From Aphanothece sp. CMT-3BRIN-NPC111 (GTDB lineage: Bacteria > Cyanobacteriota > Cyanobacteriia > Cyanobacteriales > JAHHGU01): DNA of 64,000 nucleotides. The DNA lies in NCBI GenBank assembly GCA_019359765.1, contig JAHHGU010000013.1, forward strand, positions 9,574 to 73,573, written 5' to 3'. The position numbers and the translations under genes are program-made. The notes beneath the pieces are model-generated. The model was not told where the DNA came from. It was given only the letters and a program-made list of their open reading frames with translations, and did no database searches. Positions 1 through 64,000 of this stretch are shown piece after piece (within the stretch, counting starts at the first letter, position 1; every line of letters starts with the position of its first letter).

Positions 1-2505
1 CTGACCTGAAGTGGTGCAAACTGGACTAGGAGCAGCTCCATTAATCTTGGTCAGCTTTTTTACCACATTCAAATTAATAGTCCCTGCAGCTTGTACTACG
101 GTTGTGTCGCTAGCAGAGTTGTTAGCTGCATTTGTGTCCCCTGGGGTGGAAACAGAAACGTTATTTGTAAAGGGCGAACCTGTAATAGTAGTAGGAGTTA
201 CTGTTAACAAAATTTGACTGCTTTGACCAGGTGCCAACGGGCCTGGATTAGTACAAATTACTGTAGGACCTGGTGGTGCGCTACAAGTCCAGCCAGAACT
301 ACCTGATGCAGAAGTAGCAGAAACATAGGTAAAAGAAGAGGGTAAAGTATCTGTAACAGTAATTGTTCCTGTCGTTGCTACTGCTCCCGCCCCACTACTA
401 TTAGTAACCGTAATCGTGTAAGTGCCATTCTGACTTGTGGCAAAGATTAAATTATTGTCAGTCTTACTAATACTTAAGTCCGGGCCTGGTGTAGTTGTGT
501 TGTTAGTCTTCGTAATATTAGTGTTGTCAGCAGGATTCGTGTCAAAACTTCCACTGGTAGCACTAGCAGTATTAGTAACTGAGGCGGCTACATTTGAAAG
601 AATATTGACGGTAATACTAAGGTTAGAAGTACTGCCGTTATTTAAACCACTAGGATTAGTGCAGGTAATATTTTGACGATTTGCACTACAAGTCCAACCT
701 GTCCCACTAGCAGAGCTAAAACTTAAACCTGTAGGTAAAGTATCAACGATTGTTAAAGGTGCGGCAGCATCAAAACCACTGGTATTACTAACATTCAGAG
801 TATAAGTACCCGTTGATCCGGCAACAAACACCGCATTTGAGGGAACAGAATCCTTTGTTAAAACAATATTTGGGCCCTGGACAATAGTAGTCGGATCACT
901 ATCAGTATTATTTGTTAAAACGGGGTCTTCGGGGCTAGAACTAGAAACGGTAGCGGTGTTAACAACGTTAGTCGGAGCGCTGGTGCTGACATTTACTTTG
1001 AGCTTAATAGTAGAAGTCGCACTTGATGCCAAATTGTTGGGGTTACTACAATTGATAGTTTGACCTGTCGATGAACAAGTCCAACCTGTACTTGTACCCG
1101 ATTCCACTCCTGTGCTCGCATTAGAGGGATTAAAAGTTAAGCCAGTCGGTAAGGTATCAGTAACAATAATGGGCGCGTTAGCTGTATCGGGACCTAGATT
1201 GCTAACTGCCAATGTGTATGTGTTATCTCCACTGGCAAAGTTACCTGTGTGGCTTTTGTCTATGCTGAGGTCGGCTTTGCGATCGGTTATTATGATGGGG
1301 AACCCTGTGCCCTTTCCATAATCAGAGTTGTAGTGGTAACTGCCACCGGAAAAATCTAAAATTAAGTGATTAACTATTACCTGCTCTGATGAAGAAGCTC
1401 CCGGATTATTCGCGCCAGGAGAAAGGATTTTTACGGTATATTCGGTTGTTACAGTTTCTCCCACCTTACCCGCTGTATAGGGGTCGGGAACTGGGGCATA
1501 ATCACAAACACTTGAACTTTCGTGATAACCAGTATAAGTTGGATCGCTGATCCAACCGCAAGCATCCGCATAGATGCTGCTATTGCTTACCCCAGGATTA
1601 CTGTAAGTACTTTTAACATTTAAAAATTGAAATGCACGATTAGGGAAATTGGAGCTAATTGTTAACTGAGGATAAGCAGTCGCGGTTGTGCTGGTTAGTG
1701 TGTAGGTATATACTCCTCCTACATCAACGTTACTAGGACCAGTAAAGCCGATAACCGCGTTACGAGCCTGAGACAAAATTTTCTCAACATAAAGTTGTCG
1801 AGGATGGGAAGCATCATAAGGTGTAGCGTTATTCGTGCTAACAGTACTTGCATTATTAGCGCTAGCTTCAATCCGATACAGCTGAGTTGTATTATATGCA
1901 GCCGAAGTACGCTGGATCTTGGCGTTGTAGTAAGCATCATAACAGTTAGCTGGTTTATTAGAAATTAGGTGATGATTAGATACAGAAGATCCTGCTGGTA
2001 TTGAAGATGTAAACCAAGTATCTGTATTCAGCGCATTTAGAATAGTTAAATAAGGGTTATACGCTCCTTCTCTAACAAATTTAACGGAAACATTCTGGGC
2101 AGCTTCGCTACCCGTGTTACAAACACGAGCGCCAATTAAATATTCATCGGGACCAACAGCAGGATTATTACTATCTAAGCCAATAAAGTCCCAGGTGAGC
2201 GGTTCAATAGTTAAGGTTGTAGCGGCATAAGCAGAAGGAGTCCACCAAATATTAATGCCGCTAAAGCTAATTGTAAATATAAAAGCAGTAAATGCTGTAA
2301 GCAGAAATTGCCGTATACTGTGGGGTTTGCGCTTTTGGAGTTTGGGGGAGTTTGGAAAATTACGAAATACTCGATGTTTAAAATTAAGGCTACCAGCCAA
2401 AAATGAATATAAGCTAAGCAGAATAAATTTAACCTGCTTGAATAAAGACTGTAATTTTTTAGGAAAATTGAGACGAATACGCTTTCTAGCTTTTGAAGAT
2501 TTCAT
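1..2505 (-). CDS. DUF11 (conserved repeat domain) surface protein; 3' end lies beyond the window
   Basis: Absent from the ORF track because there is no stop codon in the window. Hand translation of the minus strand from the ATG at 2505 stays open for all 835 codons down to nt 1. It begins MKSSKARK..., with a hydrophobic leader ...FIFTISFSGINIWWTPSAYA. At least 3 repeats follow of the type DLSI(D/S)KT...TVxN.G...VTDTLPxGLxF...GWTCS. The start codon is uncertain. Confidence 0.8.
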   Translation of the reverse strand, partial: MKSSKARKRIRLNFPKKLQSLFKQVKFILLSLYSFLAGSLNFKHRVFRNFPNSPKLQKRKPHSIRQFLLTAFTAFIFTISFSGINIWWTPSAYAATTLTIEPLTWDFIGLDSNNPAVGPDEYLIGARVCNTGSEAAQNVSVKFVREGAYNPYLTILNALNTDTWFTSSIPAGSSVSNHHLISNKPANCYDAYYNAKIQRTSAAYNTTQLYRIEASANNASTVSTNNATPYDASHPRQLYVEKILSQARNAVIGFTGPSNVDVGGVYTYTLTSTTATAYPQLTISSNFPNRAFQFLNVKSTYSNPGVSNSSIYADACGWISDPTYTGYHESSSVCDYAPVPDPYTAGKVGETVTTEYTVKILSPGANNPGASSSEQVIVNHLILDFSGGSYHYNSDYGKGTGFPIIITDRKADLSIDKSHTGNFASGDNTYTLAVSNLGPDTANAPIIVTDTLPTGLTFNPSNASTGVESGTSTGWTCSSTGQTINCSNPNNLASSATSTIKLKVNVSTSAPTNVVNTATVSSSSPEDPVLTNNTDSDPTTIVQGPNIVLTKDSVPSNAVFVAGSTGTYTLNVSNTSGFDAAAPLTIVDTLPTGLSFSSASGTGWTCSANRQNITCTNPSGLNNGSTSNLSITVNILSNVAASVTNTASATSGSFDTNPADNTNITKTNNTTTPGPDLSISKTDNNLIFATSQNGTYTITVTNSSGAGAVATTGTITVTDTLPSSFTYVSATSASGSSGWTCSAPPGPTVICTNPGPLAPGQSSQILLTVTPTTITGSPFTNNVSVSTPGDTNAANNSASDTTVVQAAGTINLNVVKKLTKINGAAPSPVCTTSGQ

Positions 2506-2524
2506 AATAATTAAACTATGTCAA

Positions 2525-4432
2525 CTATTCGTATAATTTGTTTATATTGCTGACCGTTGGTGCGATGCTACATGGGGGGATGACTTCTAATGGCGATCGC
2601 ACTTCCGAATTTAATGTACTATCAATAGACTTGATTAAGGCACTGACAGCAGGTTCGGATGTGCCATATTTGGGGTCTGTCGCGATCGCACTCACTCGCT
2701 CTCCAGGTTGTAAATTACTCAGAGTTAAGCTAAATTTTCCTTTAGCATCTGTTTCCACTCTAGCAAGTGGCTCGCTCAATGGGTTGTAAGCGGGGTCATT
2801 GCCGCTAGTGCGGTAAACTTCTACCTGAGAACCGGGGTCGGCAATTCCATCTAAGTTAACCTTACTATTAATTATATAAAATTCTCTCGCTAAAAACTGA
2901 GGTGCATTGATTGCTGCATTACCAGTATCTCGGCGGCGGTTGGGTGAATTTCTCCGCGGATTTGGACCATCACCTCGTTGAAAATCTTCTACACCAAAAC
3001 TTTGCTGAGTATTGAGGTCAATACTTAATCCTGTAAGGGCAGCAAAGCGATTTCCCTGGATAATATTACCTATGCTAGGAGGATATGCTGACACGACAAC
3101 ACCAGTACCAGTTTGGTTAATAATTTGATTGTTGATAACTTGGTGATTATTACCCATCAAATAAATAGCCGCCTGACGTAAACCACGACCATTAGATTGA
3201 ATTTGATTATCTTTAATTTGTACAGAACCTTCTGGTTTGAATAAATATATAGCAGTACCCTTATTACCGCAAATCAAATTCGAGCTAACTTGGGAGTTAC
3301 GAATTTTCCCTTCTAAGCGAATCGCACCCTGCATTCCAGCAATGACGTTTTCTGTAACTTGTAAATTTTCAGCGCTAACTGAGGTAATAATGCCACTGCC
3401 ATTGTGGTTAGCAATTAGGTTGCGCCGAATAGTAGTTCCGAGGCTATTAAATACATACACACCAAAGGAAGATGTTGTGGCTGGTATTTTTCCCTGGGGA
3501 GGAATGCCTAACCAATTGTTTTCAAGTACCACATCTTTTGGTGGCATCTTGTCTTTGCGTGTGCCAGATGCGGGTAGACTGCTGGCAACAAAAATATCTG
3601 CTGCTGGATTAGCTACTGTATCAGTATTTTCTGCAAACCCATACAAGCTCAACCCATTTATTTTAACATTATCTGCAAGAATGATTAATCCCCGAAATAC
3701 TTGTGCTTGTGCAGCGGGGGTAATTTCTACAATAGGAATTGGAATCGCAATTTCAGCAGATGCTGAACGAGTGGCATCATAACCTGGTTGCGTTGTTCCA
3801 TCAATTACTAATCCCGGACTGGTTAGGGGTGGTAATTCATTTTTGAGGCGGATAGTGGTTTGTTCAGCGGGTAAATTAAACTCAATTCGGGAGGGCAAAT
3901 TAGAATTAAGTTCTTCAACTTGAGCTTTTTCCTGAGAACTTAAACTTTGTATGGGCAGCGTACCATTGACAAGTGCGATCGCTTCCCGCAAAGTTAAAGC
4001 TGCATCAGCTTGAATAGTGCCGTCCTCATTACTATTCACCGCTACCCGCAAATGTAAGTTTGTTTGCTGTGCAACCCCTGGGGATAACACAGCAATTTGC
4101 TCTACACACAAACAGGTAAGCGTTAGACATACATATGCAACACGGCGACGCCAAGGTGTAACTACGTAGGCTACCCTCCTGTGTCCCCCCTTAGTCTTGT
4201 CATCACCCCCATTTCCTGAAACCTTGGCGGTGCTTGCATCCCGCCAGGGAATCAAGTCCCTGGCTAATAGCTGAAGTAGGTTAAAACCTACTGCTGTGCT
4301 ACTTCTTCTAGTTTGTTTTAACGGACTTGAGCTATTAGCCTCCGGTTTAAACCAAAGGCGGGGTGATGGGTGAGCACTAAATGTGGGTAATGACAAAGGC
4401 TTTAGTCTGTGGGCTGGTATTTTAATTTTCAT
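2525..4432 (-). CDS. Right-handed parallel beta-helix repeat protein with a C-terminal carboxypeptidase-regulatory-like beta-sandwich
   Basis: 635-aa ORF. It has periodic beta-helix repeats (NLIANHNGSGIIT.., VTENVIAG.., IKDNQIQSNG.., VINNQIINQTGTGVVV). The C-terminal stretch VNLDGIADPGSQVEVYR...TDAKGKFSL looks like a beta-sandwich domain. The ATG overlaps the upstream stop as ATGA at 4429-4432. The first ~100 codons look repeat-derived (see findings). Confidence 0.7.
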   Translation of the reverse strand: MKIKIPAHRLKPLSLPTFSAHPSPRLWFKPEANSSSPLKQTRRSSTAVGFNLLQLLARDLIPWRDASTAKVSGNGGDDKTKGGHRRVAYVVTPWRRRVAYVCLTLTCLCVEQIAVLSPGVAQQTNLHLRVAVNSNEDGTIQADAALTLREAIALVNGTLPIQSLSSQEKAQVEELNSNLPSRIEFNLPAEQTTIRLKNELPPLTSPGLVIDGTTQPGYDATRSASAEIAIPIPIVEITPAAQAQVFRGLIILADNVKINGLSLYGFAENTDTVANPAADIFVASSLPASGTRKDKMPPKDVVLENNWLGIPPQGKIPATTSSFGVYVFNSLGTTIRRNLIANHNGSGIITSVSAENLQVTENVIAGMQGAIRLEGKIRNSQVSSNLICGNKGTAIYLFKPEGSVQIKDNQIQSNGRGLRQAAIYLMGNNHQVINNQIINQTGTGVVVSAYPPSIGNIIQGNRFAALTGLSIDLNTQQSFGVEDFQRGDGPNPRRNSPNRRRDTGNAAINAPQFLAREFYIINSKVNLDGIADPGSQVEVYRTSGNDPAYNPLSEPLARVETDAKGKFSLTLSNLQPGERVSAIATDPKYGTSEPAVSALIKSIDSTLNSEVRSPLEVIPPCSIAPTVSNINKLYE

Positions 4433-7400
4433 GGCGTTGTATCTCCAGTAGTAGGAGTTACAGGAGAGGTAGTTTCTTGAGGTGGGGTAGCAGTTGATGT
4501 ATTTGGCTGCGTTTCGGAATTATTTGGCTCAGAGTTAGGAACGTTTGTAGGCGCAACTTCATTAGCTGGCGTGGGAGTTGATGTATTTGGTGTTGCTTCT
4601 GAATTAGTTGAATTAGAAGCTGGGGTAGCAGTTGCATCTTCCTTGCTTTCTGCGGCAACAGGTTTAACCTCAGATTCTTGTTGCTGTGCTGGTGCTGCTT
4701 TTTGTAAGCCAAAACCATCAAACAATTCATTCAGCTTCACTGTTAATCCTAAATAAGGACCACCTGCTGAACGGGAACCACTGAAATCTCGGTCATTAAC
4801 TCGACCAAACACATATCCACCAGATAAGCGGAGGTTGGGGGTCAGGTAGTATCCTGCTTCTATAATTAAGCCTGTCTCGCTGTAACCAGTGGATGGCTGA
4901 TTAATCATGCGAACCTCACCGACTAAATCCATTTTGTATCCAACGCGATAAGTGGTGCGGAGTTGAGCCAGCGAAGTTGTACTGCTACCAACTAAATCTT
5001 GAGCTAGGTAAGATGTGCTGTTGCGTAGTGCATATTTACCATAAAACTCCCACTGCCAATTTGGAGCATAGATAGCTTCCAAGGCTAAGACCTGATCTTC
5101 AGAACCTGTACCGCTTCCTAATAAAAGGGTGTCGGGAATAGTAGCTGGATTCTTGCGATATTCATAACGCAGCAGAGCATTAAATTTATCACTATTAGGA
5201 TCGCGGTAAGCTAAACCTACCTTGAGATCGCTTGTATTTCCCAGCCCTGTGAGCTTTTGATTAGCGGAACTGGCTTGTTGATAGCGGGCGAGGGCTGTGA
5301 GAGATGGGGTAATTTTACCTGTAGCAGCGGCTGAAATAACGGTGTTGCTGCCTTGTGAGGAGGTGCGATGTTCGTAGCGGGCACTAGCTTGAAAATTAGG
5401 ATTATCTGTATATGCAAGACCAACGCTGTAACTATCGCCGCTAGTCACTCCTAAAGAAGAGGCGCTTTGACCTGGGGCAAAAGGTTGGGGGAACTGAACT
5501 CCAGCACCTGTACGATGAAAAAAGTTGCCAAAAACGTGTTCGTAGCTAAAATCTGCGCGCAAACCGGGAGCAATTGTCAAGCCTTGCTTAAGGCCAATAG
5601 AGCCGGCTAAAGTCTGGGCATTTATCCAGGAGGCACGCCCGGTGATGGTTGTATCAGGGCCGAGCTTGTAATTGCCATCGATATCAAGACTGGTGATGGA
5701 ATTATCGTCATACTGTCCGCCAGAAAAGAAGATCTGATTAAGGCGAACATTAATACCAGGATAAGCTGCCCAATCTAAGCCCAGAATAGTACGGTCTGGA
5801 TAAACTAGATCTTGTGAACTGGAAAGATTAAGTTCATTTTGCGCTCGAAAGGTAAGCTTATTAGTTATAGGCAGCGTGACGCGCGATCGCAATTGGCTAG
5901 AGGAAACACTCAAAGGCTCAGTAGCCAGACGGTCTTCTCTTTGACGACGGATATAGTCTAAATCTACGGTGGCTTTACCAATCTGCTGTTGCAATCCTAC
6001 GGAAATAGTCGTGAGGCTGTTATCAACTTTGCTGCCAGGAATTGCATCGGAACGGGGTGTTAATAGATCTTCAAGTGTATTTAGAGGTTGGGGAGCGATG
6101 CCTTTATTATCCTCGTGGTCATATTGCACCCGCACATTCGTTGTCGGCGAGACTTTGCCGATAACTTGGGCACCATAGCGGGTTTGACCGGGAACAAAGC
6201 TGACAGTTGCATTATTAGCAAAGCCTGTATCCGCAGAGCGATAATAAGCTCGACCTTGAATTCCTGGAAGAATCTCTCCTTGAGCTTCTATACGGTAAGC
6301 AGAACCCTTCATTAACCCTAATACTTCAGAGTCGTTACTGGAATGGGCGTATTCTGCAATTAGATTTGCTTTGGGACCGAGGGAAATCAGCGCGTCAGCA
6401 CCGTAGAGTTCAAAGTGGCGAACTCCTTGGTTTTCTCGCACATAGGTAGCACCCAGCCAACTTTCGTTATTAAGTTCCCGCGAGAGATTGTATTGTACCC
6501 GTCCACCATAAATGCTATTGCTAGAGCCAGATTCATATTGATAAGTAGTTATAATTCGCCGCACTAATACTCGCCCTTCGGCATCAACATCGGTGCGTAA
6601 AATGGGTTCGCGAAACAATAAGGTGCCGCGATCATAATCAATTTCATAATCTGTACCCCGGCTAAGTTGTTTGCGTTCAAGCACGGTTCCGGGGCGATCG
6701 AGTTCTTCTGTTTCCAGAAACACATTTTCACTACCCGGTATGAGTAAGCGCCGGGAGAGGAAGTAATAGCCGCTGGTGCCGTCGGGGGCGATCGCATCCC
6801 GTTGGAAACCTTCAACGTTATTGCCATAAAAAGCAGTAGCTTGCAAATTACCCAGGTTGTAATTAGTTTTGAAGCCGTGCAACTGGCGGGTAGTGGCGGT
6901 AAATTCCTGCGATCTTCTGGCAAATTCGTTGGTATTATAATCTCCCCACATCACATAGTCGGGTTCTGCTCCTTCAACGCGGGCTGAACGCTCTAAGCGC
7001 AAAAATACACTATCTTGGGAAGGGGTTAAGACTTCAATCTGAGAGCTATCACCGTAAACTGGATAATTTTGGTCGCAAGATTGAACATCCCGATACAAGC
7101 GAGTAGTATCGTTGCAACCTTCATTCAAAGTGCGATCGCTGTTATATGCACCTGTGAACAACCAATCTCCAATTTTTCCGGTCGCGAAAACAGCCCCGCG
7201 AGTGTCTATGCGATAGCTGTTATTTTTGTCAGGGGGTAAAAAGTCCCGAAAACCTCGGTAATAGTCGGTTCCCCTAGCCCCCAAGCGTATATCCAGCACG
7301 CCTGTAACAATAGAAGAGCGTAAATTAGTCTCAAACTGTAGCTGGGTAAATGCTTCCAAATCACTAGTATTAGCCCGAACCCGCGCAGTTTGGGCATCAA

Positions 7401-8286
7401 TGCTAGAGCGTAAGCTAGCGGTAAATTGTCCTTGTCGCGCTTGCACCTGAAATCCTGGTTGATCTGGCTTTAAGTCTGCCCCGATAAACTCTCCAGCGCT
7501 GGTTTCCAGAGTTACAATTGCATCTTGGTTAGAACGGTTGCCGCTTTCATCTATTAGTTGACCTTGAACCGTAGCCGTTGAACGCCCATCCGCAGGAATT
7601 CGCGCTTCCACTGTCTGCACGGTGAGTTGTTTAGGAGCGCTCCGCACCTGCACTTTGGCTGTCGTTAATTCCCCAACAACGCCGTTATTTTTTGCTTGCG
7701 CGGTGACGGTATTTTCTCCCTCTTGTAAAGAAACACCGTACCAAGTTTGCGTTACCGTATTAAAAACTGGATCGGTTTCGGTGCGTCCAATCAAGGACGA
7801 ATCTACTGCTGCACCATTCACCTTAAGTTCTACAGTTGCTCCCACTGCATATTGCACAATGATGCTAGCGGCTGGAATATCCACTACAGTGTTGGATGCT
7901 GGAGTGAGGATTTTTACTTCAGTTGGAGCTAGGGTGTTGGCTGTTCCCGCTTTCTCAGTATTGGTTTGAGAAGTTGGTGATGCTACTGGTGAGGGAGAAG
8001 GTGCTACTTGTGGCTGTTCAGTATTAACGGGAGACTGTGGGGTGGCTTGCTGTGTAGTATTACCGTTAACAGTAGGAGTTGCTGGTGAGGGAGAAGGTGT
8101 TACTTGTGGCTGTTCAGTATTAACGGGAGACTGTGGGGTGGCTTGCTGTGTAGTATTACCGTTAACAGTAGTAGTTGCTGGTAACGGCTCAGCTGTTCTG
8201 GCAACAGTAGCAAACGTCATCATACCAAGAGTTTCTACCATCAGCCCTACCAATAAAGCCTTTGAGAATAGTTTGTTAGACTTCAT
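4429..8286 (-). CDS. Giant predicted outer-membrane beta-barrel protein with N-terminal Ig-like (Big_1/invasin-like) domains
   Basis: 1285 aa. Signal peptide MKSNKLFSKALLVGLMVETLGMMTFATVARTA. A P/T/Q-rich tandem repeat follows, then Ig-like segments (e.g. ARIPADGRSTATVQGQLIDESGN). About 860 aa show alternating-polarity strands with aromatic girdle residues, ending ...GPYLGLTVKLNELF. A roughly 90-aa P/T/S/N-rich tail comes last. Confidence 0.65.
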   Translation of the reverse strand: MKSNKLFSKALLVGLMVETLGMMTFATVARTAEPLPATTTVNGNTTQQATPQSPVNTEQPQVTPSPSPATPTVNGNTTQQATPQSPVNTEQPQVAPSPSPVASPTSQTNTEKAGTANTLAPTEVKILTPASNTVVDIPAASIIVQYAVGATVELKVNGAAVDSSLIGRTETDPVFNTVTQTWYGVSLQEGENTVTAQAKNNGVVGELTTAKVQVRSAPKQLTVQTVEARIPADGRSTATVQGQLIDESGNRSNQDAIVTLETSAGEFIGADLKPDQPGFQVQARQGQFTASLRSSIDAQTARVRANTSDLEAFTQLQFETNLRSSIVTGVLDIRLGARGTDYYRGFRDFLPPDKNNSYRIDTRGAVFATGKIGDWLFTGAYNSDRTLNEGCNDTTRLYRDVQSCDQNYPVYGDSSQIEVLTPSQDSVFLRLERSARVEGAEPDYVMWGDYNTNEFARRSQEFTATTRQLHGFKTNYNLGNLQATAFYGNNVEGFQRDAIAPDGTSGYYFLSRRLLIPGSENVFLETEELDRPGTVLERKQLSRGTDYEIDYDRGTLLFREPILRTDVDAEGRVLVRRIITTYQYESGSSNSIYGGRVQYNLSRELNNESWLGATYVRENQGVRHFELYGADALISLGPKANLIAEYAHSSNDSEVLGLMKGSAYRIEAQGEILPGIQGRAYYRSADTGFANNATVSFVPGQTRYGAQVIGKVSPTTNVRVQYDHEDNKGIAPQPLNTLEDLLTPRSDAIPGSKVDNSLTTISVGLQQQIGKATVDLDYIRRQREDRLATEPLSVSSSQLRSRVTLPITNKLTFRAQNELNLSSSQDLVYPDRTILGLDWAAYPGINVRLNQIFFSGGQYDDNSITSLDIDGNYKLGPDTTITGRASWINAQTLAGSIGLKQGLTIAPGLRADFSYEHVFGNFFHRTGAGVQFPQPFAPGQSASSLGVTSGDSYSVGLAYTDNPNFQASARYEHRTSSQGSNTVISAAATGKITPSLTALARYQQASSANQKLTGLGNTSDLKVGLAYRDPNSDKFNALLRYEYRKNPATIPDTLLLGSGTGSEDQVLALEAIYAPNWQWEFYGKYALRNSTSYLAQDLVGSSTTSLAQLRTTYRVGYKMDLVGEVRMINQPSTGYSETGLIIEAGYYLTPNLRLSGGYVFGRVNDRDFSGSRSAGGPYLGLTVKLNELFDGFGLQKAAPAQQQESEVKPVAAESKEDATATPASNSTNSEATPNTSTPTPANEVAPTNVPNSEPNNSETQPNTSTATPPQETTSPVTPTTGDTTP
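7986..8177. repeat. 2 x 96-bp near-identical tandem repeat inside the barrel gene
   Basis: Units 7986-8081 and 8082-8177 differ at 2 positions. They encode two copies of the 32-aa unit TVNGNTTQQATPQSPVNTEQPQV(T/A)PSPSP.... Confidence 0.9.
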
Positions 8287-10718
8287 TGGTTTTTCACTTC
8301 CTTAGCAGAAGGGGTAACACCGAAATTCATCCGCACCATACTCCCGGGGGCTAAATGCACCAAGCGAGATTGGCTGTTGCGTTCGCTGAAGAAACGATTG
8401 GGAGCGAAGGTGTAACCTGGGAGACTGCTGAGATCTAAAACTCCGGTGCGGTAGCCAGGAATAACATTGCTTACAGAAAACAGCCCATTGACATCGGTGG
8501 TGATGCGGTTTCCGTTATCCATTAAGATCACCGCATTAGGAACACCAGCCTCACCAGGCTGTTGCTCACCGTCAAAGTTTTTGTCTACAAACACGCGACC
8601 AATTATGGTGCCGTAGTCTGATAAAATTCCTGCTTTAATTCGCAGTTGATGTGTGGCAGGACCATCTTTGACACTACGACGATTGTCAACTCGTTGACCG
8701 TTGACAATTGCAGAGTTTCTGCCTGTACCTCGTAAGGCATCAGGAGTTAAGACTGCGGCATAGGCAATGTTGAGAATTTGGCGTGAAGGGAGATTTCCAG
8801 CTACATTGAACTTAACTGTTGAACCATTATGATTGGTAGTAACTCTAACTGGACTTCCCTGCAACTCAGCCCGAACAGAATCAGGCCGGAATTGAAATCC
8901 TAATGGTAAGGTGTCGGTAACAACAATATTTTCTAAATTGGCAGAAGACTGATTTCTCACCGAGAGACGGTAAATAACCGTATCTCCTGGTTCAGCAGCT
9001 GCGCGATCGCCTGTTTTAATAATTTGAATTTCTTGAGCTTGACAGATACCTAATTTGATGCTCAGAACGGCTAAATTCAACCCCACCCGTTCAGCATCCT
9101 GAATATTTATAGTGCCGTTTACGGATGTGCGGTTATCTGTGGAACTAATGGGTTTCCCATCTAGGGAAGTAGCAGTGTAAGCAATACTGTTAGCATTGCG
9201 ATCGCCAATGACTACGCGGATTCGTCGTTCAGCGTAAATTGATCCACCAGGGGGATTGACTAACAGAATAAAGGTTTTGCCCTTGTCCAACTGCCCCCGA
9301 TTTTTATCAAATAAGAAATTATATTTACCCTGATTACCATTGGTTAGAAAATAAGGATTACTATTTTCTATATTAGGTTCAGCCCCTTTGGGAATATCGT
9401 TACCCGGAATATCCGGTAACTCTGTCCCTGTAAGAGGTGAAAGCCCTCTTACTCCTCCGGTTGGATCGCTTGGATCTGGCTCATAAAAACCAACACTAAA
9501 TCCGTTATAGTCAGGCAAAAGTTCTCCAGCACAACCTGTGACCTGTCCGAGAGGATCTACCAGTGGTGAACTAATAGGGAGCAGTAAAGCTACTGTTTCC
9601 GACTTAGAAGAACAATCTATCGGCTGCTCCAAATTTAAATTAGATTCCATTGTTTTGTACTTATACCCAGTGACAGAACCTGAACCAGTAACTTTAGTCT
9701 GTAAAGTTCCATCATTGGCATACTCCATTTCCGCCATCATGCTAGATCCAGTTGCAGAAATTGAGCCAGCAGTCATCTCAACAGTTGCTTGCACCCCTCC
9801 ACCAGCAGGTACAACTAATTCGCTGGTTGTTGTAGAGTTGGCGTTGTTATTGGGAACCAAAACTTTAAGTGGACTATTGCCGGGATTGGAAAGTAAAAAT
9901 TGGAAGTCAGCCTTATCTCCTGTCTTAAGGCTAAATTGAGTTCCCGCGCGCAAATTATTAAAGTCTCTGGCAAAAGCTTGCCCTGCTTGGGTAATCACAT
10001 CTGCTTTGCTTGGTTGCTCACTAATCATGGCATTCAGAGCATCCGATCCCACTTGATTTAAATCTGTGTTACTAGGAGCATTATTAATAATTGCCAAAGC
10101 TGTTCTAGTTGCTGACTCAGCTTCACTAGGCGTTAAACCAACCATGCCTAAAACTGATTTTGATACCTGAGTAGCTAGAACTGTAGCTTGTTCTAAGTCT
10201 GAGCTTCCTAACTGTTGAATCAGAGCAGCTTTTACTGGCACTGCCTGGATTAAGGCATTTTTAGCAGATATTGCTATTTCTTGAAATGTAGTGTTAGTGG
10301 GTAAAGCTTTCCATGCTTGGGTAACCGCCAATATACCTTTATTCGCTTCTTCCTGAGTAAAACCAAGTTTAACTACTTGATTATTTAAAGCACCTGTTAC
10401 TGAGCCTAAAACCAAACTTCCATTTTGAGTTTTAATGCCTCTGGCGGTAATTAAAATAGTTCCACGAGGAGAAAGATTCACACTGACTTTATTTGAAGTT
10501 ACTTCACCTTTAACAGCAGTAGTGGAAGTATCGGCATTTTCATAAGAATATAAAGCTTGATTATTAATAATTTTACTGGAGCCTATACACTCAGAATTAG
10601 TTTCAGCCAGTGCCGGCTCAGCAAGATTAAAAATATTTCCGAATGAAATAATGGCTACCAATATGTGCAAGCAACTATTAAGTAAATAAAAGTAGTGCCG
10701 AAACTTTAATGTAAACAC
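8283..10718 (-). CDS. Secreted adhesin-like protein (DUF11 domain plus SdrD-B/Cna-B-like C-terminal domain)
   Basis: 811 aa with leader ...IFNLAEPALAET. DUF11 signature: IIKTGDRAAAEPGDTVIYRLSVRNQS..VVTDTLPLGFQF. C-terminal stretch GRVFVDKNFDGEQQPGEAGVPNAVILMDNGNRITTDVNGLFSV is SdrD-B-like. Its stop overlaps the next gene's start as ATGA at 8283-8286. Confidence 0.7.
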   Translation of the reverse strand: MFTLKFRHYFYLLNSCLHILVAIISFGNIFNLAEPALAETNSECIGSSKIINNQALYSYENADTSTTAVKGEVTSNKVSVNLSPRGTILITARGIKTQNGSLVLGSVTGALNNQVVKLGFTQEEANKGILAVTQAWKALPTNTTFQEIAISAKNALIQAVPVKAALIQQLGSSDLEQATVLATQVSKSVLGMVGLTPSEAESATRTALAIINNAPSNTDLNQVGSDALNAMISEQPSKADVITQAGQAFARDFNNLRAGTQFSLKTGDKADFQFLLSNPGNSPLKVLVPNNNANSTTTSELVVPAGGGVQATVEMTAGSISATGSSMMAEMEYANDGTLQTKVTGSGSVTGYKYKTMESNLNLEQPIDCSSKSETVALLLPISSPLVDPLGQVTGCAGELLPDYNGFSVGFYEPDPSDPTGGVRGLSPLTGTELPDIPGNDIPKGAEPNIENSNPYFLTNGNQGKYNFLFDKNRGQLDKGKTFILLVNPPGGSIYAERRIRVVIGDRNANSIAYTATSLDGKPISSTDNRTSVNGTINIQDAERVGLNLAVLSIKLGICQAQEIQIIKTGDRAAAEPGDTVIYRLSVRNQSSANLENIVVTDTLPLGFQFRPDSVRAELQGSPVRVTTNHNGSTVKFNVAGNLPSRQILNIAYAAVLTPDALRGTGRNSAIVNGQRVDNRRSVKDGPATHQLRIKAGILSDYGTIIGRVFVDKNFDGEQQPGEAGVPNAVILMDNGNRITTDVNGLFSVSNVIPGYRTGVLDLSSLPGYTFAPNRFFSERNSQSRLVHLAPGSMVRMNFGVTPSAKEVKNQ

Positions 10719-10999
10719 TTGTCTTTTAGCCTCTTATTGGCATTTATATACTTAGTGCTGCTGTAATGGTGGTAGATTTTATGCTCTAGACTTATGCGAG
10801 CTTTAAACTTCCCTATTACTATTATCGTGGAGTGCAGATTCTTTGACCTGCGTATTCTCACTGACTCTTAATTAAGACCTATGACTTAAAAACCGTATTT
10901 TTGTCAGGCTAATGAACTAAGGATAGACAGCAAAAATTAGTGTCAAGGTGGGGATTAACTGGTACCATCCTTGACTGAGGAGAATTAATTGCAAAACTA

Positions 11000-11023
11000 G
11001 TAGAGACGCGATCGCGTCTCTAC
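11000..11023 (-). terminator. 24-bp perfect palindrome GTAGAGACGCGATCGCGTCTCTAC (hairpin 3' of the 189-aa gene)
   Basis: Perfect palindrome centred on a HIP1 site, 12 nt downstream of the stop at 11035. There is no clear U-tract. Confidence 0.5.
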
Positions 11024-11034
11024 ATAAGCTCTAT

Positions 11035-11604
11035 CTAGCGAACTTTTACCTGGTAAGCAGCAGCTACCTTAGTTTGTGCAGCAATAGGTTCGCTAAAGCT
11101 CCAACGGACATGAGTATAAGCTTCGGCTGGTGCAGGTTTAGTTTCTACTTCGCCATTTGGCAGCTTGACTTGAACAGTGGGTTTTTCTACGAAAGTCTTA
11201 GCGTTATCAATACTATAAACAGTATTAACGCCGCTATTCTGAGTAGTCATAGCAGAATTCAAAACGTAAATTGTCTGCTTGGGAACGGGTTGGGTGATAG
11301 ATAGCTTTTTCACTGGGCGATCGCTACTATTTTCACCTAGTACCCGATAGCGAATCACATTCCCTGGTTGTACTACTACATTACCTTGCAAAGCTTGCCA
11401 GGTAACGTTTTCTTTACCTTGCTGATCTTTTTCTACCACCTGCTTATCAGCTGTTAAACGCAAATCAACTTTGGCGGGGTTGATGGTTTGAGCGATCGCT
11501 TCCCCAATGTCGTGTAGAGCCGTGAAGCCCGGTATAGTGCTAACGAAGGGAACAGCTGCAATAATAGCGATCGCGCCCAGACCAGCAATAGATGCACGTT
11601 TCAT
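11035..11604 (-). CDS. Small secreted beta-sandwich protein (candidate structural subunit)
   Basis: 189 aa. The leader is MKRASIAGLGAIAIIAAVPFV.... The remainder is beta-rich, and the gene is flanked by its own hairpins. Confidence 0.6.
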   Translation of the reverse strand: MKRASIAGLGAIAIIAAVPFVSTIPGFTALHDIGEAIAQTINPAKVDLRLTADKQVVEKDQQGKENVTWQALQGNVVVQPGNVIRYRVLGENSSDRPVKKLSITQPVPKQTIYVLNSAMTTQNSGVNTVYSIDNAKTFVEKPTVQVKLPNGEVETKPAPAEAYTHVRWSFSEPIAAQTKVAAAYQVKVR

Positions 11605-11669
11605 GTTAATCTCCTCTGCAAACTTCCAAATTTTTATTTGACAAAATGCTCGTACAGTTGGTTAACTTT

Positions 11670-11695
11670 GGGACATCTCGTTCTAGAGATGTCCC
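11670..11695 (-). terminator. Hairpin GGGACATCTC-N6-GAGATGTCCC 3' of the 837-aa gene
   Basis: Perfect 10-bp stem located 12 nt after the stop at 11707. Confidence 0.5.
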
Positions 11696-11706
11696 AAGTT
11701 AGCTAT

Positions 11707-14220
11707 CTAATTGTTCAGCTTACGTTGGAATGAGAAGGTTCCAGTTTGTTGCGGCAGCAGTGAGAACGCCGTTGGCAAAGTATTCGTATACTTAGTAACC
11801 AGTGTATCGGTTGCAGGGTCACTGTTACCTAGAGATAGAACACCATTGAAGTACTGAAGCACACCACCATTAGAGGCTGCGGTAGCTTGTACGTGAGTGG
11901 TGTTAATAACACCGTCATTATTAGTATCTAATGCCCAGTCGTTGCCGCCAGTAGTACCATCTTCTGTAATTTTCAGATTCTTTCCGTTCAAGATGACGTT
12001 GAACTGACCTACTTGTGGACTAGAGATGTTTTGGTAGGTAACTCGGTACTCAACAAATTCTCCTGGTTCTACCGCTTTAGTCGCTGTACTAAATTGACCA
12101 CGAGTACCACTAACTGGAGTAGTTTCATTCCTCATAATCCGCGACTCTTTCAAGAGATTGATAAAGCCAGCGTAGACGCGGTCAATCGTAATGTTTTGAG
12201 CTTCAGAACCATTCGGCGCATTGCTGGCGTCACCATCGATAAAGGCTGTGATTGGCACATCATAGCCTTGGTTTTGGGTAGCGTTATCAGGCAAATCTAC
12301 AGTGACTGCATATTGCTTGATTTCATTAGGGGCAATGTTGGCGAAAGTCAAAGGAGTAGTACTACTAGGAGTTACAGTTGGAGTCCCATTCAGAGCTGCT
12401 TGAACTACAGTATATGTAACCGTAGTCAATCCTGTCGCTTCCACTGTAATAATGGTTGTTCCTACAGGTAAATCTGTAAGGTTAGCTGCTAGCGGTATTA
12501 AGCTGAGGTTAGCAGTAACATTGCTTGTATTTTGTACGCTGTTGGTGAAAGCAACTAGTGGGACAGTAGCTGGACCAGTAGTTACGACACTAGCACCATT
12601 GGTGAAGTCATCATTATTGCTAGTTGGCCCGACAGCATCGGGATGCAAACCAGCATTTGGACCAGAGGCAATAACAGTTCCATTCAAAATACCTGCTGTC
12701 GTGGTAGTTGCAACTGTAAAGACGTTGGCTTCACCACCAGTACCAGTACCTGTGTTGTTGTTATCGGTATCTTCTCCTTGGGTAGTTGAGTTACCAAGGC
12801 CGGTAGTGGTGTCAGCGGTATAGTCTACAACTCCATCCCCATCGGAGTCGTTGTTTGCGCTTTGGTCACCAGATTCATCGTAGATACCGGGAACAGTTGC
12901 AGCCGTAGGAGTTACACCAGCTTTTTCACCAAATACTTGGGCAATGTTTTCAATTTTGTCACCTTGGTCAACGTTGGCGGTGAACTTCACCGTAAATCTA
13001 AATGTTGCTGTGGTTCCTTTATTTACTACTTGCCCCGCTCTATAGACAAAACCGATTCGTTTCACTGTTGTTAAATTAACAGTGTTATCTAAAACTGCCC
13101 AACTTGCTTCATAAGAGCTATTAGTTGAACTTGGATCATCTGTACTATACACAGCGATCCATCCAGTGGGGAGACCCGTGGGAACGGCGTTTAGAACAGT
13201 ATCTGTAGGGATAACATCAGAAACTAATACCCGATTGGTAGTCGCATTGCCTGGTGTACTCAAACCTGGAACAAATGTGGGGTGTAAATCATCTGTACCA
13301 GTAACATTTGCAGGTACACCAGAAGCCGGAAGCGAATTCAGAACATTGAAATTTAATGTGTAAGGTAGGGTATCACCCTCAGGGCCAACAGGATTCCCAG
13401 CACTAGAAACACCGTGGGTTTTAGTTAATAGCGCAAATGGCTGAATTCCAGCGCTAAAGCTAGCGGTTTGCTGCGAACTTGCTTCCCTAACTCCATTAAC
13501 TGGAACGCCCGCCTGTTCATTGGCAACCCCATCAGCATCAGCATTGTCTACTGTATAGACGTCATTAGCGTTGGCTGTCCGTGCCACGTTTTGAGTACCC
13601 ACAGGCGTAGTATTACCTAAGGTGACAGAGACGCTGCCAGTGGCATTGGTATCAATCGTAACCCTAACAGTGACTCGAATTTGACTGCTTGCAGGAACTG
13701 AAACAGTCTGAAGCCCATTGCCTGTTACGTTAGTTACAGCACCAGTGCCGGTTCCGTTTGCATCTAATAGCTGATAGCTAATACTCGTTGCTGTACCGTT
13801 GAGGACAGCACTAGCACCATTTAGTATCGAAGCACTAGGGAGAAAGAACTTGGTAGGGTCATTACCTACGTTAGTAACGTTGAATTTGAAATCGGCTGTA
13901 TTCCCAGCTTGTAGAACTGCACCCGAACTTGTTACGTTGTCAACTCCAGCATTGCTAACGGTAACACCAGCAACTTCAGCTACAGTAATCTCAACTGTAT
14001 TCGATACGGTTTGGATAGTGCTACCGTTACCATCGTCATATGTACCAGTTGCCGTGTTGCTAATAGTGGTGCCAGCAGCGGTTCCATCAGCTAGCACTGG
14101 TGCTGCCAGTTGGAACATACCACCAGTCACCAAAGCGGCTGCTACCCAACGGCGATAAGCACTTGTAGAATTTATTGCTATTTTTTTAGATAAACCTTTG
14201 CAACTTGTAGGCTTTTTCAC
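11707..14220 (-). CDS. Secreted DUF11-like beta-strand repeat protein
   Basis: 837 aa with leader ...WVAAALVTGGMFQLAAPVLADG. Repeated motifs of the type GTTISNTATGTYDDGNG...SNTVEITVAEVAGVTV, and very T/N/G/V-rich composition. Confidence 0.65.
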   Translation of the reverse strand: MKKPTSCKGLSKKIAINSTSAYRRWVAAALVTGGMFQLAAPVLADGTAAGTTISNTATGTYDDGNGSTIQTVSNTVEITVAEVAGVTVSNAGVDNVTSSGAVLQAGNTADFKFNVTNVGNDPTKFFLPSASILNGASAVLNGTATSISYQLLDANGTGTGAVTNVTGNGLQTVSVPASSQIRVTVRVTIDTNATGSVSVTLGNTTPVGTQNVARTANANDVYTVDNADADGVANEQAGVPVNGVREASSQQTASFSAGIQPFALLTKTHGVSSAGNPVGPEGDTLPYTLNFNVLNSLPASGVPANVTGTDDLHPTFVPGLSTPGNATTNRVLVSDVIPTDTVLNAVPTGLPTGWIAVYSTDDPSSTNSSYEASWAVLDNTVNLTTVKRIGFVYRAGQVVNKGTTATFRFTVKFTANVDQGDKIENIAQVFGEKAGVTPTAATVPGIYDESGDQSANNDSDGDGVVDYTADTTTGLGNSTTQGEDTDNNNTGTGTGGEANVFTVATTTTAGILNGTVIASGPNAGLHPDAVGPTSNNDDFTNGASVVTTGPATVPLVAFTNSVQNTSNVTANLSLIPLAANLTDLPVGTTIITVEATGLTTVTYTVVQAALNGTPTVTPSSTTPLTFANIAPNEIKQYAVTVDLPDNATQNQGYDVPITAFIDGDASNAPNGSEAQNITIDRVYAGFINLLKESRIMRNETTPVSGTRGQFSTATKAVEPGEFVEYRVTYQNISSPQVGQFNVILNGKNLKITEDGTTGGNDWALDTNNDGVINTTHVQATAASNGGVLQYFNGVLSLGNSDPATDTLVTKYTNTLPTAFSLLPQQTGTFSFQRKLNN

Positions 14221-14445
14221 AGAATTAATACCTCTCTCAATGGGTTCAGTACAGCTAAGGAGAACGCTAGATAGAAACTCTGAGGTAGCAAGCTCAGATG
14301 AAGCCGAAGAAAGTCTTAAAAAACCGCTACCTCTGTTTTACGCTTGACGCCTGGTAGCATCTCTTAGTAAGGTCGTAAGTTTTGCCGGCTCAAGCAAATA
14401 ACCCCCTTATCTCTAAGCTGCCCAGCTACAGGGTTGTAAAGCTCA

Positions 14446-14478
14446 GCCATATGGCTGATCCTTCCTAGGCCATATGGC
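14446..14478. promoter_or_regulatory. Two copies of the palindrome GCCATATGGC spaced 23 bp apart
   Basis: Copies at 14446-14455 and 14469-14478, lying in the 550-bp divergent region between the adhesin locus and purA. Candidate operator. Confidence 0.3.
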
Positions 14479-14671
14479 TAATATTCCCTAAGATAGATGC
14501 AAAATTTTTTGCTAAATAATTGAAAAGTCAGGCGGTAGCGATCGCAACAACAAACTTCTGCGTCGCTCCGGTTTCATTGCAATGCTTTCCCTACAACGCT
14601 TTTGAGGCACGCAAAATTTGTAAAGGTAACGCTGCGCCGTTGAATTAAGAACCGAATTTGTCTGTGTGGGG

Positions 14672-14706
14672 GAATCCTCTGCCTTCAGGCGGAGAAGGAT
14701 GTCAAT
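14672..14706 (+). mobile_element. Possible IS200/IS605 right-end / omega-RNA-like hairpin relic (no tnpB attached)
   Basis: GAATCCTCTGCCTTCAGGCGGAGAAGGATGTCAAT has the same layout as the module downstream of the intact tnpB, GAATCCCCGTGCGTTTACGCCGGGGAGTGTCAAG (minus strand, 46447-46480). Confidence 0.35.
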
Positions 14707-14764
14707 GCCTTAAAGAAAACAAATATCCCCTGCCAAGTCTGAGCCGGCAAGTTGACAGCGCTAG

Positions 14765-16159
<1,395 letters not shown>

Positions 16160-16217
16160 AGGCGAAGTTTCGCTCTTGTTGGTTTTGCCCCAGACATCCT
16201 GGTTAAACCCCTCTTAT

Positions 16218-16252
16218 AATCTAGAATCCAAAATCTAAAATCTAAAATCCGA
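16218..16252. repeat. Heptamer tandem repeat AATC(T/C)(A/G)A x5 (STRR-like)
   Basis: Five consecutive 7-bp units ending 2 nt before the rplY ATG. Confidence 0.85.
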
Positions 16253-16254
16253 AA

Positions 16255-16863
16255 ATGGAACTCACGATTGAATGTCAGAAGCGAGAAACAGGAAGCAAGC
16301 CTAAAGCCCTACGTCGTGCTGGCTTAATTCCTGCGGTTTTATACGGTCATCAGGGTGCGGAATCTGTTTCCCTGACCGTGTATGCCAAAACTGTGAAAAA
16401 CCTTCTCAAAGAAGGTGCAGTTAACAACACGCTGATCCAGCTGAATGTTCCTGACCTTTCCTGGAGTGGTAAGACACTGCTAAGGGAAGTTCAAAAGCAT
16501 CCCTGGAAAAACTATCCCTATCACCTCAGCTTTTTTGCTGTGGGGTCACAAGAGAGCATTGAGGTAGAAATCCCGCTGCATTTTGTGGGAGAAGCACCTG
16601 GCGTCAAGGTAGAAGGCGGCATATTAGACCCGGTGATCACAGAGCTTAAGGTGCAGTGTGCGCCGAATAGCATCCCAGATGCAATTGAGATTGATGTCTC
16701 TGGAATGCAATTGGGGGATAGTCTGCTTGTGAATCAAATCGTTTTGCCAGAAGGCGTTACTACGCTTAACGATCCAGATCAACCCGTTGTCACTGTCTTG
16801 GCTCCGCAACCAATTGTGGAACCCGTAGAGGGCGAAGAAGCATCTGCAACGGAATCCGCCTAA
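16255..16863 (+). CDS. rplY: 50S ribosomal protein L25 / general stress protein Ctc
   Basis: [16 protein letters not shown]... at the N-terminus, with a length of 202 aa. Confidence 0.9.
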
Positions 16864-16903
16864 AGCAGTTAGTAACTGACCTGTGGCTTTGTTGTTGCTA
16901 ACA

Positions 16904-16929
16904 CCAGGGGGAACCCCCCTGGTTTTTTT
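16904..16929 (+). terminator. Rho-independent terminator
   Basis: CCAGGGGG-AAC-CCCCCTGG followed by TTTTTTT. Confidence 0.8.
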
Positions 16930-17112
16930 GTTTGAACTGCCATGTTGAAGCAACCTTTATTGCACCTATACTTCTCGGATAAGCCAGACCTAACCCTCCG
17001 GACAATTTGATTTCTAGTCGTCTTAACGTTCCGGCGGAACCTCAAGACAAAATTGCTGTATAAGTCCTGGTATTGTAATAGTCGATTCCCAGCCTTTGAG
17101 TACTGACAACTG

Positions 17113-18657
17113 ATGACTGATTCTTCTCTCCCCCCACTAATTGGACAAATGATGCAACCGGGGTTCTATCCTCACCCGGTGACAGAACCAATCGCACTGA
17201 TTCAAACCCACGTTTCCTACGTCCTGCTGACCGGGGATTATGCCTATAAACTCAAAAAGCCAGTGAACTTCGGCTTTTTAGACTTTTCGACATTGGATTT
17301 ACGACAGCATTTTTGTGCTGAAGAATTACGGCTAAACCAACGGGGAGCAGCTGAGCTTTACCTGGAGGTTTTACCCATTAGTCAGGTTGGCGATCGCTAT
17401 CAACTGGGTGACGCTGGTGAGCCAGTTGAATATGTCCTCAAGATGCGCCAGTTTCCGCAGCAGGCTCTATTGATAACTATGTTTGAGCAGGGACAGCTGA
17501 CGGAAACACACATGGAGGAACTGGGGCGGGTTGTCGCCCAATACCATGCCCAGGCACACACAGACGATTACATTCGCACCTTTGGGGAAATTCCCCAGAT
17601 TCGGGCTGCTATTGACGAAAACTATCAGCAAACTGATAAATATATTGGTGGGCCTCAAACTCAGTCCCAGTACGAAGAAACTAAGCAATTTACAGATGCC
17701 TTCTTTGCTAATCGGCAGGAGCTTTTGAAAAGCAGAATCCAAAATGACAAAATTCGGGAATGTCATGGAGATTTGCATCTAAGAAATATTTGTCGCTGGC
17801 AAGATAAGGTTCTGCTGTTTGACTGCATTGAATTTAACGAACCGTTTCGCTTTGTCGATGTCATGTACGATGTCGCCTTTACCGTGATGGATTTGGAAGC
17901 ACGGGAGCGGCAAGACTTAGGCAATGCCTTTTTGAACACCTATGTCGAGCAGACTGGAGATTGGGAAGGGTTGCAGCTATTGCCTTTGTACTTGAGCCGT
18001 CAGGCGTATGTGCGGGCGAAAGTGACAAGCTTCCTGTTAGATGACCCAGGTATCCCCAAAGCGGACAAGGATGCAGCTGCGGCAACCGCTGCTCACTACT
18101 ACAAGCTGGCTTGGGAGTATACCAGTCCTCAGCAAGGACGCTTAATTCTCATGTCTGGTCTATCCGGTTCTGGTAAAAGTACAGTGGCGCGGAAATTAGC
18201 CCGACGCTTGGGAGCGATTTACCTGCGCTCGGATGCGGTGCGGAAACATCTGGGTGGTGTACCCCTGGAACAAAAGGGGGGAGCGGATTTATACTCGCCA
18301 GCAATGACCGAGAAAACCTACGGACGTTTATTAGAATTGGGCGTTAAGCTGGCAAATCAAGGCTTCCCGGTGATTCTGGATGCTAAGTATGATCGGCAGG
18401 CACTGCGGCAGGAAGCGATCGCCCAATCTCAAACCGAGCAACTGCCGCTGCAAATTCTTCACTGCACTGCACCAGAAGAAGTGTTGCGCGATCGCCTAAA
18501 TAAGCGTAGCGGTGATATTGCTGATGCTACAGCTGACCTACTGGCTGACCAACAAGCTTCCTTTGAACCATTCACGGAGGCAGAACAACATCACGTCACT
18601 ACATTAGACACCACGCAAGACTGGGAAGCGCAATTCCCGGAGGGTTGGTTGAAGTAA
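17113..18657 (+). CDS. Bifunctional aminoglycoside-phosphotransferase-like / P-loop kinase (AAA_33-like) protein
   Basis: 514 aa. The N-terminal half is APH-like (HGDLHLRNI). The C-terminal half carries the Walker A motif GLSGSGKST. Confidence 0.7.
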   Translation: MTDSSLPPLIGQMMQPGFYPHPVTEPIALIQTHVSYVLLTGDYAYKLKKPVNFGFLDFSTLDLRQHFCAEELRLNQRGAAELYLEVLPISQVGDRYQLGDAGEPVEYVLKMRQFPQQALLITMFEQGQLTETHMEELGRVVAQYHAQAHTDDYIRTFGEIPQIRAAIDENYQQTDKYIGGPQTQSQYEETKQFTDAFFANRQELLKSRIQNDKIRECHGDLHLRNICRWQDKVLLFDCIEFNEPFRFVDVMYDVAFTVMDLEARERQDLGNAFLNTYVEQTGDWEGLQLLPLYLSRQAYVRAKVTSFLLDDPGIPKADKDAAAATAAHYYKLAWEYTSPQQGRLILMSGLSGSGKSTVARKLARRLGAIYLRSDAVRKHLGGVPLEQKGGADLYSPAMTEKTYGRLLELGVKLANQGFPVILDAKYDRQALRQEAIAQSQTEQLPLQILHCTAPEEVLRDRLNKRSGDIADATADLLADQQASFEPFTEAEQHHVTTLDTTQDWEAQFPEGWLK

Positions 18658-18738
18658 AGCTGAATTGATACTTTACGGCTTTGCGGAGTTATGAGTTATG
18701 AATGAAGAGTTAAATATGAATAACTCCGCCTTGGGATT

Positions 18739-18773
18739 AACTCAAAACTCAAAACTCAAAACTCAAAACTCCT
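18739..18773. repeat. Heptamer tandem repeat AACTCAA x4 plus one imperfect unit (STRR-like)
   Basis: This is the same heptamer, as reverse complement, as the in-frame tract at 63453-63494. It ends 8 nt before the ATG at 18781. Confidence 0.9.
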
Positions 18774-18780
18774 GAAGCTA

Positions 18781-19158
18781 ATGGCTAATAATGGCACTGA
18801 GCAAAACTCATCTGGTTACTCTGAGGGGTTTTCCGCAGGGCTAAAGTTTTGGTTGTTTTTTCTGCTTTCTTTTGTGTTGGTAGGCTATCCTATTCCACTT
18901 AGTATCTTTCTTGGGGCTGTTGGTGGGTTAGCAGGTGGCTCGGTGGTAGCTTGGTGGAAAAGTAAAGATGAACCGAGCGCAGCGGAGCCAGCCGCTACAG
19001 AGGCACCCCAGGAAATTCCTGCTAAGTTGAGTGGTTTCCGTTTAGCAAAACAGAAGAGGGATAATAAAGCAAAAAACCGCCGCTCGTCTGGCCGCCAAGG
19101 GGTGGCTGGCTTGTTGTTCGGAAAAACAGGTCGCTCATCAAAGTCTAATCGTCCTTGA
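18781..19158 (+). CDS. Small membrane protein, hypothetical
   Basis: 125 aa with two hydrophobic segments and a basic tail. Confidence 0.5.
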   Translation: MANNGTEQNSSGYSEGFSAGLKFWLFFLLSFVLVGYPIPLSIFLGAVGGLAGGSVVAWWKSKDEPSAAEPAATEAPQEIPAKLSGFRLAKQKRDNKAKNRRSSGRQGVAGLLFGKTGRSSKSNRP

Positions 19159-19241
19159 TTTGAGTAAGTAGAGACATTCCGGCGGAACGTCAAGACAATA
19201 GACATCTCTAGAAATTCAAGGTGTGTTACCTAAAATCCTTT

Positions 19242-19279
19242 TCTTGACGCGAAATTTCACGTCAAGACATTCATTTTTT
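19242..19279 (+). terminator. Near-perfect 26-nt palindrome followed by a T-tract
   Basis: TCTTGACGCGAAATTTCACGTCAAGA, then CATTCATTTTTT. It lies between convergent genes. Confidence 0.5.
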
Positions 19280-19298
19280 GGAGATGTCTAATATCCAC

Positions 19299-20426
19299 TC
19301 ACCTCAGTGGATATAGGGTATCGCCAGTAGTGGGATCGAACACGAATAGCTCACTAAGGTCGAGTTGCACAAATATGCGATCGCCTAGACGCCCCCGCCA
19401 ATGTGAAAGAGCATGAATATTTAGCAGAACACCCGACGCAGGTAAAGCCGCACGAATTAGCGTCTCCCGCCCCAGCGGCTCCACAACTTTCACTTCAACC
19501 TGTAGAGATGTTGCAGACAAATTCTCTAGATTTTCTTTGCCTCCTTCAACGTTGAGCGCTTCCATAATCAAAATATGCTCAGGACGAATTCCTAAATCAA
19601 AGTTTTGCCCTTCATCAGGTTGCAACTTCTCCTGAACGGCAAGTGGACAAGGTAAGGACTGTTCGCCGACCTGAAACACTCCGCCTCTGTAGGACGCCTT
19701 AAGGATATTCATCGGCGGACTGCCTAAAAAAGTGGCAACCATCCGATTTGCCGGTCGTGTATAGATAGTTTGGGGATCGCCAATCTGCTGAATCTCGCCT
19801 TGATTTAGCACCACAATTTGATCCGCTAATGTCATTGCCTCAACTCGATCGTGAGTGACATAAATAGTCGTGATGCCTAATCGGTGGTGCAATTGTTTAA
19901 GTTCTGCGCGTGTATCGTCCCGCAACTGAGCATCCAAATTAGACAAAGGTTCGTCTAGTAGAAAAACCTTGGGTTCACGAGCTATTGCCCTTCCCAGTGC
20001 TACCCGTTGCTGCTGCCCCCCAGATAGCTGCTTCGGCTTGCGATCTAATAGATGAGCTATGTCGAGCGATCGCGCTACTGTTTCCACTCGTTCCTGAATC
20101 GTTTTCGCGTCTACCTTCCGCATTTGTAGCCCAAAAGCTAGATTCTGGGCAACCGTCATATGGGGGTAGAGAGCGTAGTTCTGGAACACCATCGCCACAT
20201 CCCGCTGCCGTGCTGGGAGATTGTTTACCAAGGTATTCCCAATATAGAGATTACCGGCGGTGGCAGTTTCCAAACCGGCAATTGTCCGCAGAACCGTCGA
20301 TTTGCCGCAACCGGATGGCCCCACTAAAACCCAGAACTGTCCATCTGGCACTTCAAAGGTAATGTTTTCAATGGCAGGGGCATTATTAAATCTTCGTGTA
20401 ATTTTTTCTAATCGAACAGAACTCAT
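19299..20426 (-). CDS. ABC transporter ATP-binding protein, MalK/UgpC/MsmX-type (sugar importer ATPase)
   Basis: Walker A GPSGCGKST, signature LSGGQQQRV, Walker B FLLDEP, and a C-terminal regulatory domain. No permease or binding-protein gene is adjacent. Confidence 0.9.
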   Translation of the reverse strand: MSSVRLEKITRRFNNAPAIENITFEVPDGQFWVLVGPSGCGKSTVLRTIAGLETATAGNLYIGNTLVNNLPARQRDVAMVFQNYALYPHMTVAQNLAFGLQMRKVDAKTIQERVETVARSLDIAHLLDRKPKQLSGGQQQRVALGRAIAREPKVFLLDEPLSNLDAQLRDDTRAELKQLHHRLGITTIYVTHDRVEAMTLADQIVVLNQGEIQQIGDPQTIYTRPANRMVATFLGSPPMNILKASYRGGVFQVGEQSLPCPLAVQEKLQPDEGQNFDLGIRPEHILIMEALNVEGGKENLENLSATSLQVEVKVVEPLGRETLIRAALPASGVLLNIHALSHWRGRLGDRIFVQLDLSELFVFDPTTGDTLYPLR

Positions 20427-20607
20427 GTTCAGAATTTAAGCATTTCTGGTTTTAGCTCTACTTGATAATGGATAACTTTCCCATCTTCCATATCAATGAT
20501 GCAAGTAGAGTTCTTGGTTGATTTGGTTTTTATCGTCATAACGTATAACAAGTTGCGACACACACTACTGATACTACTTTGTACTTCAAGCTCTGTAGAG
20601 CGAGTCT

Positions 20608-20735
20608 CCTGTAGTTCCTGCCTCCAAGTTCAATGAATGAAGTGAACTACCCCGCCCACAAGGGGATGGGGAATTCCCAGCCATCTGATTAAATTATTAA
20701 ATTCATTCATTAAAGTTGGGTTCCTACAGTCAGGT
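20608..20735. repeat. About 125-bp long imperfect inverted repeat (MITE-like or structured RNA)
   Basis: Outer arms CTGTAG...CAATGAATGAA and TTCATTCATTA...CTACAG enclose an inner C-run/G-run hairpin, GAATTCCCCATCCCCTTGTGGGCGGGGTAGTTC (minus-strand reading). Confidence 0.45.
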
Positions 20736-20770
20736 AGTTAGGACAGAAAGCTTTGGTTCCAGCGAAAAAA

Positions 20771-20977
20771 TTATAGTGCTATACGATTGCCAGGAGGTAC
20801 ACCAGGAGGAAAGGCGAAAATCTCCCTACCTTCTAGCTGTGCTTTCTGGTAGAGTGCGATCGCATCTGCCAAGCTATAAGACATGATTGGAATCCACCTG
20901 CCACAGTAGAAGTAGACAACAACTTTACTTGCTGTGTACTCAGGCAATGGGAGAGGATTGTAAAAGGGAGAAATCAC
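20771..20977 (-). CDS. Hypothetical small protein
   Basis: 68-aa ORF only; no recognisable motif. Confidence 0.25.
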   Translation of the reverse strand: MISPFYNPLPLPEYTASKVVVYFYCGRWIPIMSYSLADAIALYQKAQLEGREIFAFPPGVPPGNRIAL

Positions 20978-21390
20978 TCTAAAATATCCAGCGTTTAGTT
21001 ATATATACTCATTTAAGTCTAAAAGCAACGATGAGAGTTAACACGGCTCCTCATGAGCTTCCTGCTTGAACAGGGAGTGCAACCACTTAACTCTCCACAG
21101 GCAGCAACCATAAGTCCCACCGTGGTTTTGAATCAAAATAACAAAATGTTTTTCAACGTAGGACGTAGAAAGTTTTACCCCTTTTGCTGCTTTATATCCT
21201 GTCTGTAATTCCTCTCTAACCAAGCTAGCGCTATTGTGGGAGTACCCTTGCGGCTGTAAAGATGAGAGCGAGCATTGCCTGTCAAGTTTAAAAGGCGCAT
21301 GGAACGGTCACGGGTGCCCTCGGTGCCAAATCTCTACCTTGAGATAAAAGCAGTATCATAACTTTACCTCCAAATTCTTGAGAGGTTAGG

Positions 21391-22275
21391 ATGACAAGTA
21401 TCTACACATCAGTGTCTCAAGCAGAATTAATCCAGCGGCGCCGTCAGTTGCGCCGCCAGCGACGCATAAAATCTTTTCGGGCAATTTGGCGATCGCTTGT
21501 CGTGTGTAGCCTAACTGGTGGTTTAGTCTGGGTAACAACTCTACCGGACTGGGTAATCCGCAAACCCGAGCAAATTAACATTGAAGGGAATCGGCTTCTC
21601 TCAGCACCAACTATTAGATCCCTGCTGGCAATGCCTTATCCTCAATCCTTGCTGCGACTCCAGCCGCAAGTGCTTGCCGAAAAGCTGGAGTCTCAAGCCT
21701 CCATTGCTCAAGCCACTGTTACCCGTCAGCTATTACCTCCTGCGCTTACCATACAAGTGAAAGAGCGACAACCAGTAGCGATCGCACTACGCACAAGCGC
21801 TACCATCTCCCAGCCTCCGCTCTCACCCCACCTCAAGACTTCGCAGGTGGGGTTGTTAGATGCCCAGGGCGTTTGGATGCCGATAGCCAACTACGCGGAA
21901 AGTCAGCGCTCTAAGCAGTTGCCCACTTTAAAAGTTATTGGTGAGAGTTCTCAATATCGTGCCTACTGGCCCCAACTTTACCAGGCAGTGAGCCATAGTC
22001 CGGTCAAAGTTTTGGAGATTGATTGCCAAGACCCAAGAAATCTTATTATCAAAACCGAGCTAGGAATTGTGCATTTTGGGTCTTACAGTTCCCGCTTTGC
22101 TTATCAACTGAGTGTTCTCGATCGCATGCGAGAATTGCCAACTCATCTCAACCCCAGTGATATCGCCTACATTGACCTCGAAAACCCAGACTACCCTTCA
22201 ATCCAAATGAAAGGAGCGATCGCCAAAACGGACAAACATTTGACTAATACAAAAGTACCATCAAAAACAGATTAA
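21391..22275 (+). CDS. ftsQ: Cell division protein FtsQ/DivIB
   Basis: Basic N-terminus, one TM segment and a POTRA-like region. The gene sits immediately upstream of ftsZ. Confidence 0.8.
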   Translation: MTSIYTSVSQAELIQRRRQLRRQRRIKSFRAIWRSLVVCSLTGGLVWVTTLPDWVIRKPEQINIEGNRLLSAPTIRSLLAMPYPQSLLRLQPQVLAEKLESQASIAQATVTRQLLPPALTIQVKERQPVAIALRTSATISQPPLSPHLKTSQVGLLDAQGVWMPIANYAESQRSKQLPTLKVIGESSQYRAYWPQLYQAVSHSPVKVLEIDCQDPRNLIIKTELGIVHFGSYSSRFAYQLSVLDRMRELPTHLNPSDIAYIDLENPDYPSIQMKGAIAKTDKHLTNTKVPSKTD

Positions 22276-22308
22276 CCGCGAGGCAATCATTACCAAGTTT
22301 ATTTGACA

Positions 22309-22335
22309 ATCCGTGTACCTAAAGGTACACGGATT
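22309..22335 (+). terminator. Perfect hairpin AATCCGTGTACC-TAAA-GGTACACGGATT between ftsQ and ftsZ
   Basis: Stem of 11-12 bp located 34 nt after the ftsQ stop. There is no strong U-tract, so it may be an attenuator or a processing site. Confidence 0.35.
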
Positions 22336-22541
22336 CTTGCTTCACAGACAGAAGAACAACTTTACCTTGTACCCCTTGCCCTGCCTCGAGTCTGGGATTA
22401 GTAAAACCGTTGACCAAGCCCTAATTATGTTAAAACTTTTGATAAATGTTTAGCATTGTTACAAACATATATAACATAACAGAGTGGACTAATATCACTA
22501 CCTCAAACTAAAAAGTTGTTTATCTACCATTTCTTATTACA

Positions 22542-23804
22542 ATGACGCTTGATAGTAAACTAGGGCTTGTCCACCAAAGTTCCCATACCGCAGGAAACGC
22601 AGGTCTTGCACTCGCCGTGAACAACTCAAATCCCTTTAGTAACTCTGGGTTACATATAGGCCAATCTCACGATGCCCAAGGCACCTCCATCCCTAGAGAA
22701 GAACTCAGGCGTGACAATATTGTGCCCAGTAGCATCGCCAAAATTAAAGTGATTGGTGTCGGCGGCGGTGGTGGCAATGCAGTTAACCGCATGATCGCAA
22801 GTGACGTCAGCGGTGTTGAATTTTGGTCTATTAACACCGATGCTCAGGCACTATCTCAGTCATCTGCTCGCAAATACTTGCAACTAGGACAAAAGTTGAC
22901 GCGGGGTCTAGGTGCAGGTGGCAATCCAGCTATTGGTCAGAAGGCGGCTGAGGAATCTCGCGACGATATCGCCGCAGCGCTAGAGAATACTGACCTTGTT
23001 TTCATCACCGCCGGGATGGGAGGCGGCACCGGCACCGGCGCAGCACCGATTGTGGCGGAAGTGGCAAAAGAAATGGGTGCTTTGACGGTCGGAGTTGTCA
23101 CACGTCCTTTCATGTTTGAGGGACGACGCCGCACCAATCAAGCAGAAGAAGGCATTGCTGCTTTGCAAGGTCGGGTGGATACCCTGATTGTCATCCCCAA
23201 CGATAAGCTGCTGTCGGTGATTTCAGAACAGACGCCAGTTCAAGAAGCCTTTCGGGTTGCCGATGACATCCTGCGCCAAGGGGTTCAAGGAATTTCGGAT
23301 ATTATCACTATCCCTGGGCTGGTTAACGTTGATTTTGCCGATGTGCGAGCAGTAATGGCGGATGCTGGCTCTGCCTTGATGGGTATCGGTGTTGGCTCCG
23401 GTAAATCGAGGGCGAGAGAGGCTGCTATGGCAGCAATTTCCTCTCCCCTACTAGAGTCTTCTGTTGAAGGGGCACGAGGAGTTGTATTTAATATTACTGG
23501 TGGCAGCGATCTGACGCTACATGAGGTCAATGCTGCTGCGGAAACGATCTATGAGGTCGTCGATCCCAATGCCAATATCATTTTTGGCGCAGTGATTGAT
23601 GAAAGGATGCAAGGCGAGATCCGCATTACTGTCATTGCCACTGGTTTTACTGGTGAAATTCAAACCGTCGCGCCACAAGCGAGAGCATCGCAGCCGCCCA
23701 AGCGACCGACCACACAGACTACCCCCCCTCCTGCTGTTGAGCCTAAACCTCAACAAGGATTGGATATTCCTGAATTTCTCCGAAATCGACGAACCCCACG
23801 TTAA
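22542..23804 (+). CDS. ftsZ: Cell division GTPase FtsZ
   Basis: [28 protein letters not shown], and a C-terminal [10 protein letters not shown] peptide. Confidence 0.97.
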
Positions 23805-23910
23805 TTTTAGATTCAAAGATTCCTCATCTAAACTTTTGGCATCAAGCATCTAAAATTTATCTAATTCCAAGATTTCATTCGGTGCCAGCGTAATAAACAG
23901 CTGTGGGATT

Positions 23911-24729
23911 ATGACTAATGCCATCAGAGCAAGCGTACCTGTTGCTCTCACCATCGCCGGTTCAGATAGCGGCGGCGGCGCGGGTATTCAGGCAGATTTA
24001 CGCACCTTCGCCTTTCATTGCGTCCACGGCACCAGTGCCCTGACTTGTGTGACATCCCAAAATACCCTGGGGGTGATGCGGGTAGACGCCCTACCAGCAG
24101 AGGCTGTCGTTGCCCAGGTTCAGGCTGTGGTTACAGATATTGGCGTTCAAGCCTGTAAAACGGGGATGTTGTTGAATCGGCAAATAATTGATGCTGTGGC
24201 AGAGCTGGTGGAAGCTTTAAGTATAGAAAATCTGGTGGTTGATCCCGTGATGGTATCTCGCGCCGGTGCCCAGTTGATTGACGATGACGCCGTGACATCT
24301 TTGCGGGATGTCTTGATACCCAAAGCCTCGATTGTGACGCCCAACCGCTACGAAGCCCAGTTGTTGAGCAATCTGGAGATTAATACACTGGATGATATGC
24401 GGGCTGCTGCCCAACGCATCCATCAGCTGGGGGCGTCGGCAGTCTTAGTCAAAGGGGGAGGTATGCAGGGGAGTCTGCGCGGCGTTGATGTCTGGTTTGA
24501 TGGTCAGCGATTGGAAACTTTGAGAACATCGTCAATCAATACGCTCAATACTCACGGTACGGGCTGTACGCTTTCTGCGGCGATTGCCGCCAATTTAGCG
24601 CGATCGCCGGATCGATTTTCTGCGGTTCGACTCGCTAAAGATTATGTCACAACTGCGTTAAAGTACGCCTTAAATATTGGTCAAGGCGCTGGACCAGTGG
24701 GACATTTTTTTCCGCTCCTGCAATCATGA
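23911..24729 (+). CDS. thiD: Hydroxymethylpyrimidine/phosphomethylpyrimidine kinase
   Basis: ALTIAGSDSGGGAGIQADLRTF and THGTGCTLSAAIAANL. Confidence 0.9.
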   Translation: MTNAIRASVPVALTIAGSDSGGGAGIQADLRTFAFHCVHGTSALTCVTSQNTLGVMRVDALPAEAVVAQVQAVVTDIGVQACKTGMLLNRQIIDAVAELVEALSIENLVVDPVMVSRAGAQLIDDDAVTSLRDVLIPKASIVTPNRYEAQLLSNLEINTLDDMRAAAQRIHQLGASAVLVKGGGMQGSLRGVDVWFDGQRLETLRTSSINTLNTHGTGCTLSAAIAANLARSPDRFSAVRLAKDYVTTALKYALNIGQGAGPVGHFFPLLQS

Positions 24730-24739
24730 GGCTCCCAGT

Positions 24740-25330
24740 ATGAAACCACAGATGCGAAAGGCCACATCCACTAGTCATACAAAACAGGCAACAAGCAACG
24801 CCTACTCTGCTTCTGTGCCAATTTCGGTTTACCGGGAACTGGCAGGTGAGTTGCAGGAAGCACAGGCGATGCTTGGTTCCCTCTACACTAAAAACCAGCA
24901 GTTAGCTCAACAAAATCAACAGCTGCGGCAAGAAGTTGAAAAAGTAGTTCAGTCAGCTCTGTACGCGCAACAGGTTATCGCTTCCTTTCAGTCGGTTGGG
25001 ACAAATGAAGTTCCTTATGCTCGCTCGGAAAATCGAACCGAAGTGAGGACGGAACCCAGGCCAGCGGCTACGGTACGGCGTCATCGACCGCCAGCAGCCC
25101 CTCCAATGGTCGAAGTGGCACCACCTTATCAAAAAGCAGAAACAGTAGCACCAGAGCTTTCTGAGAAGTTATATACAGAACAGGAACAAGGCCGGAATCG
25201 TCGCCCTCCCCAGCCAGAGAAGGCTTCAGATGTGAGTGGCTGGTGGTTATTTGGGGTTATTTGTGTAATTTTGCTGACCTCGTTTGGTACTGGCCTTTGG
25301 ATTGTGCGCCCGCTTTTGAATGGTCGTTAA
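24740..25330 (+). CDS. Hypothetical coiled-coil protein with a C-terminal TM anchor
   Basis: The ATG at 24740 avoids overlap with thiD. There is a Q/L-rich heptad region and a C-terminal WWLFGVICVILLTSFGTGLWIV. Confidence 0.5.
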   Translation: MKPQMRKATSTSHTKQATSNAYSASVPISVYRELAGELQEAQAMLGSLYTKNQQLAQQNQQLRQEVEKVVQSALYAQQVIASFQSVGTNEVPYARSENRTEVRTEPRPAATVRRHRPPAAPPMVEVAPPYQKAETVAPELSEKLYTEQEQGRNRRPPQPEKASDVSGWWLFGVICVILLTSFGTGLWIVRPLLNGR

Positions 25331-25681
25331 GGGTGGCGTAGGCTTCTCAACCTCGCCCTCAAGAAATTTCCTGTCTCAGCGGGTACTATTTAGCGAAGCC
25401 TTATGAGTTAAGTCCAATGGTTGGCAGAAACTTATTCCCAAGTCTTCTATCAATCAAACACTCGTAATCTGTCTAAAGCGTTTATCAAAAAAGTTGATAA
25501 ACGCGCTAGCTCGCTTGTTTCAAGTCGCAGAGGGCATGAGAATTTTCTGGGCGTTGGAAGCGCTGCTGATGGAGGGGATATAAGAGCAAAGTTTAGTTGT
25601 AAGACTAAGCAGAGGCATTCTGCGATCGCATCTGAGCCGTAACCTATACTAAGAGTCTGGACTGTGATTTGAAAAGAAGGT

Positions 25682-27142
25682 ATGGCATCCATCCGCGAGT
25701 TGCACAAACAACTAATACGCAAAGAACGCTCAGCTGTCGAAATTACTCAAGAAGCGCTCAACTGCATTGCAGCGCAGGAACCGAAATTACACAGTTTTTT
25801 GTGCGTGACGTCGGAACACGCCCTAGAACAGGCTCATCAAGTGGATGCCAAAATCGCCGCCGGGGAAGAAATCGGGCTGCTGGCGGGGATTCCCATTGGT
25901 ATCAAGGACAATATGTGTACGAAGGGGATTCCCACCACTTGCGCTTCCCGGATTCTGGAAAATTTTGTGCCCCCCTACTCGTCAACGGTGACGCAAAAAC
26001 TGAGCGACGCTGGTGCTGTGATGGTTGGTAAAACCAACCTTGATGAGTTTGCGATGGGTGGTTCCACGGAAAACTCCGCCTATCACATCACAGCCAATCC
26101 TTGGGATTTGGAGCGAGTTCCGGGGGGTTCCTCTGGTGGTTCAGCGGCAGCAGTGGCGGCAGGAGAATGTACTGTTGCCATCGGTTCCGATACTGGCGGT
26201 TCTATCCGTCAGCCAGCCTCTTTCTGTGGCGTCGTCGGCTTAAAACCCACCTATGGGCTTGTCTCCCGTTTTGGTTTGGTGGCTTTTGCTTCTTCTTTAG
26301 ATCAAATTGGTCCCTTTGGGCGGACAGTCGAAGATGCGGCGATTTTACTGGGGGCGATCGTTGGTCACGATCCCAAAGACTCTACTAGCCTCAACGTCGA
26401 AATCCCAGACTACGCCCAATTACTAAGACCAAACTTCCGCCCTCGAGGTGTCCTGAAAATTGGCGTCATTAAAGAAACCTTTGGCGAAGGCTTAGACTCT
26501 GTAGTTGAGCAAGCAGTCACCAAAGCCATCGGACAGTTGCAAGAATTAGGAGCAGAAATTCATATAATTTCCTGTCCCCGGTTCCGCTACGGTGTACCCA
26601 CCTACTACATCATTGCTCCCTCAGAAGCCTCTGCAAATCTTGCCCGCTACGACGGCGTCAAGTATGGCTTCCGGGCATCAGATGCGGACAATCTCCTGTC
26701 GATGTATACCCACACTCGCGCTGCTGGGTTTGGTCCAGAAGTCAAGCGCCGCATCATGCTGGGCACATATGCCTTATCAGCTGGTTACTACGACGCCTAC
26801 TATCTCAAAGCCCAAAAAGTTCGCACCTCAATCAAGAAGGACTTTGAACGGGCATTTGAACAAGTCGATATCTTAGTATGTCCCACTGCTCCAACTACAG
26901 CCTTCAAAGCTGGGGAAAAAACCGCCGATCCATTAAGTATGTATCTATTGGATTTGATGACAATACCAGTGAATCTTGCTGGTCTGCCAGCAATCAGTAT
27001 ACCCTGCGGCTTCGATGACAAGGGGCTACCAATAGGTATGCAACTAATTGGCAAAGTTCTGCGAGAAGATTTGCTCTTGCAGGTGGCTTATGCTTACGAG
27101 CAAAGTACTGAGTGGCATAAACAAAAGCCGCCGCTGAATTAA
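25682..27142 (+). CDS. gatA: Asp-tRNA(Asn)/Glu-tRNA(Gln) amidotransferase subunit A
   Basis: Amidase signature [13 protein letters not shown], 486 aa. Confidence 0.95.
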
Positions 27143-27155
27143 AGCTGTCACTAAG

Positions 27156-27216
27156 GGTTAGTGGTTAGTGGTTAGTAGTTAGTAGTTAATAGTTAGAATG
27201 CCTACTAACTACTACC
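27156..27216. repeat. Heptamer repeat GGTTAGT/AGTTAGT x6 plus an inverted partner (hairpin 3' of gatA)
   Basis: TAGTAGTTAGTAG within the repeat is complementary to CTACTAACTACTA at 27202-27214. Confidence 0.8.
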
Positions 27217-27245
27217 GATAGGATGATTATTTAACTAAATTTGGT

Positions 27246-27830
27246 ATGAATTATCTAGCTCATTTATATCTAGCCGAAGATTCATCTGACTCCCTACTGG
27301 GTAACTTTATTGCAGATTTTGTTAAAGGCTCGGCGATCAACCGTTACAGCGATGAAATCAGAAAAGGCATAGAATTACACAGAAAAGTTGATGCGTTTAC
27401 TGACTCACATCCTTTGTTTAAAGAAAGTAAAAAGTTGATGAGTGATGAACATAAACGCTATGCAGGCATAACTGTTGATATATTTTACGATCATTTTTTA
27501 GCAAAGAACTGGTCGAAATATTCAACAATTACACTCAAGGAGTTTACATCAAAAGTATATGATGTACTAGAGATAAACGCTGATATTCTTCCTAAGAATC
27601 TTCAAATAGGCTTGCCGAAGATAAAACTGGAAAATTGGTTAATGTGTTACGAAACCATACAAGGAATTAACCTGACTCTAAAAAGAGTATCTTTAAGATT
27701 AAAAAGAAACAATAATTTAGCAGCAGCAACAGAAGATTTAAAGGCAAATTATCAAAAACTTGAATATTATTTCAAGCTGTTTTTTCCGGACTTAATTAAA
27801 TATGTACAGTCAATCAAACTATTTAAATAA
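27246..27830 (+). CDS. acpH: Acyl carrier protein phosphodiesterase
   Basis: The N-terminus MNYLAHLYLA....LLGNFIADFVKG is typical of AcpH. The gene is visibly more AT-rich than its neighbours. Confidence 0.75.
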   Translation: MNYLAHLYLAEDSSDSLLGNFIADFVKGSAINRYSDEIRKGIELHRKVDAFTDSHPLFKESKKLMSDEHKRYAGITVDIFYDHFLAKNWSKYSTITLKEFTSKVYDVLEINADILPKNLQIGLPKIKLENWLMCYETIQGINLTLKRVSLRLKRNNNLAAATEDLKANYQKLEYYFKLFFPDLIKYVQSIKLFK

Positions 27831-27872
27831 TATCTTATCCAATATCTACCCTAACAGGAAAGCGAAATAACT

Positions 27873-30800
27873 ATGTCTTTTGTTGGTCTACATATTCACA
27901 GTGATTACAGCCTACTTGATGGTGCCAGTCAACTACCAGCTTTGGTAGAGCGAGCCATAGAGTTAGGTATGCCTGCGATCGCACTTACCGATCACGGCGT
28001 TATGTACGGTGCTATCGAGTTAATCAAACTCTGCCGCAGCAAAAATATTAAGCCGATTATCGGCAATGAGATGTATGTCATCAATGGCGACATCGAGCAG
28101 AAAAGGCGTGTTAGAAAATATCACCAAGTTGTTCTGGCCAAAAATACCCAAGGTTATAAAAACCTGGTCAAGCTAACAACAATATCCCACCTTAAGGGTG
28201 TACAAGGAAAAGGAATTCAGGCTCGCCCTTGCGTTAATAAAGAACTGTTAGCCCAATACCACGAGGGGCTAATTGTTACCAGTGCCTGTTTAGGCGGTGA
28301 AGTTCCCCAAGCTATTCTCCAAAACCGACCAGATGTAGCGCGAAAAGTCGCCCAGTGGTACAAAGATGTCTTTGGTGATGATTATTATCTAGAAATTCAA
28401 GACCACGGTTCCCAGGAAGACCGGGTTGTTAATGTTGAAATTGTTAAAATTGCTGGGGAACTGGGCATTAAAATTATTGCTACAAATGATTCACATTTTA
28501 TTTCTTGTTATGATGTGGAAGCACACGACGCCTTACTGTGCATTCAAACTGCCAAGCTAATATCTGAAGATAACCGGATGCGCTATAGTGGCACCGAGTA
28601 TCTCAAGTCCGCAGAAGAGATGGCGCTGCTATTTCGAGATCATTTACCAGAGGAAATAATTAAGGACGCGATCGCCAACACCATAGAAGTTGCAGAAAAA
28701 ATCCAACCCTACAAAATTCTTGGTGAACCCCGCCTCCCTGATTACCCCGTTCCTTCAGGACATAACGCTGATACCTTTCTAGAGGAAGTTGCCTGGAAAG
28801 GGCTGTTAGAACGGTTTAGCTGTCGCCATAAAACAGAAATAGACCCGGTTTACAAAGAGCGGCTAGATTACGAGTTGAAAATTATCCAGCAAATGGGCTT
28901 TTCAACTTACTTCTTAGTAGTTTGGGATTACATTAAATATGCGAGAGATAATAATATTCCAGTAGGACCAGGCCGTGGCTCTGCTGCTGGTTCTCTTGTT
29001 GCTTATTCTCTAAAAATTACTAATATTGACCCGGTTCATCACGGGTTATTATTTGAGCGGTTTTTAAATCCAGAGCGGAAATCAATGCCTGATATTGATA
29101 CAGATTTCTGCATAGAAAGACGGGACGATGTGATAAATTACGTTACCCACAAATATGGGACAGACAAAGTAGCGCAAATTATTACCTTCAACCGCTTAAC
29201 GTCTAAATCTGTATTGAAAGATGTCGCCAGAGTCTTGAACATTCCTTACGGTGATTCTGACCGACTAGCGAAGTTAATTCCAGTTGTGCGAGGCAAACCC
29301 GCTAAACTCAAGGTGATGATTTCTGATAACACGCCAGCACCTGAGTTTAAAGAAAAATACGAAAACGATCCCAGCGTCAAACATTGGATTGATATGGCGA
29401 TGCGGATTGAAGGTACGAACAAAACTTTTGGGGTACACGCCGCCGGGGTAGTAATTTCAGCAGAACCGTTGGATGAAATTGTACCGCTGCAACAAAATAA
29501 TGACGGCTCAGTTATCACCCAATATTTCATGGAGGATCTGGATTCCTTGGGTTTGTTGAAAATGGATTTTTTGGGTTTAAAAAACCTGACGATGATCCAG
29601 AAAACTATTGAGTTAATTAAAGAAACACGCCAGACTAATATCGATCCTGATAGCTTACCTATTGATGAAAGAAAGGCTCAAAGGATTTTAGCAAAAAATG
29701 AATTAAAAAAACTGCCCACAGACATTAAAGAAGCCTATAAAACGCTAGCAAAAGGAGATTTAGAAGGCATCTTTCAATTAGAATCTTCTGGAATGCGGCA
29801 GGTAGTGCGAGATTTGAGACCTTCTTGCATAGAAGATATTTCTTCAATTTTGGCACTTTATAGACCTGGACCATTAGATGCGGGTCTCATTCCCAAGTTT
29901 ATCGATCGCAAACATGGTCGTGAAGAAACAAAATATCTTCACCCATTGTTAGAGCCTATTTTAGACGAGACTTATGCCGTGCTTGTCTATCAAGAGCAAA
30001 TCATGAAAGTAGCTCAAGATTTAGCGGGATATTCTCTAGGACAGGCTGACTTGCTGCGCCGCGCAATGGGAAAAAAGAAGGCTTCGGAAATGCAGAAGCA
30101 ACGGGAACTTTTTCTTGATGGTGCAACTAAGAACGGGGTAGCGAAAAAAATAGCTGAAGAATTATTTGAGCAGATGGTTCTTTTCGCAGAATATTGCTTT
30201 AACAAATCCCACTCTACCGCCTATGCCTATGTTACTTATCAAACTGCTTATTTAAAGGCAAATTATCCTGTTGAATACATGGCAGCATTGTTAACTGCCA
30301 ATAGTGACGACCAGGATAAGGTCAAGAAATATATTGATAGCTGTATAAAGCTGAACATAGAGGTGGAACCGCCGGATATTAATCGCTCTGGTATAGACTT
30401 TACACCTTTGCCAAAGAGTATTTTATTTGGGCTGTCGGCAGTACGCAATGTGGGACAAGGGGCAGTTGAGTGCATCTTGGCAGCACGGAATCAGGGGGGT
30501 GAGTTTAAGTCGCTGGCTGATCTGTGCGATCGCGTGGATCTTCGCGCTGTCAACAGCCGCGCCTTGGAAGCCTTAATCAAATGCGGAGCTTTTGATAAAA
30601 TCGAATCTAACCGGAAAAAACTAATCGAACACTTCGGTTTAGTAATTAGCTGGGCACAAGACCGAGCTAAAGACAGAGAAATTGGTCAACTAAATATATT
30701 TGACTTATCAGGAGACTCAACAACAACCAACAGCTTTGAATCTGCTCCCAAAGCTCCTGATGTGCAGGATTACTCAAAAGCAGAGAAATTGCAGATGGAA

Positions 30801-31493
30801 AAAGAACTGCTGGGTTTCTATGTTTCTGACCATCCTCTCAAAGCTGTGCAAAAATCTACCTTGATTGAGGAGCATAATCCTATTAGTCTCGGCGTTCTAG
30901 AAGAGCAGCGGGGGAGGTCAAAAGTTACCACCATTGTCATGCTCACAGATATTAAGCAGGTGACGACTAAGAATAACCAGCAAATGGCGATTCTGCAAAT
31001 CGAAGACCTCAGTGGTAAAGCCGAAGCTGTAGTATTTCCGAAAACTTATGAAAGCGTTGTCTCATCGCTAGTAACCGATGTTCCTGTAATCCTCGAAGGA
31101 AAGATAGATCGGCGGGACGATCGCACTCAGCTGATTGTGGAAAATATTAAGCTGATTGAAACAAATCGGCTAGTGATGGCGGAAGCAACACCGCAGCCAA
31201 TAGAAGACGATATAGAACTGCTGACTGAAGCGGATCAGCTAGTAATGGTGGAACTGACACTACAGCGCATAAAAGATGAGCAACAACTCAAGCGCTTGGG
31301 AACAATTTTGGAGGAATACTCAGGCGGCAAAGATAAGCCAAAATTTCCAGTATTCGGGATGGTGGGGAATCAAAACCTGCGTAAATTTGTGCGCTTTGGA
31401 CAGCAATACTGGGTGCAAGACAAGCAAGGTGCTGTCAACGCCCTGAATCATGCCGGATTTACTGCCCAAGTTAAGGATATCGCAGATTTTTGA
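27873..31493 (+). CDS. dnaE: DNA polymerase III alpha subunit, contiguous (no intein, not split)
   Basis: PHP domain at the N-terminus ([13 protein letters not shown]), 1206 aa. The split-intein insertion site reads through as ...FAEY|CFNKSHS... at nt 30194/30195. Confidence 0.97.
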
Positions 31494-31673
31494 TCGGTGC
31501 GATCGCCAGTGATATTGTTTCCGGTTGCATCGGACTTTTTTGGGTGGGATTGGGGATTCGGAAGAGTTCTACCTAGTCCCCAGTCAGGAGCGCGAAAATA
31601 TAAAAGTCCAAGGTGACTAGGTTCTCAAGCGATAAATAAAGCTTGTGAAAGTATCTGATTAGACCTTATTCCC

Positions 31674-31835
31674 GAATCACATGCACATCAAACAGCTGCC
31701 TAGTAGGATGAAAGGTAGACCCAGGAATAGTCCAAGTCCAGGAATCAAGAGAGTGGGAATGCTCCCTAGGATAATTAGTACAAAGCCTGCAACAACGCGC
31801 AGCGGTTTGGTCAAGCACCAAATGAACCTTATCAT
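31674..31835 (-). CDS. Possible 53-aa two-TM small protein (PGPGW-like?)
   Basis: Below the ORF-track cutoff. Hand translation gives MIRFIWCLTKPLRVVAGFVLIILGSIPTLLIPGLGLFLGLPFILLGSCLMCM. Confidence 0.3.
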
Positions 31836-31928
31836 GGCATTACCTGCTGAATGTCTATGTCCTTAACTCACCAGCATCTTAGTATTGGCATTCTTTTTTT
31901 CTTATCCTGCTGAGGGATGAATATCGCT

Positions 31929-31993
31929 AAACGATTTTAGATTGACCTCGCCCACTTTTGGGGCGACGCTTGAACCAAATTTCACCTCGTCAA
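31929..31993. repeat. Dispersed repeat, copy 1 (partner at 48139-48206)
   Basis: Shares AAACGATTTTAGATTGACCT (20/20 identical), then ...CTTGAACC.AAT...CGTCAA. Roughly three quarters identity over about 65 bp by eye. Confidence 0.6.
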
Positions 31994-32730
31994 AGCGATC
32001 GCCCAGCCTAGTAGAGATCTATCCAGAATTGGTCTATTTGGCAAAGGCGGACTATTCTTTTAATAATGCCTATCTTTTGGAGTATGCAAAAGCACTTCTA
32101 GTGCTATACAATGAGCCATTCCCTAAGTTTAAGTGCTCGGCTATACCCACCCTCTGCTAACGCATCCATCGTCAGTACTGGGAGCTGCCTCATCCCTCAC
32201 TTTTATTACTACAAAAGGTAGATGAGCCTAGACTACTCAAGTACTAGATTTGCTCTATAAATTTGGTAATCGAGGTTTAAGATGTCTGTAACACCTGATG
32301 ATTCACTTATTGCTTCCGAGTGCGAGAATTTAGTGCAAATTCTTTCTTGGATTCTTTTCATAAGTATAGTATTCCTTCTTAGTTTTATAAGCCGTAACTT
32401 AGATAAGGCTCTATTTTTTACTTTAACCACTAGCGCTGTAATATTTTTTCTCTTTTTTGTTACCTGAAAACGGGGATTTTTTTTACCCTATCCCTTGGTT
32501 CAGATAAAATTGGGAGAGCTTATTCTCAGATATGGCTAATGGAATGGGCGGCTAGAGAAAAATTAAGATTTGAAAAGCTGTCGCGCTTCGTGGGGACATA
32601 GCCCGTATCGCGTAGCTGCTCCGCAGGAGCTAGCGTGTTGCTCAAGCAACGTATCGCTGCGGCCGATCGGTTTCAGTCGTTTAGTTGAAAATGATAGCAG
32701 GTGTCAGATTCTCACCAGTCACCTACAATA

Positions 32731-33945
32731 CTAACTCTGAGGAGGATTCTTGGGCGTAGGAGAGCCAAGAAACTGAGACTTCAATTCCTCCAATTCCAGC
32801 TCTACCTGGCTTTTTGATTTGGCAGAACTAGGGGAGGTGCTTGGCGGGGATGCCGCTTGCTGATTTGGAGTTTTCTGGTTTTGACTTTTGGGCTGGGCAG
32901 GGGTAAGAAACTGAGATGAAACCTCCGCTAATTCATTATCAATATTGCTTTTGAATGGAGTAGCTGGTGCCTTGACAACTGGTGTAGGTGGTGGTGATGG
33001 GGCGGCAGCTTTTGGGGGCATGGGCATTTGGGGTGCAGGCGGAACGCTTACTTTATTCCCCGGCATAGCTTGAGAGTTCAGAGCTTTGAGGACTTCATTT
33101 ACTGATTGATAGCGCTGACTTGGGGTAGTTTCCAGCATTTTATCCAGGATTTTGCCTAGCTCGTCACTCAACTTTGATGTCAAGTATTGCCGCCAAATCC
33201 AAGCATCTTCGTTAATGTCATATAGATCAAAAGGAGACACCTGGGTTAATAGATGAATGCAAGTGACCCCTAAGCTATAGATATCGCTGGCAAAAATAGC
33301 TTGCCCTCTAACTTGCTCCGGGGCAACATATTCAGGACTGCCAATACTGGTTCCAGGTTTATAAAGTGCAGTGCCAGTGACGACTTTAGAAGCACCGAAA
33401 TCGACTAGAAACAATTTGCGATCGCGTTTTCGGCGAATTATATTCTCTGGCTTAATATCTCGGTGAATTACTTGGCGTTCGTGGACAAATTGCAGCACAG
33501 GCAACAAATCATCTAGCAGTTGCCTAATCTGAGTTTCGCTGTAAGCACCATTGTCTGCCAACTCCTGACCTAAGTTTTGCCCGTCGATAAACTCTTGCAC
33601 CAAATACTGCCTGTCCTCTTGCGTAAAATACGCCAGCAGTTCAGGAATCTGGGGATGTTTGCCCAGTTCATCCAGCCGCATCGCTTCTTGGTTAAATAAC
33701 TCAACTGCCTTTTGGACAGTACTGGTGCCTTGGGCTTGTGGGTAAAACTGTTTAATTACGCAGGGCGGTTTGGAGGGTTTATCCTCATCCACAGCCAGAA
33801 AGGTTCTCCCAAAGCCGCCTTGTCCTATAGGTTTGATGGCTCTATACCGTTCTTTGAGCAGTAGCTTCGATCCACAACTGAGGCAAAAATTTGTCCCCTG
33901 TGGATTTTGGGGCGTTGGGCAATTGGGAGTAAGGCAGTAGCTCAT
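32731..33945 (-). CDS. Ser/Thr protein kinase with an N-terminal zinc ribbon and a Pro-rich tail
   Basis: CLTPNCPTPQNPQGTNFCLSCGS, then kinase motifs GQGGFGRT, HRDIKPENI, DFG and SPEYVAPE. Confidence 0.9.
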   Translation of the reverse strand: MSYCLTPNCPTPQNPQGTNFCLSCGSKLLLKERYRAIKPIGQGGFGRTFLAVDEDKPSKPPCVIKQFYPQAQGTSTVQKAVELFNQEAMRLDELGKHPQIPELLAYFTQEDRQYLVQEFIDGQNLGQELADNGAYSETQIRQLLDDLLPVLQFVHERQVIHRDIKPENIIRRKRDRKLFLVDFGASKVVTGTALYKPGTSIGSPEYVAPEQVRGQAIFASDIYSLGVTCIHLLTQVSPFDLYDINEDAWIWRQYLTSKLSDELGKILDKMLETTPSQRYQSVNEVLKALNSQAMPGNKVSVPPAPQMPMPPKAAAPSPPPTPVVKAPATPFKSNIDNELAEVSSQFLTPAQPKSQNQKTPNQQAASPPSTSPSSAKSKSQVELELEELKSQFLGSPTPKNPPQS

Positions 33946-34100
33946 ATGGTTAGACCATCAAGAGATTTATCTTTATTTTGCCTTCTATGATGGTTATCTT
34001 GCTCATGGTTGTCACCCCGTCAAGTATGTGGGATTTATGTCTATACTTGCTTTGACTACCTAGTTAAGTACGTTAAAAGAGGTGTTTCTTGATTACGCCT

Positions 34101-34343
34101 ATGGATATCATTTCTGCCACTGAAGCTCGTGCGAAACTCTACCGCCTGATCGATGAAGCAGCTACGGTTCATGAACCTATCTTGATTACAGGACAGCGTA
34201 ACAATGCTGTTCTTGTGTCACAAGAAGATTGGAACGCGATTCAGGAGACGCTCTACCTTCTCTCGGTTCCAGGTATGCGGGAATCAATCCTTGAGGGAAT
34301 GGCTACTCCTATAGCGGAGTGTGCAAAGGAGCCAGGTTGGTGA
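34101..34343 (+). CDS. Phd/YefM-family type II antitoxin
   Basis: MDIISATEARAKLYRLIDEAATVHEPILITGQRNNAVLVSQEDWNAIQETLYLLSVPGMRESI. Confidence 0.85.
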   Translation: MDIISATEARAKLYRLIDEAATVHEPILITGQRNNAVLVSQEDWNAIQETLYLLSVPGMRESILEGMATPIAECAKEPGW

Positions 34344-34366
34344 CTTGGGAGATTGTTTTCATTTAG
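34340..34366 (+). pseudogene. 8-codon stub of a YoeB/Txe- or RelE-type toxin
   Basis: A GTG overlapping the antitoxin stop (GTGA) opens VTWEIVFI and then hits a stop. No continuation exists in any frame. Confidence 0.5.
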
Positions 34367-34794
34367 GATTGCTATCTGAGTGGGTGACATGAAAGCTAAA
34401 ATGTCGATAAAACAAGATCCATAGCCTTTATACCTCATAAATAATACTCTACCTTGTTGCGATTTAATTCCATTAGCTCTTGAACGATACCCCAACAATT
34501 ATCCAAGAAACTTACCCAATTTTGACTATATAAACCAACGTAAAAACTGCTATGCCTTAGTTTTATAATTCTTGAACAAGGGTATTACTTGAGAAAATAC
34601 TTTCGGCTGCAATTATCTATAGCCTTAAAAAGAACTCGTTTGCATGAAGTAGTATGAGTGATTGAGGCGCAGCAGTAGCTCATAATTTTTGCCGTGTAGT
34701 AAGCCTAAACATCAATAAAAACTCCGCACTACCATGCAGCCCATATAGATTTGTAAAATGAAAATTGAAACAACCATAGAGCGAGGTGTTGGCA

Positions 34795-35577
34795 ATGCCT
34801 TCTCCCTTTCCCGGCATGAACCCTTATTTAGAAAATCCTGAGTTGTGGCCAGAAGTACACAGTCGCCTGATAACAGCGATCGCTATAGCCATAGAACCAA
34901 AACTCAGTCGGAACTATCGAGTGGCAATCGAAAAACGCACCTATCTGAGTGATGGAGAAGAGTCAGTGTTGGTGGGGATTCCTGATATATCCGTATATTC
35001 TCAAAGGTCAACTACAACCCAAACCCCATCTACTGCCACTTTACCTGCTCAAGGCGAATCTGTAACGGTGACAATACCAATGCCAGAAGAAGTCGGGGAA
35101 GGTTATTTAGAAATCCGAGAAGTGGCAACTGGATATGTAGTCACAGCAATTGAAGTTCTTTCCCTTAAGAATAAACGTGGAGGCATTGGCAGGCAGAAGT
35201 ATGAAGAAAAGCGAACAGAAGTGCTAAGTAGTCCAACGCATCTGGTAGAAATTGACTTGCTCCGAAGTGGTAAACCGATGCGAATTTTGAGCGAAATTCC
35301 ACATACAGACTATCGGATCTTAGTAAGTCGGAGCAATCACCGTCCCCAAGCTCAGTTGTATGCTTTTAATGTCCAGCAAGAAATTCCCAAGTTTCTGCTA
35401 CCTTTGCGATCGGTAGATAAAGAACCATTGGTAAATTTGCAGAGTTTGTTAGTACAAGTGTACGAGCAGGCAAGATTTGATATGGCAATAGACTACTCTC
35501 TCGAACCTGTACCACCGCTTAAGGAAGAGGATAAAGTTTGGGCAGATACGTGGTTACGAGATAAACGATTGCGGTAA
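34795..35577 (+). CDS. DUF4058 family protein (PD-(D/E)xK nuclease-like)
   Basis: MPSPFPGMNPYLENPELWPEVHSRLI is the characteristic DUF4058 N-terminus. It also has ...GIPDISVY... and ...AIEVLSLKNK.... Confidence 0.8.
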   Translation: MPSPFPGMNPYLENPELWPEVHSRLITAIAIAIEPKLSRNYRVAIEKRTYLSDGEESVLVGIPDISVYSQRSTTTQTPSTATLPAQGESVTVTIPMPEEVGEGYLEIREVATGYVVTAIEVLSLKNKRGGIGRQKYEEKRTEVLSSPTHLVEIDLLRSGKPMRILSEIPHTDYRILVSRSNHRPQAQLYAFNVQQEIPKFLLPLRSVDKEPLVNLQSLLVQVYEQARFDMAIDYSLEPVPPLKEEDKVWADTWLRDKRLR

Positions 35578-35627
35578 ATCAATTCCAGGGATGCTGCCAG
35601 TTACCACCTCGGCAGGGGCGATCGCAT

Positions 35628-35933
35628 TTATCCCTTTTGTTCCTCCGTCTGCTTGCTCTCAATTACCGCTTGCCGGAAACCCAGCACAACCAAAATATTA
35701 GAAAGAGTCAAGAAAAACTCTGCCCCACCGTGCAACCAATCTACATTGGCTAAAGATGCACCCAAAGCAACCTTGGCGTAAATTCCTGCGGGGATGGTAA
35801 TGGCTACAAATACCAAAGTCATATAAAACCCAATCAAGGCTAAACGCGGCATCTGCCCAGAACGGGTGATAAACCACAAAAAACCTAGATAAGGAAAAAG
35901 TGATAGCGCAAAAAGAGTATTTTTGTCAATCAT
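35628..35933 (-). CDS. DUF3593 membrane protein
   Basis: MIDKNTLFALSLFPYLGFLWF.... Its start overlaps the upstream stop (ATGA at 35930-35933). Confidence 0.65.
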   Translation of the reverse strand: MIDKNTLFALSLFPYLGFLWFITRSGQMPRLALIGFYMTLVFVAITIPAGIYAKVALGASLANVDWLHGGAEFFLTLSNILVVLGFRQAVIESKQTEEQKG

Positions 35934-36247
35934 TTTCCTACTTCTCTTTGGGCGATGCGTGAAGACCGCCAAATCCACCAACCGGCAACGCAAAGGGTGA
36001 AGTTACCAGCTACAGTCATAGCAGCTTGGAGAGTAACAAGCCATTCTAGAGATTCAGGATTGTCAAAAAAGTGCCAGGTGCAGGCACACATGGCGCTGAC
36101 TAAAGCTGGTAACATCGCCAGGGATAAAGCCCTCCAGGAGCGATTACCGCTGACTTCGCCATATGTCCAGATTAACCAGATGGCGGCGATCCACTCAATA
36201 ACGCTAGAAACGTGGATAATCCAGGTGGGGATAGAGAGAGCGTGCAT
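35930..36247 (-). CDS. DUF2499 (Ycf49-like) membrane protein
   Basis: MHALSIPTWIIHVSSVIEWIAAIWLIW.... Confidence 0.7.
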   Translation of the reverse strand: MHALSIPTWIIHVSSVIEWIAAIWLIWTYGEVSGNRSWRALSLAMLPALVSAMCACTWHFFDNPESLEWLVTLQAAMTVAGNFTLCVAGWWIWRSSRIAQREVGK

Positions 36248-36416
36248 GAAGAAGTTTTAAGTGTTGAGTTTGAAATGAAAAGTCTGATTGAGAGGATACC
36301 TACTTCCTTTGTAGGCTACCACCAAAGATTATTAACTCAAATCTCATAACTCATAACTCTACCTTTTTCATATCCTACCGTTCAACGAAAGCTGTTAAAG
36401 TTTGAGCATGGGACAG

Positions 36417-37454
36417 ATGCAAGCAGTTTTGTGCGGATATTACGGCAAAGGCAATGGCGGCGACGAGGCATTGTTGGCGTCGCTGTTGCAAATGTTACCA
36501 GCTAATGTGACACCCCTAGTTCTCTCTGGCAACCCCCAGCAGACGCGCGATCGCTATCAAGTTGAGGCTGGCGATCGCATGAATGCAATGCAGGTGCTGC
36601 AAGCATTGCGCCAGTCAGATGCTTTAATCTTTGGCGGCGGCAGTTTAATGCAAGACGCCACCAGCATCCGTAACCCCCTCTACTACGGGGGTTTGATGGG
36701 AATCGCACAGCAGCTAGGCTTAAAAACAATTGCTTTAGGACAGGGAATTGGTCCCTTAAAGAGCCAGCTAACTCAGTGGGTGGCGCGGCGAGGTTTTGGT
36801 GGTTGTACAGCAGTGAGCGTGCGCGATCGCGCCTCAGCCTTTCTGTTACACGAGTGGGGAATTTCCTCTGTAATGGCTCCCGATCTCGTTTGGGGGTTGG
36901 AAGGCTTGCCTGTAAAAGGGTTGTGGGACTTACCCGCCCCGAGAGTAGCAGTGACATTGCGATCGCATCCCCAACTTACCCCAGAACGCATCGCTTGCCT
37001 GACTCGCGCTTTAGTAGATTTTCAAAAAGCCACACAAACCTGCATCTTACTCGTACCCTTCCAGGCATCTCAAGATCTCCCCATTGCCCAGTCAATTCAA
37101 CCTCATTTAACTGGCCCAAATCACATTTTCTCTTTAGAAGATCCCAGAGAATTAAAAGGATTATTTCAGGGCGTGGAGATGGCAATTGGGATGCGCTACC
37201 ACAGCCTAATTATGGCAGCCGCAGCAGAATGTCGGTGCTTTGCCCTGAGTTACGACCCCAAAGTTAGCCAGTTAATGGAAGAACTTAATCTGCCAGGATG
37301 GGAATTAGACCAAATCCCCGACGACCACAATCAGATTACTCAAAGCTGGCTAGAATATTATGCCAATGGCGATCCTCTTAACACCGATCAAATTAAGGCA
37401 TTGGTAGACCGATCGCTAATCCATAGAGATTTATTAGCGGCAGCTTTGGCGTGA
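36417..37454 (+). CDS. csaB: Polysaccharide pyruvyl transferase CsaB
   Basis: MQAVLCGYYGKGNGGDEALLASLLQMLP. The ORF opens at 36402; alternative starts are 36402 and 36408. Confidence 0.8.
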   Translation: MQAVLCGYYGKGNGGDEALLASLLQMLPANVTPLVLSGNPQQTRDRYQVEAGDRMNAMQVLQALRQSDALIFGGGSLMQDATSIRNPLYYGGLMGIAQQLGLKTIALGQGIGPLKSQLTQWVARRGFGGCTAVSVRDRASAFLLHEWGISSVMAPDLVWGLEGLPVKGLWDLPAPRVAVTLRSHPQLTPERIACLTRALVDFQKATQTCILLVPFQASQDLPIAQSIQPHLTGPNHIFSLEDPRELKGLFQGVEMAIGMRYHSLIMAAAAECRCFALSYDPKVSQLMEELNLPGWELDQIPDDHNQITQSWLEYYANGDPLNTDQIKALVDRSLIHRDLLAAALA

Positions 37455-37512
37455 CTATAGACGTTGCATAGAAACTTTATTTATTAATTAACGGTAACTG
37501 TAATAAAGAGCC

Positions 37513-38847
37513 ATGAGTGAAGCTGACACCCCCCATAACCAGCCCCTCCCTGAACCAAGTGATTTGATTAATACCAATGTTACTGATTTAACGGAGGCAA
37601 TCGGCATGACACTGCCAGGGCAAGCAGAGGAAGCTGATTGGATGGCACTGGCGAAAAAGCTGCGTCAGCACAATCACACCCTGATGCAGCAGGTGGCTCA
37701 GTTAGAGCAAGCATTAGGAGAGTGTCAGGAGGCATTCGGAGCGCAGCAGGCGCGATCGCAGGTACAAGAAACACTACTCCTCCAGCAAACCGAGGAACTC
37801 AAGACCGCCCAAGAGCAGGTAAATCGCCTGTTCCGCGAACTAGAATCGTCTCATCAAGCCGCCCAACGCCAGCAGATTTTGGTTAAAACCTTATCGCAGC
37901 AGCTGGAAAGTAGCCAGGAACGAGTTGCCCAGATAGAGCGGGAATGCGCCCTCACCCAGCAACGCAATAACGAGCAGTCTCACCAGCTGTTGCAAACAGA
38001 AAATGTATGTCAAGAGCTACACACCCGTCTACAGCGACAGCAACGCCAAACCCTGCAATTCAAAACAGCCCTAGAAAACTGTCTGGAAACGCCAGCGCCC
38101 AGTTTAGAAGCCAAAGCTGAACCCAGCAGTTCTGCCCAGTCACAACGCCACCTCAAAAGTCTTCTCGCGGAACTATCCCTGCTGCCCAAAGCGCAGCCCA
38201 TCCAACCTTGGTCAGCACAACCAGAGTTACTAGAAGAGAGTGCTGACGTTGAGCCTAGTTGGAGTAGTCAAACACCGCCTGAGTTTCTCTCACCAGATAC
38301 AGATGCGACATCCCCTAGGGAAAGCCCTACAAACTCCAGCGTGCGTACAGACTGGGAGCCGTTCGAGGAAATGCCCAGCGATGAAACCTTCTCACCAGCA
38401 GGTGCTCATAATCAACCTGACTCAATGGCAGATATTTCAGCCACTGAGCAAGAATTAGAACAGCAGTTGCTTGCCGATATACCGGATATAGCATGGATGC
38501 TTCAGTTGTTGGATGAACAGGATGAGGATTTACCCTCAAAAGCCTCCCCTGACTCAGCAGATAATGAGGGTTCAGAGCTTTATCTAAATGAGGGCAAACA
38601 AAGCACTCTGCCCCTACAGGAAGCTTTCCCGCCAGAAAACACCGATGAGATGGACACGGAGGTGGAGGGACAGAACGCGGATTCACTAGAAGATTTTGCC
38701 GCCCCTGAGCCAGTTCAGCGTCAAGAGCAGATTCTAGCCCAATACAATTGGCCATCCCCGGTGCTTTATCCGCTACGTACTTCTAAAAAGCTAAAGTCCT
38801 TGGCGGCAATTGAGTTGCCCAGCTTTCCTCCTTATCGGCATTTGTAA
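37513..38847 (+). CDS. Hypothetical Q-rich coiled-coil / acidic protein
   Basis: 444-aa ORF with a long Q/L/E heptad region followed by an acidic, S/P-rich C-terminal half. Confidence 0.5.
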   Translation: MSEADTPHNQPLPEPSDLINTNVTDLTEAIGMTLPGQAEEADWMALAKKLRQHNHTLMQQVAQLEQALGECQEAFGAQQARSQVQETLLLQQTEELKTAQEQVNRLFRELESSHQAAQRQQILVKTLSQQLESSQERVAQIERECALTQQRNNEQSHQLLQTENVCQELHTRLQRQQRQTLQFKTALENCLETPAPSLEAKAEPSSSAQSQRHLKSLLAELSLLPKAQPIQPWSAQPELLEESADVEPSWSSQTPPEFLSPDTDATSPRESPTNSSVRTDWEPFEEMPSDETFSPAGAHNQPDSMADISATEQELEQQLLADIPDIAWMLQLLDEQDEDLPSKASPDSADNEGSELYLNEGKQSTLPLQEAFPPENTDEMDTEVEGQNADSLEDFAAPEPVQRQEQILAQYNWPSPVLYPLRTSKKLKSLAAIELPSFPPYRHL

Positions 38848-39097
38848 TTAGCGTTTTAATAAATATCTTTTAATGTATAGCAATTAGCAGTAGAGACGTT
38901 GCATACTCTGTGTCTCTATGCTTGGCGCGAGTTTTATCGACAATAGTTTTGTGGTAGATAAGGCCATAAGATTTCTGTTGATAAAAGTATGCTTGTCCAG
39001 TGGACAACGAGCAGGTTCTGAAATCACACTTGTGCCTACGCACCCGGTGCGATTTTTATCGACTCAATCACTGGATACCTAAAGTGCAAAAGTTTAT

Positions 39098-39484
39098 TTA
39101 AAGACTCGCTACATTTGCAGCAATAGTATCCACGTTAATCGTCTCCAAACCAATCAATACGCATCCTGCAAACATTAAAATATAGCTAATAAAGTTCAAG
39201 GTACTACGAAGCCGTTTTTGTTCTGCGCTAATGAGCGTAGAGAGAGTCATAGTGATACTGCTTGTTCCCAAACTCACTACAGGGAGATATTTCCACCATT
39301 CCAGTCCCGGCTTGTAACTGATAAACAATAGCCCAAATGAAAACAAAACTAGGACAATGCCACTGAATGCTGAAATGTAGCTGAGCAACTTTCGTGACGT
39401 ACTAACCAGTTTGGAAATGTTTGAGGTAATAAGCAGAGCAAGAGAGCCTGCACTAAAAAGCAATATGGAGTAATATCTCAACAT
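39098..39484 (-). CDS. Membrane protein, paralog B of a tandem pair
   Basis: Start chosen at MLRYYSILLF... (ATG 39484), which removes the out-of-frame overlap seen in the ORF track. Shares the module ...LALLI..NI..LV.T..K.L.YISA..GI.L.L.SF.L.F.S.KP..EWW.Y..VV with the upstream gene. Confidence 0.5.
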   Translation of the reverse strand: MLRYYSILLFSAGSLALLITSNISKLVSTSRKLLSYISAFSGIVLVLFSFGLLFISYKPGLEWWKYLPVVSLGTSSITMTLSTLISAEQKRLRSTLNFISYILMFAGCVLIGLETINVDTIAANVASL

Positions 39485-39506
39485 TTTAGACCCTGATTTA
39501 AAAGAA

Positions 39507-39995
39507 CTATACGTTAATAGTAACCACAGAAAAATATCCCCACCATTCCTGCTCCGGCTTATGACTGACAAAAAATAGCCTAAATGATAATAACAGTAAG
39601 GCAATGCCAATCAATGCTGAAATATAGCCGAGTCGCTTGTGCTCTGTACCAACGAGTGTAGGAATATTTAAAGCTATAAGTAGAGCCAGATAGGCGGAGA
39701 TATTAAACACTGAAGCGTAATATCCCAAGAGTTCAAATCCTGGCTTGTAAGAGCCATATCCTAATAGTTCAAATGCTGAGTGGCCAGTAATATATGCCTG
39801 CATCAGTAAGCCAGTGCAAACCAGCATTCCCACCAAGGCTACAACAATACAGAAGAGCGCAATTCGTCGCTCCCACACTTGAGATTTAGACACATCTCTA
39901 GTGTCCGCTACCTTGGCTGATACATCATTAGTATTATCATGTTCCTGCATAATTATAGCTGGGGACAAAGTTTCCCTACTTGTACAAGTATCCAA
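39507..39995 (-). CDS. Membrane protein, paralog A of a tandem pair
   Basis: 162-aa ORF with several TM segments. Confidence 0.5.
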   Translation of the reverse strand: MDTCTSRETLSPAIIMQEHDNTNDVSAKVADTRDVSKSQVWERRIALFCIVVALVGMLVCTGLLMQAYITGHSAFELLGYGSYKPGFELLGYYASVFNISAYLALLIALNIPTLVGTEHKRLGYISALIGIALLLLSFRLFFVSHKPEQEWWGYFSVVTINV

Positions 39996-40287
39996 TTAAT
40001 TCAATGTCAAGCTATAGCCATTAATACCAGCATAATCGTAAAATGTTGAGTACCTGATTCCTGGAATGCTGCCAGTCGGCGAAACGGTGTTGCTAGTAGC
40101 AGATCCCAAGGCAGGTAAATTTTTGCTAGCTTACGACGCGGCTTTTGCGATCGCTAAATTGTTTATTGGAAAAGGTTTTCACCGCTCGACTTCTATTTTT
40201 CCCTCATCAGAGTGACAAAAGAGCGGTAAAGCCCATCGATCTCCACCGTTGCACCGATGGGGTAGTTCACATTTATTCAATCCAAAA

Positions 40288-42360
40288 CTATTGTTTCTGG
40301 GGACGCCCCATGCCCGCCGTGAGGGCGTAACTCTGAGTCAACAACCACAGCCAGAGAGACGGTGACCAATCTTCCAGCCAGGGTTCTAACCGTTGCAGGA
40401 AGCCCGGAAACCACCCCCCCACCAAACCGCTAAGCAGGGCGTTGCTGGTGAAGTCTACATAGCTTCCTAACCAGCGCAGTAGATCTTTAGGGCCTGCGAG
40501 TTCCCAGATCCAAAGCAGCAAGGCTGGATTTTTTCTGGCTGCTTTAAGTGCCAGCCGATTGAATGTCAGCCAATCAGATCGATCCTTAATAAATGTGTCT
40601 GCCACTACGGGTGGTTCCTCAGCCAAAAGCCCAAAGAAGGTATTGAGCATGGCATTAATTCGCTGGGGTGGCAAGTAGCGATGAGTGGGAACCATCATGC
40701 CTTTAGAAAACAGCCAAGTGACTGAGATGTTGCTTTGGTAAGCACGAATTTGGTTCAAGGCATTGGCGTCCAAAAGGTCATGCTTGAGGGCTGTCTTCAG
40801 GAGATCTGTCAAGCGAGGCAGATTACGCACTAAGGAACCAAAGCCGGTGAAGACGAGGGGAGATTGGAGGGAGGCGGCATCACCAATGGCGATTAGGCGG
40901 TCAAAGGCAACAGTGCGATCGCGGCTTCCCACACTAAAATGACCGGGAATATAGCCAAAGGTCGGCTTCTTCCACACCAGCTTTTCCATATCGCATCGGC
41001 GATACTCTGGCAGAATTGTAAAGAAGTCTTCATACATCTCCAATAAAGAGCCAGGATTGTCTGGATGTACCTGATGGTAGTGGAACAAATAGATAGTGAT
41101 TTCCTCACCAGCACCTGGGAACAACTCCCAAATTAGCTGACGCCCCCGCGAGATATCCCCGTGACTGTTAAGAACGTCGCCATAATTAGAATCCCAAACG
41201 CCAGGTTCAAACCCACTAGCGATCGCAGCTCCCACTGTAGGACAAACACTATCAAAAGTGCGACCTCCATTCAGCTGCCATGCGATCGGTGATGCCGTTC
41301 CCATCGCATCCACTAGCAGACGCCCACTGGCTTGCCGCTGCGATTTATTTAATAAGTGTTTTGCCTCAACGACAACTTGTGTCGCTTCCACATCTGCTCT
41401 GATAAACTCTGTCTCATCCCAAATTTCACCACCAGCTAGCGTGAGTTTTTCCCCACACATCCGCAGTAACTTCTCTGCATCCAACGCCACGTTCAACACG
41501 GTTGGGGTGTGCAATATTGGCGCTCTGAGGTGACTTGGGTTATTGGCATCAAAAAATTTACTGAATCCGTCTATATACTCCTTGGCAATAAAGCTTTCCA
41601 ACTCCGCCTCTGTAAATAAACCCAAATCAATCAAGTTTTGCAGCTCTTTTCGAGAAATATTCCACTCCCGGTTCATGCGCCCAAAAGGTAGCCGTTCTAT
41701 CAGCAGCACCCGGTAGCCCAGTTGCGCCATAACTGCGGCGTGGATTACTCCCAAGGCACCCCCTACATAAATTAAGTCGTAGGTAGGGGTGAGGGGCACA
41801 GGAGGAGAATTTGGCTTAGAAATCTCCCCTGCTGTGCCCTGGCTCTTGAACACAACCTGCTTAGGCTGCTGGGGATTACGGACGCCCTCTCGCCACCGCT
41901 TCTCCCACCAGTAGACGCGGTTGAGGTCGTACTCACCGTTGGGCATTTTCTGAAAGTAGTGGACTGTCAGGGGGTAGTAGGAAGCCAAAGCTTCAAATAT
42001 AGACTGTTGTGACAAATCAACATCTGGTGGTTCGGGATATTGTACGGGGAACTGCTTTCTGAGATCCGCACTCAATTGCCCAATAATTTGTTGCTCATCG
42101 GCAATCGGTTGATTCCCTGTGCGAAAGGCTTTCAGGTAGGTAGTCCGCTGCACTGACCACACAAACACTGAGATTTCAGAAATTGTCTGTGCTGGGGATG
42201 TATGAGTGTCATTGCTGCCCCCCTTACTCTCAAATTGCAGCTTGATACCATCGGGGGTGGTAATTTTCTCTCCTAGCCCACAGAACCATGCTTGTTGCAA
42301 CCAGAGACGGATAGCATCTATATCCGGGGTAGGAACTTCTAAGTAAAGAATTTCTTTCAT
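40288..42360 (-). CDS. FAD/NAD(P)-binding oxidoreductase family protein (possibly CruA/CruP-type lycopene cyclase family)
   Basis: 690 aa. A dinucleotide-binding-like stretch YDLIYVGGALGVIHAAVMAQLGYRVLLIER lies about 195 aa from the N-terminus. The family guess is from memory only. Confidence 0.4.
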   Translation of the reverse strand: MKEILYLEVPTPDIDAIRLWLQQAWFCGLGEKITTPDGIKLQFESKGGSNDTHTSPAQTISEISVFVWSVQRTTYLKAFRTGNQPIADEQQIIGQLSADLRKQFPVQYPEPPDVDLSQQSIFEALASYYPLTVHYFQKMPNGEYDLNRVYWWEKRWREGVRNPQQPKQVVFKSQGTAGEISKPNSPPVPLTPTYDLIYVGGALGVIHAAVMAQLGYRVLLIERLPFGRMNREWNISRKELQNLIDLGLFTEAELESFIAKEYIDGFSKFFDANNPSHLRAPILHTPTVLNVALDAEKLLRMCGEKLTLAGGEIWDETEFIRADVEATQVVVEAKHLLNKSQRQASGRLLVDAMGTASPIAWQLNGGRTFDSVCPTVGAAIASGFEPGVWDSNYGDVLNSHGDISRGRQLIWELFPGAGEEITIYLFHYHQVHPDNPGSLLEMYEDFFTILPEYRRCDMEKLVWKKPTFGYIPGHFSVGSRDRTVAFDRLIAIGDAASLQSPLVFTGFGSLVRNLPRLTDLLKTALKHDLLDANALNQIRAYQSNISVTWLFSKGMMVPTHRYLPPQRINAMLNTFFGLLAEEPPVVADTFIKDRSDWLTFNRLALKAARKNPALLLWIWELAGPKDLLRWLGSYVDFTSNALLSGLVGGWFPGFLQRLEPWLEDWSPSLWLWLLTQSYALTAGMGRPQKQ

Positions 42361-42517
42361 TTGGCGATTCTCAGCTTTGATTAAGTATCGAAAAAGATGG
42401 TGTTGACAGGGATTAAAAGTGCGCTATAATCCCGTGTACTGATTTATGAGAAAGCTTTAAAAAAGTTTACAATTCTCTCATTTTTGTTAAGGTATTCAAT
42501 GCCATTGTTAACACGCC

Positions 42518-42748
42518 ATGAATTATCCCATTCCAGCTAGCCCTCAAGAAATTGTCGCCCTGCGCCAGCAACCTATCGATGAAGAGTTAGTTGCAGCAGC
42601 GATCGCCGGCGTGATTCAGATTGCCCGCTCTAATGGTCAATCCTTAGACGATTTAAAAGCGGAAGTTTTAGCTGACGATAGCCTCCTCGACAAAGTGCAA
42701 AGACGTTGGCTTAGTGATATCGTTACCCAAGCCTGGTCAAGCCTGTAA
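42518..42748 (+). CDS. Hypothetical small protein
   Basis: 76-aa ORF with coding-like composition. Confidence 0.4.
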   Translation: MNYPIPASPQEIVALRQQPIDEELVAAAIAGVIQIARSNGQSLDDLKAEVLADDSLLDKVQRRWLSDIVTQAWSSL

Positions 42749-42768
42749 TATACAGGGACATCGAGTTC

Positions 42769-43527
42769 GTGCATGACCTCATGAGGCAGATCATCTTAGC
42801 AATGCCTAAGTGGATGCGTAAGCGGTTCCTCCACGCTACGCGAACAAATTTATTGCCACTGCTGTTGACGATTCGAGTCGGGGGGCTAATTTTTGCTGGC
42901 TTGGCGATGTGGGTCTTCGCGTCTATTGCCGATGACGTTCTGGAGAAAGAAAGCCAAGCCTTTGACACAGGAATTTTACTAGCTCTCAGGTATCTGCATA
43001 CCCCGCTACTGGATCGGGCAATGATTAGCTTGACATTTTTCGGGGAACCGAGTGTATTACTGCTGTTGAGCCTAAGCTTGGGAATTTGGCTGCTGCTGCG
43101 GGGGCGTCAATCAGAAGCAACAACCATCGCGATCGCCGCAGCTGGCGCAGGTAGCTTAAACTATTTGCTCAAAGAACTGTTCCAGCGTAACCGCCCACTG
43201 CTTTGGGAACGCATTGTTGATGTTGAACATTACAGCTTTCCCAGCGGTCACGCGATGGTTTCAATGGTAATGTACGGTCTAATTGGCTATCTGCTGGCAA
43301 CTCACTTCCCCCGCTGGCGGCTATTTATTATTACCTTGACAATAATTTTAATTAGTGGCATAGGCTTAAGTCGGCTTTATCTGGGTGTCCACTGGCCTAC
43401 TGATGTTATAGCTGGCTACGCAGCTGGATGCGTGTGGCTGATTGCCTGTATCTTTAGCTTGGAAACCTGGGATAGATATCGTTCGGCTCAAAGTTATTCA
43501 GAGGACAAGTCTCTGTCGCCGGAATAA
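42769..43527 (+). CDS. PAP2-family phosphatase (membrane)
   Basis: Motifs KELFQRNRP, SFPSGHA and SRLYLGVHWPTDV. Confidence 0.85.
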   Translation: MHDLMRQIILAMPKWMRKRFLHATRTNLLPLLLTIRVGGLIFAGLAMWVFASIADDVLEKESQAFDTGILLALRYLHTPLLDRAMISLTFFGEPSVLLLLSLSLGIWLLLRGRQSEATTIAIAAAGAGSLNYLLKELFQRNRPLLWERIVDVEHYSFPSGHAMVSMVMYGLIGYLLATHFPRWRLFIITLTIILISGIGLSRLYLGVHWPTDVIAGYAAGCVWLIACIFSLETWDRYRSAQSYSEDKSLSPE

Positions 43528-43583
43528 CAAGCTGGCGAGCAACTATAAGGGAATTGGATTAACTTAAATAAAAGTCCTCACTT

Positions 43584-44798
43584 GTGGCTATGGTGAAACA
43601 ACTCAAGCCCCGCTACTCACTTGCCTGGATCGACAAAATCGCTGAAGTGCCCCAGCAAGAGTGGGACGCACTCGCCCAACCACTGAAGACTCCTTTCCTA
43701 GAATGGGAATGGCTAAACAATTTAGAGACCTCTGGTAGTGCCACTGCTAAAGCGGGATGGCTACCCAACCATTTAACCGTCTGGCGAGACAGGCAGCTGA
43801 TTGCCGCTGCGCCACTTTATTTGAAGGGTCATAGTTACGGCGAATTTGTGTTTGACCACCAGTGGGCAGATTTGGCTCATCGGTTGGGAGTACAGTATTA
43901 CCCAAAGCTGCTGGGGATGACACCAATGACTCCAGCTGAGGGCTATCGGTTCTTAATCGCGCCCGGTGAAGATGAGGAGGAGTTGACAGAGTTAATGGTG
44001 GGGGCGATTGACCATTTTTGCGATCGCCATCACATCTCTGGCTGTCATTTCCTGTATGTAGACCCCGAATGGCGACCAATAATACAGCGTCACGGTTTTA
44101 CCAGTTGGTTGCACCACAGCTACATTTGGCAGAATCAAGGCTATCAAATTTTTGATGACTATTTAGGAGCGTTCAACGCCAATCAACGGCGCAACATCAA
44201 ACGGGAACGCAAAGCTGTGGAAAAAGCACAGATTAGACTCCAAACCCTAACGGGAGAAGAGATTCCCAAGTCGCTGTTTCCCTTGATGTACAGCTTTTAT
44301 GCCGATACTTGTGACAAATTTGGCTGGTGGGGAAGCAAATACCTAACTAATCGTTTCTTTGAACAGCTGTATCCCAATTATTCCCATCGGGTGCTGTTTG
44401 TCGCCGCATACCACGAGCAGAATGACCAAAAGCCAATGGGGATGTCTTTTTGTATTACTAAAGGCGACCAATTATATGGGCGCTATTGGGGAAGCTTTCA
44501 GGAAATTGACTGCCTGCACTTTGATGCTTGTTACTATACGCCAATTGAGTGGGCGATCGCGCAGGGCGTTCAGACTTTCGACCCCGGTGCTGGTGGGCGT
44601 CATAAAAAACGTCGCGGCTTCCCAGCGACGCCGAACCACAGTATGCATAGATTTTACAATCGACGTTTGAGCCACATCTTGGGGTCTTATATCCGGGAAG
44701 TGAACGAATTAGAGCAGCAGGAAATTGACGCCATTAACCAGGAGATTCCCTTTAGCAAGCGCGAGATTCCCCTCAACGCGGAATTGGGAGATGGATGA
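43584..44798 (+). CDS. GNAT/FemAB-like N-acyltransferase (DUF482 family)
   Basis: PLYLKGHSYGEFVFDHQWADLAHRLGVQYYPKL and the C-terminal FDPGAGGRHKKRRGF. Confidence 0.7.
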   Translation: MAMVKQLKPRYSLAWIDKIAEVPQQEWDALAQPLKTPFLEWEWLNNLETSGSATAKAGWLPNHLTVWRDRQLIAAAPLYLKGHSYGEFVFDHQWADLAHRLGVQYYPKLLGMTPMTPAEGYRFLIAPGEDEEELTELMVGAIDHFCDRHHISGCHFLYVDPEWRPIIQRHGFTSWLHHSYIWQNQGYQIFDDYLGAFNANQRRNIKRERKAVEKAQIRLQTLTGEEIPKSLFPLMYSFYADTCDKFGWWGSKYLTNRFFEQLYPNYSHRVLFVAAYHEQNDQKPMGMSFCITKGDQLYGRYWGSFQEIDCLHFDACYYTPIEWAIAQGVQTFDPGAGGRHKKRRGFPATPNHSMHRFYNRRLSHILGSYIREVNELEQQEIDAINQEIPFSKREIPLNAELGDG

Positions 44799-44850
44799 TT
44801 TAGTATGAGACTTAGAGCCTATCTTTCAAAAGAATTTTCCTATATCAAAC

Positions 44851-44890
44851 ATCTGCGTTTATCTGCGTCTATCTGCTTTCATCTGCGGTA
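44851..44890. repeat. 4 x 10-bp tandem repeat ATCTGCG(T/G)NN
   Basis: atctgcgttt atctgcgtct atctgctttc atctgcggta. Confidence 0.85.
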
Positions 44891-44966
44891 AAAACATCTT
44901 TAATCGACTTTTGGGATAGGTTCTCAGTAGGTAGGCACAGAAAAAATTGCAGCTGAGTAGGAATTT

Positions 44967-45161
44967 TTACGCGTACCTGAGGAATAGTTCTGCTTTATGC
45001 TGACCTATTTGAGGTGCTATCGCCACGATAGTTACCCGATGGCTATCAAAGAGAAATTCCGCATAGTCTATTAATGTATCCAGTCCAACGAGGTTTAGGC
45101 AGACTTCACAAGCTAGCCAAACTGTAATTTTTTTCAGGGTCTTTGTCCACGGCGCTTGCAT
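44967..45161 (-). CDS. Small hypothetical protein
   Basis: 64 aa. The WLACEVCLNLVGLDTLIDYAEFLF motif resembles a small family I recall as conserved in cyanobacteria. Confidence 0.4.
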   Translation of the reverse strand: MQAPWTKTLKKITVWLACEVCLNLVGLDTLIDYAEFLFDSHRVTIVAIAPQIGQHKAELFLRYA

Positions 45162-45304
45162 TATCTTAGTCTCCTCGCTTAAACCTCCTTGCTAAAAGTA
45201 AATACGATTAACTTCAATTCTTTATGCAGAAACGCTGACGGCAAGGGTGGAGGCTTAGACTGTTAATAGGAAATGTTGATAATTAAACAATTGCATCAAT
45301 TTTC

Positions 45305-45688
45305 ATGAATCAAACTGCTCAGGAACTGACGGCTATTGATGACAAGCTTTCTCAGCGTCATATTGACCTTGACCCCGGTGGCTATTTCATTATTTACTTA
45401 GATCGAGACGCGGGGCTAATTTGTGCTAAGCATTTCACCAATGTTATCGATGAGCGCGGTTTAGCCGTTGACCCAGAAACTGGCAAGGTTATCCCTGCAC
45501 GAGGTAAGGTGGAACGAACGCACACCACAGTTTTTAGCGGCAGAACTGCTAAGGAACTTTGCGTAAAGATTTTTGAGGAAACTCAGCCCTATCCCGTGAC
45601 TCTGCTGGATCATGCGGCCTATCTAGGACGGGAACTTGTTCGGGCTGAGATAGCTCTAATCAATGGGCAAGATTACGTTCAAGACTAA
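45305..45688 (+). CDS. DUF4346 domain protein
   Basis: DPGGYFIIYLDRDAGLICAKHF...HAAYLGRELVRAEIALINGQDYVQD. Confidence 0.65.
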   Translation: MNQTAQELTAIDDKLSQRHIDLDPGGYFIIYLDRDAGLICAKHFTNVIDERGLAVDPETGKVIPARGKVERTHTTVFSGRTAKELCVKIFEETQPYPVTLLDHAAYLGRELVRAEIALINGQDYVQD

Positions 45689-46407
45689 CCTTGATTTTGA
45701 TAAAGGAAGTAGGTAGCCATCGGGATAACGGTGGCGGCAATTAATAGCACAACTACAACGATAGTGGCGTTGCCAGTGTCGGTTTCTTCTGCGGTTTTAA
45801 AGGTGCTTTCTACCTGAACTTTGTCTTGCACTACAGGTGGGCCGGGATCGGGCTGACCAGATAATACAGCGACTAGGCGATCGCTGGCATCAGCAAACGC
45901 TTGATTATACTTGTTGCCCTCCCGGAGTGGCACCGCTACTGTCTCAGAAGCAACGCTATTGGCAATATCATCGGGCATGATGGACTTGACTGCCTCACCT
46001 GTGCGAATGCCAGTAGTGTTTGTGAGGCTATCAATTACCAGTAAGGTTTGATGCGCTTGCGCTTCTGGCGTCGGGAACCATTTATCAAATAGCTTATCTG
46101 TAAAGCTTTGGGCTGTTTCACCGTAGTCTAGGCGGTGAATCGTGACTATCCGAACTTCATTCCCGGTTTTCTGAGCTAAGTTCTCTAGGGCGCTGTTGAT
46201 TTTGCCTTCGTTAAGGCGGCTGAGAAGTTCAGCTCGATCGATCAGCCAAGTATCTTTGCCTGTGGTCAGGTTGGGCATTTGATAGACGCCAGTGGCACTT
46301 GCAGGCGTCGCTACCAGCTGCGTTACTAAAACTATCAACACCACTGGCAGCACCAGACGCCAGAGGTATTTTCTCCAGATGAAAATTTTGTTTAAGAGTT
46401 GTTTCAT
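45685..46407 (-). CDS. TPM-domain protein (Psb32/TLP18.3-like)
   Basis: N-terminal anchor, a TPM-like core (LIDRAELLSRLNEGKINSALENLAQKTGNEVRIVTI) and a C-terminal TM segment. Confidence 0.65.
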   Translation of the reverse strand: MKQLLNKIFIWRKYLWRLVLPVVLIVLVTQLVATPASATGVYQMPNLTTGKDTWLIDRAELLSRLNEGKINSALENLAQKTGNEVRIVTIHRLDYGETAQSFTDKLFDKWFPTPEAQAHQTLLVIDSLTNTTGIRTGEAVKSIMPDDIANSVASETVAVPLREGNKYNQAFADASDRLVAVLSGQPDPGPPVVQDKVQVESTFKTAEETDTGNATIVVVVLLIAATVIPMATYFLYQNQG

Positions 46408-46446
46408 TTGCTTGCTCTCAAAACTGCCTTTTTCCCAAAAATACTA

Positions 46447-46600
46447 CTTGACACTCCCCGGCGTAAACGCACGGGGATTCTTCTCTCTACGAGCCAACTT
46501 GCTCACGGCAGGTTTTCACCAACCAATGTAGGGGTCGATTCTCCAGAAGCGTTGCTCATGTTGACCATGAAAGTTCCGGTATGCCCTACCGTACTCAATC
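46447..46600 (-). ncRNA. Predicted omega-RNA (reRNA) of the tnpB element
   Basis: By analogy with characterised TnpB systems, the guide RNA would overlap the tnpB 3' end. It would terminate at the right-end hairpin GAATCCCCGTGCGTTTACGCCGGGGAGTGTCAAG (the + strand CTTGAC is at 46447-46452). The 5' boundary is a guess. Confidence 0.4.
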
Positions 46601-47678
46601 CCCGACTCAGGATGTTTCTCGCTGCGTTGTGATCTCTATCCAGCACACATCCACACTGGCAAGCGTGAGTGCGGGTGGAGAGGGACTTCTTAACCACAGT
46701 GCCGCATTGAGAGCATTCCTGACTTGTTCCGGCGGCGGTTACGGCAATGGTAATTTTTCCAAACACCTTGCCGAAGTATTCCAGCCACACTCGGAACTGA
46801 TACCAAGAAGCATCGTTAATACACTTGGCAAGACAGTGATTCTTCACCATGTTTTTCATCCTCAAGTCTTCGTAGACCACAACATCGTTAGATGTGATTA
46901 CGCACCTTGCCAACTTCACGGCATGGTCTTTACGCTGTCTACTTATTTTGAGGTGGCGTTTGCCCAGAATCACTCTGGCTTTCATCCTATTGTTAGAATT
47001 CTTAACTCGTCTAGATACAAGCCTTTGAGCCTGTCTTAATCGTCTCGCCCCCAAGCGTAGAAACCTAGGGTTATCAACTGTTTGAGCATTGCTATCGGTG
47101 TAGAAATCGTTAAGTCCTACATCTAACCCAATCGCATTGCCGGACGGTGCAATTTCAGAAGTACGAGCCACCTGAATACAGAACTGTACATAGTAACCAT
47201 CTGCTCTCTTCACCAGCCTGACTCGTTTGATTTGATGAGGCTGGTAGAAGTTTAAATCACGGGTTCCTTTGAGCTTGAGTCTGCCAATATTCTTCTTGTC
47301 AGTGAACGTGATTGAATGGCGATCGTCTGCCAGCTTCCATCCGCAGGTTTTATACTCGACTGAGCGGTTATCTTTCTGAAATTGTGGATAGCCCTTTAAT
47401 CCTGGGGTCTGTGATTTACAGTTCTCCAAGAATCTGCTAATAGCTGACCATGCCCGTTCAGCTGCGGCTTGACGGGCCATGCTGTTGAGTTCATTAACAA
47501 ACGGAAACTCTTTAGCCAATACCGCGCAATACTTGTTGAGATCGCTTTGAGACTTACCCAGTTGATCGAAAAAGAAGCGTAATGCTTTGTTGCGAATAAA
47601 CTGAACAGTTCTCAACGCCTCATCAATAGCGCTGAATTGGCTGGCTTTTCCGTAGGCTTTGAACTCCAGTACAATCAT
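46503..47678 (-). CDS. tnpB: TnpB RNA-guided endonuclease (IS200/IS605 family, IS1341-like); no tnpA
   Basis: RuvC motifs IGLDVGLND, VVVYEDL and DRDHNAARNI, plus the zinc ribbon CSQCGTVVKK...HACQCGC. The ORF is intact at 391 aa. Confidence 0.9.
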   Translation of the reverse strand: MIVLEFKAYGKASQFSAIDEALRTVQFIRNKALRFFFDQLGKSQSDLNKYCAVLAKEFPFVNELNSMARQAAAERAWSAISRFLENCKSQTPGLKGYPQFQKDNRSVEYKTCGWKLADDRHSITFTDKKNIGRLKLKGTRDLNFYQPHQIKRVRLVKRADGYYVQFCIQVARTSEIAPSGNAIGLDVGLNDFYTDSNAQTVDNPRFLRLGARRLRQAQRLVSRRVKNSNNRMKARVILGKRHLKISRQRKDHAVKLARCVITSNDVVVYEDLRMKNMVKNHCLAKCINDASWYQFRVWLEYFGKVFGKITIAVTAAGTSQECSQCGTVVKKSLSTRTHACQCGCVLDRDHNAARNILSRGLSTVGHTGTFMVNMSNASGESTPTLVGENLP

Positions 47679-47830
47679 GTTTTTATATGAGCATACCCAA
47701 TATAAAATTGTACTTTATGACGGGGTTTTAGACCCAAATTTCTGATAATTTTTTGTAAAACTAACTCCCGGTGGGGCGGACGTGTTACGTTGTAAAAATA
47801 AGCTTCTCATCGGTCTGGGTGGTGTCAGCT

Positions 47831-48070
47831 ATGAGTTCACCAGAAATTTATAAAGGTTGGCTCATTGAAGCAAGACCAGTGTTCTGCGTTCAGGTTTGGA
47901 GCGCAGGTGGCGAATGCATTATTCCCGTCCACAACGCTAAGACGGAAGAAGAGGCATTGATTATGGCAAGATACTGGATCGATCTGCAAATGTCATCGGA
48001 AGCTGGGCTGCCGCAGGATAGTAATGATGACTTGCCCAGCGATTTTGACGACGATGATATTCCATTTTGA
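47831..48070 (+). CDS. Hypothetical small acidic-tailed protein
   Basis: MSSPEIYKGWLIEARPV...DFDDDDIPF. The internal ATG at 47831 is preferred over the GTG at 47771. Confidence 0.35.
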   Translation: MSSPEIYKGWLIEARPVFCVQVWSAGGECIIPVHNAKTEEEALIMARYWIDLQMSSEAGLPQDSNDDLPSDFDDDDIPF

Positions 48071-48138
48071 TGCGGGACTTTAGCTGAGCCATTACCGATA
48101 TGGGGTGGTTCTGGTAGCCTCTGTGGGGCGGCTATGTC

Positions 48139-48206
48139 AAACGATTTTAGATTGACCTTGCCCTGCATAGTGGGACGAGGCTTGAACCCAATTATCACGC
48201 CGTCAA
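48139..48206. repeat. Dispersed repeat, copy 2 (partner at 31929-31993)
   Basis: See copy 1. Confidence 0.6.
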
Positions 48207-48423
48207 TGGAGACGCTATCCTTCGTAGAAGGCGATCGCACTTTGACCATAAACAAAAAAGGTCTCATACCAAGTTGCAGCCAAAACTGTAATTTTCAGCA
48301 GAACGGCAGAATAAAACAAATTTAGGCTTCTAAATACAAATTGGTATCAAGCGCCTGACTTTTAGTCGTGGGGACAATTCCATTATCCTCTCATCCAAAA
48401 TTAGATGACGCTGGCAAAATCAA

Positions 48424-49446
48424 TTATGTCAGACTCTTGGTAGCTATCAAGTGATTTACGTCTAATTCATTTGCACAGGGTTTTCCCTGTTCTACATCAT
48501 AAATATTATTAATTGTGGTTTCAGCGATATTTTTGATAGCGTTTTTAGTCAAAAAAGCCTGATGTCCAGTAATAATGACGTTGGGAAATGTCAGCAGGCG
48601 TTGAAAAACATCATCTTGAATAACCGAATTAGACAAATCTTCAAAGAACAAATCGGTTTCTTGCTCATAGACATCTAAACCTAGATAGCCGATTTTACCT
48701 GACTTGAGTGCCTGAATAACAGCTTTTGTGTCAATAAGCCCTCCCCGGCTAGTATTAATCAGCATGACACCATCTTTCATCTGACTCAGCGCCTGAGCAT
48801 CTATGATGTGGTAAGTTTCCGGCATCAGTGGAGTATGAAGCGTGATGATATCAGAGGTAGCTAAAAGTTCAGGCAATGCTACATACTTGACACCCAAAGC
48901 TTCACATTCTGGGTTAGGAAAGGGGTCATAAGCCAGCAGGTGACACCCGAATCCTTTGAGAATATTGGCTACGATAAAGCCAATTTTGCCAGTACCGATA
49001 ATCCCCACGGTGCAGCTATGTAAGTCAAATCCTAAAAGTCCTTCTAGGGAAAAATTGCCTTCGCGGATGCGAGCATAAGCACGATGGATTTTGCGGTTGA
49101 GTGTCAGAATTAGCGCGATTGTATGTTCAGCAACTGCATAGGGTGAATAAGCTGGAACTCGCACAATTTTCATTCCTAGTTCAGCAGCAGCAGCCAGATC
49201 TACATTGTTATATCCAGCACAGCGCAGGGCAATTAAGCGAGTTCCGCCAGATGCCAATGCGCTCAAGGTCTGCTTATCCAGTTGGTCATTTACAAAAACA
49301 CATACGGCTGGAAATCCTGAAGCTAAAACACTTGTTTTACACGTCAAATGCGGTTCAAAGAAAGCCAACTCATGTTTATTTTCTGCATTAGCGGCTTCGA
49401 GAAACTGGCGATCGTAGGATTTGGTACTAAAAACAGCGACTTTCAT
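48424..49446 (-). CDS. ldhA: D-lactate dehydrogenase (D-2-hydroxyacid dehydrogenase)
   Basis: Collinear with E. coli LdhA as I recall it: [12 protein letters not shown]..., [14 protein letters not shown], and HQAFLT near the C-terminus. Confidence 0.85.
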
Positions 49447-49641
49447 CGGCTTTTTCCTTTGTTTCAGAGTTATTTAAGAGTATTTCGGTAGGTTTTTATG
49501 GCTTGAGTTTAGCTTGGATCTTGGATGATCGCTTTCTTTACTCAGCTGGGGCAGTTGTTGCAGTAGACTCTGCGTTTGCAGATATGCTTGATAATCGGTG
49601 TTGTCCGTTGCGTCCATGCCAGCTGACGAATAGAAAAATAT

Positions 49642-50319
49642 ATGACCTTGATTTTAACTAACGATGATGGAATCGACGCCCCAGGCATCCGGGCGCTACA
49701 AAAGGCTATCAATGGCAAGGGCGTGTTTGTTGCTCCTCAAACAGAATGGTCGGGGTGTGGTCATCGGGTGACGACGACTAAACCGATTCCAGTCCAGTGC
49801 CGCTCAGATGTTGAGTATGCCGTTGGTGGCACCCCAGCTGATTGCGTTCGCCTTGCTGTTTCACATATTTGCAAAGATATCAAATACGTGCTTTCTGGCA
49901 TTAATCCTGGCGGCAACATGGGTGTTGATGTTTATATTTCCGGCACTGTTGCGGCTGTGCGCGAGGCAGCAATGCACGGTATTCCGGGAGTCGCGGTTTC
50001 TCACTATCGGAAAGGCAAACTAAATGTTGATTGGGATACTGCGGCACGTTGGACTGCTGGGGTGTTGGATGAGTTACTGGGCCGTCCGCTGGAACCGGGA
50101 AGCTTCTGGAATGTGAATCTGCCGCATCTGTTACCGGGAGATCCCGATCCGGAGGTGGTGTTTTGTAAACCATGTACGCAACCGTTGCCAGTCAACTACC
50201 GCATCGAAGGGGATGAGTTTTACTACGCGGGGGAATATGCAAAACGCGATCGCACCCCTGGAACCGATGTTGATGTCTGCTTCTCCGGTCATATCGCTGT
50301 AACTCAGCTGCGACTGTAA
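49642..50319 (+). CDS. surE: 5'/3'-nucleotidase SurE
   Basis: MTLILTNDDGIDAPGIRAL and GINPGGNMG. Confidence 0.85.
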   Translation: MTLILTNDDGIDAPGIRALQKAINGKGVFVAPQTEWSGCGHRVTTTKPIPVQCRSDVEYAVGGTPADCVRLAVSHICKDIKYVLSGINPGGNMGVDVYISGTVAAVREAAMHGIPGVAVSHYRKGKLNVDWDTAARWTAGVLDELLGRPLEPGSFWNVNLPHLLPGDPDPEVVFCKPCTQPLPVNYRIEGDEFYYAGEYAKRDRTPGTDVDVCFSGHIAVTQLRL

Positions 50320-50401
50320 GATAACTAAGGAGATCTCTCTCCTATTTCGCCAAAGTCGTGATGCGAAAATACCAGCTTACAAAGAAGGAGAATGCAGCCA
50401 A

Positions 50402-51343
50402 GTGCGAATCTTAATAATGGGCGGAACCCGTTTCATTGGGGTTTATCTAACTAAAATTTTGGTAGAACAAGGGCATGAAGTTGTACTATTTAATCGCGGT
50501 AATAAGCCTGCACCAGTTGAGGGTGTAAAACAAATTCATGGCGATCGCACTGACGCATCCCAACTAAAAGAAAAATTATCCCCAGAACACTTTGACGCCA
50601 TATTTGACAACAATGGTCGCGAACTAAGTGATACTCAACCATTGGCTGAGATTTTTAAAGACCGAGTGCAGCATTTTGTCTACATGAGTTCTGCTGGGGT
50701 TTATCTAAAATCAGACCAACTTCCCCATATAGAAGGCGATGCTGTTGATCCTAAGAGTCGTCACAAGGGTAAACATGAAACTGAAGCTTATCTAGCAGAA
50801 CAGGGATTACCCTTTACCTCGATTCGCCCTACTTATATATATGGCCCCCAGAACTATAACGATCTGGAAGCTTGGTTTTTTGACCGCATTGTGCGCGATC
50901 GCCCCATCCCCATACCCGGCAATGGAATGCACATCACCCAATTTGGTCATGTTAAAGACTTAGCCACTGCTATGGCAAATGTTTTGGGAAACTCCCAAGC
51001 AGTAGGGCAGATTTATAATGTGTCAGGCGATCGCTATGTCACCTTTGATGGTTTGGCGCGTGCTTGTGCCGAAGCTGCTGGTAAGCCCGCTGACTCTTTG
51101 CAACTTGTGCATTACGACCCGAAAAAGTTTGATTTTGGCAAGCGTAAAGCCTTCCCTTTGCGAGTCCAGCATTTCTTTGCTTCAGTCGATAAAGCTGTAA
51201 CCCAACTTGATTGGCACCCCCAATACGACTTGTTGGGTGGTCTGAAAGACTCGTTCCAGAATGATTACCTTGCCTCTAATCGTGACAAAGCTGAGGTAGA
51301 TTTCTCAATGGATGATGAGATTTTGCAAGCAGTCCCAGGTTAA
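50402..51343 (+). CDS. NAD-dependent epimerase/dehydratase family protein (CSP41-like)
   Basis: MRILIMGGTRFIGVYL Rossmann motif, 313 aa. Confidence 0.7.
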   Translation: MRILIMGGTRFIGVYLTKILVEQGHEVVLFNRGNKPAPVEGVKQIHGDRTDASQLKEKLSPEHFDAIFDNNGRELSDTQPLAEIFKDRVQHFVYMSSAGVYLKSDQLPHIEGDAVDPKSRHKGKHETEAYLAEQGLPFTSIRPTYIYGPQNYNDLEAWFFDRIVRDRPIPIPGNGMHITQFGHVKDLATAMANVLGNSQAVGQIYNVSGDRYVTFDGLARACAEAAGKPADSLQLVHYDPKKFDFGKRKAFPLRVQHFFASVDKAVTQLDWHPQYDLLGGLKDSFQNDYLASNRDKAEVDFSMDDEILQAVPG

Positions 51344-51424
51344 TTAATAGCTGCTAAATGCTAAAAAACAGTCAAATCAACACCAGCAATGGGTGGCTTG
51401 TTTTAGGTTCAATTTGCAACCAGC

Positions 51425-51955
51425 TTAAGCATTTTCCCTAGTTGGATATTGAGGCCACAAGTAGATTGCTCCAGAAACCAAGGTGAAGGCGACAGAAATC
51501 CAAAAAGCAACGAGAGATAGGATTATCCACGCATCAGGCAGGGGGGCGATCAGAAGTGCGATCGCCGCAATTTGACTTATTGTTTTCAGCTTGCCCCAAA
51601 GATTAGCTCCCACAATCACCGTTTGGTTGACACGCCAGCCGGCGATCGCCAATTCTCGCGCCAAAATTAGAAAAACGCCCCAAGCTGGCACTTGACCTAA
51701 CTCAACCAGCGCCAGTAGGGGGGCCAGCACCAACAACTTATCTACTAACGGGTCAAGAAACTTGCCCAAATCGCTAATCTGGTTGAGTTTGCGAGCCAGA
51801 TAGCCATCTAACCAATCTGTCGCGGAGGCAACAAAAAAAATCGCCAAACAAACCCAGCGAGAAGCAGGCGTGGGGTTGTTCAAACCGTAAAGCAGTATGG
51901 GCAAAGCCAGCAGACGTGATAGGGTGATCCAATTGGGCAGCGTCATTTGATGCAA
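51425..51955 (-). CDS. pgsA: CDP-diacylglycerol--glycerol-3-phosphate 3-phosphatidyltransferase
   Basis: CDP-alcohol phosphatidyltransferase motif DWLDGYLARKLNQISDLGKFLDPLVDK. Confidence 0.85.
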   Translation of the reverse strand: MHQMTLPNWITLSRLLALPILLYGLNNPTPASRWVCLAIFFVASATDWLDGYLARKLNQISDLGKFLDPLVDKLLVLAPLLALVELGQVPAWGVFLILARELAIAGWRVNQTVIVGANLWGKLKTISQIAAIALLIAPLPDAWIILSLVAFWISVAFTLVSGAIYLWPQYPTRENA

Positions 51956-52167
51956 GGATGCAAGGATTTAGGATTGTCCCCACGGCACCGAAGCCGGGGG
52001 CTTGAGACCTATGTGTGTTTTTGGCCCTAGCAATTTATACCAAGTTGCGGTCAAACGCACAAATACAGCTGTTGGCGACTTGATGAAATACACCAGACGG
52101 ACATCACTTATTGATCTACAATCCTTATCTTTAACAAAGTGCTTAATCACTTTGTGCATCCTTGACG

Positions 52168-53634
52168 CTAACTTCCTACAGCTGCTTCTAACTTTTGCAA
52201 ATTGGCAGAGGAGCGAGGCGGTAATAAGCATCCCTCTCGCAATTCCTGTACGCTACCTTTAACAGCCTGAATTATGTAGTCAAGATCTTCATCTGTATGG
52301 GCAGTGGATAGGAAACCGCCACCGTTTCGTAGGAGGATTCCCCTGTCAACGAGGTGATAGTATAACAAGTCCATCCCCGCTGAGCCTTCATTTTCCGAAG
52401 AGGCAGAATTTTCAGAAGCAGCAGGGCCAAAAAGTGAACCAAAATTCACCATGCGGATAGGCACTTCGTCTTCTTGAAAGTAAGTATTCAGTGTTTCAAT
52501 AAACTGCGATGTGCGTTGATTCAACTGCTGTTGAAGAGCAGAACCCTGAGTTTTTAGATGCTTCAGTACAGCCCGTGCAGCAGCCATTGCTAGCGGATGC
52601 TTGCAAAAGGTGCCTGCAAAAAAGGTTGTTTTTACCTGAGGATAGGATGCATCTCCATAGTTCCACATCCCGCCGTCGATTCTATCCATATAACTAGCTT
52701 TGCCAGCAACGATTCCAATCGGCATACCACCGCCAACAATTTTTCCGTATGTTGCTATGTCTGCTTCAATGCCAAACCATGCCTGCGCTCCTCCCGGATG
52801 AATGCGGAATCCGCTAACCATTTCATCGAAGATTAATGCTATCCCTGATTCTTTTGTTAATTGCCTTAGTTGCTGGAGAAAAGCTTTGGGCTGGAAGTCT
52901 ATTCTGCTGCTCTGCACGGGTTCAACTAAAACAGCTGCTAATTCATGTTCATGCGCTTTTATCGCCTCCAAGGACTGAGGATTGCCATAATCTAAAACCA
53001 AAATATCTGCAACAAGATTTGACGTTATGCCTGGGGCAAGTGGTACTGGATTTGGATAGTCGTCTACAGCCTTTGCTTTAACTAAAGTTCCATCAAAATG
53101 CCCATGATAAGAACCTGAAAATAGGGCAATTTTATTACGACCTGTTGCTGCTCGTGCCAGTCGTAACGCCGTCATCACGGCTTCTGTGCCTGTATTACTA
53201 AAGGCTACTCGCTCCATCCCCGTTAGTTCAGAAATCAACTGGGCAACCTCACCAGCTAATTCAGCTTGTGGGCCAATTTGTATACCTAGATCGAGTTGCT
53301 CTTCTAGGGCTTCTTTGATAAAAGATGGATTGTGACCAAAGAGATTTACGCCATAACCCATTGTGACATCGATATATTCATTACCATCGACATCCCATAT
53401 TTTGGAGCCGAGCGATCGCTTGGCCACAATTGGGTAGAACATTTCCTTGAGATGAAAATTGAAACCTACAAAGGTCTTGTTGTCAGCTATAACTGGGCGA
53501 TAGGTTTGTGCAAGTTGCTTTGATGTTTTTGTGCGCTTGGTATAGCGTTCGGTTAATCTCTGCAAATGCTGCTGCTGACGAATATTTATGCTACTTGTGG
53601 TTTCAGGCTGGGAAGGCATTTTTTTTGTACTCAT
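52168..53634 (-). CDS. Class-III (GSA-aminomutase-like) PLP aminotransferase, stand-alone, associated with the NRPS cluster
   Basis: FSNTGTEAVMTALRLAR, SGSYHG, and the PLP-lysine region ATYGKIVGGGMPIG. Confidence 0.8.
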   Translation of the reverse strand: MSTKKMPSQPETTSSINIRQQQHLQRLTERYTKRTKTSKQLAQTYRPVIADNKTFVGFNFHLKEMFYPIVAKRSLGSKIWDVDGNEYIDVTMGYGVNLFGHNPSFIKEALEEQLDLGIQIGPQAELAGEVAQLISELTGMERVAFSNTGTEAVMTALRLARAATGRNKIALFSGSYHGHFDGTLVKAKAVDDYPNPVPLAPGITSNLVADILVLDYGNPQSLEAIKAHEHELAAVLVEPVQSSRIDFQPKAFLQQLRQLTKESGIALIFDEMVSGFRIHPGGAQAWFGIEADIATYGKIVGGGMPIGIVAGKASYMDRIDGGMWNYGDASYPQVKTTFFAGTFCKHPLAMAAARAVLKHLKTQGSALQQQLNQRTSQFIETLNTYFQEDEVPIRMVNFGSLFGPAASENSASSENEGSAGMDLLYYHLVDRGILLRNGGGFLSTAHTDEDLDYIIQAVKGSVQELREGCLLPPRSSANLQKLEAAVGS

Positions 53635-53949
53635 GATGCTTTTTAGTGAAATGTTTGTTTTGAGGAAACGGCAAATGTAGCACTACTATTTGAGTTGTGA
53701 AAATTATTTGCTTGATTGAACCGCACTAGACGCAAAGGACGCTAACGGTACTTAGACAAAAACTAAGGTAAAAATGGCTTCAAACATATATCGAGAAAGA
53801 CTTTTAGCTCGAATTGGCATGAATCTAGTATTTACAAGGGTTTCAGACATTTTTTTGTAATCCACCTCTTTCCCTTGCTCAGAGAGAGTTTCAGCCCCTT
53901 TAGGGGCTAGAAAATGCCTAAGTCCCGCTAAGAAAGAAAGAGACAATTT

Positions 53950-56900
53950 CTACGAGGGGTATTTAAGTTCAATTTCCGATGTTGGGGTATGTAGGAAAGA
54001 GTTATCAATTAGGTATGAGAAGTAGGTACGAAGCAACTCAACATTTACTGGCGGACAGACTATAGAAGTACCTGCAAGTCCATTGAGTGTATTTTGGCAA
54101 TCGAACTTTAGCTCTGCTGAGTTAGACGTTGGCTCTTCGGATACCTTTTGAGAAACAACAGGCAAAAGGGGATACAATGCGTTTGAGGGCGATCGCTCTG
54201 CGACTTTGAGCAGCTCTGTTTGCCACTCGTTCTCTGAAATTTGCTGAAGTGGGTAGCCAAAAGTACAAATCCAACTAACAAACTCGTTCCACTGGGCGGG
54301 GTTAGGATTAACTAAGTGAAATGTTTTCCCCAGGGATTCTTGCTGCTTGGATAAATGAACAATTGCTTGGCTGACATAATCTACAGGCATTATGTTCACC
54401 ATCGCGTTACGCTTTGGGGCGCTTCCAAGTTGGATACAGCCTTTGATTGTTCTGAATGTATGATCATCTGGATTACAGGCACCAGTTTTGCTGTGTCCTG
54501 CTACACGTCCTGGCCTGTAAATAGATACAGGAAGTCCGCGATCGCCGGCAATATTTACTAACTTTTCCGCAACCCATTTACTCTGAATGTAGCCACCCTC
54601 AAGCACTTCATGAGCATCAGCACAATACTGTTCTCGTATTAGCGTAATGTCATTATTGCCTGCTGGGACGGCAACGCTGGTGCTAGAAATGAAATGCACA
54701 GGCTTGATTTTGAGTTGGCTTGCCAATCTTAAAATTTCCTGCGTTCCTAGCACGTTGGCAGCCTTTAGAACAGAATAGGGAAAAGTAAAATTAACAAACG
54801 CACCATTGTGATAAATGGCATCAATTATACTAGCCATCTCCCTAAACTGCTGCTCTGAAAGCCCCAACAGTGGCTTAGACAGTTCCCCGATCACAGGGAT
54901 AATTCGAGATTGAAAAGATTCATTCCAGATAGAATAAAGTTCTAAGCTGCTTTGAATCTTTTGTTTGCCTAACTCAGCATTTGAGGCGCGTACTAGGCAA
55001 TAGATATCTGCCTGACTTTGCTGGAGAAGTTCATAAAGTAAAAAAGATCCTAGAAAGCCTGTTGCTCCTGTCAATAAGATAGCCGTTGGTTCTGTGGTAT
55101 GCCTATAAAATAGGGATTTAGGACAAATTGTGGGATCTAAGACAGCTTCGGCGTTTAAATCGACAGCAGTATCTGAAGCAATCTTCTCAGAAGATTTTGT
55201 CTGATGAGCATTCTCAATACTTTCTGCCAAGGCAGCTATAGTAGGTGCTTCAAACAAACTGCGTAAAGGCAATTCTACTTGGAAAGCTTCACGCACTTTG
55301 GCAAGCAGCTGAGTCACTAACAGCGAGTGTCCCCCCAGATCGAAGAAGTTGTCGTGAATTCCTATCTTTTCAAGACCAAGAACTTTCATCCAGATTTCTG
55401 TTAGTGCTTCTTCAACTGGGGTGCGAGGCGCTACAAAAGTTTCCGCTAACTCAGGGCGCGTGTGGTCTGGTGTTGGCAGCGCTTGACGGTCTACTTTCCC
55501 GTTTGGCGTCAAAGGTAAGGTTTTCAAGACTATGAAAGCCGATGGCATCATGTACTCAGGCAACTTTTCCTTGAGGAAGTTCCTGATTTCATTGATGTTG
55601 GGTGTTTGACGAGGAACTATATAAGCTACCAAACGAGCATTTCCTGGTTCGTCCTCTCGAACTACAACGACAGCTTCCCGTATTAATTGATGTTGGCTAA
55701 GTAAGGCTTCAATTTCTCCTAATTCAATACGGTAGCCTCGAATTTTTACCTGATGGTCAATCCGTCCGATAAACTCGATGTTTCCATCGGGGAGGTAACG
55801 CGCCGTATCACCTGTTTTGTAAAGACGCGATCGCGGTTGGTCACAGAAAGGGTTGGGAATAAATTTTTCTTGAGTCAGTTCAGGACGATTCAAATAGCCC
55901 CGTGCTAAAGATGCGCCGCCGATATATAGTTCCCCTGGAACCCCGATAGGAACAGGTTGTAGATGTTTATCTAGTAAATAAATCTGTGTATTGGGAATTG
56001 GGCGACCTAATGGAACTGTCTCACCTACTCGATTTTGGACTTGATAGGTCAGAACACCAACAGTTGCTTCTGTAGGGCCATAGTGGTTAAAAATGAGGCA
56101 CTGCGGCGAGTGTTTCTGGATTTGCTCGATTAAATCCCAACTAGCCGTTTCGCCACCAAGGATTAATCGTTGCTGAGGTAAGATGTCGCTGGCGTAGGAG
56201 GATGCTAATAAAGCTTTCAGGTGAGAAGGAACAATTTTTAGGCAATCAATGGGATGGCGACGACAGTAATCTGCTAGTGCTTCAGGATCGGCAGCACGTT
56301 CTGAGGAGACTATATGAAGGCATCCACCTGTAGATAAGGAAGAAAAGATCGCTGTATTGCCTAAATCAGCAGCAAAGGTGGAGACTATCGCAAAGCTTGC
56401 ACCAAGGGGCAGGTCTAATCTTTCAAGGATACCGTCAAGGTAATTGAGAAGCTGTTGATGTTCAACGGCGACTCCTTTAGGTTTGCCTGTTGAGCCAGAA
56501 GTGTAGATTGTATAGGCTAAGTTTTTGGGTATTACGTTGCTAGATGGATTCTCGGTGTTTTGTTGAGCAATAACATCCCAATCTGTATCTAGATAAACTA
56601 TCTGCGTTGCCTGTTCGGGAAGTTCCTTGACTAGCTGGTTGTGGGTTAACAAAATTGGGGCTTGGGCATCTTGTAACCGAAAAGCTATACTTTGTGCTGG
56701 TAAGGCGGGGTCTATTGGTAGGTAAGCGCCACCTGCTTTGAGGATGCCGAGAATGCCAACGAGTATATCAAGAGATCGCTCTAGGCAAATTCCCACCAGC
56801 ACCTCTGGTTTTACTCCCAGTTTTTGCAAGTGATGGGCAAGTTGATTGGCACGTGCATTTAGTTCCGCATAGGTGAGTTGCCGATCTTCAAAGACAACGG

Positions 56901-58341
56901 CGATGTTATTGGGTGTGCGTTTTGCTTGCTCCTCGAATAGCTGATGGATACACTGGGTGGTGGGATAATCAGCCTGGGTGTTGTTGAATTCGGTGAGGAT
57001 CTGGTGGCGATCGCGATCGCTTAATATCTCTAATTGACTAATGCCAGCTTCAGGATGGGCGATCGCACTGTTTACCAACGTCTGCAAATGCCCTGCTAAA
57101 CGCTGAATATCCTCTGCACTGAATAAATTAGCGTCATAATGAAACGCGGCAATTAAAGAATCTTCCTGGCGAGTGCAGGAAAGTTTAACTTTGAATTTGT
57201 CAATACAGGCATACTGCTTGTAAATTGAAAATGATACTTCAGCAGCCGCATACTTTTCAGGTTGTTCAACAAAATCAAAACTAAATGGAAAACTAGATAA
57301 TTCCTCAATTTGTTCCCAACTAAAATACTCCTCCCATTGGGAGATGTCTTTTACCGTTTCATCAACCTGCGTCAATAGTTCGTTGAATTGGCTATCTGCT
57401 TGCAGATTACAAGTCAGCGGTAAATATTTAGAAAATAGTCCTATTGCTGCCTCTAGTTCCTCATATTTTCGACCATGAGAAGCTGTGGCAATAACAATAT
57501 CTGCCTGTCCAATAAATTTCCAAAGTAGAATTTGCCAACAGGTTAGCAAGAATACAGACGTATCTATATCATACTGCTGCGCTAAGGTTTCTATTTTAGC
57601 AACCGTATTCGGATCAATCTTCCATTCAAAAGATTTAACCTCCAAGAAACGGTTGGGTGTTACAGCTTTAGCTTCAAAAGGTAGTTTTAAACTTATCAAA
57701 TCTGACCGATATACTTGATTCCAGTAGTATTTGCCGACTTCTGCATCTTCATCCTCAAGTAATTGATTTTGCCACTCGGAAAATTGCACATATTGCACAA
57801 CTTCCTCACTTATTTCTTCACCTTTAAGGCAAGCATCATAAGACTGACCTATTTCCTGAACCAAATTATTGAGTGTCCAATTATCCGCGCAAAGTGCCGA
57901 CAGAGTTACGAGCAAAATATGCTTTTCGGCTGATAGCTTAAATAGGCATAAACGCAACAGCGATGTTTGCTCTAATTCCCCATTTAAGCTTTTTTCTTTT
58001 TCAAGGAAAGACTCGAATTGAGTTAATTGCTGTTCAGGCCTAAAAGTACTTAGATTAATTTCACGCCACAATAGTAGGCTGCTATCTGCTATCACCTGAA
58101 CAGGAGTTTTTACCCCCAGCGGGCGGCGAAAGTTTGTGCGGAGAATCTCATGGCGATCGCTAACTTGCTGTAAAGCAACTTTGAGAACCTCTTTTTTGAT
58201 ATTTCCTTCGATGAGAATAGCGCCTTGAACCTGGTAGGGGCATGGCGCTGCCGCGCCCCTACTTTCTTGGTGTAATAGCCAAAGACGTTTTTGTTGAGGA
58301 GAAAGGCGAAATCCCTGAATCACTTTATCTTGTAATTGCAT
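53950..58341 (-). CDS. NRPS: C-like (no HHxxxDG) - A - T - R (terminal thioester reductase)
   Basis: 1463 aa. The C-like domain begins FRLSPQQKRLW but carries LSALCADNW at the active-site position. A-domain motifs are LAYTIYTSGSTGKPKG, NHYGPTE, GELYIGG and PNGKVDR. The T domain has FFDLGGHSL. The R domain has LLTGATGFLGSFLL and YIQSK. It overlaps the upstream gene by 17 nt. Confidence 0.9.
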   Translation of the reverse strand: MQLQDKVIQGFRLSPQQKRLWLLHQESRGAAAPCPYQVQGAILIEGNIKKEVLKVALQQVSDRHEILRTNFRRPLGVKTPVQVIADSSLLLWREINLSTFRPEQQLTQFESFLEKEKSLNGELEQTSLLRLCLFKLSAEKHILLVTLSALCADNWTLNNLVQEIGQSYDACLKGEEISEEVVQYVQFSEWQNQLLEDEDAEVGKYYWNQVYRSDLISLKLPFEAKAVTPNRFLEVKSFEWKIDPNTVAKIETLAQQYDIDTSVFLLTCWQILLWKFIGQADIVIATASHGRKYEELEAAIGLFSKYLPLTCNLQADSQFNELLTQVDETVKDISQWEEYFSWEQIEELSSFPFSFDFVEQPEKYAAAEVSFSIYKQYACIDKFKVKLSCTRQEDSLIAAFHYDANLFSAEDIQRLAGHLQTLVNSAIAHPEAGISQLEILSDRDRHQILTEFNNTQADYPTTQCIHQLFEEQAKRTPNNIAVVFEDRQLTYAELNARANQLAHHLQKLGVKPEVLVGICLERSLDILVGILGILKAGGAYLPIDPALPAQSIAFRLQDAQAPILLTHNQLVKELPEQATQIVYLDTDWDVIAQQNTENPSSNVIPKNLAYTIYTSGSTGKPKGVAVEHQQLLNYLDGILERLDLPLGASFAIVSTFAADLGNTAIFSSLSTGGCLHIVSSERAADPEALADYCRRHPIDCLKIVPSHLKALLASSYASDILPQQRLILGGETASWDLIEQIQKHSPQCLIFNHYGPTEATVGVLTYQVQNRVGETVPLGRPIPNTQIYLLDKHLQPVPIGVPGELYIGGASLARGYLNRPELTQEKFIPNPFCDQPRSRLYKTGDTARYLPDGNIEFIGRIDHQVKIRGYRIELGEIEALLSQHQLIREAVVVVREDEPGNARLVAYIVPRQTPNINEIRNFLKEKLPEYMMPSAFIVLKTLPLTPNGKVDRQALPTPDHTRPELAETFVAPRTPVEEALTEIWMKVLGLEKIGIHDNFFDLGGHSLLVTQLLAKVREAFQVELPLRSLFEAPTIAALAESIENAHQTKSSEKIASDTAVDLNAEAVLDPTICPKSLFYRHTTEPTAILLTGATGFLGSFLLYELLQQSQADIYCLVRASNAELGKQKIQSSLELYSIWNESFQSRIIPVIGELSKPLLGLSEQQFREMASIIDAIYHNGAFVNFTFPYSVLKAANVLGTQEILRLASQLKIKPVHFISSTSVAVPAGNNDITLIREQYCADAHEVLEGGYIQSKWVAEKLVNIAGDRGLPVSIYRPGRVAGHSKTGACNPDDHTFRTIKGCIQLGSAPKRNAMVNIMPVDYVSQAIVHLSKQQESLGKTFHLVNPNPAQWNEFVSWICTFGYPLQQISENEWQTELLKVAERSPSNALYPLLPVVSQKVSEEPTSNSAELKFDCQNTLNGLAGTSIVCPPVNVELLRTYFSYLIDNSFLHTPTSEIELKYPS

Positions 58342-61300
58342 TGTTTGCCTCCAGAGATTTATGTTTAATGTCTTCGTTACTGATTATTTCTCCCATTGCC
58401 ACCACAATTTTGCGAGGGCCTACATAGGGATTGCGTCCGTGTGCAGTTAGCATATTGTCCAGCATGAGAATGTCCCCTTTCTGCCAAGGGAAACTAATTG
58501 TCGCCTCTCGATAAACAGCAGATATTTCCTCTACTATCGAGTCTTCAATGGGCGTGCCATCGCCGTAATAAACATGGCGTGGTAAATTTTCTTCCCCAAA
58601 TAATGACAACAATGATTCGCGCACATCTGAATCTAAACAGGATATATGATGTAACTGAATTTGATTGAAAAACACCATTTCGCCTGTTTGAGGATGTTTA
58701 GTCACTGCTGGACGAATCTCGCGGGTTCTTAAACTGTTGTTATCTTTCCACTCAAAAGCAATTGAATTCTGGCGACAGTAATCTTCTACAACTGTTTTGT
58801 CGCTTGTATGAAAGAATTCTGTCCAGTTAACATCTAGCCCTTCTGTGTAGTTCCGCACATACATTAATTGCTTTTGTGCGAATCTTTCTCTCAGCTTGGG
58901 GTCAAGCAGTTGATAAACTTTCCGACAGTCAACAATGGGAGTTTCTCCTCTTTGTTGTGCTGGTTGCACGCAGAAAAACCAAATTTTCATTGGCCATCGG
59001 TGCATATGCGAGCTTTCATTGTGAAATAATATGGCTTTGTCGGGTGGATAAGGGGTAGAACCGTAGACTTTACCACCAACTCCTTCGCGAGGTAAGTCAC
59101 CATATTCACCAAATAGTTCTGGACAGATAGCTTGGGCAAAATTCTCAAACTCAGACACGGAATTTGTATTAAAGCCCCGGAATAGGATTGCACCGTGCTT
59201 TAACAACTGTGTTTCTACAAATTCCCGATTATTCTTTGCCCAGTCTGCTATATCAATATCCTCTATAGCAGGCTCGACAACCAAAGGTAGTGTTTGTCCT
59301 GGCTCTAAATAGTCTGTTTTGATTAATTTCTTTTCTGGCAAGCTTACAGCTTTGGGCTTGACCATTTTGAACTTACTGAAGTTAACCTCTTTGCGTTTTT
59401 TCTGTTCTAGGAATTGTTTCTGCTTTTCAGCTGCGGTAAGCATTTCCAGAGCGTTTAGGCGTGAGTCAGGCTGTTTCACAATGCTACTTAGTAGTGTTTC
59501 AAAATTGTTGGACATTCGCGCGATCGCACTTTCACTAAATAAATCGGTGCTGTATTTCCAGTTGACAATTATTCCCTGTTCTGTTTCCGTCACGAAGAGA
59601 GCCAAATCAAACTTGGACATTTCATCTTTGACTTCTAAGGGGTGCAAAGTGAGATGGGAAAGTTTGATAGATACTGAGGGAGTATTTTGAAAAACGAACA
59701 ATACCTGAAATAGCGGCGTGTGATTTAAATTCCGTTCTGGTCGCAGTTCCTCTACCAGCTTTTCAAAAGGCAAGTCTTGGTGAGTATAAGCTTTTAAGGT
59801 GAGTTCTCGGACTCGCTGTAGCAACTCCCGAAAACTGGGATTCCCACGCATATCTGTGCGTAAGACGAGGAGGTTCACAAAGAAACCAATTAAAGCCTCT
59901 GTTTCGCTGCGAGTACGGTTAGCAATATCCGTGCCAACAACGATGTCATCCTGATTTGTATAGCGGTGTAGCAGCGTTTGAAATGCTGCCAGCAGGGTCA
60001 TATATAAGGTGACATTTTCCTGGTTGCTGAGTTCTTGGAGTCGCTTTGATAAGTTTAAAGACAGTTCGCAGGTTTGGCTAGCACCTTGGAAGGTTTGGAT
60101 ATGCGATCGCGGTTTATCGGTGGGTAACTCCAGGGCCGGGGGATTTCCTCCCAGTAGTTGTTTCCAGTAGGTTAGTTTGGCTTCTAGCACTTCTCCCTGT
60201 AACCATTGGCGTTGCCAAACTGCAAAGTCTGCGTACTGGATAGAGAGTTCTGGGAGTGGAGAAGGTTTCCCGGCAGATAAGGCTTCGTACAATGTTGCTA
60301 ATTCCTGAATCAGCACTCCCATAGACCAGCCATCAGAAACGATGTGGTGCATTGTTAAAAGCAGTACATGATCGGTTGAATTTAGCCGTAATAAAGTTAC
60401 CCGTAATAATGGGGGGTAAGCTAAATCAAAAGGTTTTAAAGCTTCTGCTTTTGCTAACCGTTGCACCTCTGTTTCTTGTTCAGAATCAAGTTCTATAACT
60501 GGTAATTGGAGATTACAGGTTGGGGAAATAACTTGAATGGGTCGTCCTTCAACTGTGGCAAAGCTAGTCCGTAAGATTTCGTGACGGCGCACAACTTCAT
60601 TGAAGCTTTGTTCTAAGGCGGCGACGTTGAGGGAACCTGTAAGGCGAACGGCAGCGGGAACGTTGTAGAGGGGGCTTTCTGGTGCTAGCTGGCTGAGAAA
60701 CCACAGGCGCTGTTGGGCAAAGGAAAGGGGTAATTCTTGATTCCGGGAAACACGCTGGATGGGCGGTGCTTCTGTAAATCCCCCCTTAAAAAGGGGGGTA
60801 GGAGAGGCGATGGTGCTTCGCACCGTCCTTCGGACGAACGCACTTTTAACACTTTCAGCTAGTCCGCCTACAGTCGGCGACTCAAACAGACAGCGCAGCG
60901 GTAGTTCAATATCAAAGGTGTCCCGCACTCGCGACATTACCTGAGTTGCTATTAGAGAATGTCCCCCTACATCAAAAAAGTTATCGTTGACACCGACTTG
61001 TTCAATACCCAGAACTTCAGAAAAAATGCTAGCTAGTTGTTCCTCAATTAAATTGCGTGCTGCTAGATAGTTGTCTTCTAGATCGAGTCGAACTAAATCA
61101 GGAGAAGGAAGTGCTTTTCGATCTACCTTGCCGTTAGGTGTCAGGGGTAGGGCATCCAAGACCACAAAGGCTGATGGCACCATATAATCTGGCAGCTTTT
61201 CTTGCAGGTAGTCGCGTAGCTGGGGGGCTAAATCGCGGGCAACTTTCCCCTGCAAGGGATTATTGGCATAAGCATTCCAGGGTTTGATAACGTTTCTTGA

Positions 61301-64000
61301 CGGGAAGATAGGAGATCCCCCCAACCGCCCTTGAAAAGGGGGGCTAAGAGTTGTGCGCCGTCGAAATACTACGTCATAAATACCATCTGCGCTGGAGCCT
61401 AACCAACTGATATCGATGGAATAGGGGAATTTGTCGCCTAATGCCCAGAAGTCTTCTGGCTCGATTCCAGCTTCTTGAGTGATTTCTGCTAGGGTTGAGC
61501 GTAGTTCGCCTACTGTTTCTGGTGCTTCATCATTGGCAAGTAGTTCTAATGCCTTGACTTCTGTTGCTAAACGTGGATTAGGGATATGTCGTAGTCCGAG
61601 GATTTCTGGCTGGGTTGATTCTAGTAATTCGCTTACAGAGGCGAGTGTTAATTTCTGCTGCTGCCAGTCCAACAAGTTGAGATCCCCCCAACCCCCCTTA
61701 AAAAGGGGGGCTATGCGTGAGTCTTGATTTGATGTTTCTACTTCTGTTCCTACATGGAGGATTGCATCGTAGCGGAACTTGCTGAGTTCATTGTTGTAGT
61801 GTCCCCGCTTAGGCTGAATCTGGACGTGAGTAATCTGCGGTAAGTGTTGCTGAAGGGCAGTGAAGAAAGCGGGGTCGATTACCAGTTCCTCTTCTTGGGC
61901 GATGCGTTTTTGTATGCGCTGTCGCAGTTCGGTTGTGGGTAGAGTGTCGGGGGCTTGATACAACTGCACTGATGTATGGAAGGCTTCTAGTAGGGGGAGG
62001 CTACGCACATCTCCCAGGAAGATAAACCCTCCAGGTGCTACGGCACAGGCAGCACCTTCTAAGACGCGCAACAGATAGTCGATGTTAGGAAAATATTGAA
62101 CAACGGAGTTGATAATTACTGCATCGAAGGCTGCTGTCTCGACTCCCTCAAAGTTGTCTGCCATTCTGTGAAACAGGCTAACTTGGGGCAAAGCCCGTTC
62201 TGGCATTTTTAACTGCTGTTGAATGTAGTTTAAAGCTGGTTGTGAGAAGTCACAGCCAACATATTGGGTGCAGTGGGGAGCAATTCTAAACAGCAGCAAA
62301 CCACTACCACAACCAATTTCTAAGACACGTTTTGGTTTTAAGGACAAAACTCGCTCAACGGTAGATTCTACCCACTGGCGCATCTCTTCTGCTGGAAGGG
62401 GCTGGTCTGTATAGCTGCTATTCCAGCCAGTGATATTCAGTGTTGGGTCTTGAGTTGGAGTAGTTTGGCTGTAGGTTTCATCATAGAGCGATCGCCACTG
62501 GGATATTTGCTCTGCTGGCAACTCTTTCTGGTTCTCCTCCAAGTCGTTAGATGAGGAGTTGGCAACGATGTAAGCGATTAGTCGTTTATCTCCAGGTGTA
62601 TCTTCTCTAACTAAAGCGATCGCATCTTGCAAAGCCGAATGTTGTTTTAGGGTGGCTTCAATTTCTTCTAACTCAATGCGGAAGCCGCGCAGTTTTACCT
62701 GTTGGTCGATGCGTCCCAGAAACTCAATGTTGCCATCTGGTAAGTAACGAGCTAAGTCACCTGTTTTATACAGGCGCGATTTTGTTTCTTGGCTAAATGG
62801 ATTGGTAATAAATCGATCGGCGGTAAGATCGGGACGGTTAAGGTATCCCCTCGCCAAACTGATACCCCCGATGTACATTTCCCCAGGAACACCGATGGGA
62901 ACTGGCTGCAACTGGGTATCCAGAATATAAATTTGTGTATTAGCGATTGGACGTCCAATGGGCAGTTTGCGATCGCCCTCAGTACATTCAGCGACAGTGG
63001 CACAAACGGTTGTTTCTGTGGGGCCATAAGCGTTGAAGAACCGCCGTCCAGGTGCCCATTGTGCTACAAGGTCAGGAGAACAAGCTTCTCCGGCGACAAT
63101 AATTGTCCGCAATGCAGGCAGATCCTCAGAAGGCAGAACCGCCAGCACTGAGGGCGGCAGGGTAACAATCGTAATCGCTTCCTCGCGCAATAGCTGCATT
63201 AAAGCCGAACTATCCAGTAAGGTGTCTCTGCTTGCCAGTACGAGGGTTGCCCCCAATCCTAGAGCCATGACAACTTCCCAAACAGAGGCATCGAAGTTTA
63301 ATGAAGCAAACTGGAGAATGCGGCTATCTGGCTGCACGTCGAAGAGTTGCTGCTGCGCTTGGCTTAGGTTGTATAAGCCTCGGTGCGCCACTAATACACC
63401 TTTAGGTCTGCCTGTAGATCCTGATGTATAGATAACGTATGCCAGGTTAGAAGAGTTTTGAGTTTTGAGTTTTGAGTTTTGAGTTTTGAGTTTTAAGGTT
63501 TGTATAACTTTCCAATCGGTATCTAGACATACAACTTTGGCGTTGTGTGAGGGAAGTGTATTTAAAAATTGTTGCTGGGTTAGCAATACCTGCACTTGAG
63601 CGTCTTCTAGCATGAAAGCTAGGCGCTTCTTTGGATATGCAGGGTCTAAGGGGACGTAAGCACCACCTGCTTTGAGAACGCCAAGTAGGGCTACTACCAT
63701 GTCTAGCGATCGCTCAAGGCAAATACCGACCAGTACCTCTGGTTTTACGCCTAGCTTTTGCAGGTAATGCGCTAGTTGATTGGCTCGTTGATTGAGTTCT
63801 CGGTAAGTTAACTGCTGGTTTTGAAAGACGAGTGCAACAGCATCCGGTGTCTGTTCTGCCTGGGCTTCAAACAGTTGATGAAAACAAACATCCTTGAATA
63901 ATTCTGCCTGCTGAGTATTATTCCACTCCAACAGTAGCTGATGCTGTTCAGGCTGAGTCAGCAATGGCAAATCTAAGAGGCTGCGATCGGGATTGGCAAC
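58325..64000 (-). CDS. NRPS (5' end beyond window): ...C(end)-A(with embedded methyltransferase)-T-C-TauD/TfdA-like dioxygenase
   Basis: The reading frame stays open through to nt 64000 (VANPDRSLLDLPLLTQPEQ is a C-A linker). A-domain motifs: LAYVIYTSGSTGRPKG, NAYGPTE. The MT motif VLEIGCGSGLLL lies between A8 and A9. The T domain has FFDVGGHSL, and the C domain has MHHIVSDGWS. The C-terminal ~320 aa carry FHNESSH...LTAHGR (a 2-His-1-carboxylate pattern). Confidence 0.9.
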   Translation of the reverse strand, partial: VANPDRSLLDLPLLTQPEQHQLLLEWNNTQQAELFKDVCFHQLFEAQAEQTPDAVALVFQNQQLTYRELNQRANQLAHYLQKLGVKPEVLVGICLERSLDMVVALLGVLKAGGAYVPLDPAYPKKRLAFMLEDAQVQVLLTQQQFLNTLPSHNAKVVCLDTDWKVIQTLKLKTQNSKLKTQNSSNLAYVIYTSGSTGRPKGVLVAHRGLYNLSQAQQQLFDVQPDSRILQFASLNFDASVWEVVMALGLGATLVLASRDTLLDSSALMQLLREEAITIVTLPPSVLAVLPSEDLPALRTIIVAGEACSPDLVAQWAPGRRFFNAYGPTETTVCATVAECTEGDRKLPIGRPIANTQIYILDTQLQPVPIGVPGEMYIGGISLARGYLNRPDLTADRFITNPFSQETKSRLYKTGDLARYLPDGNIEFLGRIDQQVKLRGFRIELEEIEATLKQHSALQDAIALVREDTPGDKRLIAYIVANSSSNDLEENQKELPAEQISQWRSLYDETYSQTTPTQDPTLNITGWNSSYTDQPLPAEEMRQWVESTVERVLSLKPKRVLEIGCGSGLLLFRIAPHCTQYVGCDFSQPALNYIQQQLKMPERALPQVSLFHRMADNFEGVETAAFDAVIINSVVQYFPNIDYLLRVLEGAACAVAPGGFIFLGDVRSLPLLEAFHTSVQLYQAPDTLPTTELRQRIQKRIAQEEELVIDPAFFTALQQHLPQITHVQIQPKRGHYNNELSKFRYDAILHVGTEVETSNQDSRIAPLFKGGWGDLNLLDWQQQKLTLASVSELLESTQPEILGLRHIPNPRLATEVKALELLANDEAPETVGELRSTLAEITQEAGIEPEDFWALGDKFPYSIDISWLGSSADGIYDVVFRRRTTLSPPFQGRLGGSPIFPSRNVIKPWNAYANNPLQGKVARDLAPQLRDYLQEKLPDYMVPSAFVVLDALPLTPNGKVDRKALPSPDLVRLDLEDNYLAARNLIEEQLASIFSEVLGIEQVGVNDNFFDVGGHSLIATQVMSRVRDTFDIELPLRCLFESPTVGGLAESVKSAFVRRTVRSTIASPTPLFKGGFTEAPPIQRVSRNQELPLSFAQQRLWFLSQLAPESPLYNVPAAVRLTGSLNVAALEQSFNEVVRRHEILRTSFATVEGRPIQVISPTCNLQLPVIELDSEQETEVQRLAKAEALKPFDLAYPPLLRVTLLRLNSTDHVLLLTMHHIVSDGWSMGVLIQELATLYEALSAGKPSPLPELSIQYADFAVWQRQWLQGEVLEAKLTYWKQLLGGNPPALELPTDKPRSHIQTFQGASQTCELSLNLSKRLQELSNQENVTLYMTLLAAFQTLLHRYTNQDDIVVGTDIANRTRSETEALIGFFVNLLVLRTDMRGNPSFRELLQRVRELTLKAYTHQDLPFEKLVEELRPERNLNHTPLFQVLFVFQNTPSVSIKLSHLTLHPLEVKDEMSKFDLALFVTETEQGIIVNWKYSTDLFSESAIARMSNNFETLLSSIVKQPDSRLNALEMLTAAEKQKQFLEQKKRKEVNFSKFKMVKPKAVSLPEKKLIKTDYLEPGQTLPLVVEPAIEDIDIADWAKNNREFVETQLLKHGAILFRGFNTNSVSEFENFAQAICPELFGEYGDLPREGVGGKVYGSTPYPPDKAILFHNESSHMHRWPMKIWFFCVQPAQQRGETPIVDCRKVYQLLDPKLRERFAQKQLMYVRNYTEGLDVNWTEFFHTSDKTVVEDYCRQNSIAFEWKDNNSLRTREIRPAVTKHPQTGEMVFFNQIQLHHISCLDSDVRESLLSLFGEENLPRHVYYGDGTPIEDSIVEEISAVYREATISFPWQKGDILMLDNMLTAHGRNPYVGPRKIVVAMGEIISNEDIKHKSLEANNAITR
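60780..60798. repeat. In-frame palindromic mini-repeat CCCCCCTTAAAAAGGGGGG (copy a)
   Basis: Encodes PLFKGGF in the T-C linker. Short GC hairpins flank it, up to about nt 60845. Confidence 0.8.
61314..61345. repeat. In-frame mini-repeat GATCCCCCCAACCGCCCTTGAAAAGGGGGGCT (copy b)
   Basis: Encodes SPPFQGRLGGS. Confidence 0.8.
61681..61715. repeat. In-frame mini-repeat GATCCCCCCAACCCCCCTTAAAAAGGGGGGCT (copy c)
   Basis: Encodes APLFKGGWGDL. It is nearly identical to copy b. Confidence 0.8.
63453..63494. repeat. 6 x GAGTTTT heptamer tract inside the NRPS A domain
   Basis: 42 bp, equal to 14 codons, translated as KLKTQNSKLKTQNS just upstream of the A3 core motif. Confidence 0.9.

Follow-up and report, generated by a model that had tools for sequence, protein, structure and literature searches.

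A tnpB-only IS200/IS605 element, probably stranded, in the promoter region of psb32 in an Aphanothece genome

The window analysed here is a stretch of 64,000 nucleotides of DNA from Aphanothece sp. CMT-3BRIN-NPC111. Within it, an insertion sequence whose only gene is tnpB lies immediately upstream of psb32, the gene for a photosystem II repair protein. The reading we favour, with a probability of about 0.8, is that this element is a stranded tnpB-only member of the IS200/IS605 family that was inserted by a Y1 transposase acting in trans, that its insertion split the psb32 promoter, and that psb32 is still transcribed. On its own, such an insertion is routine. It offers a clean natural case in which the TAM, the left guide, the omega-RNA, and the predicted guide can all be mapped, and in which the nuclease and guide-RNA module appears to have outlived the transposition module.

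The element and its TnpB protein

The element occupies 1297 bp (46448-47744) and holds a single ORF, tnpB (46503-47678, minus strand), whose full-length product of 391 aa has intact motifs and is predicted to be an RNA-guided endonuclease. The product scores 81.6 bits against Pfam OrfB_IS605, 66.2 bits against Cas12f1-like_TNB, and 249.9 bits against the NCBIfam model guided_TnpB, for which the cut-off is 100. It aligns from end to end with the TnpB of ISDra2 (PDB 8BF8/8EXA/8H1J; E 1e-31, ~30% identity), and in this alignment the RuvC motifs GLD186VG, YE270DL, and LD347RD349HNAARNI are kept. The zinc finger consists of C322-x-x-C325 (C322SQC) and C340-x-C342 (C340-Q-C342), so that its second knuckle is C-x-C, one residue shorter than the usual C-x-x-C. 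Because the same short knuckle is common to intact multi-copy relatives in the Aphanothece genome (G000) and in two genomes of other families (G002 and G013), it is read as a trait of the clade rather than as damage. The preliminary description had credited TnpB with all RuvC and zinc-ribbon motifs, and the ISDra2 alignment bears this out, with the second knuckle in its C-x-C form.

No tnpA gene is found within or beside the element. Elsewhere in the genome there are two Y1 transposase genes. The one on contig C46 belongs to a complete IS605-type relative, which has a TnpB of 57% identity and a nearly identical right-end module; the other is on C70. The earlier description of a solo tnpB lacking tnpA and oriented like psb32 is correct, the two Y1 tnpA genes lying elsewhere. 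A layout with tnpB only defines the IS1341 group (PMC13565253). Terminal inverted repeats and a target-site duplication are absent, and the insertion lies 3' of a short AT-rich motif. On these sequence features the element belongs to the IS200/IS605 family, as a tnpB-only (IS1341-type) member, and is of a known kind.

Roughly 49 TnpB matches are present in the 87 contigs of the genome. The nearest paralogs lie on C41 (73% identity) and C53 (72%), and no copy closer than 73% occurs elsewhere in the genome. Against these closest paralogs pN is 0.18-0.20 and pS is ~0.75, which is saturated, so that dN/dS reports long-term constraint only and is silent on the copy upstream of psb32 itself. Both the lack of a closer copy and the saturation of synonymous sites are what a stranded copy could be expected to display.

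Insertion site, ends, and omega-RNA

That the element is an insertion follows from four relatives in other families of the same order (G002, G013, G014, and G031), in which the site is empty and psb32 and a small divergent gene, here called orf80, stand back to back without tnpB. Gene order in all four is DUF4346 gene, psb32, and divergent orf80, with a lactate-dehydrogenase-type gene next in G002, and the intergenic regions of loci L022, L024, L027, and L031 align with both flanks of the Aphanothece element. These empty sites bear out the earlier proposal of a tnpB element inserted upstream of psb32. Excision in this family is scarless, so the absence of the element from relatives could in principle reflect loss instead. 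Two comparisons suggested in the preliminary description proved informative here: the alignment with other tnpB copies set both ends of the element, and the alignment with uninterrupted loci gave the empty sites, the TAM, and the target site.

The target is a divergent intergenic region of ~126 bp, entered at a point that lies 40 nt from the ATG of psb32 and 86 nt from that of orf80. The orf80 gene (47831-48070, plus strand) is small and conserved, with homologs beside psb32 at loci L022, L024, L027, L031, L078, L085, and L091. The alignment of its homologs starts at MSSPE, and its start is probably the ATG at 47831 rather than the GTG at 47771. Between this gene and the element lies the displaced upstream half of the intergenic region (47749-47830, minus strand), in which the blocks ACGTAACACGTCC and GTTTTAC are conserved in alignment with L022, L024, L027, and L031.

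The right end of the element is base 46448. Homology with five paralogous copies stops at ...GGGGAGTGTCAA, and in the alignment of all six copies with their flanks the shared sequence ends after ...GAATCCCCGTGCGTTTACGCCGGGGAGTGTCAA. The terminal module (46448-46480, minus strand) consists of GAAT (46480-46477), a hairpin CCCCG..CGGGG (46476-46456), AGTG, and a terminal TCAA (46451-46448). About 40 similar modules are present in the genome, and their hairpins covary. The right end had earlier been placed at GTCAAG (46447), which is within one base; the paralog alignment puts the true end at ...GTCAA, base 46448.

The left end (LE; 47700-47744, minus strand) reads CAGAAATTT-GGGTCT-AAAA-CCCC, in which AAAA (47729-47726) is the left guide G_L; next comes what remains of the subterminal hairpin IP_L, in degenerate form. 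Among copies, homology starts at TTAY-CAGAAATTT-GGGTCT-AAAR-CCCC, an arrangement that more distant TnpB elements share with the paralogs on C41, C53, and C38. The tetranucleotide TTAT (47748-47745, minus strand) belongs to the target DNA, outside the element, and would serve as both TAM and left cleavage-site tetranucleotide. The two junctions read TTAT|CAGAAA... and ...GTCAA|GTAGTAT, and no target duplication was made at insertion. When the flanks are joined without TTAT, a gap of exactly 4 nt appears against the empty sites of L027 and L031, the first of which reads ...GTTTAT|GTAATAT.

Covariation among the left ends of the genome is consistent with this assignment. TAM and left guide pair as TTAT with AAAA (8 copies), TTAC with AAAG (8), TCAT with GAAA (3), and TGAC with CAAG (3), with few exceptions; the TAM and AAAR covary at their fourth bases, and the second base of the TAM covaries with the first of AAAR. 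These four classes among the sister copies provide material for studies of TnpA and TnpB specificity. A 5-nt TAM, TTATC, is disfavoured against TTAT by the exact 4-nt gap at L027 and L031 and by the register of the covariation, while the spacing in distant relatives, at 9 to 11 nt, is too variable to discriminate between the two lengths.

The ends resemble those of IS608 from Helicobacter pylori, which inserts 3' of TTAC and has a right end terminating in TCAA (PMC3201880). In IS608, it has been established by experiment that a tetranucleotide 5' of the subterminal hairpin recognises the cleavage sites, TTAC with AAAG, and that element likewise has no inverted repeats or target duplication (PMC3201880). 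In the Aphanothece genome, the TTAC-type copies carry AAAG, the TTAT-type copies carry AAAA, and the right end terminates in TCAA. The two differ in that IS608 has tnpA whereas the element upstream of psb32 has none, and in that the TAM here is TTAT and the left hairpin is degenerate. Distances differ as well: the TAM lies ~21 nt from the consensus hairpin here but 19 nt in IS608, and the cut falls 8 nt past the right hairpin here, whereas TCAA lies 10 nt from the hairpin in IS608.

The omega-RNA scaffold is placed at 46448-46596 (minus strand), where it overlaps the 3' end of tnpB and includes the right end; its 5' limit is a minimum. Its fold was derived from the last 230 nt of 12 copies from G000, G002, and G013. 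The RNAalifold consensus has 44 pairs, and compensatory double changes are seen in 29 of these. Pairing holds in 94.7% of cells, compared with 77% for shuffles and 30-46% for slid controls. On every measure, the observed value was matched in 0/500 shuffles. Covariation strongly supports the predicted fold, and the supported helices, the right-end hairpin among them, extend over 46596-46448. A fifth, long-range helix is without covariation and is not claimed. A scan of 45000-49000 with E up to 1 returned no match to any Rfam omega-RNA family, and a sub-threshold Rfam match to DUF3800-IX (45575-45652) is taken as chance.

Beyond the right end, the omega-RNA would read on into the flanking DNA. 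The predicted 16-nt guide, GTAGTATTTTTGGGAA (46432-46447, minus strand), comprises the first bases past the right end, its length being taken over from ISDra2. A guide of ~16 nt just past the right end had been foreseen in the preliminary description; its location stands, and by the paralog alignment it starts one base earlier than proposed. The 16-mer is unique in the Aphanothece genome, where no TAM-adjacent near-match to it occurs, as expected of an element whose guide is its own flank.

ISDra2 offers a close comparison for this half of the element. Shared with it are the D-E-D catalytic residues, the zinc finger, and an omega-RNA that overlaps the 3' end of tnpB and, here by prediction, runs ~16 nt into the flank. 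The two differ in protein sequence, with identity of about 30%, in the TAM (TTAT here, TTGAT in ISDra2), in the C-x-C knuckle found here, and in the sequence of the omega-RNA, which is unrelated. The TnpB nuclease and omega-RNA half is apparently intact, with no visible defect in its sequence.

Left-end decay and mobility

The transposition half of the element presents a different state. In sister copies, AAAR is followed by a hairpin, CCGTCC-loop-GGACGG, and usually then by a T-run. Other copies carry compensated variants of this hairpin (CCGCCC/GGGCGG and CCGCTC/GAGCGG), and with DNA parameters the folding energies in sister copies lie between -4 and -8.3 kcal/mol. In the copy upstream of psb32 this region reads GTCATAAAGTACAATTTT, with four substitutions in the 3' arm (GGACGGC to GTACAAT), and folds at -0.2 kcal/mol. 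Such a loss of the left hairpin is confined to this copy and a few others. The right-end hairpin of the same copy is intact and covarying, whereas the left one is destroyed. Subterminal hairpins at both ends, a trait of the family, are seen in the sister copies, while the present copy is defective in this respect.

In IS608, the guide tetranucleotide lies just 5' of the hairpin that the transposase binds (PMC6006769; PMC3201880). By this analogy, and from the covariation among copies, the decayed left hairpin would be the one that TnpA must bind, although two bases separate AAAA from the stem here. With this hairpin decayed and the TAM and left guide still in place, the element appears to be a stranded copy that can no longer be excised, and it is probably immobile despite the Y1 genes on C46 and C70. 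The earlier judgement that the element is potentially active may thus hold for its nuclease and guide-RNA half but not for its mobility, the left-end hairpin being lost.

A second comparison, with ISGst2 and its nuclease GstTnpB from Geobacillus stearothermophilus, addresses what intact ends are needed for. Meers et al. found TAMs of TTTAT and TTCAT (PMC10055086), which resemble the TTAT and TCAT classes of the Aphanothece genome. In ISGst2, complementarity between the TAM and the left-end guide is needed for excision, and TnpB cuts the scarless donor joint, by which the element is retained (PMC10055086). A scrambled end abolishes excision there, and both LE and RE must be intact (PMC10055086). 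Unlike the present element, those of that study are from a Firmicute, possess tnpA, and have been shown to be active.

These observations bear on the strongest alternative, that the element is still fully mobile and can be excised and re-inserted by the Y1 transposase of C46 or C70. The TAM, the left guide AAAA, the right-end hairpin, and the terminal TCAA are all intact, as is tnpB, and a related tnpA is present in the genome. Against full mobility stand the four substitutions in the 3' arm of the left hairpin, which reduce its folding energy to -0.2 kcal/mol from the -4 to -8.3 of its sisters, and the effect of scrambled ends on ISGst2 excision (PMC10055086). The genome also lacks any copy more than 73% identical and hence any sign of recent transposition. 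Continued mobility is therefore unlikely, at odds of about one in eight.

The preferred reading, a stranded copy, implies the following course of events. A Y1 transposase supplied in trans would have inserted the element as single-stranded DNA just 3' of TTAT, and this target would have lain in the psb32 core promoter, 1 nt upstream of a -10-like box. The omega-RNA, whose structure is documented by covariation, would end at the right end and read on into the flank, which would make the -10 region of psb32 its guide. In a mobile element, TnpB with this omega-RNA would cut the excision joint TTAT + GTAGTAT..., and recombination would restore the element. Such homing and retention is a known role of TnpB and omega-RNA, which we infer for this element by homology.

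The apparently split psb32 promoter

The gene downstream of the element, psb32 (45685-46407, minus strand), is intact and present in a single copy in the genome. Its product, a photosystem II repair protein with a TPM domain, scores 351.9 bits against the NCBIfam equivalog NF047379 (cut-off 160) and 91 bits against PF04536, and a hydrophobic C-terminal stretch is seen in its translation. The gap between the element and the psb32 ATG had been given as ~40 nt and is exactly 40 nt (46408-46447).

Within this gap, a -10-like hexamer TAGTAT (46441-46446, minus strand) starts 1 nt past the right end and is retained beside the gene as part of a predicted promoter core. Of 49 named cyanobacterial loci, among them those of Nostoc, Calothrix, Aulosira, Umezakia, Stenomitos, Leptolyngbya, Pantanalinema, and Potamolinea, most have the core, (G/A)TAGTAT-TTT(T)-GG, ~33-39 nt ahead of the psb32 start codon. 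Many other relatives have this core as well, and a TAATAT variant of the hexamer occurs. TAGTAT fits the TAnnnT pattern of -10 boxes and its distance to the ATG suits a short leader, which suggests that it is -10-like. The insertion exposes this deeply conserved core (TAGTAT, T-run, GG). Our literature search found nothing relevant on the psb32 promoter.

The insertion moved two blocks 1.3 kb away: TTTTAC, from a position ~10 nt upstream, and T(T/G)A(G/C/A)TT, from a -35-like spacing. Among relatives, only the nearer ones conserve them. To an RpaB HLR1-type or NtcA-type site the displaced block gives no more than a loose match, and such a site is not proposed. The element thus appears to have split the psb32 promoter, with only the upstream part displaced. 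The preliminary description had the gene separated from its native promoter; this applies to the upstream half, but the -10-like TAGTAT core, conserved upstream of psb32, stays in the 40-nt gap.

The new upstream context supplied by the right end holds a poor -35 substitute, TTTACG, with a 15-nt spacer. A consensus scan of the minus strand for promoters and terminators near the gap or the tnpB start returned nothing, with counts at shuffled expectation, and is uninformative beyond the statement that there is no obvious terminator. No terminator-like site was found on the minus strand between tnpB and psb32, so that read-through, as proposed in the preliminary description, is possible. Transcription of psb32 now probably proceeds through read-through of tnpB and omega-RNA transcripts together with weak initiation at the retained -10 box. 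Whether read-through is the major source is a matter of even odds in our estimate, which is an inference.

A different outcome would be that the insertion silenced psb32, leaving the gene unexpressed and heading for decay. The upstream half of the conserved promoter has been displaced by 1.3 kb, and psb32 is dispensable in Synechocystis under low light. The gene is nevertheless full length, reaches 352 bits against its equivalog model, and is the only copy, while the decay of the left end suggests that some time has passed since the insertion. The gene also keeps its -10 box and leader, and no terminator-like site stands in the way of read-through. Silencing is accordingly an improbable reading, to be given perhaps one chance in ten.

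Continued transcription of psb32 behind a stranded element remains the preferred reading. A second TnpB insertion at the psb32 core is present in another genome. In G010, a member of another family whose Psb32 is 64% identical, the contig starts inside the 3' end of a different TnpB (...NADLNGAANILKK...). The right end of that element, ...GAATCCCCGTATTTCAATGCGGGGAGAGGTCAA, lies 35 nt short of the psb32 ATG, immediately adjoining a -10-like AATAAT and in the same orientation, at a spot within 1-2 nt of the Aphanothece insertion. A second copy of this TnpB element in G010 is 99% identical, which indicates that it was recently active. G010 has no orf80 homolog, and since its contig breaks inside the IS the left flank, and with it the TAM, is absent. 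G035 also has a related right end, at a distance of about 500 nt upstream of psb32.

The junction of a right end followed by the psb32 core is found only in the Aphanothece genome and G010 among 401 genomes of the order. None of the other placed matches to this pattern (30 loci and 9 more) adjoins psb32, and the rest are unlike the core; a right end adjoins the core in 0/49 named psb32 loci. A general TnpB hot spot at the psb32 core is rejected on this distribution. The recurrence in two cases plausibly arises because TTAT lies just 5' of the -10 core in some lineages. The core has been struck independently by two TnpB elements, and the two insertions form a natural test of how much of the promoter is needed.

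A stronger interpretation can be drawn from the same position of TTAT just 5' of the -10 core in some lineages: the core would be a recurrent landing pad for IS200/IS605 elements that rewires a photosystem-repair gene, and the cassette would be retained because transcription of tnpB and omega-RNA drives or modulates psb32. We consider this quite improbable, somewhat below one chance in ten.

Related to it is the suggestion of exaptation, in which an immobilised TnpB and omega-RNA cassette is kept as a promoter donor for psb32 or as a TldR-like regulator with its guide over the -10 box. TldRs no longer have the catalytic residues of RuvC, and their linkage to target genes is stable from strain to strain. 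The present case resembles them in having a TnpB-family protein with a guide over a promoter; it differs in that the RuvC residues are intact, the guide is the insertion flank, and the relatives G002, G013, G014, and G031 have no element. Exaptation is very improbable. In its favour, the guide coincides with the conserved psb32 -10 core, the left end has decayed while tnpB, omega-RNA, and psb32 stay intact, and an unrelated second TnpB element occupies the same spot and orientation in G010. Against it, any IS200/IS605 insertion automatically has a guide matching its flank, the guide-matching DNA of the occupied site is preceded by GTCAA rather than by a TAM and should not be bound by TnpB, and the RuvC residues are unlike those of TldR in being intact. 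The arrangement is also absent from four syntenic relatives and, in the junction scan of 401 genomes, from 399, and the dN/dS signal is not assignable to this branch because dS is saturated. Nothing supports domestication.

Promoter core and gene neighbours of psb32

Distant cyanobacterial families share, ~33–39 nt upstream of psb32, a promoter-core motif in which (G/A)TAGTAT precedes TTT(T)GG, as seen when window positions 46432–46447 are compared with the psb32 upstream regions of loci L024, L025, L027, L030, L031, L033, L036, and L078–L125. The conservation of this core exceeds what a bare −10 box would require, so a regulatory or discriminator element may form part of it. Two loci, L023 (from genome G020) and L077 (from the Crinalium sp. 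MAG), carry in place of the core a run of TTGATAA/TTGTTAA heptamer repeats, positioned about 90 nt upstream of psb32.

Downstream, the minus-strand psb32 converges with a PterinBD-DUF4346 gene on the plus strand (window 45305–45688), with the stop codons of the two genes overlapping by 4 nt (window 45685–45688), and the pair is kept in most relatives. On the other side is orf80 (window 47771–48070), a small gene divergent from psb32, whose homologs adjoin psb32 in several families and which has no match in Pfam or NCBIfam. Its start codon is probably the ATG at 47831, giving a product of 79 aa, rather than the GTG at 47771.

Other TnpB right ends near psb32

The 3′ portion of a different TnpB element occupies positions 1–225 of locus L028 (contig C480 of the relative G010), where psb32 spans 261–965. 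This element, in the same orientation as the one in the Aphanothece genome (G000), ends 35 nt upstream of psb32, immediately 5′ of a −10-like AATAAT. The contig end falls within the insertion sequence, and a 99% identical copy is held on contig C392 of the same genome. A third related TnpB right end/omega-RNA tail, ...GAATCCTCGCACTTATAGGGCGAGGAGTGTCAA, is found at L026:1–141 (contig C202 of genome G035), ~500 nt upstream of psb32 and again in the same orientation; psb32 and orf80 are on separate contigs in that genome.

TnpB elements and modules across the Aphanothece genome

Left ends genome-wide in G000 (e.g., L002, L003, L006, L014, and L016) display covariation of the TAM with the guide tetranucleotide in four classes: TTAT/AAAA, TTAC/AAAG, TCAT/GAAA, and TGAC/CAAG. 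In this pairing register, guide base 1 pairs with TAM base 2 and guide base 4 with TAM base 4.

Compared with L002 and L003, the window TnpB terminates in ...ENLP* (window 46503–46510), its stop created by an extra G relative to the closest G000 copies, paralogs C41 and C53, in which the frame is open beyond that point and stops ~5 codons later, as read from the alignment. This C-terminal difference looks trivial.

A MITE-like element of ~384 bp (L018:1510–1893, corresponding to G000:C87:30977–31360) combines a TCAT-type left end with a right-end/omega-RNA tail and lacks tnpB. Right-end modules of the form GAATCC-hairpin-GGAGTGTCAA, ~40 in number, are dispersed through the G000 genome, many of them without a nearby TnpB gene.

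What the first reader, a model, noticed from the sequence alone, without database searches (positions are those of the whole stretch)
52168..64000. NRPS cluster with beta-hydroxy-Asp siderophore-like logic and reductive release (truncated at the window edge)
In minus-strand order the domains are ...C-A(MT)-T-C-TauD | C-like(no HH)-A-T-R | class-III aminotransferase. The first two genes overlap by 17 nt. My hand-aligned Stachelhaus codes are DAWTIAAVCK for A1 (GrsA Phe is DAWTIAAICK) and DLTKIGHVGK for A2 (the Asp code is DLTKVGHIGK). An Asp-loading module preceded by a non-canonical C-like domain and a dioxygenase fused to the upstream NRPS C-terminus has been described for beta-hydroxyaspartate siderophores. 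Predicted partial product: ...-N-Me-Phe-(beta-OH)Asp, released as an aldehyde or alcohol and possibly transaminated. I recall beta-OH-Asp lipopeptide siderophores (cyanochelins) from cyanobacteria, but I cannot say whether this cluster matches them.
Basis: partly seen in the sequence, partly recalled or inferred. Interest (0 to 1): 0.7.

Follow-up and report, generated by a model that had tools for sequence, protein, structure and literature searches.

The report
Cyanochelin-like siderophore synthetase tail with transaminase
This is the last part of a cyanobacterial gene cluster that very probably builds an iron-binding peptide of the known cyanochelin type; it is not surprising, except that an extra enzyme probably turns the end of the molecule into an amine, a variant with no described product.

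Summary
On the minus strand lie [C]-A(MT)-T-C-TauD (58325->64000, cut by the window), C-like(no HH)-A-T-R (53950-58341, 17-nt overlap) and a class-III aminotransferase (52168-53634). The specificity codes DAWTIAAVCK and DLTKIGHVGK are reproduced.

The source is a MAG, Aphanothece sp. CMT-3BRIN-NPC111.

The two NRPS genes correspond to CcsJK/CcsL of the cyanochelin C cluster: 58% identity over the whole terminal protein and 76% for the TauD domain. There, a beta-OH-Asp thioester is reduced to the C-terminal residue DHABA. The Phe code is identical to that of the Phe module of cyanochelin B.

Two things differ from the characterised cyanochelins. The penultimate residue is predicted to be N-Me-Phe rather than Gly. 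A stand-alone aminotransferase follows the reductase gene. It is about 55% identical to the MycA AMT domain, and a published analysis puts MxcL in that subfamily. The same R-then-aminotransferase order recurs in at least 16 other cyanobacterial loci but not in the cyanochelin C cluster.

Most likely the aldehyde is transaminated to a terminal amine, as in myxochelin B and as proposed for anachelin.

The window holds no transporter and no cluster start. Siderophore function is inferred.

The parts
58325..64000 (-). Gene 1, 3' 1891 codons of a 2355-aa NRPS: C-A(N-MT)-T-C-TauD. The 5' 464 codons (one C domain) lie beyond the window.
   Evidence: The full-length protein P0121 is 100% identical.
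62840..63871 (-). A1 adenylation core, code DAWTIAAVCK (Phe)
   Evidence: Pfam AMP-binding, residues 44-387. Code, identical to the Phe A domain of CcsFGH of cyanochelin B (P0159).
61958..62380 (-). SAM-methyltransferase core of the domain inserted between A8 and A9 of A1. Predicted to be a backbone N-methyltransferase.
   Evidence: Methyltransf_12/25/11, residues 541-681. Best PDB match is 5WMM, an interrupted A domain, 197 bits. The motif NELSKFRYDAI is read.
60854..61042 (-). T1 carrier domain
   Evidence: PP-binding, residues 987-1049.
59417..60739 (-). Canonical condensation domain (HHIVSDG at 60329-60349). Presumably joins N-Me-Phe to the Asp-derived residue carried by gene 2.
   Evidence: Condensation, 417 bits. 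Motif located.
58397..59263 (-). C-terminal TauD-family Fe(II)/2-oxoglutarate dioxygenase domain. Predicted Asp beta-hydroxylase.
   Evidence: TauD, E 1e-47. 76% identical to the CcsJK TauD domain in L016 and 68% to that of CcsFGH. FHNESSH and TAHGRNP are conserved.
53950..58341 (-). Gene 2, 1463-aa terminal NRPS: I(C-like)-A(Asp)-T-R. Overlaps gene 1 by 17 nt.
   Evidence: P0001 is 100% identical. 58% identical to the Myxacorys chilensis protein at the ccsL position (L016).
56995..58308 (-). Interface-type C-like domain with SALCADN in place of HHxxxDG
   Evidence: Condensation, 234 bits. Motif at 57880-57900. Five relatives fetched carry the same C-A-D core in place of HHxxxDG.
55495..56937 (-). 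A2 adenylation domain, code DLTKIGHVGK (Asp)
   Evidence: The same code occurs in L002, L004, L005, P0020, P0023 and P0074. The protein at the ccsL position in L016 has DLTKVGHVGK.
55222..55410 (-). T2 carrier domain (GGHSL)
53992..55080 (-). Terminal thioester reductase domain (GATGFLG, YIQSK)
   Evidence: NAD_binding_4. TIGR01746, 371 bits against a cut-off of 213. Motifs located.
52168..53634 (-). Stand-alone class-III aminotransferase of the MycA-AMT type. Last gene of the cluster.
   Evidence: Aminotran_3. PDB 6KFM (MycA AMT) 506 bits, against 211 bits for glutamate-1-semialdehyde aminomutase. Orthologues of 67-77% identity lie directly after the R gene in L001-L006, L029 and L047.

Best explanation
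This is the 3' end of a non-ribosomal peptide (possibly hybrid) gene cluster of the cyanochelin type in a cyanobacterium, Aphanothece sp. CMT-3BRIN-NPC111.

Proposed steps:
1. Module n-1 activates Phe, N-methylates it on the carrier, and adds it to the growing chain.
2. The A domain of gene 2 loads Asp onto T2.
3. The TauD domain fused to the end of gene 1 hydroxylates the carrier-bound Asp at C-beta. The catalytically dead, C-like interface domain at the start of gene 2 holds the two proteins together.
4. The canonical C domain just before TauD joins N-Me-Phe to beta-OH-Asp.
5. The terminal R domain reduces the thioester with NAD(P)H.
6. The aldehyde is then most likely transaminated by the adjacent AMT-type aminotransferase. 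This gives a C-terminal 3-acylamino-4-amino-2-hydroxybutanoate. A minor or alternative route is further reduction to the alcohol DHABA, as in cyanochelins A and C.

Either way the alpha-hydroxy-carboxylate that binds Fe(III) is kept.

What is shown: domain order, motifs, specificity codes, homology to CcsJK/CcsL, and conserved R-then-aminotransferase synteny. What is inferred: hydroxylation, N- rather than O-methylation, the transamination step, and siderophore function.

My confidence is about 0.85 that this is a cyanochelin-type beta-OH-Asp tail, and about 0.55 that the transamination step occurs.
For: - Domain architecture.
- Codes DAWTIAAVCK and DLTKIGHVGK. The first is identical to the code of the Phe module of cyanochelin B (P0159; PMC12628792). 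The second is one conservative change from the code of the protein at the ccsL position (DLTKVGHVGK, L016).
- Gene 2 is 58% identical over its full length to the Myxacorys chilensis ATA2-1-KO14 protein at the ccsL position. The TauD domain is 76% identical to the CcsJK TauD domain. In that cluster the same pair yields DHABA by reduction of beta-OH-Asp.
- The I-domain motif SALCADN replaces HHxxxDG, and relatives share the same C-A-D core.
- The aminotransferase scores 506 bits, about 55% identity, against the MycA AMT domain, and 211 bits against GSAM. PMC3870968 places MxcL and the zeamine aminotransferase in the same subfamily.
- The A-T-R part of gene 2 scores 715 bits against the NCBIfam model NRPS_MxcG.
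- The aminotransferase lies directly after the R gene in 8 genome loci (L001-L006, L029, L047). Searching from the aminotransferase side, 8 of 11 stand-alone homologues of 60% identity or more have an R domain upstream.
- The cyanochelin C locus has R without the aminotransferase and makes the alcohol.
- Relatives of this type carry a TonB-dependent receptor, FecCD, or a penicillin-amidase-family acylase gene nearby.
- The putative anachelin cluster uses Red + AmT + MT at its C-terminus (PMC4247773).
Against: - No transporter, receptor, Fur-type regulator or cluster start lies in the 52 kb of window downstream, which is housekeeping. The upstream part could not be retrieved.
- Only one chelating residue is visible, and a siderophore needs more.
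- The characterised homologue of the aminotransferase (MycA AMT) acts on a carrier-bound beta-keto thioester, not on a free aldehyde.
- Three stand-alone homologues lie without an R domain (L083, L084, L113).
- A 315-nt spacer separates gene 2 from the aminotransferase here, whereas several relatives have overlapping or closely spaced genes.
- I did not compare the aminotransferase with MxcL directly.
- Whether R stops at the aldehyde cannot be read from sequence.
Confidence: 0.6

Rival explanations
1. The assembly line is the same, but the product ends in the alcohol DHABA exactly as in cyanochelins A and C (four-electron reduction). The aminotransferase works elsewhere in the pathway. It could supply a precursor, as proposed for CcsR and beta-Ala in cyanochelin C. 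Or it could aminate in trans a carrier-bound beta-keto intermediate made by an upstream PKS module, as MycA AMT does.
For: The R domain of the protein at the ccsL position, 57% identical to this one, gives the alcohol. MycA AMT, the closest characterised homologue, acts on ACP-bound beta-ketoacyl chains. Embedded AMT domains of 46-64% identity sit inside PKS/NRPS proteins in many loci. The cyanochelin C cluster has a transaminase assigned to precursor supply. The upstream part of this cluster is unknown.
Against: The aminotransferase is positionally tied to the R gene: directly downstream in 16 loci from several cyanobacterial orders, sometimes with overlapping ORFs. It is absent from the R-containing cyanochelin C locus. 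It was not found within 10 kb of most TauD/I/Asp modules that lack R. Stand-alone copies next to R are 67-77% identical to it, embedded ones only 46-64%.
Confidence: 0.25
2. The cluster makes a beta-hydroxy-Asp-containing (lipo)peptide whose role is not iron acquisition, for example a toxin, antibiotic or surfactant. The resemblance to siderophore machinery then reflects shared tailoring chemistry only.
For: No iron-uptake genes lie in the window. An N-methylated aromatic residue is more typical of bioactive cyanopeptides: homologues with the same A(MT) module include a Microcystis NRPS, P0183. Reitz and Medema report that beta-hydroxylase profiles also capture non-metallophore clusters such as turnercyclamycin and the syringomycin family (PMC12971057).
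Against: The TauD domain is 68-76% identical to the hydroxylase domains of two proven siderophore clusters. Cyanochelin B itself contains Phe. Related R-aminotransferase loci have an AMIN-domain TonB receptor, FecCD and a penicillin-amidase-family acylase next to them. AMIN-domain receptors import cyanochelins (preprint 10.64898/2026.07.30.741596).
Confidence: 0.12
3. The released aldehyde is not transaminated as a final step. It is captured within the molecule (imine or hemiaminal ring), or the amine cyclises onto the side-chain carboxylate to give a lactam. The product would then be a cyclic peptide rather than a linear chelator.
For: Reductive release followed by imine macrocyclisation is known in cyanobacteria, for nostocyclopeptide NcpB (PMC12184294). 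A 4-amino group lies gamma to the C1 carboxylate; that is chemical reasoning, not tested here.
Against: This does not explain the conserved aminotransferase unless the lactam route applies, and a lactam would destroy the chelating alpha-hydroxy-acid. In several relatives a small SAM methyltransferase sits next to the aminotransferase, which fits a free amine that is then methylated, as proposed for anachelin.
Confidence: 0.05

Closest known systems
Cyanochelin C (and A) end-game: CcsJK (Gly module + C + TauD) and CcsL (Asp module + reductive domain), Myxacorys chilensis ATA2-1-KO14
   Same: The gene pair and domain order are the same...T-C-TauD followed by C-like-A(Asp)-T-R. The terminal protein is 58% identical, the TauD domain 76%, the I domain 51% and the R domain 57%. 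The Asp code differs by one conservative V/I change. Both sit at the 3' end of the cluster. The known product residue is DHABA, which is reduced beta-OH-Asp.
   Different: The penultimate module here is Phe with an inserted methyltransferase, instead of Gly. A stand-alone aminotransferase follows the R gene here and is absent from the cyanochelin C locus. The remaining modules are unknown.
Cyanochelin B: CcsFGH/CcsI, Leptolyngbya sp. NIES-3755
   Same: It has an NRPS with a C-terminal fused Asp beta-hydroxylase, 68% identical to this TauD domain. Its Phe A domain has the identical code DAWTIAAVCK. The product contains Phe and beta-OH-Asp.
   Different: There the hydroxylated Asp is internal, and the chain ends with Gly reduced to ethanolamine. 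There is no N-methylation, and no aminotransferase is mentioned in the main text of the paper.
Myxochelin MxcG (C-A-T-R) + MxcL (aminotransferase)
   Same: A terminal thioester reductase is followed by a class-III aminotransferase that converts the aldehyde to the amine of a siderophore, myxochelin B (PMC3870968). The A-T-R part of gene 2 scores 715 bits on the NCBIfam model NRPS_MxcG. According to PMC3870968, MxcL belongs to the MycA-AMT subfamily, to which the window enzyme clearly belongs.
   Different: The chemistry differs (catecholate on Lys) and so does the phylum. The score is far below the equivalog cut-off of 2300, so gene 2 is not MxcG. I did not compare the aminotransferase with MxcL directly.
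[quoted passage not shown]
   Same: It is a cyanobacterial siderophore cluster whose C-terminal residue is proposed to be processed by a reductase, an aminotransferase and a methyltransferase (PMC4247773). Several relatives of the window cluster also carry a small methyltransferase next to the aminotransferase.
   Different: The residue processed there is a Tyr derivative, not beta-OH-Asp. The assignment is bioinformatic. I made no sequence comparison here.
MycA aminotransferase (AMT) domain of mycosubtilin synthase (PDB 6KFM)
   Same: About 55% identity over residues 19-473, including the N-terminal extension that GSAM lacks. The lysine in the YGKIVGGG motif is conserved in the same alignment.
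   Different: MycA AMT is embedded in a PKS/NRPS and aminates an ACP-bound beta-keto thioester. The window enzyme is free-standing and follows a reductase.

Membership tests
NRPS beta-hydroxyaspartate system with fused hydroxylase and interface domain (IBH_Asp / CyanoBH_Asp type, Reitz et al. 2019; Reitz and Medema 2026) | A TauD-family Fe(II)/2-oxoglutarate dioxygenase domain fused to the C-terminus of the NRPS that precedes the Asp module | tested here: met
   PF02668, 164 bits, at residues 1580-1868 of gene 1, directly after a C domain. 68-76% identical to the fused hydroxylases of CcsFGH and CcsJK.
NRPS beta-hydroxyaspartate system with fused hydroxylase and interface domain (IBH_Asp / CyanoBH_Asp type, Reitz et al. 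2019; Reitz and Medema 2026) | The next NRPS begins with a condensation-like 'interface' domain that lacks the catalytic HHxxxDG motif | tested here: met
   Condensation hit of 234 bits. SALCADN sits at the motif position. No HHxxxD motif occurs in this protein or in its relatives. The definition of the family comes from my memory of Reitz 2019, which is not held in the library. [quoted passage not shown]
NRPS beta-hydroxyaspartate system with fused hydroxylase and interface domain (IBH_Asp / CyanoBH_Asp type, Reitz et al. 2019; Reitz and Medema 2026) | The A domain after the interface domain is Asp-specific | tested here: met
   Code DLTKIGHVGK. The A domains of the two Asp modules in the cyanochelin C locus read DLTKVGHVGK and DLTKIGHIGK in the same script.
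NRPS beta-hydroxyaspartate system with fused hydroxylase and interface domain (IBH_Asp / CyanoBH_Asp type, Reitz et al. 2019; Reitz and Medema 2026) | Score above threshold on the antiSMASH pHMMs IBH_Asp, CyanoBH_Asp1 or CyanoBH_Asp2, and not on SBH_Asp | not testable with these tools
   These profiles are not in any library offered here. The rule is described in PMC12971057.
NRPS beta-hydroxyaspartate system with fused hydroxylase and interface domain (IBH_Asp / CyanoBH_Asp type, Reitz et al. 2019; Reitz and Medema 2026) | Siderophore transport genes (TonB-dependent receptor, FecCD/periplasmic binding protein) next to the cluster | tested here: inconclusive
   None lies in the 52 kb downstream of the cluster. 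The upstream side is outside the window and could not be fetched. Such genes are present near related loci L003, L047 and L085/L113.
Cyanochelins (A, B, C) | Terminal gene pair of the CcsJK/CcsL type giving a reductively released beta-OH-Asp | tested here: met
   58% full-length identity to the Myxacorys chilensis protein at the ccsL position, with the same domain order. The product of that pair is described.
Cyanochelins (A, B, C) | An N-terminal acyl chain (FAAL), a heterocycle, and two beta-OH-Asp-type chelating residues | not testable with these tools
   These modules would lie beyond base 64000. Only the N-terminal C domain of gene 1 could be recovered (P0121).
Cyanochelins (A, B, C) | The same peptide as a described cyanochelin (C-terminus beta-OH-Asp-Gly-DHABA in A and C; ...beta-OH-Asp-ethanolamine in B) | tested here: not met
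   The penultimate A domain is Phe-coded with an MT insert, not Gly. Among the best 120 homologues of gene 1, none other combines MT and TauD domains. The locus has an extra aminotransferase.
Reductive release coupled to transamination (MxcG/MxcL type) | The terminal module ends T-R, with an intact NAD(P)H-binding motif and YxxxK | tested here: met
   TIGR01746, 371 bits (cut-off 213). GATGFLG and YIQSK are present.
Reductive release coupled to transamination (MxcG/MxcL type) | An adjacent class-III aminotransferase of the MycA-AMT/MxcL subfamily, conserved next to the R gene | tested here: met
   506 bits to MycA AMT. Placement of MxcL in that subfamily is taken from PMC3870968, not tested directly. 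Synteny holds in 16 loci.
Reductive release coupled to transamination (MxcG/MxcL type) | The aldehyde intermediate is converted to a primary amine | not testable with these tools
   This needs product analysis or an enzyme assay.
Interrupted adenylation domain with backbone N-methyltransferase | A SAM-MT domain of about 420 aa inserted between core motifs A8 and A9, homologous to characterised N-MT inserts | tested here: met
   The insert lies between GRIDQQVKLRGFRIELEEIE and LPDYMVP...NGKVDR. Pfam gives MT hits at residues 541-681. The best PDB hit is 5WMM, 197 bits; that 5WMM is an N-methylating interrupted A domain is from my memory. The motif NELSKFRYDAI matches the N-MT core motif M2, also from my memory of Marahiel et al. 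1997. O-methylation is not formally excluded.

The most novel reading that the evidence does not exclude
The window cluster and at least ten related loci (Waterburya, Tychonema, Microcoleus, Cylindrospermum and several metagenome contigs) define an uncharacterised branch of cyanochelin-like siderophores. In this branch the terminal beta-OH-Asp thioester is reduced and then transaminated. The result would be a C-terminal 3,4-diamino-2-hydroxybutanoate-type chelating residue that has not been described in any natural product I could find. In some relatives it may be N-methylated further by the small methyltransferase next to the aminotransferase.
Probability: 0.45. Interest if true: 0.5.

Novelty: new variant of a known kind. 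Interest (0 to 1): 0.4.

Why it matters
Few cyanobacterial siderophores are known: 24 structures according to the cyanochelin C preprint. They affect iron cycling in soils, crusts and waters, and those that chelate with beta-OH-Asp can be cleaved by UV light.

This locus, together with the roughly 16 related loci found here, points to a branch of the cyanochelin family with a different C-terminal chemistry, amine instead of alcohol, and here also with an N-methylated aromatic residue next to the chelating unit.

If confirmed, this would add a new chelating building block. It would also give a sequence marker, the stand-alone AMT-type aminotransferase directly after a T-R module, for predicting amine termini when mining genomes.

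It does not change any concept. Every step has a precedent.

Tried and rejected
**Getting the rest of the cluster**
- Exact-DNA searches with the last 58 bases of the window found nothing in genome contigs or in metagenome contigs.
- Exact-protein look-ups failed for gene 2, P0001 and P0121.
- The aminotransferase was found only on a 7.4-kb Logan contig that breaks at the NRPS (L081).
- So the modules upstream of gene 1, and any transporter on that side, remain unknown.

**Papers not held**
- Reitz 2019 (PMC6778253) and Galica 2021 (PMC8357277) are not in the library.
- The definition of the interface domain and the cyanochelin A gene map therefore rest on secondary sources and on my memory.

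**Ideas considered and set aside**
- 'The aminotransferase is a HemL paralogue.' Rejected: it scores 293 bits against a cut-off of 398 on the GSAM model, and 506 bits on MycA AMT.
- 'Gene 2 is MxcG.' Rejected: 715 bits against a cut-off of 2300.
- A regulatory element in the 315-nt spacer before the aminotransferase. The promoter and terminator scans were not above chance.
- Iron-uptake genes elsewhere in the window. None found.
- A literature search for a described beta-OH-Asp + reductase + aminotransferase cluster returned nothing relevant.

**Not done**
- I did not use structure prediction. The domain identities were already unambiguous.
Full report
**1. What is in the sequence**

Three minus-strand ORFs fill 52168-64000.
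- The first runs to the window edge without a stop.
- Pfam gives for gene 1: AMP-binding (44-387), methyltransferase (541-681), AMP-binding_C (922-958), PP-binding (987-1049), Condensation (1088-1528, 417 bits), TauD (1580-1868).
- For gene 2: Condensation (12-449, only 234 bits), AMP-binding, PP-binding, NAD_binding_4.
- For gene 3: Aminotran_3.
- Genes 1 and 2 overlap by 17 nt (58325-58341).

The canonical C domain has HHIVSDG. The N-terminal domain of gene 2 has SALCADN at that position.

The codes are DAWTIAAVCK and DLTKIGHVGK.

**2. Source and the missing 5' end**

Gene 2 is 100% identical to a protein of the MAG Aphanothece sp. CMT-3BRIN-NPC111, on a contig of 117 kb (P0001).

Gene 1 is 100% identical to a 2355-aa protein of the same contig (P0121). 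Its sequence shows that 464 residues, one C domain behind a docking-type N-terminus, lie beyond the window. Gene 1 is therefore C-A(MT)-T-C-TauD, and at least one more synthetase must precede it.

I could not obtain the DNA beyond base 64000.

**3. Boundary**

Below 52168 the window holds housekeeping genes:
- a CDP-alcohol phosphatidyltransferase, an epimerase, SurE, a 2-hydroxyacid dehydrogenase and an IS605-type TnpB;
- further on, purA, L25, ftsQ/ftsZ, thiD, an amidase and dnaE.

The aminotransferase is therefore the last gene of the cluster. There is no iron-uptake gene on this side.

**4. Relation to characterised clusters**

A scan of one genome per species returned 80 loci. L016 is the Myxacorys chilensis ATA2-1-KO14 contig that carries the cyanochelin C cluster (preprint 10.64898/2026.07.24.740629).

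Comparison with L016:
- The terminal protein there is 58% identical to gene 2 over residues 1-1454.
- tblastn gives TauD 76%, I domain 51%, R 57%.
- Its Asp code is DLTKVGHVGK.

[quoted passage not shown] Cyanochelins A and C share the C-terminus beta-OH-Asp-Gly-DHABA.

Comparison with cyanochelin B:
- The fused hydroxylase of CcsFGH (P0159) is 68% identical to the window TauD domain, with FHNESSH and AHGRNPYVG conserved.
- The first A domain of P0159, which corresponds to Phe2 of cyanochelin B (PMC12628792), has exactly the window's A1 code.

The Phe and Asp assignments thus rest on comparison with modules whose products are known. They do not rest only on the 1999 code table.

**5. The methyltransferase**

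It is inserted between A8 and A9 of A1. Its best solved relative is the interrupted A domain 5WMM, at 197 bits. It carries NELSKFRYDAI, which matches the N-MT core motif as I remember it. I read it as a backbone N-methyltransferase; O-methylation is not formally excluded.

Among the best 120 homologues of gene 1, only the source protein itself combines MT and TauD domains. In related loci the module before C-TauD is Gly-coded (L002, L005, L016), or carries other codes, for example DASTIAAVCK in L006. An N-methylated aromatic residue next to the terminal chelating residue therefore looks unusual within this family.

**6. The aminotransferase**

Against solved structures it scores as follows:
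- MycA AMT domain: 506 bits, about 55% identity, residues 19-473 including the N-terminal extension.
- Glutamate-1-semialdehyde aminomutases: about 200 bits.

It also falls below the GSAM cut-offs in NCBIfam. A published analysis places MxcL (myxochelin B) and the zeamine aminotransferase in the same subfamily as MycA AMT, and describes MxcL as transaminating the aldehyde of the late intermediate (PMC3870968).

Synteny:
- An orthologue of 67-77% identity lies immediately after the R gene in L001 (Waterburya), L002 (Tychonema), L003 and L047 (Calothrix), L004 (Cylindrospermum NIES-4074), L005/L006 (Microcoleus) and L029 (Coleofasciculus). In several of these the ORFs overlap.
- The cyanochelin C locus has the R domain but no such gene. 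This agrees with the paper's gene map and with its alcohol product.
- Searching metagenome contigs from the aminotransferase side, 8 of 11 stand-alone homologues of 60% identity or more with enough flank have an R domain directly upstream.
- Embedded AMT domains are more distant, at 46-64% identity.
- The exceptions are L083/L084 (PKS-TE, TauD, JmjC and MT context) and L113. L113 is a second copy beside an AMIN-domain TonB receptor and FecCD, 15 kb from the R-aminotransferase pair L085 on the same contig.

In an NJ tree of R domains the window groups with L004, inside a cyanobacterial clade in which most members have the aminotransferase. The cyanochelin C R domain (L016) branches near this group.

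**7. Siderophore context in relatives**

Near R-aminotransferase loci I found:
- a TonB-dependent receptor (L085, L047);
- FecCD (L003);
- a penicillin-amidase-family acylase (L003, L082, L086), the type of enzyme reported as CcsQ for cyanochelin C.

AMIN-domain TonB receptors import cyanochelins.

A small SAM methyltransferase often sits next to the aminotransferase (L003, L029, L085, L086, L093, L112). This recalls the Red + AmT + MT set proposed for the C-terminal Dmaq unit of anachelin (PMC4247773). It fits an amine that is then methylated.

**8. Mechanism proposed**

Shown: domains, motifs, codes, homology and synteny.

Inferred:
- (a) Asp on T2 is beta-hydroxylated by the TauD domain of gene 1, with the inactive I domain serving as the docking surface.
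- (b) The C domain upstream of TauD couples N-Me-Phe to it.
- (c) R releases an aldehyde.
- (d) The aminotransferase converts it to the primary amine. The alcohol is the alternative fate, as with MxcG/MxcL.

The alpha-hydroxy-carboxylate stays available for Fe(III), as in DHABA.

**9. Rivals**

- The aminotransferase works elsewhere in the pathway (precursor supply or trans-AMT) and the product ends in DHABA.
- The product is not a siderophore.
- The aldehyde or amine cyclises.

Evidence for and against each is given in the structured fields. The main weakness of my preferred reading is that nothing upstream of gene 1 is visible and that no enzyme of the R-associated clade has been assayed.

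**10. Verdict**

This is a correctly read, real BGC tail of a known family. It is not identical to a characterised cluster (58-76% identity, different penultimate residue). It carries a conserved but chemically uncharacterised tail variant. Interest is moderate.

Noticed in passing
window 63453-63502: A heptanucleotide tandem array (GAGTTTT x 7.1 on the + strand, AAAACTC on the coding strand) lies in frame inside the A1 adenylation domain. It encodes LKTQNSKLKTQNS just before the A3 motif. It looks like a cyanobacterial STRR-type heptamer repeat tolerated in a variable loop of an NRPS.
   Followed up: partly
window 61314-61343, 61681-61710 and (partial) 60761-60802: Two to three copies of a roughly 30-nt G/C-rich palindromic element (CCCCCCTTTTTAAGGGGGGTTGGGGGGATC) are inserted in frame in gene 1. 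They encode PLFKGGWGD-like peptides in the MT domain and in the T-C linker. None is expected by chance. Similar peptides (KGGWGD) occur in homologues P0074 and P0020. This suggests a small dispersed mobile repeat that lands in NRPS linkers.
   Followed up: partly
window 46503-47678 (-): An IS605-family OrfB/TnpB gene (Cas12f-like TNB domain) lies 4.5 kb downstream of the cluster end. It is also present on the independent Logan contig L081.
   Followed up: no
window 2525-14220 (-): A run of large minus-strand ORFs (635, 1285, 811, 189 and 837 aa) has only beta-helix/NosD, Big_6, DUF11 and DUF7925 hits, or none at all. Probably a cell-surface protein operon.
   Followed up: no
window 40288-42360 (-), 37513-38847 (+): ORFs of 690 aa and 444 aa have no Pfam match at E <= 1e-5.
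   Followed up: no
L007 12472-13194, L008 12415-13161, L010 9032-9763, L060 11627-12358; also L003 17316-18071, L085 11599-12357, L086 11472-12224, L029 21008-21760: A small SAM methyltransferase (about 250 aa) recurs in two positions in related clusters. In some it sits between the C-TauD gene and the I-A(Asp)-T gene. In others it sits next to the stand-alone aminotransferase. It may methylate the beta-OH-Asp-derived residue or the new amine. The window has no copy.
   Followed up: partly
L113 9911-11314 with L113 4961-7702 and 13637-14668: A second stand-alone aminotransferase paralogue (74% identical to the window enzyme) lies between an AMIN-domain TonB-dependent receptor and a FecCD permease, flanked by KR and MT fragments. 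It is 15 kb from an R-aminotransferase NRPS tail (L085) on the same 731-kb metagenome contig.
   Followed up: partly
L084 1326-13189 (same arrangement in L083): A 71%-identical stand-alone aminotransferase occurs in a different context: PKS (KS-AT-KR-ACP-TE), TauD, a JmjC/cupin hydroxylase, a methyltransferase, the aminotransferase, and an Orn/Lys/Arg decarboxylase. So this enzyme clade is not restricted to R-domain partners.
   Followed up: no
L004 5691-9791, L003 6518-11404, L047 3930-8876, L007 8279-12388: In several relatives the protein that carries (or precedes) the TauD domain has two C-type His motifs but no A-domain signature. The architecture therefore differs from the window's C-A(MT)-T-C-TauD.
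   Followed up: no

Follow-up and report, generated by a model that had tools for sequence, protein, structure and literature searches.

A histidine-less interface-type condensation domain in a predicted split aspartate-hydroxylating module of a cyanobacterial NRPS

In glycopeptide synthetases, the X domain (4TX2/4TX3, 6M7L) is a dead condensation (C)-type domain that recruits oxygenases to a carrier-bound substrate, and to our knowledge no other recruiting role of this kind has solved complexes. The interface (I) domain was reportedly defined by Reitz et al. 2019 as a catalytically dead C-domain subtype and, in that original proposal too, docking of the hydroxylase by the I domain was reportedly an inference. 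I domains are found exclusively at protein N-termini (He et al. 2023, PMC10212144), and antiSMASH 8 includes profiles for the interface subtype. These two were the only sources that our literature search returned for experimental work on I domains, and in the accessible literature we found no experimental test of their scaffolding role. The reference I domains used here (CucG, TaiE, PfbI, VarH/Var5, SbtI2, PvdK, HcsF/HcsI and AltG/AltI; the set in He et al. 2023) belong to proteobacterial beta-hydroxy-Asp/His siderophore systems. They have a C-superfamily fold and, at the C3 motif, have lost the HH pair and kept the Asp, reading SPLAAD, HPLAAD, PALHLD and similar. They stand at the N-terminus of an NRPS, before an Asp adenylation (A) domain and directly after a protein that ends in C-TauD.

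A cyanobacterial example of this junction is found in the cyanochelin B cluster on plasmid 2 of Leptolyngbya sp. NIES-3755 (AP017310.1). BAU16013.1 ends in C-TauD, and CcsI (BAU16012.1), a mid-pathway I-A-T protein of 1048 aa, opens with a domain lacking the histidines (LPALCADTK), after which comes an A domain with an Asp code. The L-threo-beta-hydroxy-Asp at that position of cyanochelin B has been assigned to the NRPS-fused hydroxylase (PMC12628792).

This C-TauD / I-A(Asp)-T arrangement recurs in the window, i.e. the whole 64,000-nt stretch of Aphanothece sp. CMT-3BRIN-NPC111 DNA analysed here, where it is formed by two NRPS genes on the minus strand, ORF A and ORF B. The features are as follows.

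52168..53634, minus strand: class-III aminotransferase gene, directly downstream of ORF B (PF00202, 192 bits)
53950..58341, minus strand: ORF B, 1463 aa, I-A(Asp)-T-R (R, thioester reductase)
53992..55080, minus strand: terminal thioester reductase domain (TIGR01746, 373.9 bits; PF07993)
55222..55410, minus strand: thiolation (T, carrier) domain of ORF B, GGHSL
55495..56937, minus strand: A domain of ORF B, code DLTKIGHVGK
56995..58308, minus strand: interface-type condensation-superfamily domain, ORF B aa 12-449 (assigned from PF00668, subtype HMMs, tree and AF2)
57877..57903, minus strand: C3-equivalent motif LSALCADNW, in place of (M)HHxxxDG(W) (translation and alignments)
58325..64000, minus strand: ORF A, 5′ end past the window edge, A(Phe code, embedded MT)-T-C-TauD
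58397..59263, minus strand: TauD/TfdA-type Fe(II)/2-oxoglutarate dioxygenase domain, C-terminus of ORF A (PF02668, 163.8 bits)
59417..60739, minus strand: LCL-type C domain of ORF A, MHHIVSDGWS (Pfam, 416.9 bits)

A GGAGG precedes the ATG of ORF B (58339-58341), which is located 14 nt before the ORF A stop, so that the two ORFs overlap by 17 nt. The code of the ORF B A domain, DLTKIGHVGK, is one that we take, via the Stachelhaus code, to be of Asp-type specificity, and the T domain that follows is presumed to be the site of on-line hydroxylation. The TauD domain of ORF A carries HNE and TAHGR motifs with an intact HxE...H iron triad, and is 67-78% identical to TauD domains in the same position of cyanobacterial loci.

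The initial annotation proposed that the first domain of the second NRPS is missing both catalytic histidines, and the alignment register confirmed this. LSALCADNW is the translation of 57877-57903 (minus strand) within ORF B, and its counterpart in the upstream C domain is MHHIVSDGWS; the latter motif is present as annotated, at 60323-60352 (minus strand), 1-2 bases away from the 60325-60353 originally assigned. When the domain was compared with PDB chains by phmmer, 'hillvtlsalcadnwtlnnl' aligned column for column with 'HVLLLTMHHIVSDGWSMSVL' of Txo1. MAFFT gave an identical register; in all, three independent alignments have Ser and Ala where the histidines would be. Since the phmmer and MAFFT registers agree, HH is replaced by SA and Gly by Asn in the ORF B domain, with the Asp retained. 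Inspection of the whole N-terminal domain revealed no HHxxxDG elsewhere. The initial annotation also noted that other C-domain landmarks are kept, and C1 (LSPQQKRLW), C2 (RHEILRTNF) and C4 (QYVQFSEWQ) are intact, while C5 and C6 are also changed. Not one of the 106 homologous domains, drawn from 78 genomic loci, carries a His at either C3 position (0/106) and the Asp is present in all (106/106), so the loss of the histidines is neither chance nor sequencing error. The signature L-P-[AS]-x-C-A-D is carried by ∼105 database relatives of the domain.

The domain has the full-length condensation-superfamily fold expected of the I subtype, by both Pfam and AF2. PF00668 matched aa 12-449 of ORF B over profile positions 6-456 of 456 with 234 bits (416.9 bits for the upstream C domain), and the AF2 model (pLDDT 89.3, pTM 0.90) superposed on the solved C domains of Txo2, DhbF and LgrA with a TM of ∼0.8. 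Other marks of the subtype are a C3 motif in which HHxxxDG is not conserved (His gone, Asp retained), an N-terminal position directly before an Asp/His-type A domain (the domain begins at residue 12) and a TauD domain fused after the C domain of the preceding NRPS; each was found in the ORF A/ORF B pair. With subtype HMMs made from published reference sets, the domain scored best, at 204.7 bits, against an I HMM made from proteobacterial reference I domains only, although its lead over the SgcC5-like HMM (173.9) was only 31 bits. Scores were lower for DCL (141.7), LCL (134.7), X (93.3), modAA (90.7) and Starter (80.1).

Placement among the C-domain subtypes, which the initial annotation had suggested as a check, gave one clade that holds the reference I domains, their cyanobacterial relatives and the window domain in 100% of 200 bootstraps, in a distance-based neighbour-joining (NJ) tree of subsampled references from which the E, Cy, Dual, Cglyc and Hybrid subtypes were left out. 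Within this clade, the family of the window domain is sister to the reference I domains and not nested among them (77% and 85.5% bootstrap). The outcome that would have contradicted the annotation, grouping with ordinary LCL domains, was not observed. In the PDB search with the ORF B domain, E domains were far weaker matches and no Cy-domain chain was recognised among the matches listed; PDB searches also found no solved I-domain structure. According to Foldseek, PDB entry 8Z0Q is HtmB2-CT. NCBIfam has no subtype-specific model and gave generic NRPS matches only. The HMMs and the NJ clade with reference I domains support the view that the ORF B N-terminal domain is a catalytically dead member of the known interface subtype; the initial annotation was right on this point, yet it recognised a kind of feature that is already described. 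Judged by sequence, the domain is a new and fairly divergent member of this subtype, with at most 54% identity to the relatives found.

In common with the reference I domains, the window domain reads GxFxKxLP at C5 instead of GxFxN[TL]LxxR, and WQEY at C6 instead of HQDxPFE. Its clade differs from them in having its own L-P-A-L-C-A-D signature with better preserved C1 and C2, in being mostly cyanobacterial (with some MAGs of other phyla) and in following free-standing TauD genes too. Compared with the cyanochelin B proteins, the C and TauD domains of ORF A are 56% and 67% identical to those of BAU16013.1, and the I domain is 38% identical to that of CcsI. Whereas CcsI is mid-pathway, ORF B is a terminal I-A-T-R protein, and the residue preceding beta-hydroxy-Asp is predicted to be Phe with a methyl group in the window, unlike in cyanochelin B. 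The closest cyanobacterial loci (for example in Cylindrospermum sp. NIES-4074, Microcoleus and Nostoc) share the C-TauD / I-A(Asp)-T-R block; their I domains are at most 54% identical to that of the window and their upstream A domains differ (52% median identity). The X domain was also considered as an identity for the ORF B domain and rejected. Its fold is close to the window model (TM 0.77), but it retains the first His (HRxxxDD, against SALCADN), is located after the last T domain instead of N-terminally before an A domain, and recruits P450s, not TauD enzymes; the X HMM gave 93.3 bits and X domains formed a separate clade.

If the first domain of ORF B does not condense, the bond between Phe and Asp must be formed elsewhere, and the initial annotation had placed this function in the C domain that precedes TauD on the other polypeptide. 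Indeed, an intact LCL-type domain is present there. It scored 426 bits with the LCL HMM, 425 with SgcC5-like and 149 with I, and in the NJ tree it fell outside the interface clade, among LCL/SgcC5/X/Starter types and beside an HHxxxDG-bearing match. Domain bookkeeping leaves it as the sole candidate, and it is predicted to join Phe to (beta-hydroxy-)Asp.

We consider it very probable that the N-terminus of ORF B is the I domain of an NRPS module split between ORF A and ORF B. The C domain and the TauD domain, its predicted aspartate beta-hydroxylase, lie at the C-terminus of ORF A, with I, A(Asp), T and R on ORF B. Asp would be loaded onto the T domain by the A domain. The I domain would maintain the C-domain fold beside the A domain, and its surface, by a putative physical contact with TauD, would bring the C-terminal C-TauD portion of ORF A up to the T domain that carries Asp. 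TauD would then hydroxylate C3 of the tethered Asp, before the HHxxxDG domain of ORF A links the (probably N-methyl-)Phe peptide to the hydroxylated Asp; we infer this order of hydroxylation and condensation, and likewise the product. Finally, the R domain would release the chain reductively.

To place the module in context, we surveyed the 106 homologous I-like domains in their 78 genomic loci. In 67 of the 78 testable loci, a TauD homologue is found no more than 1.2 kb upstream (49 fused, 18 free-standing), and 7/78 have no TauD within 10 kb, so cis pairing of an I domain with TauD is not obligatory. Asp-type codes were found in 72/98 A domains downstream of I-like domains, and the remaining codes were almost all of types read as His-like and Asn-like. 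Identity to the window rises together for the I domain and its partner TauD (Spearman 0.755, n=82), the one indirect indication that the I domain might position the hydroxylase and the carrier-bound amino acid. Within the block, median identity is lowest for the I domain (50%), followed by A (66%) and TauD (77%), so that the I domain is its fastest-evolving part. In 25 of the 106 cases, I and R domains are encoded in one ORF. Relatives are encoded in at least 580 genomic stretches of species-representative genomes, belonging to Cyanobacteria or to MAGs that carry the labels Acidobacteriota, Binatia and Deltaproteobacteria; the best are from Nostocales and Oscillatoriales (I-domain identity at most 54%). 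An alignment of 24 diverse family members has 14 invariant and 24 nearly invariant columns. From their sequences, cyanobacterial-type I domains are a well-supported sister clade with a conserved signature of its own, paired with both fused and free-standing hydroxylases.

Instead of recruiting a hydroxylase, the domain could be a structural stand-in that provides a C-A platform and docks the two polypeptides, with TauD finding the Asp-loaded T domain unaided and no hydroxylase-specific interface. Such a role would suit the wholly preserved C-domain fold and the constant fusion to an A domain at a protein N-terminus, and fits the seven loci that carry the domain without TauD within 10 kb and its position as the least conserved part of the block. 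However, a generic docking role does not predict restriction to a TauD/Asp context, whereas about 90% of homologues directly follow a TauD gene or domain, fused or free-standing, A codes are almost solely Asp plus those read as His-like and Asn-like, and I-domain identity tracks that of the TauD partner. We regard the stand-in as unlikely. Much less probable still is functionless decay, in which the domain would be a relic of module rearrangement. The missing catalytic motif and the lowest conservation in the block are what such a history might leave, but the domain is complete and its fold is confidently predicted, its relatives are spread across several phyla, the invariant columns persist among diverse members and the replacement motif PALCAD is itself conserved.

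Equally improbable is an ordinary LCL domain that was mis-aligned in the initial annotation or that condenses by means of other residues. The best solved sequence and fold matches are LCL domains (Txo1/Txo2, TycC and DhbF) and C1, C2 and C4 are intact, yet three alignments in the same register show Ser and Ala in place of the two histidines and the domain holds no HHxxxDG elsewhere. With the LCL HMM the domain reached 134.7 bits and the true C domain beside it 426, the tree separated the domain from LCL at 100% bootstrap, and C5 and C6 are altered as well. Moreover, the one bond required is covered by the canonical C domain just upstream, which lacks an A-T of its own. With alignment register, subtype HMMs and tree all contradicting it, this reading was rejected. 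We also rejected, as the least probable of all, the acquisition of a new catalytic function, in which the conserved PALCAD Cys could for instance take part. Most cyanobacterial members carry this Cys, but it is not universal: some family members have N, I, L, H, Y, S, V or G in its place and reference I domains have A, V, L or G, and the expected product requires no such chemistry. Recruitment of TauD by an I domain in a split module remains our preferred reading.

For annotation, the number of condensation steps should exclude the His-less domain, and its module should be recorded as divided over two proteins. This module can be marked as the predicted maker of beta-hydroxy-aspartate, a photoreactive iron-binding group, and on this ground the locus is labelled a probable cyanochelin-type siderophore cluster. 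This is consistent with the homology of its C-TauD / I-A(Asp)-T junction to the ccs genes. In a related cluster on L. boryana pLBX (51% identity), genes for an acylase and a TonB-dependent receptor are present as well. Further parts expected of a cyanochelin-type cluster are a FAAL/lipid start, a second beta-hydroxy-Asp module, an acylase and a TonB-dependent transporter. More tentatively, and with somewhat less than even confidence, the window may hold the tail of an undescribed cyanochelin-like siderophore cluster ending in I-A(Asp)-T-R. Its product might carry, after N-methyl-Phe, a C-terminal reduced beta-hydroxy-Asp (2,4-dihydroxy-3-aminobutyrate type) or a derivative aminated by the adjacent class-III aminotransferase. 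On the same reading, its I domain would stand for a separate sister lineage of interface domains, 'PALCAD', whose members work with TauD enzymes both fused and free-standing, on A domains with Asp, His-like and Asn-like codes. The survey adds detail and leaves the current picture of I domains unchanged, and for the question of how an I domain brings TauD to carrier-bound Asp the window is no more tractable than the known systems. In the 40-53 kb flank of the window, only the aminotransferase, which is the last recognisable cluster gene within the window, and housekeeping genes were found, and the cluster extends past position 64000.

Only the tail of the NRPS cluster is visible in the window, where two NRPS genes overlap by 17 nt and a GGAGG precedes the ATG of the second.

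58325 to >64000, reverse strand: ORF A, upstream NRPS polypeptide, 5′ end beyond the window
61127–63871, reverse strand: Phe-code A domain of ORF A with a methyltransferase insert (Pfam Methyltransf_12/25/11, aa 543–673 of the partial translation)
53950–58341, reverse strand: ORF B, second NRPS, 1463 aa

ORF A has the order A (interrupted by the methyltransferase), T, C and TauD. Its adenylation code is of Phe type (DAWTIAAV..), and the methyltransferase suggests a methylated Phe ahead of the terminal Asp. The C domain, of LCL type, and the TauD domain are both intact; the latter carries HNE and TAHGR, motifs that in this family provide the 2-His-1-carboxylate triad and the Arg that binds 2-oxoglutarate. 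ORF B starts with a C-like domain, behind which lie an Asp-type A domain (DLTKIGHVGK), a carrier (T) domain and a thioester reductase (R) domain.

The initial annotation had described the C-like domain as lacking both catalytic His while keeping other C-domain landmarks, and both observations held. The equivalent of the C3 active-site motif (HHxxxDG) is LSALCADNW (57877–57903, reverse strand, from translation), whereas the upstream C domain of ORF A has MHHIVSDGWS at 60323–60352. In a phmmer search of PDB sequences, the query hillvtlsalcadnwtl aligned with Txo1 HVLLLTMHHIVSDGWSM, and two MAFFT alignments gave the same C3 register. Since these agree, Ser and Ala replace the two His, Asp is retained and Gly is changed to Asn. 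Apart from C3 the domain is complete: Pfam Condensation matched aa 12–449 (profile positions 6–456 of 456) at 234 bits, where the upstream C domain reached 417 bits, and C1 (LSPQQKRLW), C2 (RHEILRTNF) and C4 (QYVQFSEWQ) are still discernible in the MAFFT alignment. An AlphaFold2 model from a 24-sequence family alignment was confident (pLDDT 89.3, pTM 0.90). Its Foldseek matches in the PDB included the C domains of Txo2, TycC, SrfA-C, DhbF and LgrA (TM about 0.8) and the P450-recruiting X domain 4TX3 (TM 0.77); none of the PDB matches was described as an interface (I) domain, so that no solved I-domain structure came up.

Subtype HMMs were built from 47 references of the C-domain alignments of He et al. 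2023 (PMC10212144), a set that holds 14 I domains from Reitz et al. 2019 (CucG, TaiE, PfbI, VarH/Var5, SbtI2, PvdK, HcsF/I, AltG/I and PvdJ).

HMM bit scores by C-domain subtype
Window C-like domain: I 204.7; SgcC5-like 173.9; DCL 141.7; LCL 134.7; X 93.3; modAA 90.7; Starter 80.1
Upstream C domain: I 149; SgcC5-like 425; DCL 221.5; LCL 426; X 261.2; modAA 150.4; Starter 208.2

The I model also scored highest for almost every listed member of the window domain's family, an independent test because this model was made of proteobacterial sequences only. In agreement, neighbour-joining on 402 columns with 200 bootstraps placed the window domain and its cyanobacterial family in a single clade with the reference I domains (100%), within which the reference and cyanobacterial groups were sisters (85.5% and 77%). 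The upstream C domain fell outside, among LCL/SgcC5/X/Starter types and beside an HHxxxDG-bearing match. Both I groups have in common a derived C5 (G-x-F-x-K-x-L-P, not G-x-F-x-N-[TL]-L-x-x-R) and a derived C6 (W-Q-E-Y, not H-Q-D-x-P-F-E). Because the HMM scores, the tree and these motifs concur, the domain does not group with ordinary LCL domains; that reading is excluded, also by the C3 register.

Homologues have lost the same residues. A database search with the ORF B domain gave 122 proteins (top identity 53%), about 105 of which have L-P-[AS]-x-C-A-D-x-x-T-L-x-N-L at C3; HHxxxD occurred only in the distant tail (<31% identity). At least 580 related stretches were found in a scan of species-representative genomes. 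The majority were from cyanobacteria and others from MAGs labelled Acidobacteriota, Binatia, Actinomycetota and Deltaproteobacteria; the top relative was in Cylindrospermum sp. NIES-4074 (54% identity). Across 106 domains from 78 loci, none had His at either C3 position and all retained Asp. The His loss is not a private defect of the window domain.

TauD was surveyed around 78 homologous domains for which 1.5 kb or more of sequence was available upstream. In 67 a homologue of the window TauD ended within 1.2 kb upstream, 49 being fused to the preceding NRPS (mostly 68–76% identical to the window TauD, down to 51%) and 18 free-standing (48–54%). A TauD within 3.3 kb, or a fragment, was present in four more. 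Seven (L035, L037, L050, L055, L064, L069 and L072) lacked any TauD homologue up to 10 kb away, on either strand; in these loci the I-type domain may have another partner, or the hydroxylase may be encoded elsewhere. Downstream A-domain codes were of Asp type in 72/98, DS[AV]LIAEVWK, which we take to be His-like, in 12/98, and D[LA]TK[IV]GEVGK, read as Asn-like, in 8/98. His-less domains following a free-standing TauD in the cyanobacterial clade (L078, L. boryana pLBX, 1990–4429; L016, L038, L052, L056, L063 and others) often precede an A domain with DSALIAEVWK or Asn-like-read codes. Identities of the I domain and its paired TauD to the window co-varied (Spearman 0.755, n=82), which common descent of the block could cause. 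In 15 orthologous C-TauD/I-A-T-R blocks (window versus L001, L004 and 13 others), median identities were C 64, TauD 77, I 50, A 66, T 74 and R 62%. TauD was thus the most conserved and I the most divergent, and therefore least constrained, as expected for a non-catalytic part.

Some loci were arranged differently. In a Tolypothrix locus, a 321-aa JmjC/Cupin_8 oxygenase gene (L022, 8951–9916, forward strand) lies between the C-TauD and I-A-T NRPSs, and gaps of similar size (0.85–1.1 kb) occur in L017, L024, L030, L036, L039, L047 and L066 (Nostocales); no JmjC/Cupin_8-type gene separates ORF A and ORF B in the window. L023 has a 540-aa ORF with little beyond an I-type domain (7431–9050) after a fused TauD, and a second I-type domain (10001 onward) before an A domain whose code (DAWQFGLIDK) is Gln-like.

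The I subtype is already published and has antiSMASH 8 profiles, and the cyanobacterial TauD/I pairing is known from cyanochelin work. In the cyanochelin B cluster (Leptolyngbya sp. NIES-3755, plasmid 2, AP017310.1; PMC12628792), BAU16013.1 ends in C and TauD domains (56% and 67% identical to the window's), and the next gene product, BAU16012.1, has a His-less domain from its first codons (LTLPALCADTK, 38% identity) followed, as in ORF B, by an Asp-code A domain. The cyanochelin B paper attributes the L-threo-beta-OH-Asp of this position to the hydroxylase fused to the NRPS. The cyanochelin C preprint assigns the final residue to the same kind of junction, C and TauD on one ORF acting with the next ORF, and gives beta-OH-Asp or 2,4-dihydroxy-3-aminobutyrate as the C-terminal unit. 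On pLBX of Leptolyngbya boryana, a free-standing TauD/I pair occurs as well as a fused C-TauD/I pair (51% identity), adjoining an acylase and a TonB-dependent receptor. The glycopeptide X domain is the closest experimentally established functional analogue, although by the X HMM and the tree the window domain is not a member.

ORF B thus begins with a C-type domain of the I subtype that is folded and conserved but lacks the His pair. In keeping with Reitz et al. 2019, as later papers cite it, this domain would stand in for a C domain as partner of the A domain and bring the C-TauD end of ORF A to the carrier loaded with Asp. TauD would then hydroxylate C3 of the carrier-bound Asp, the ORF A C domain would make the Phe-Asp bond and R would release the chain. 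A role confined to structure or docking, with no contact to TauD, is possible, but fits the tight association with TauD and Asp/His/Asn codes less well. Conservation across homologues makes a functionless relic unlikely, and since the motif Cys is not universal, it is unlikely to have brought the domain a new activity. The His-less domain is thus an ordinary, already explained feature that the initial annotation read correctly; the window adds a divergent I-domain member in a terminal I-A-T-R module.

Directly downstream of the reductase-terminated ORF B is an aminotransferase gene, past which come housekeeping genes and a TnpB-like gene. Three further large ORFs matched no Pfam family at the thresholds applied.

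52168–53634, reverse strand: class-III aminotransferase
46503–47678, reverse strand: IS605 OrfB/TnpB-like gene (OrfB_IS605 and Cas12f1-like TNB domain), ~4.5 kb past the cluster end
40288–42360, reverse strand: ORF, 690 aa, no Pfam match
37513–38847, forward strand: ORF, 444 aa, no Pfam match
4429–8286, reverse strand: ORF, 1285 aa, no Pfam match

The aminotransferase could act on the released aldehyde by transamination, the reaction of MxcL on the way to myxochelin B. Alternatively it could provide beta-alanine, a function that the cyanochelin C preprint assigns to the transaminase CcsR.
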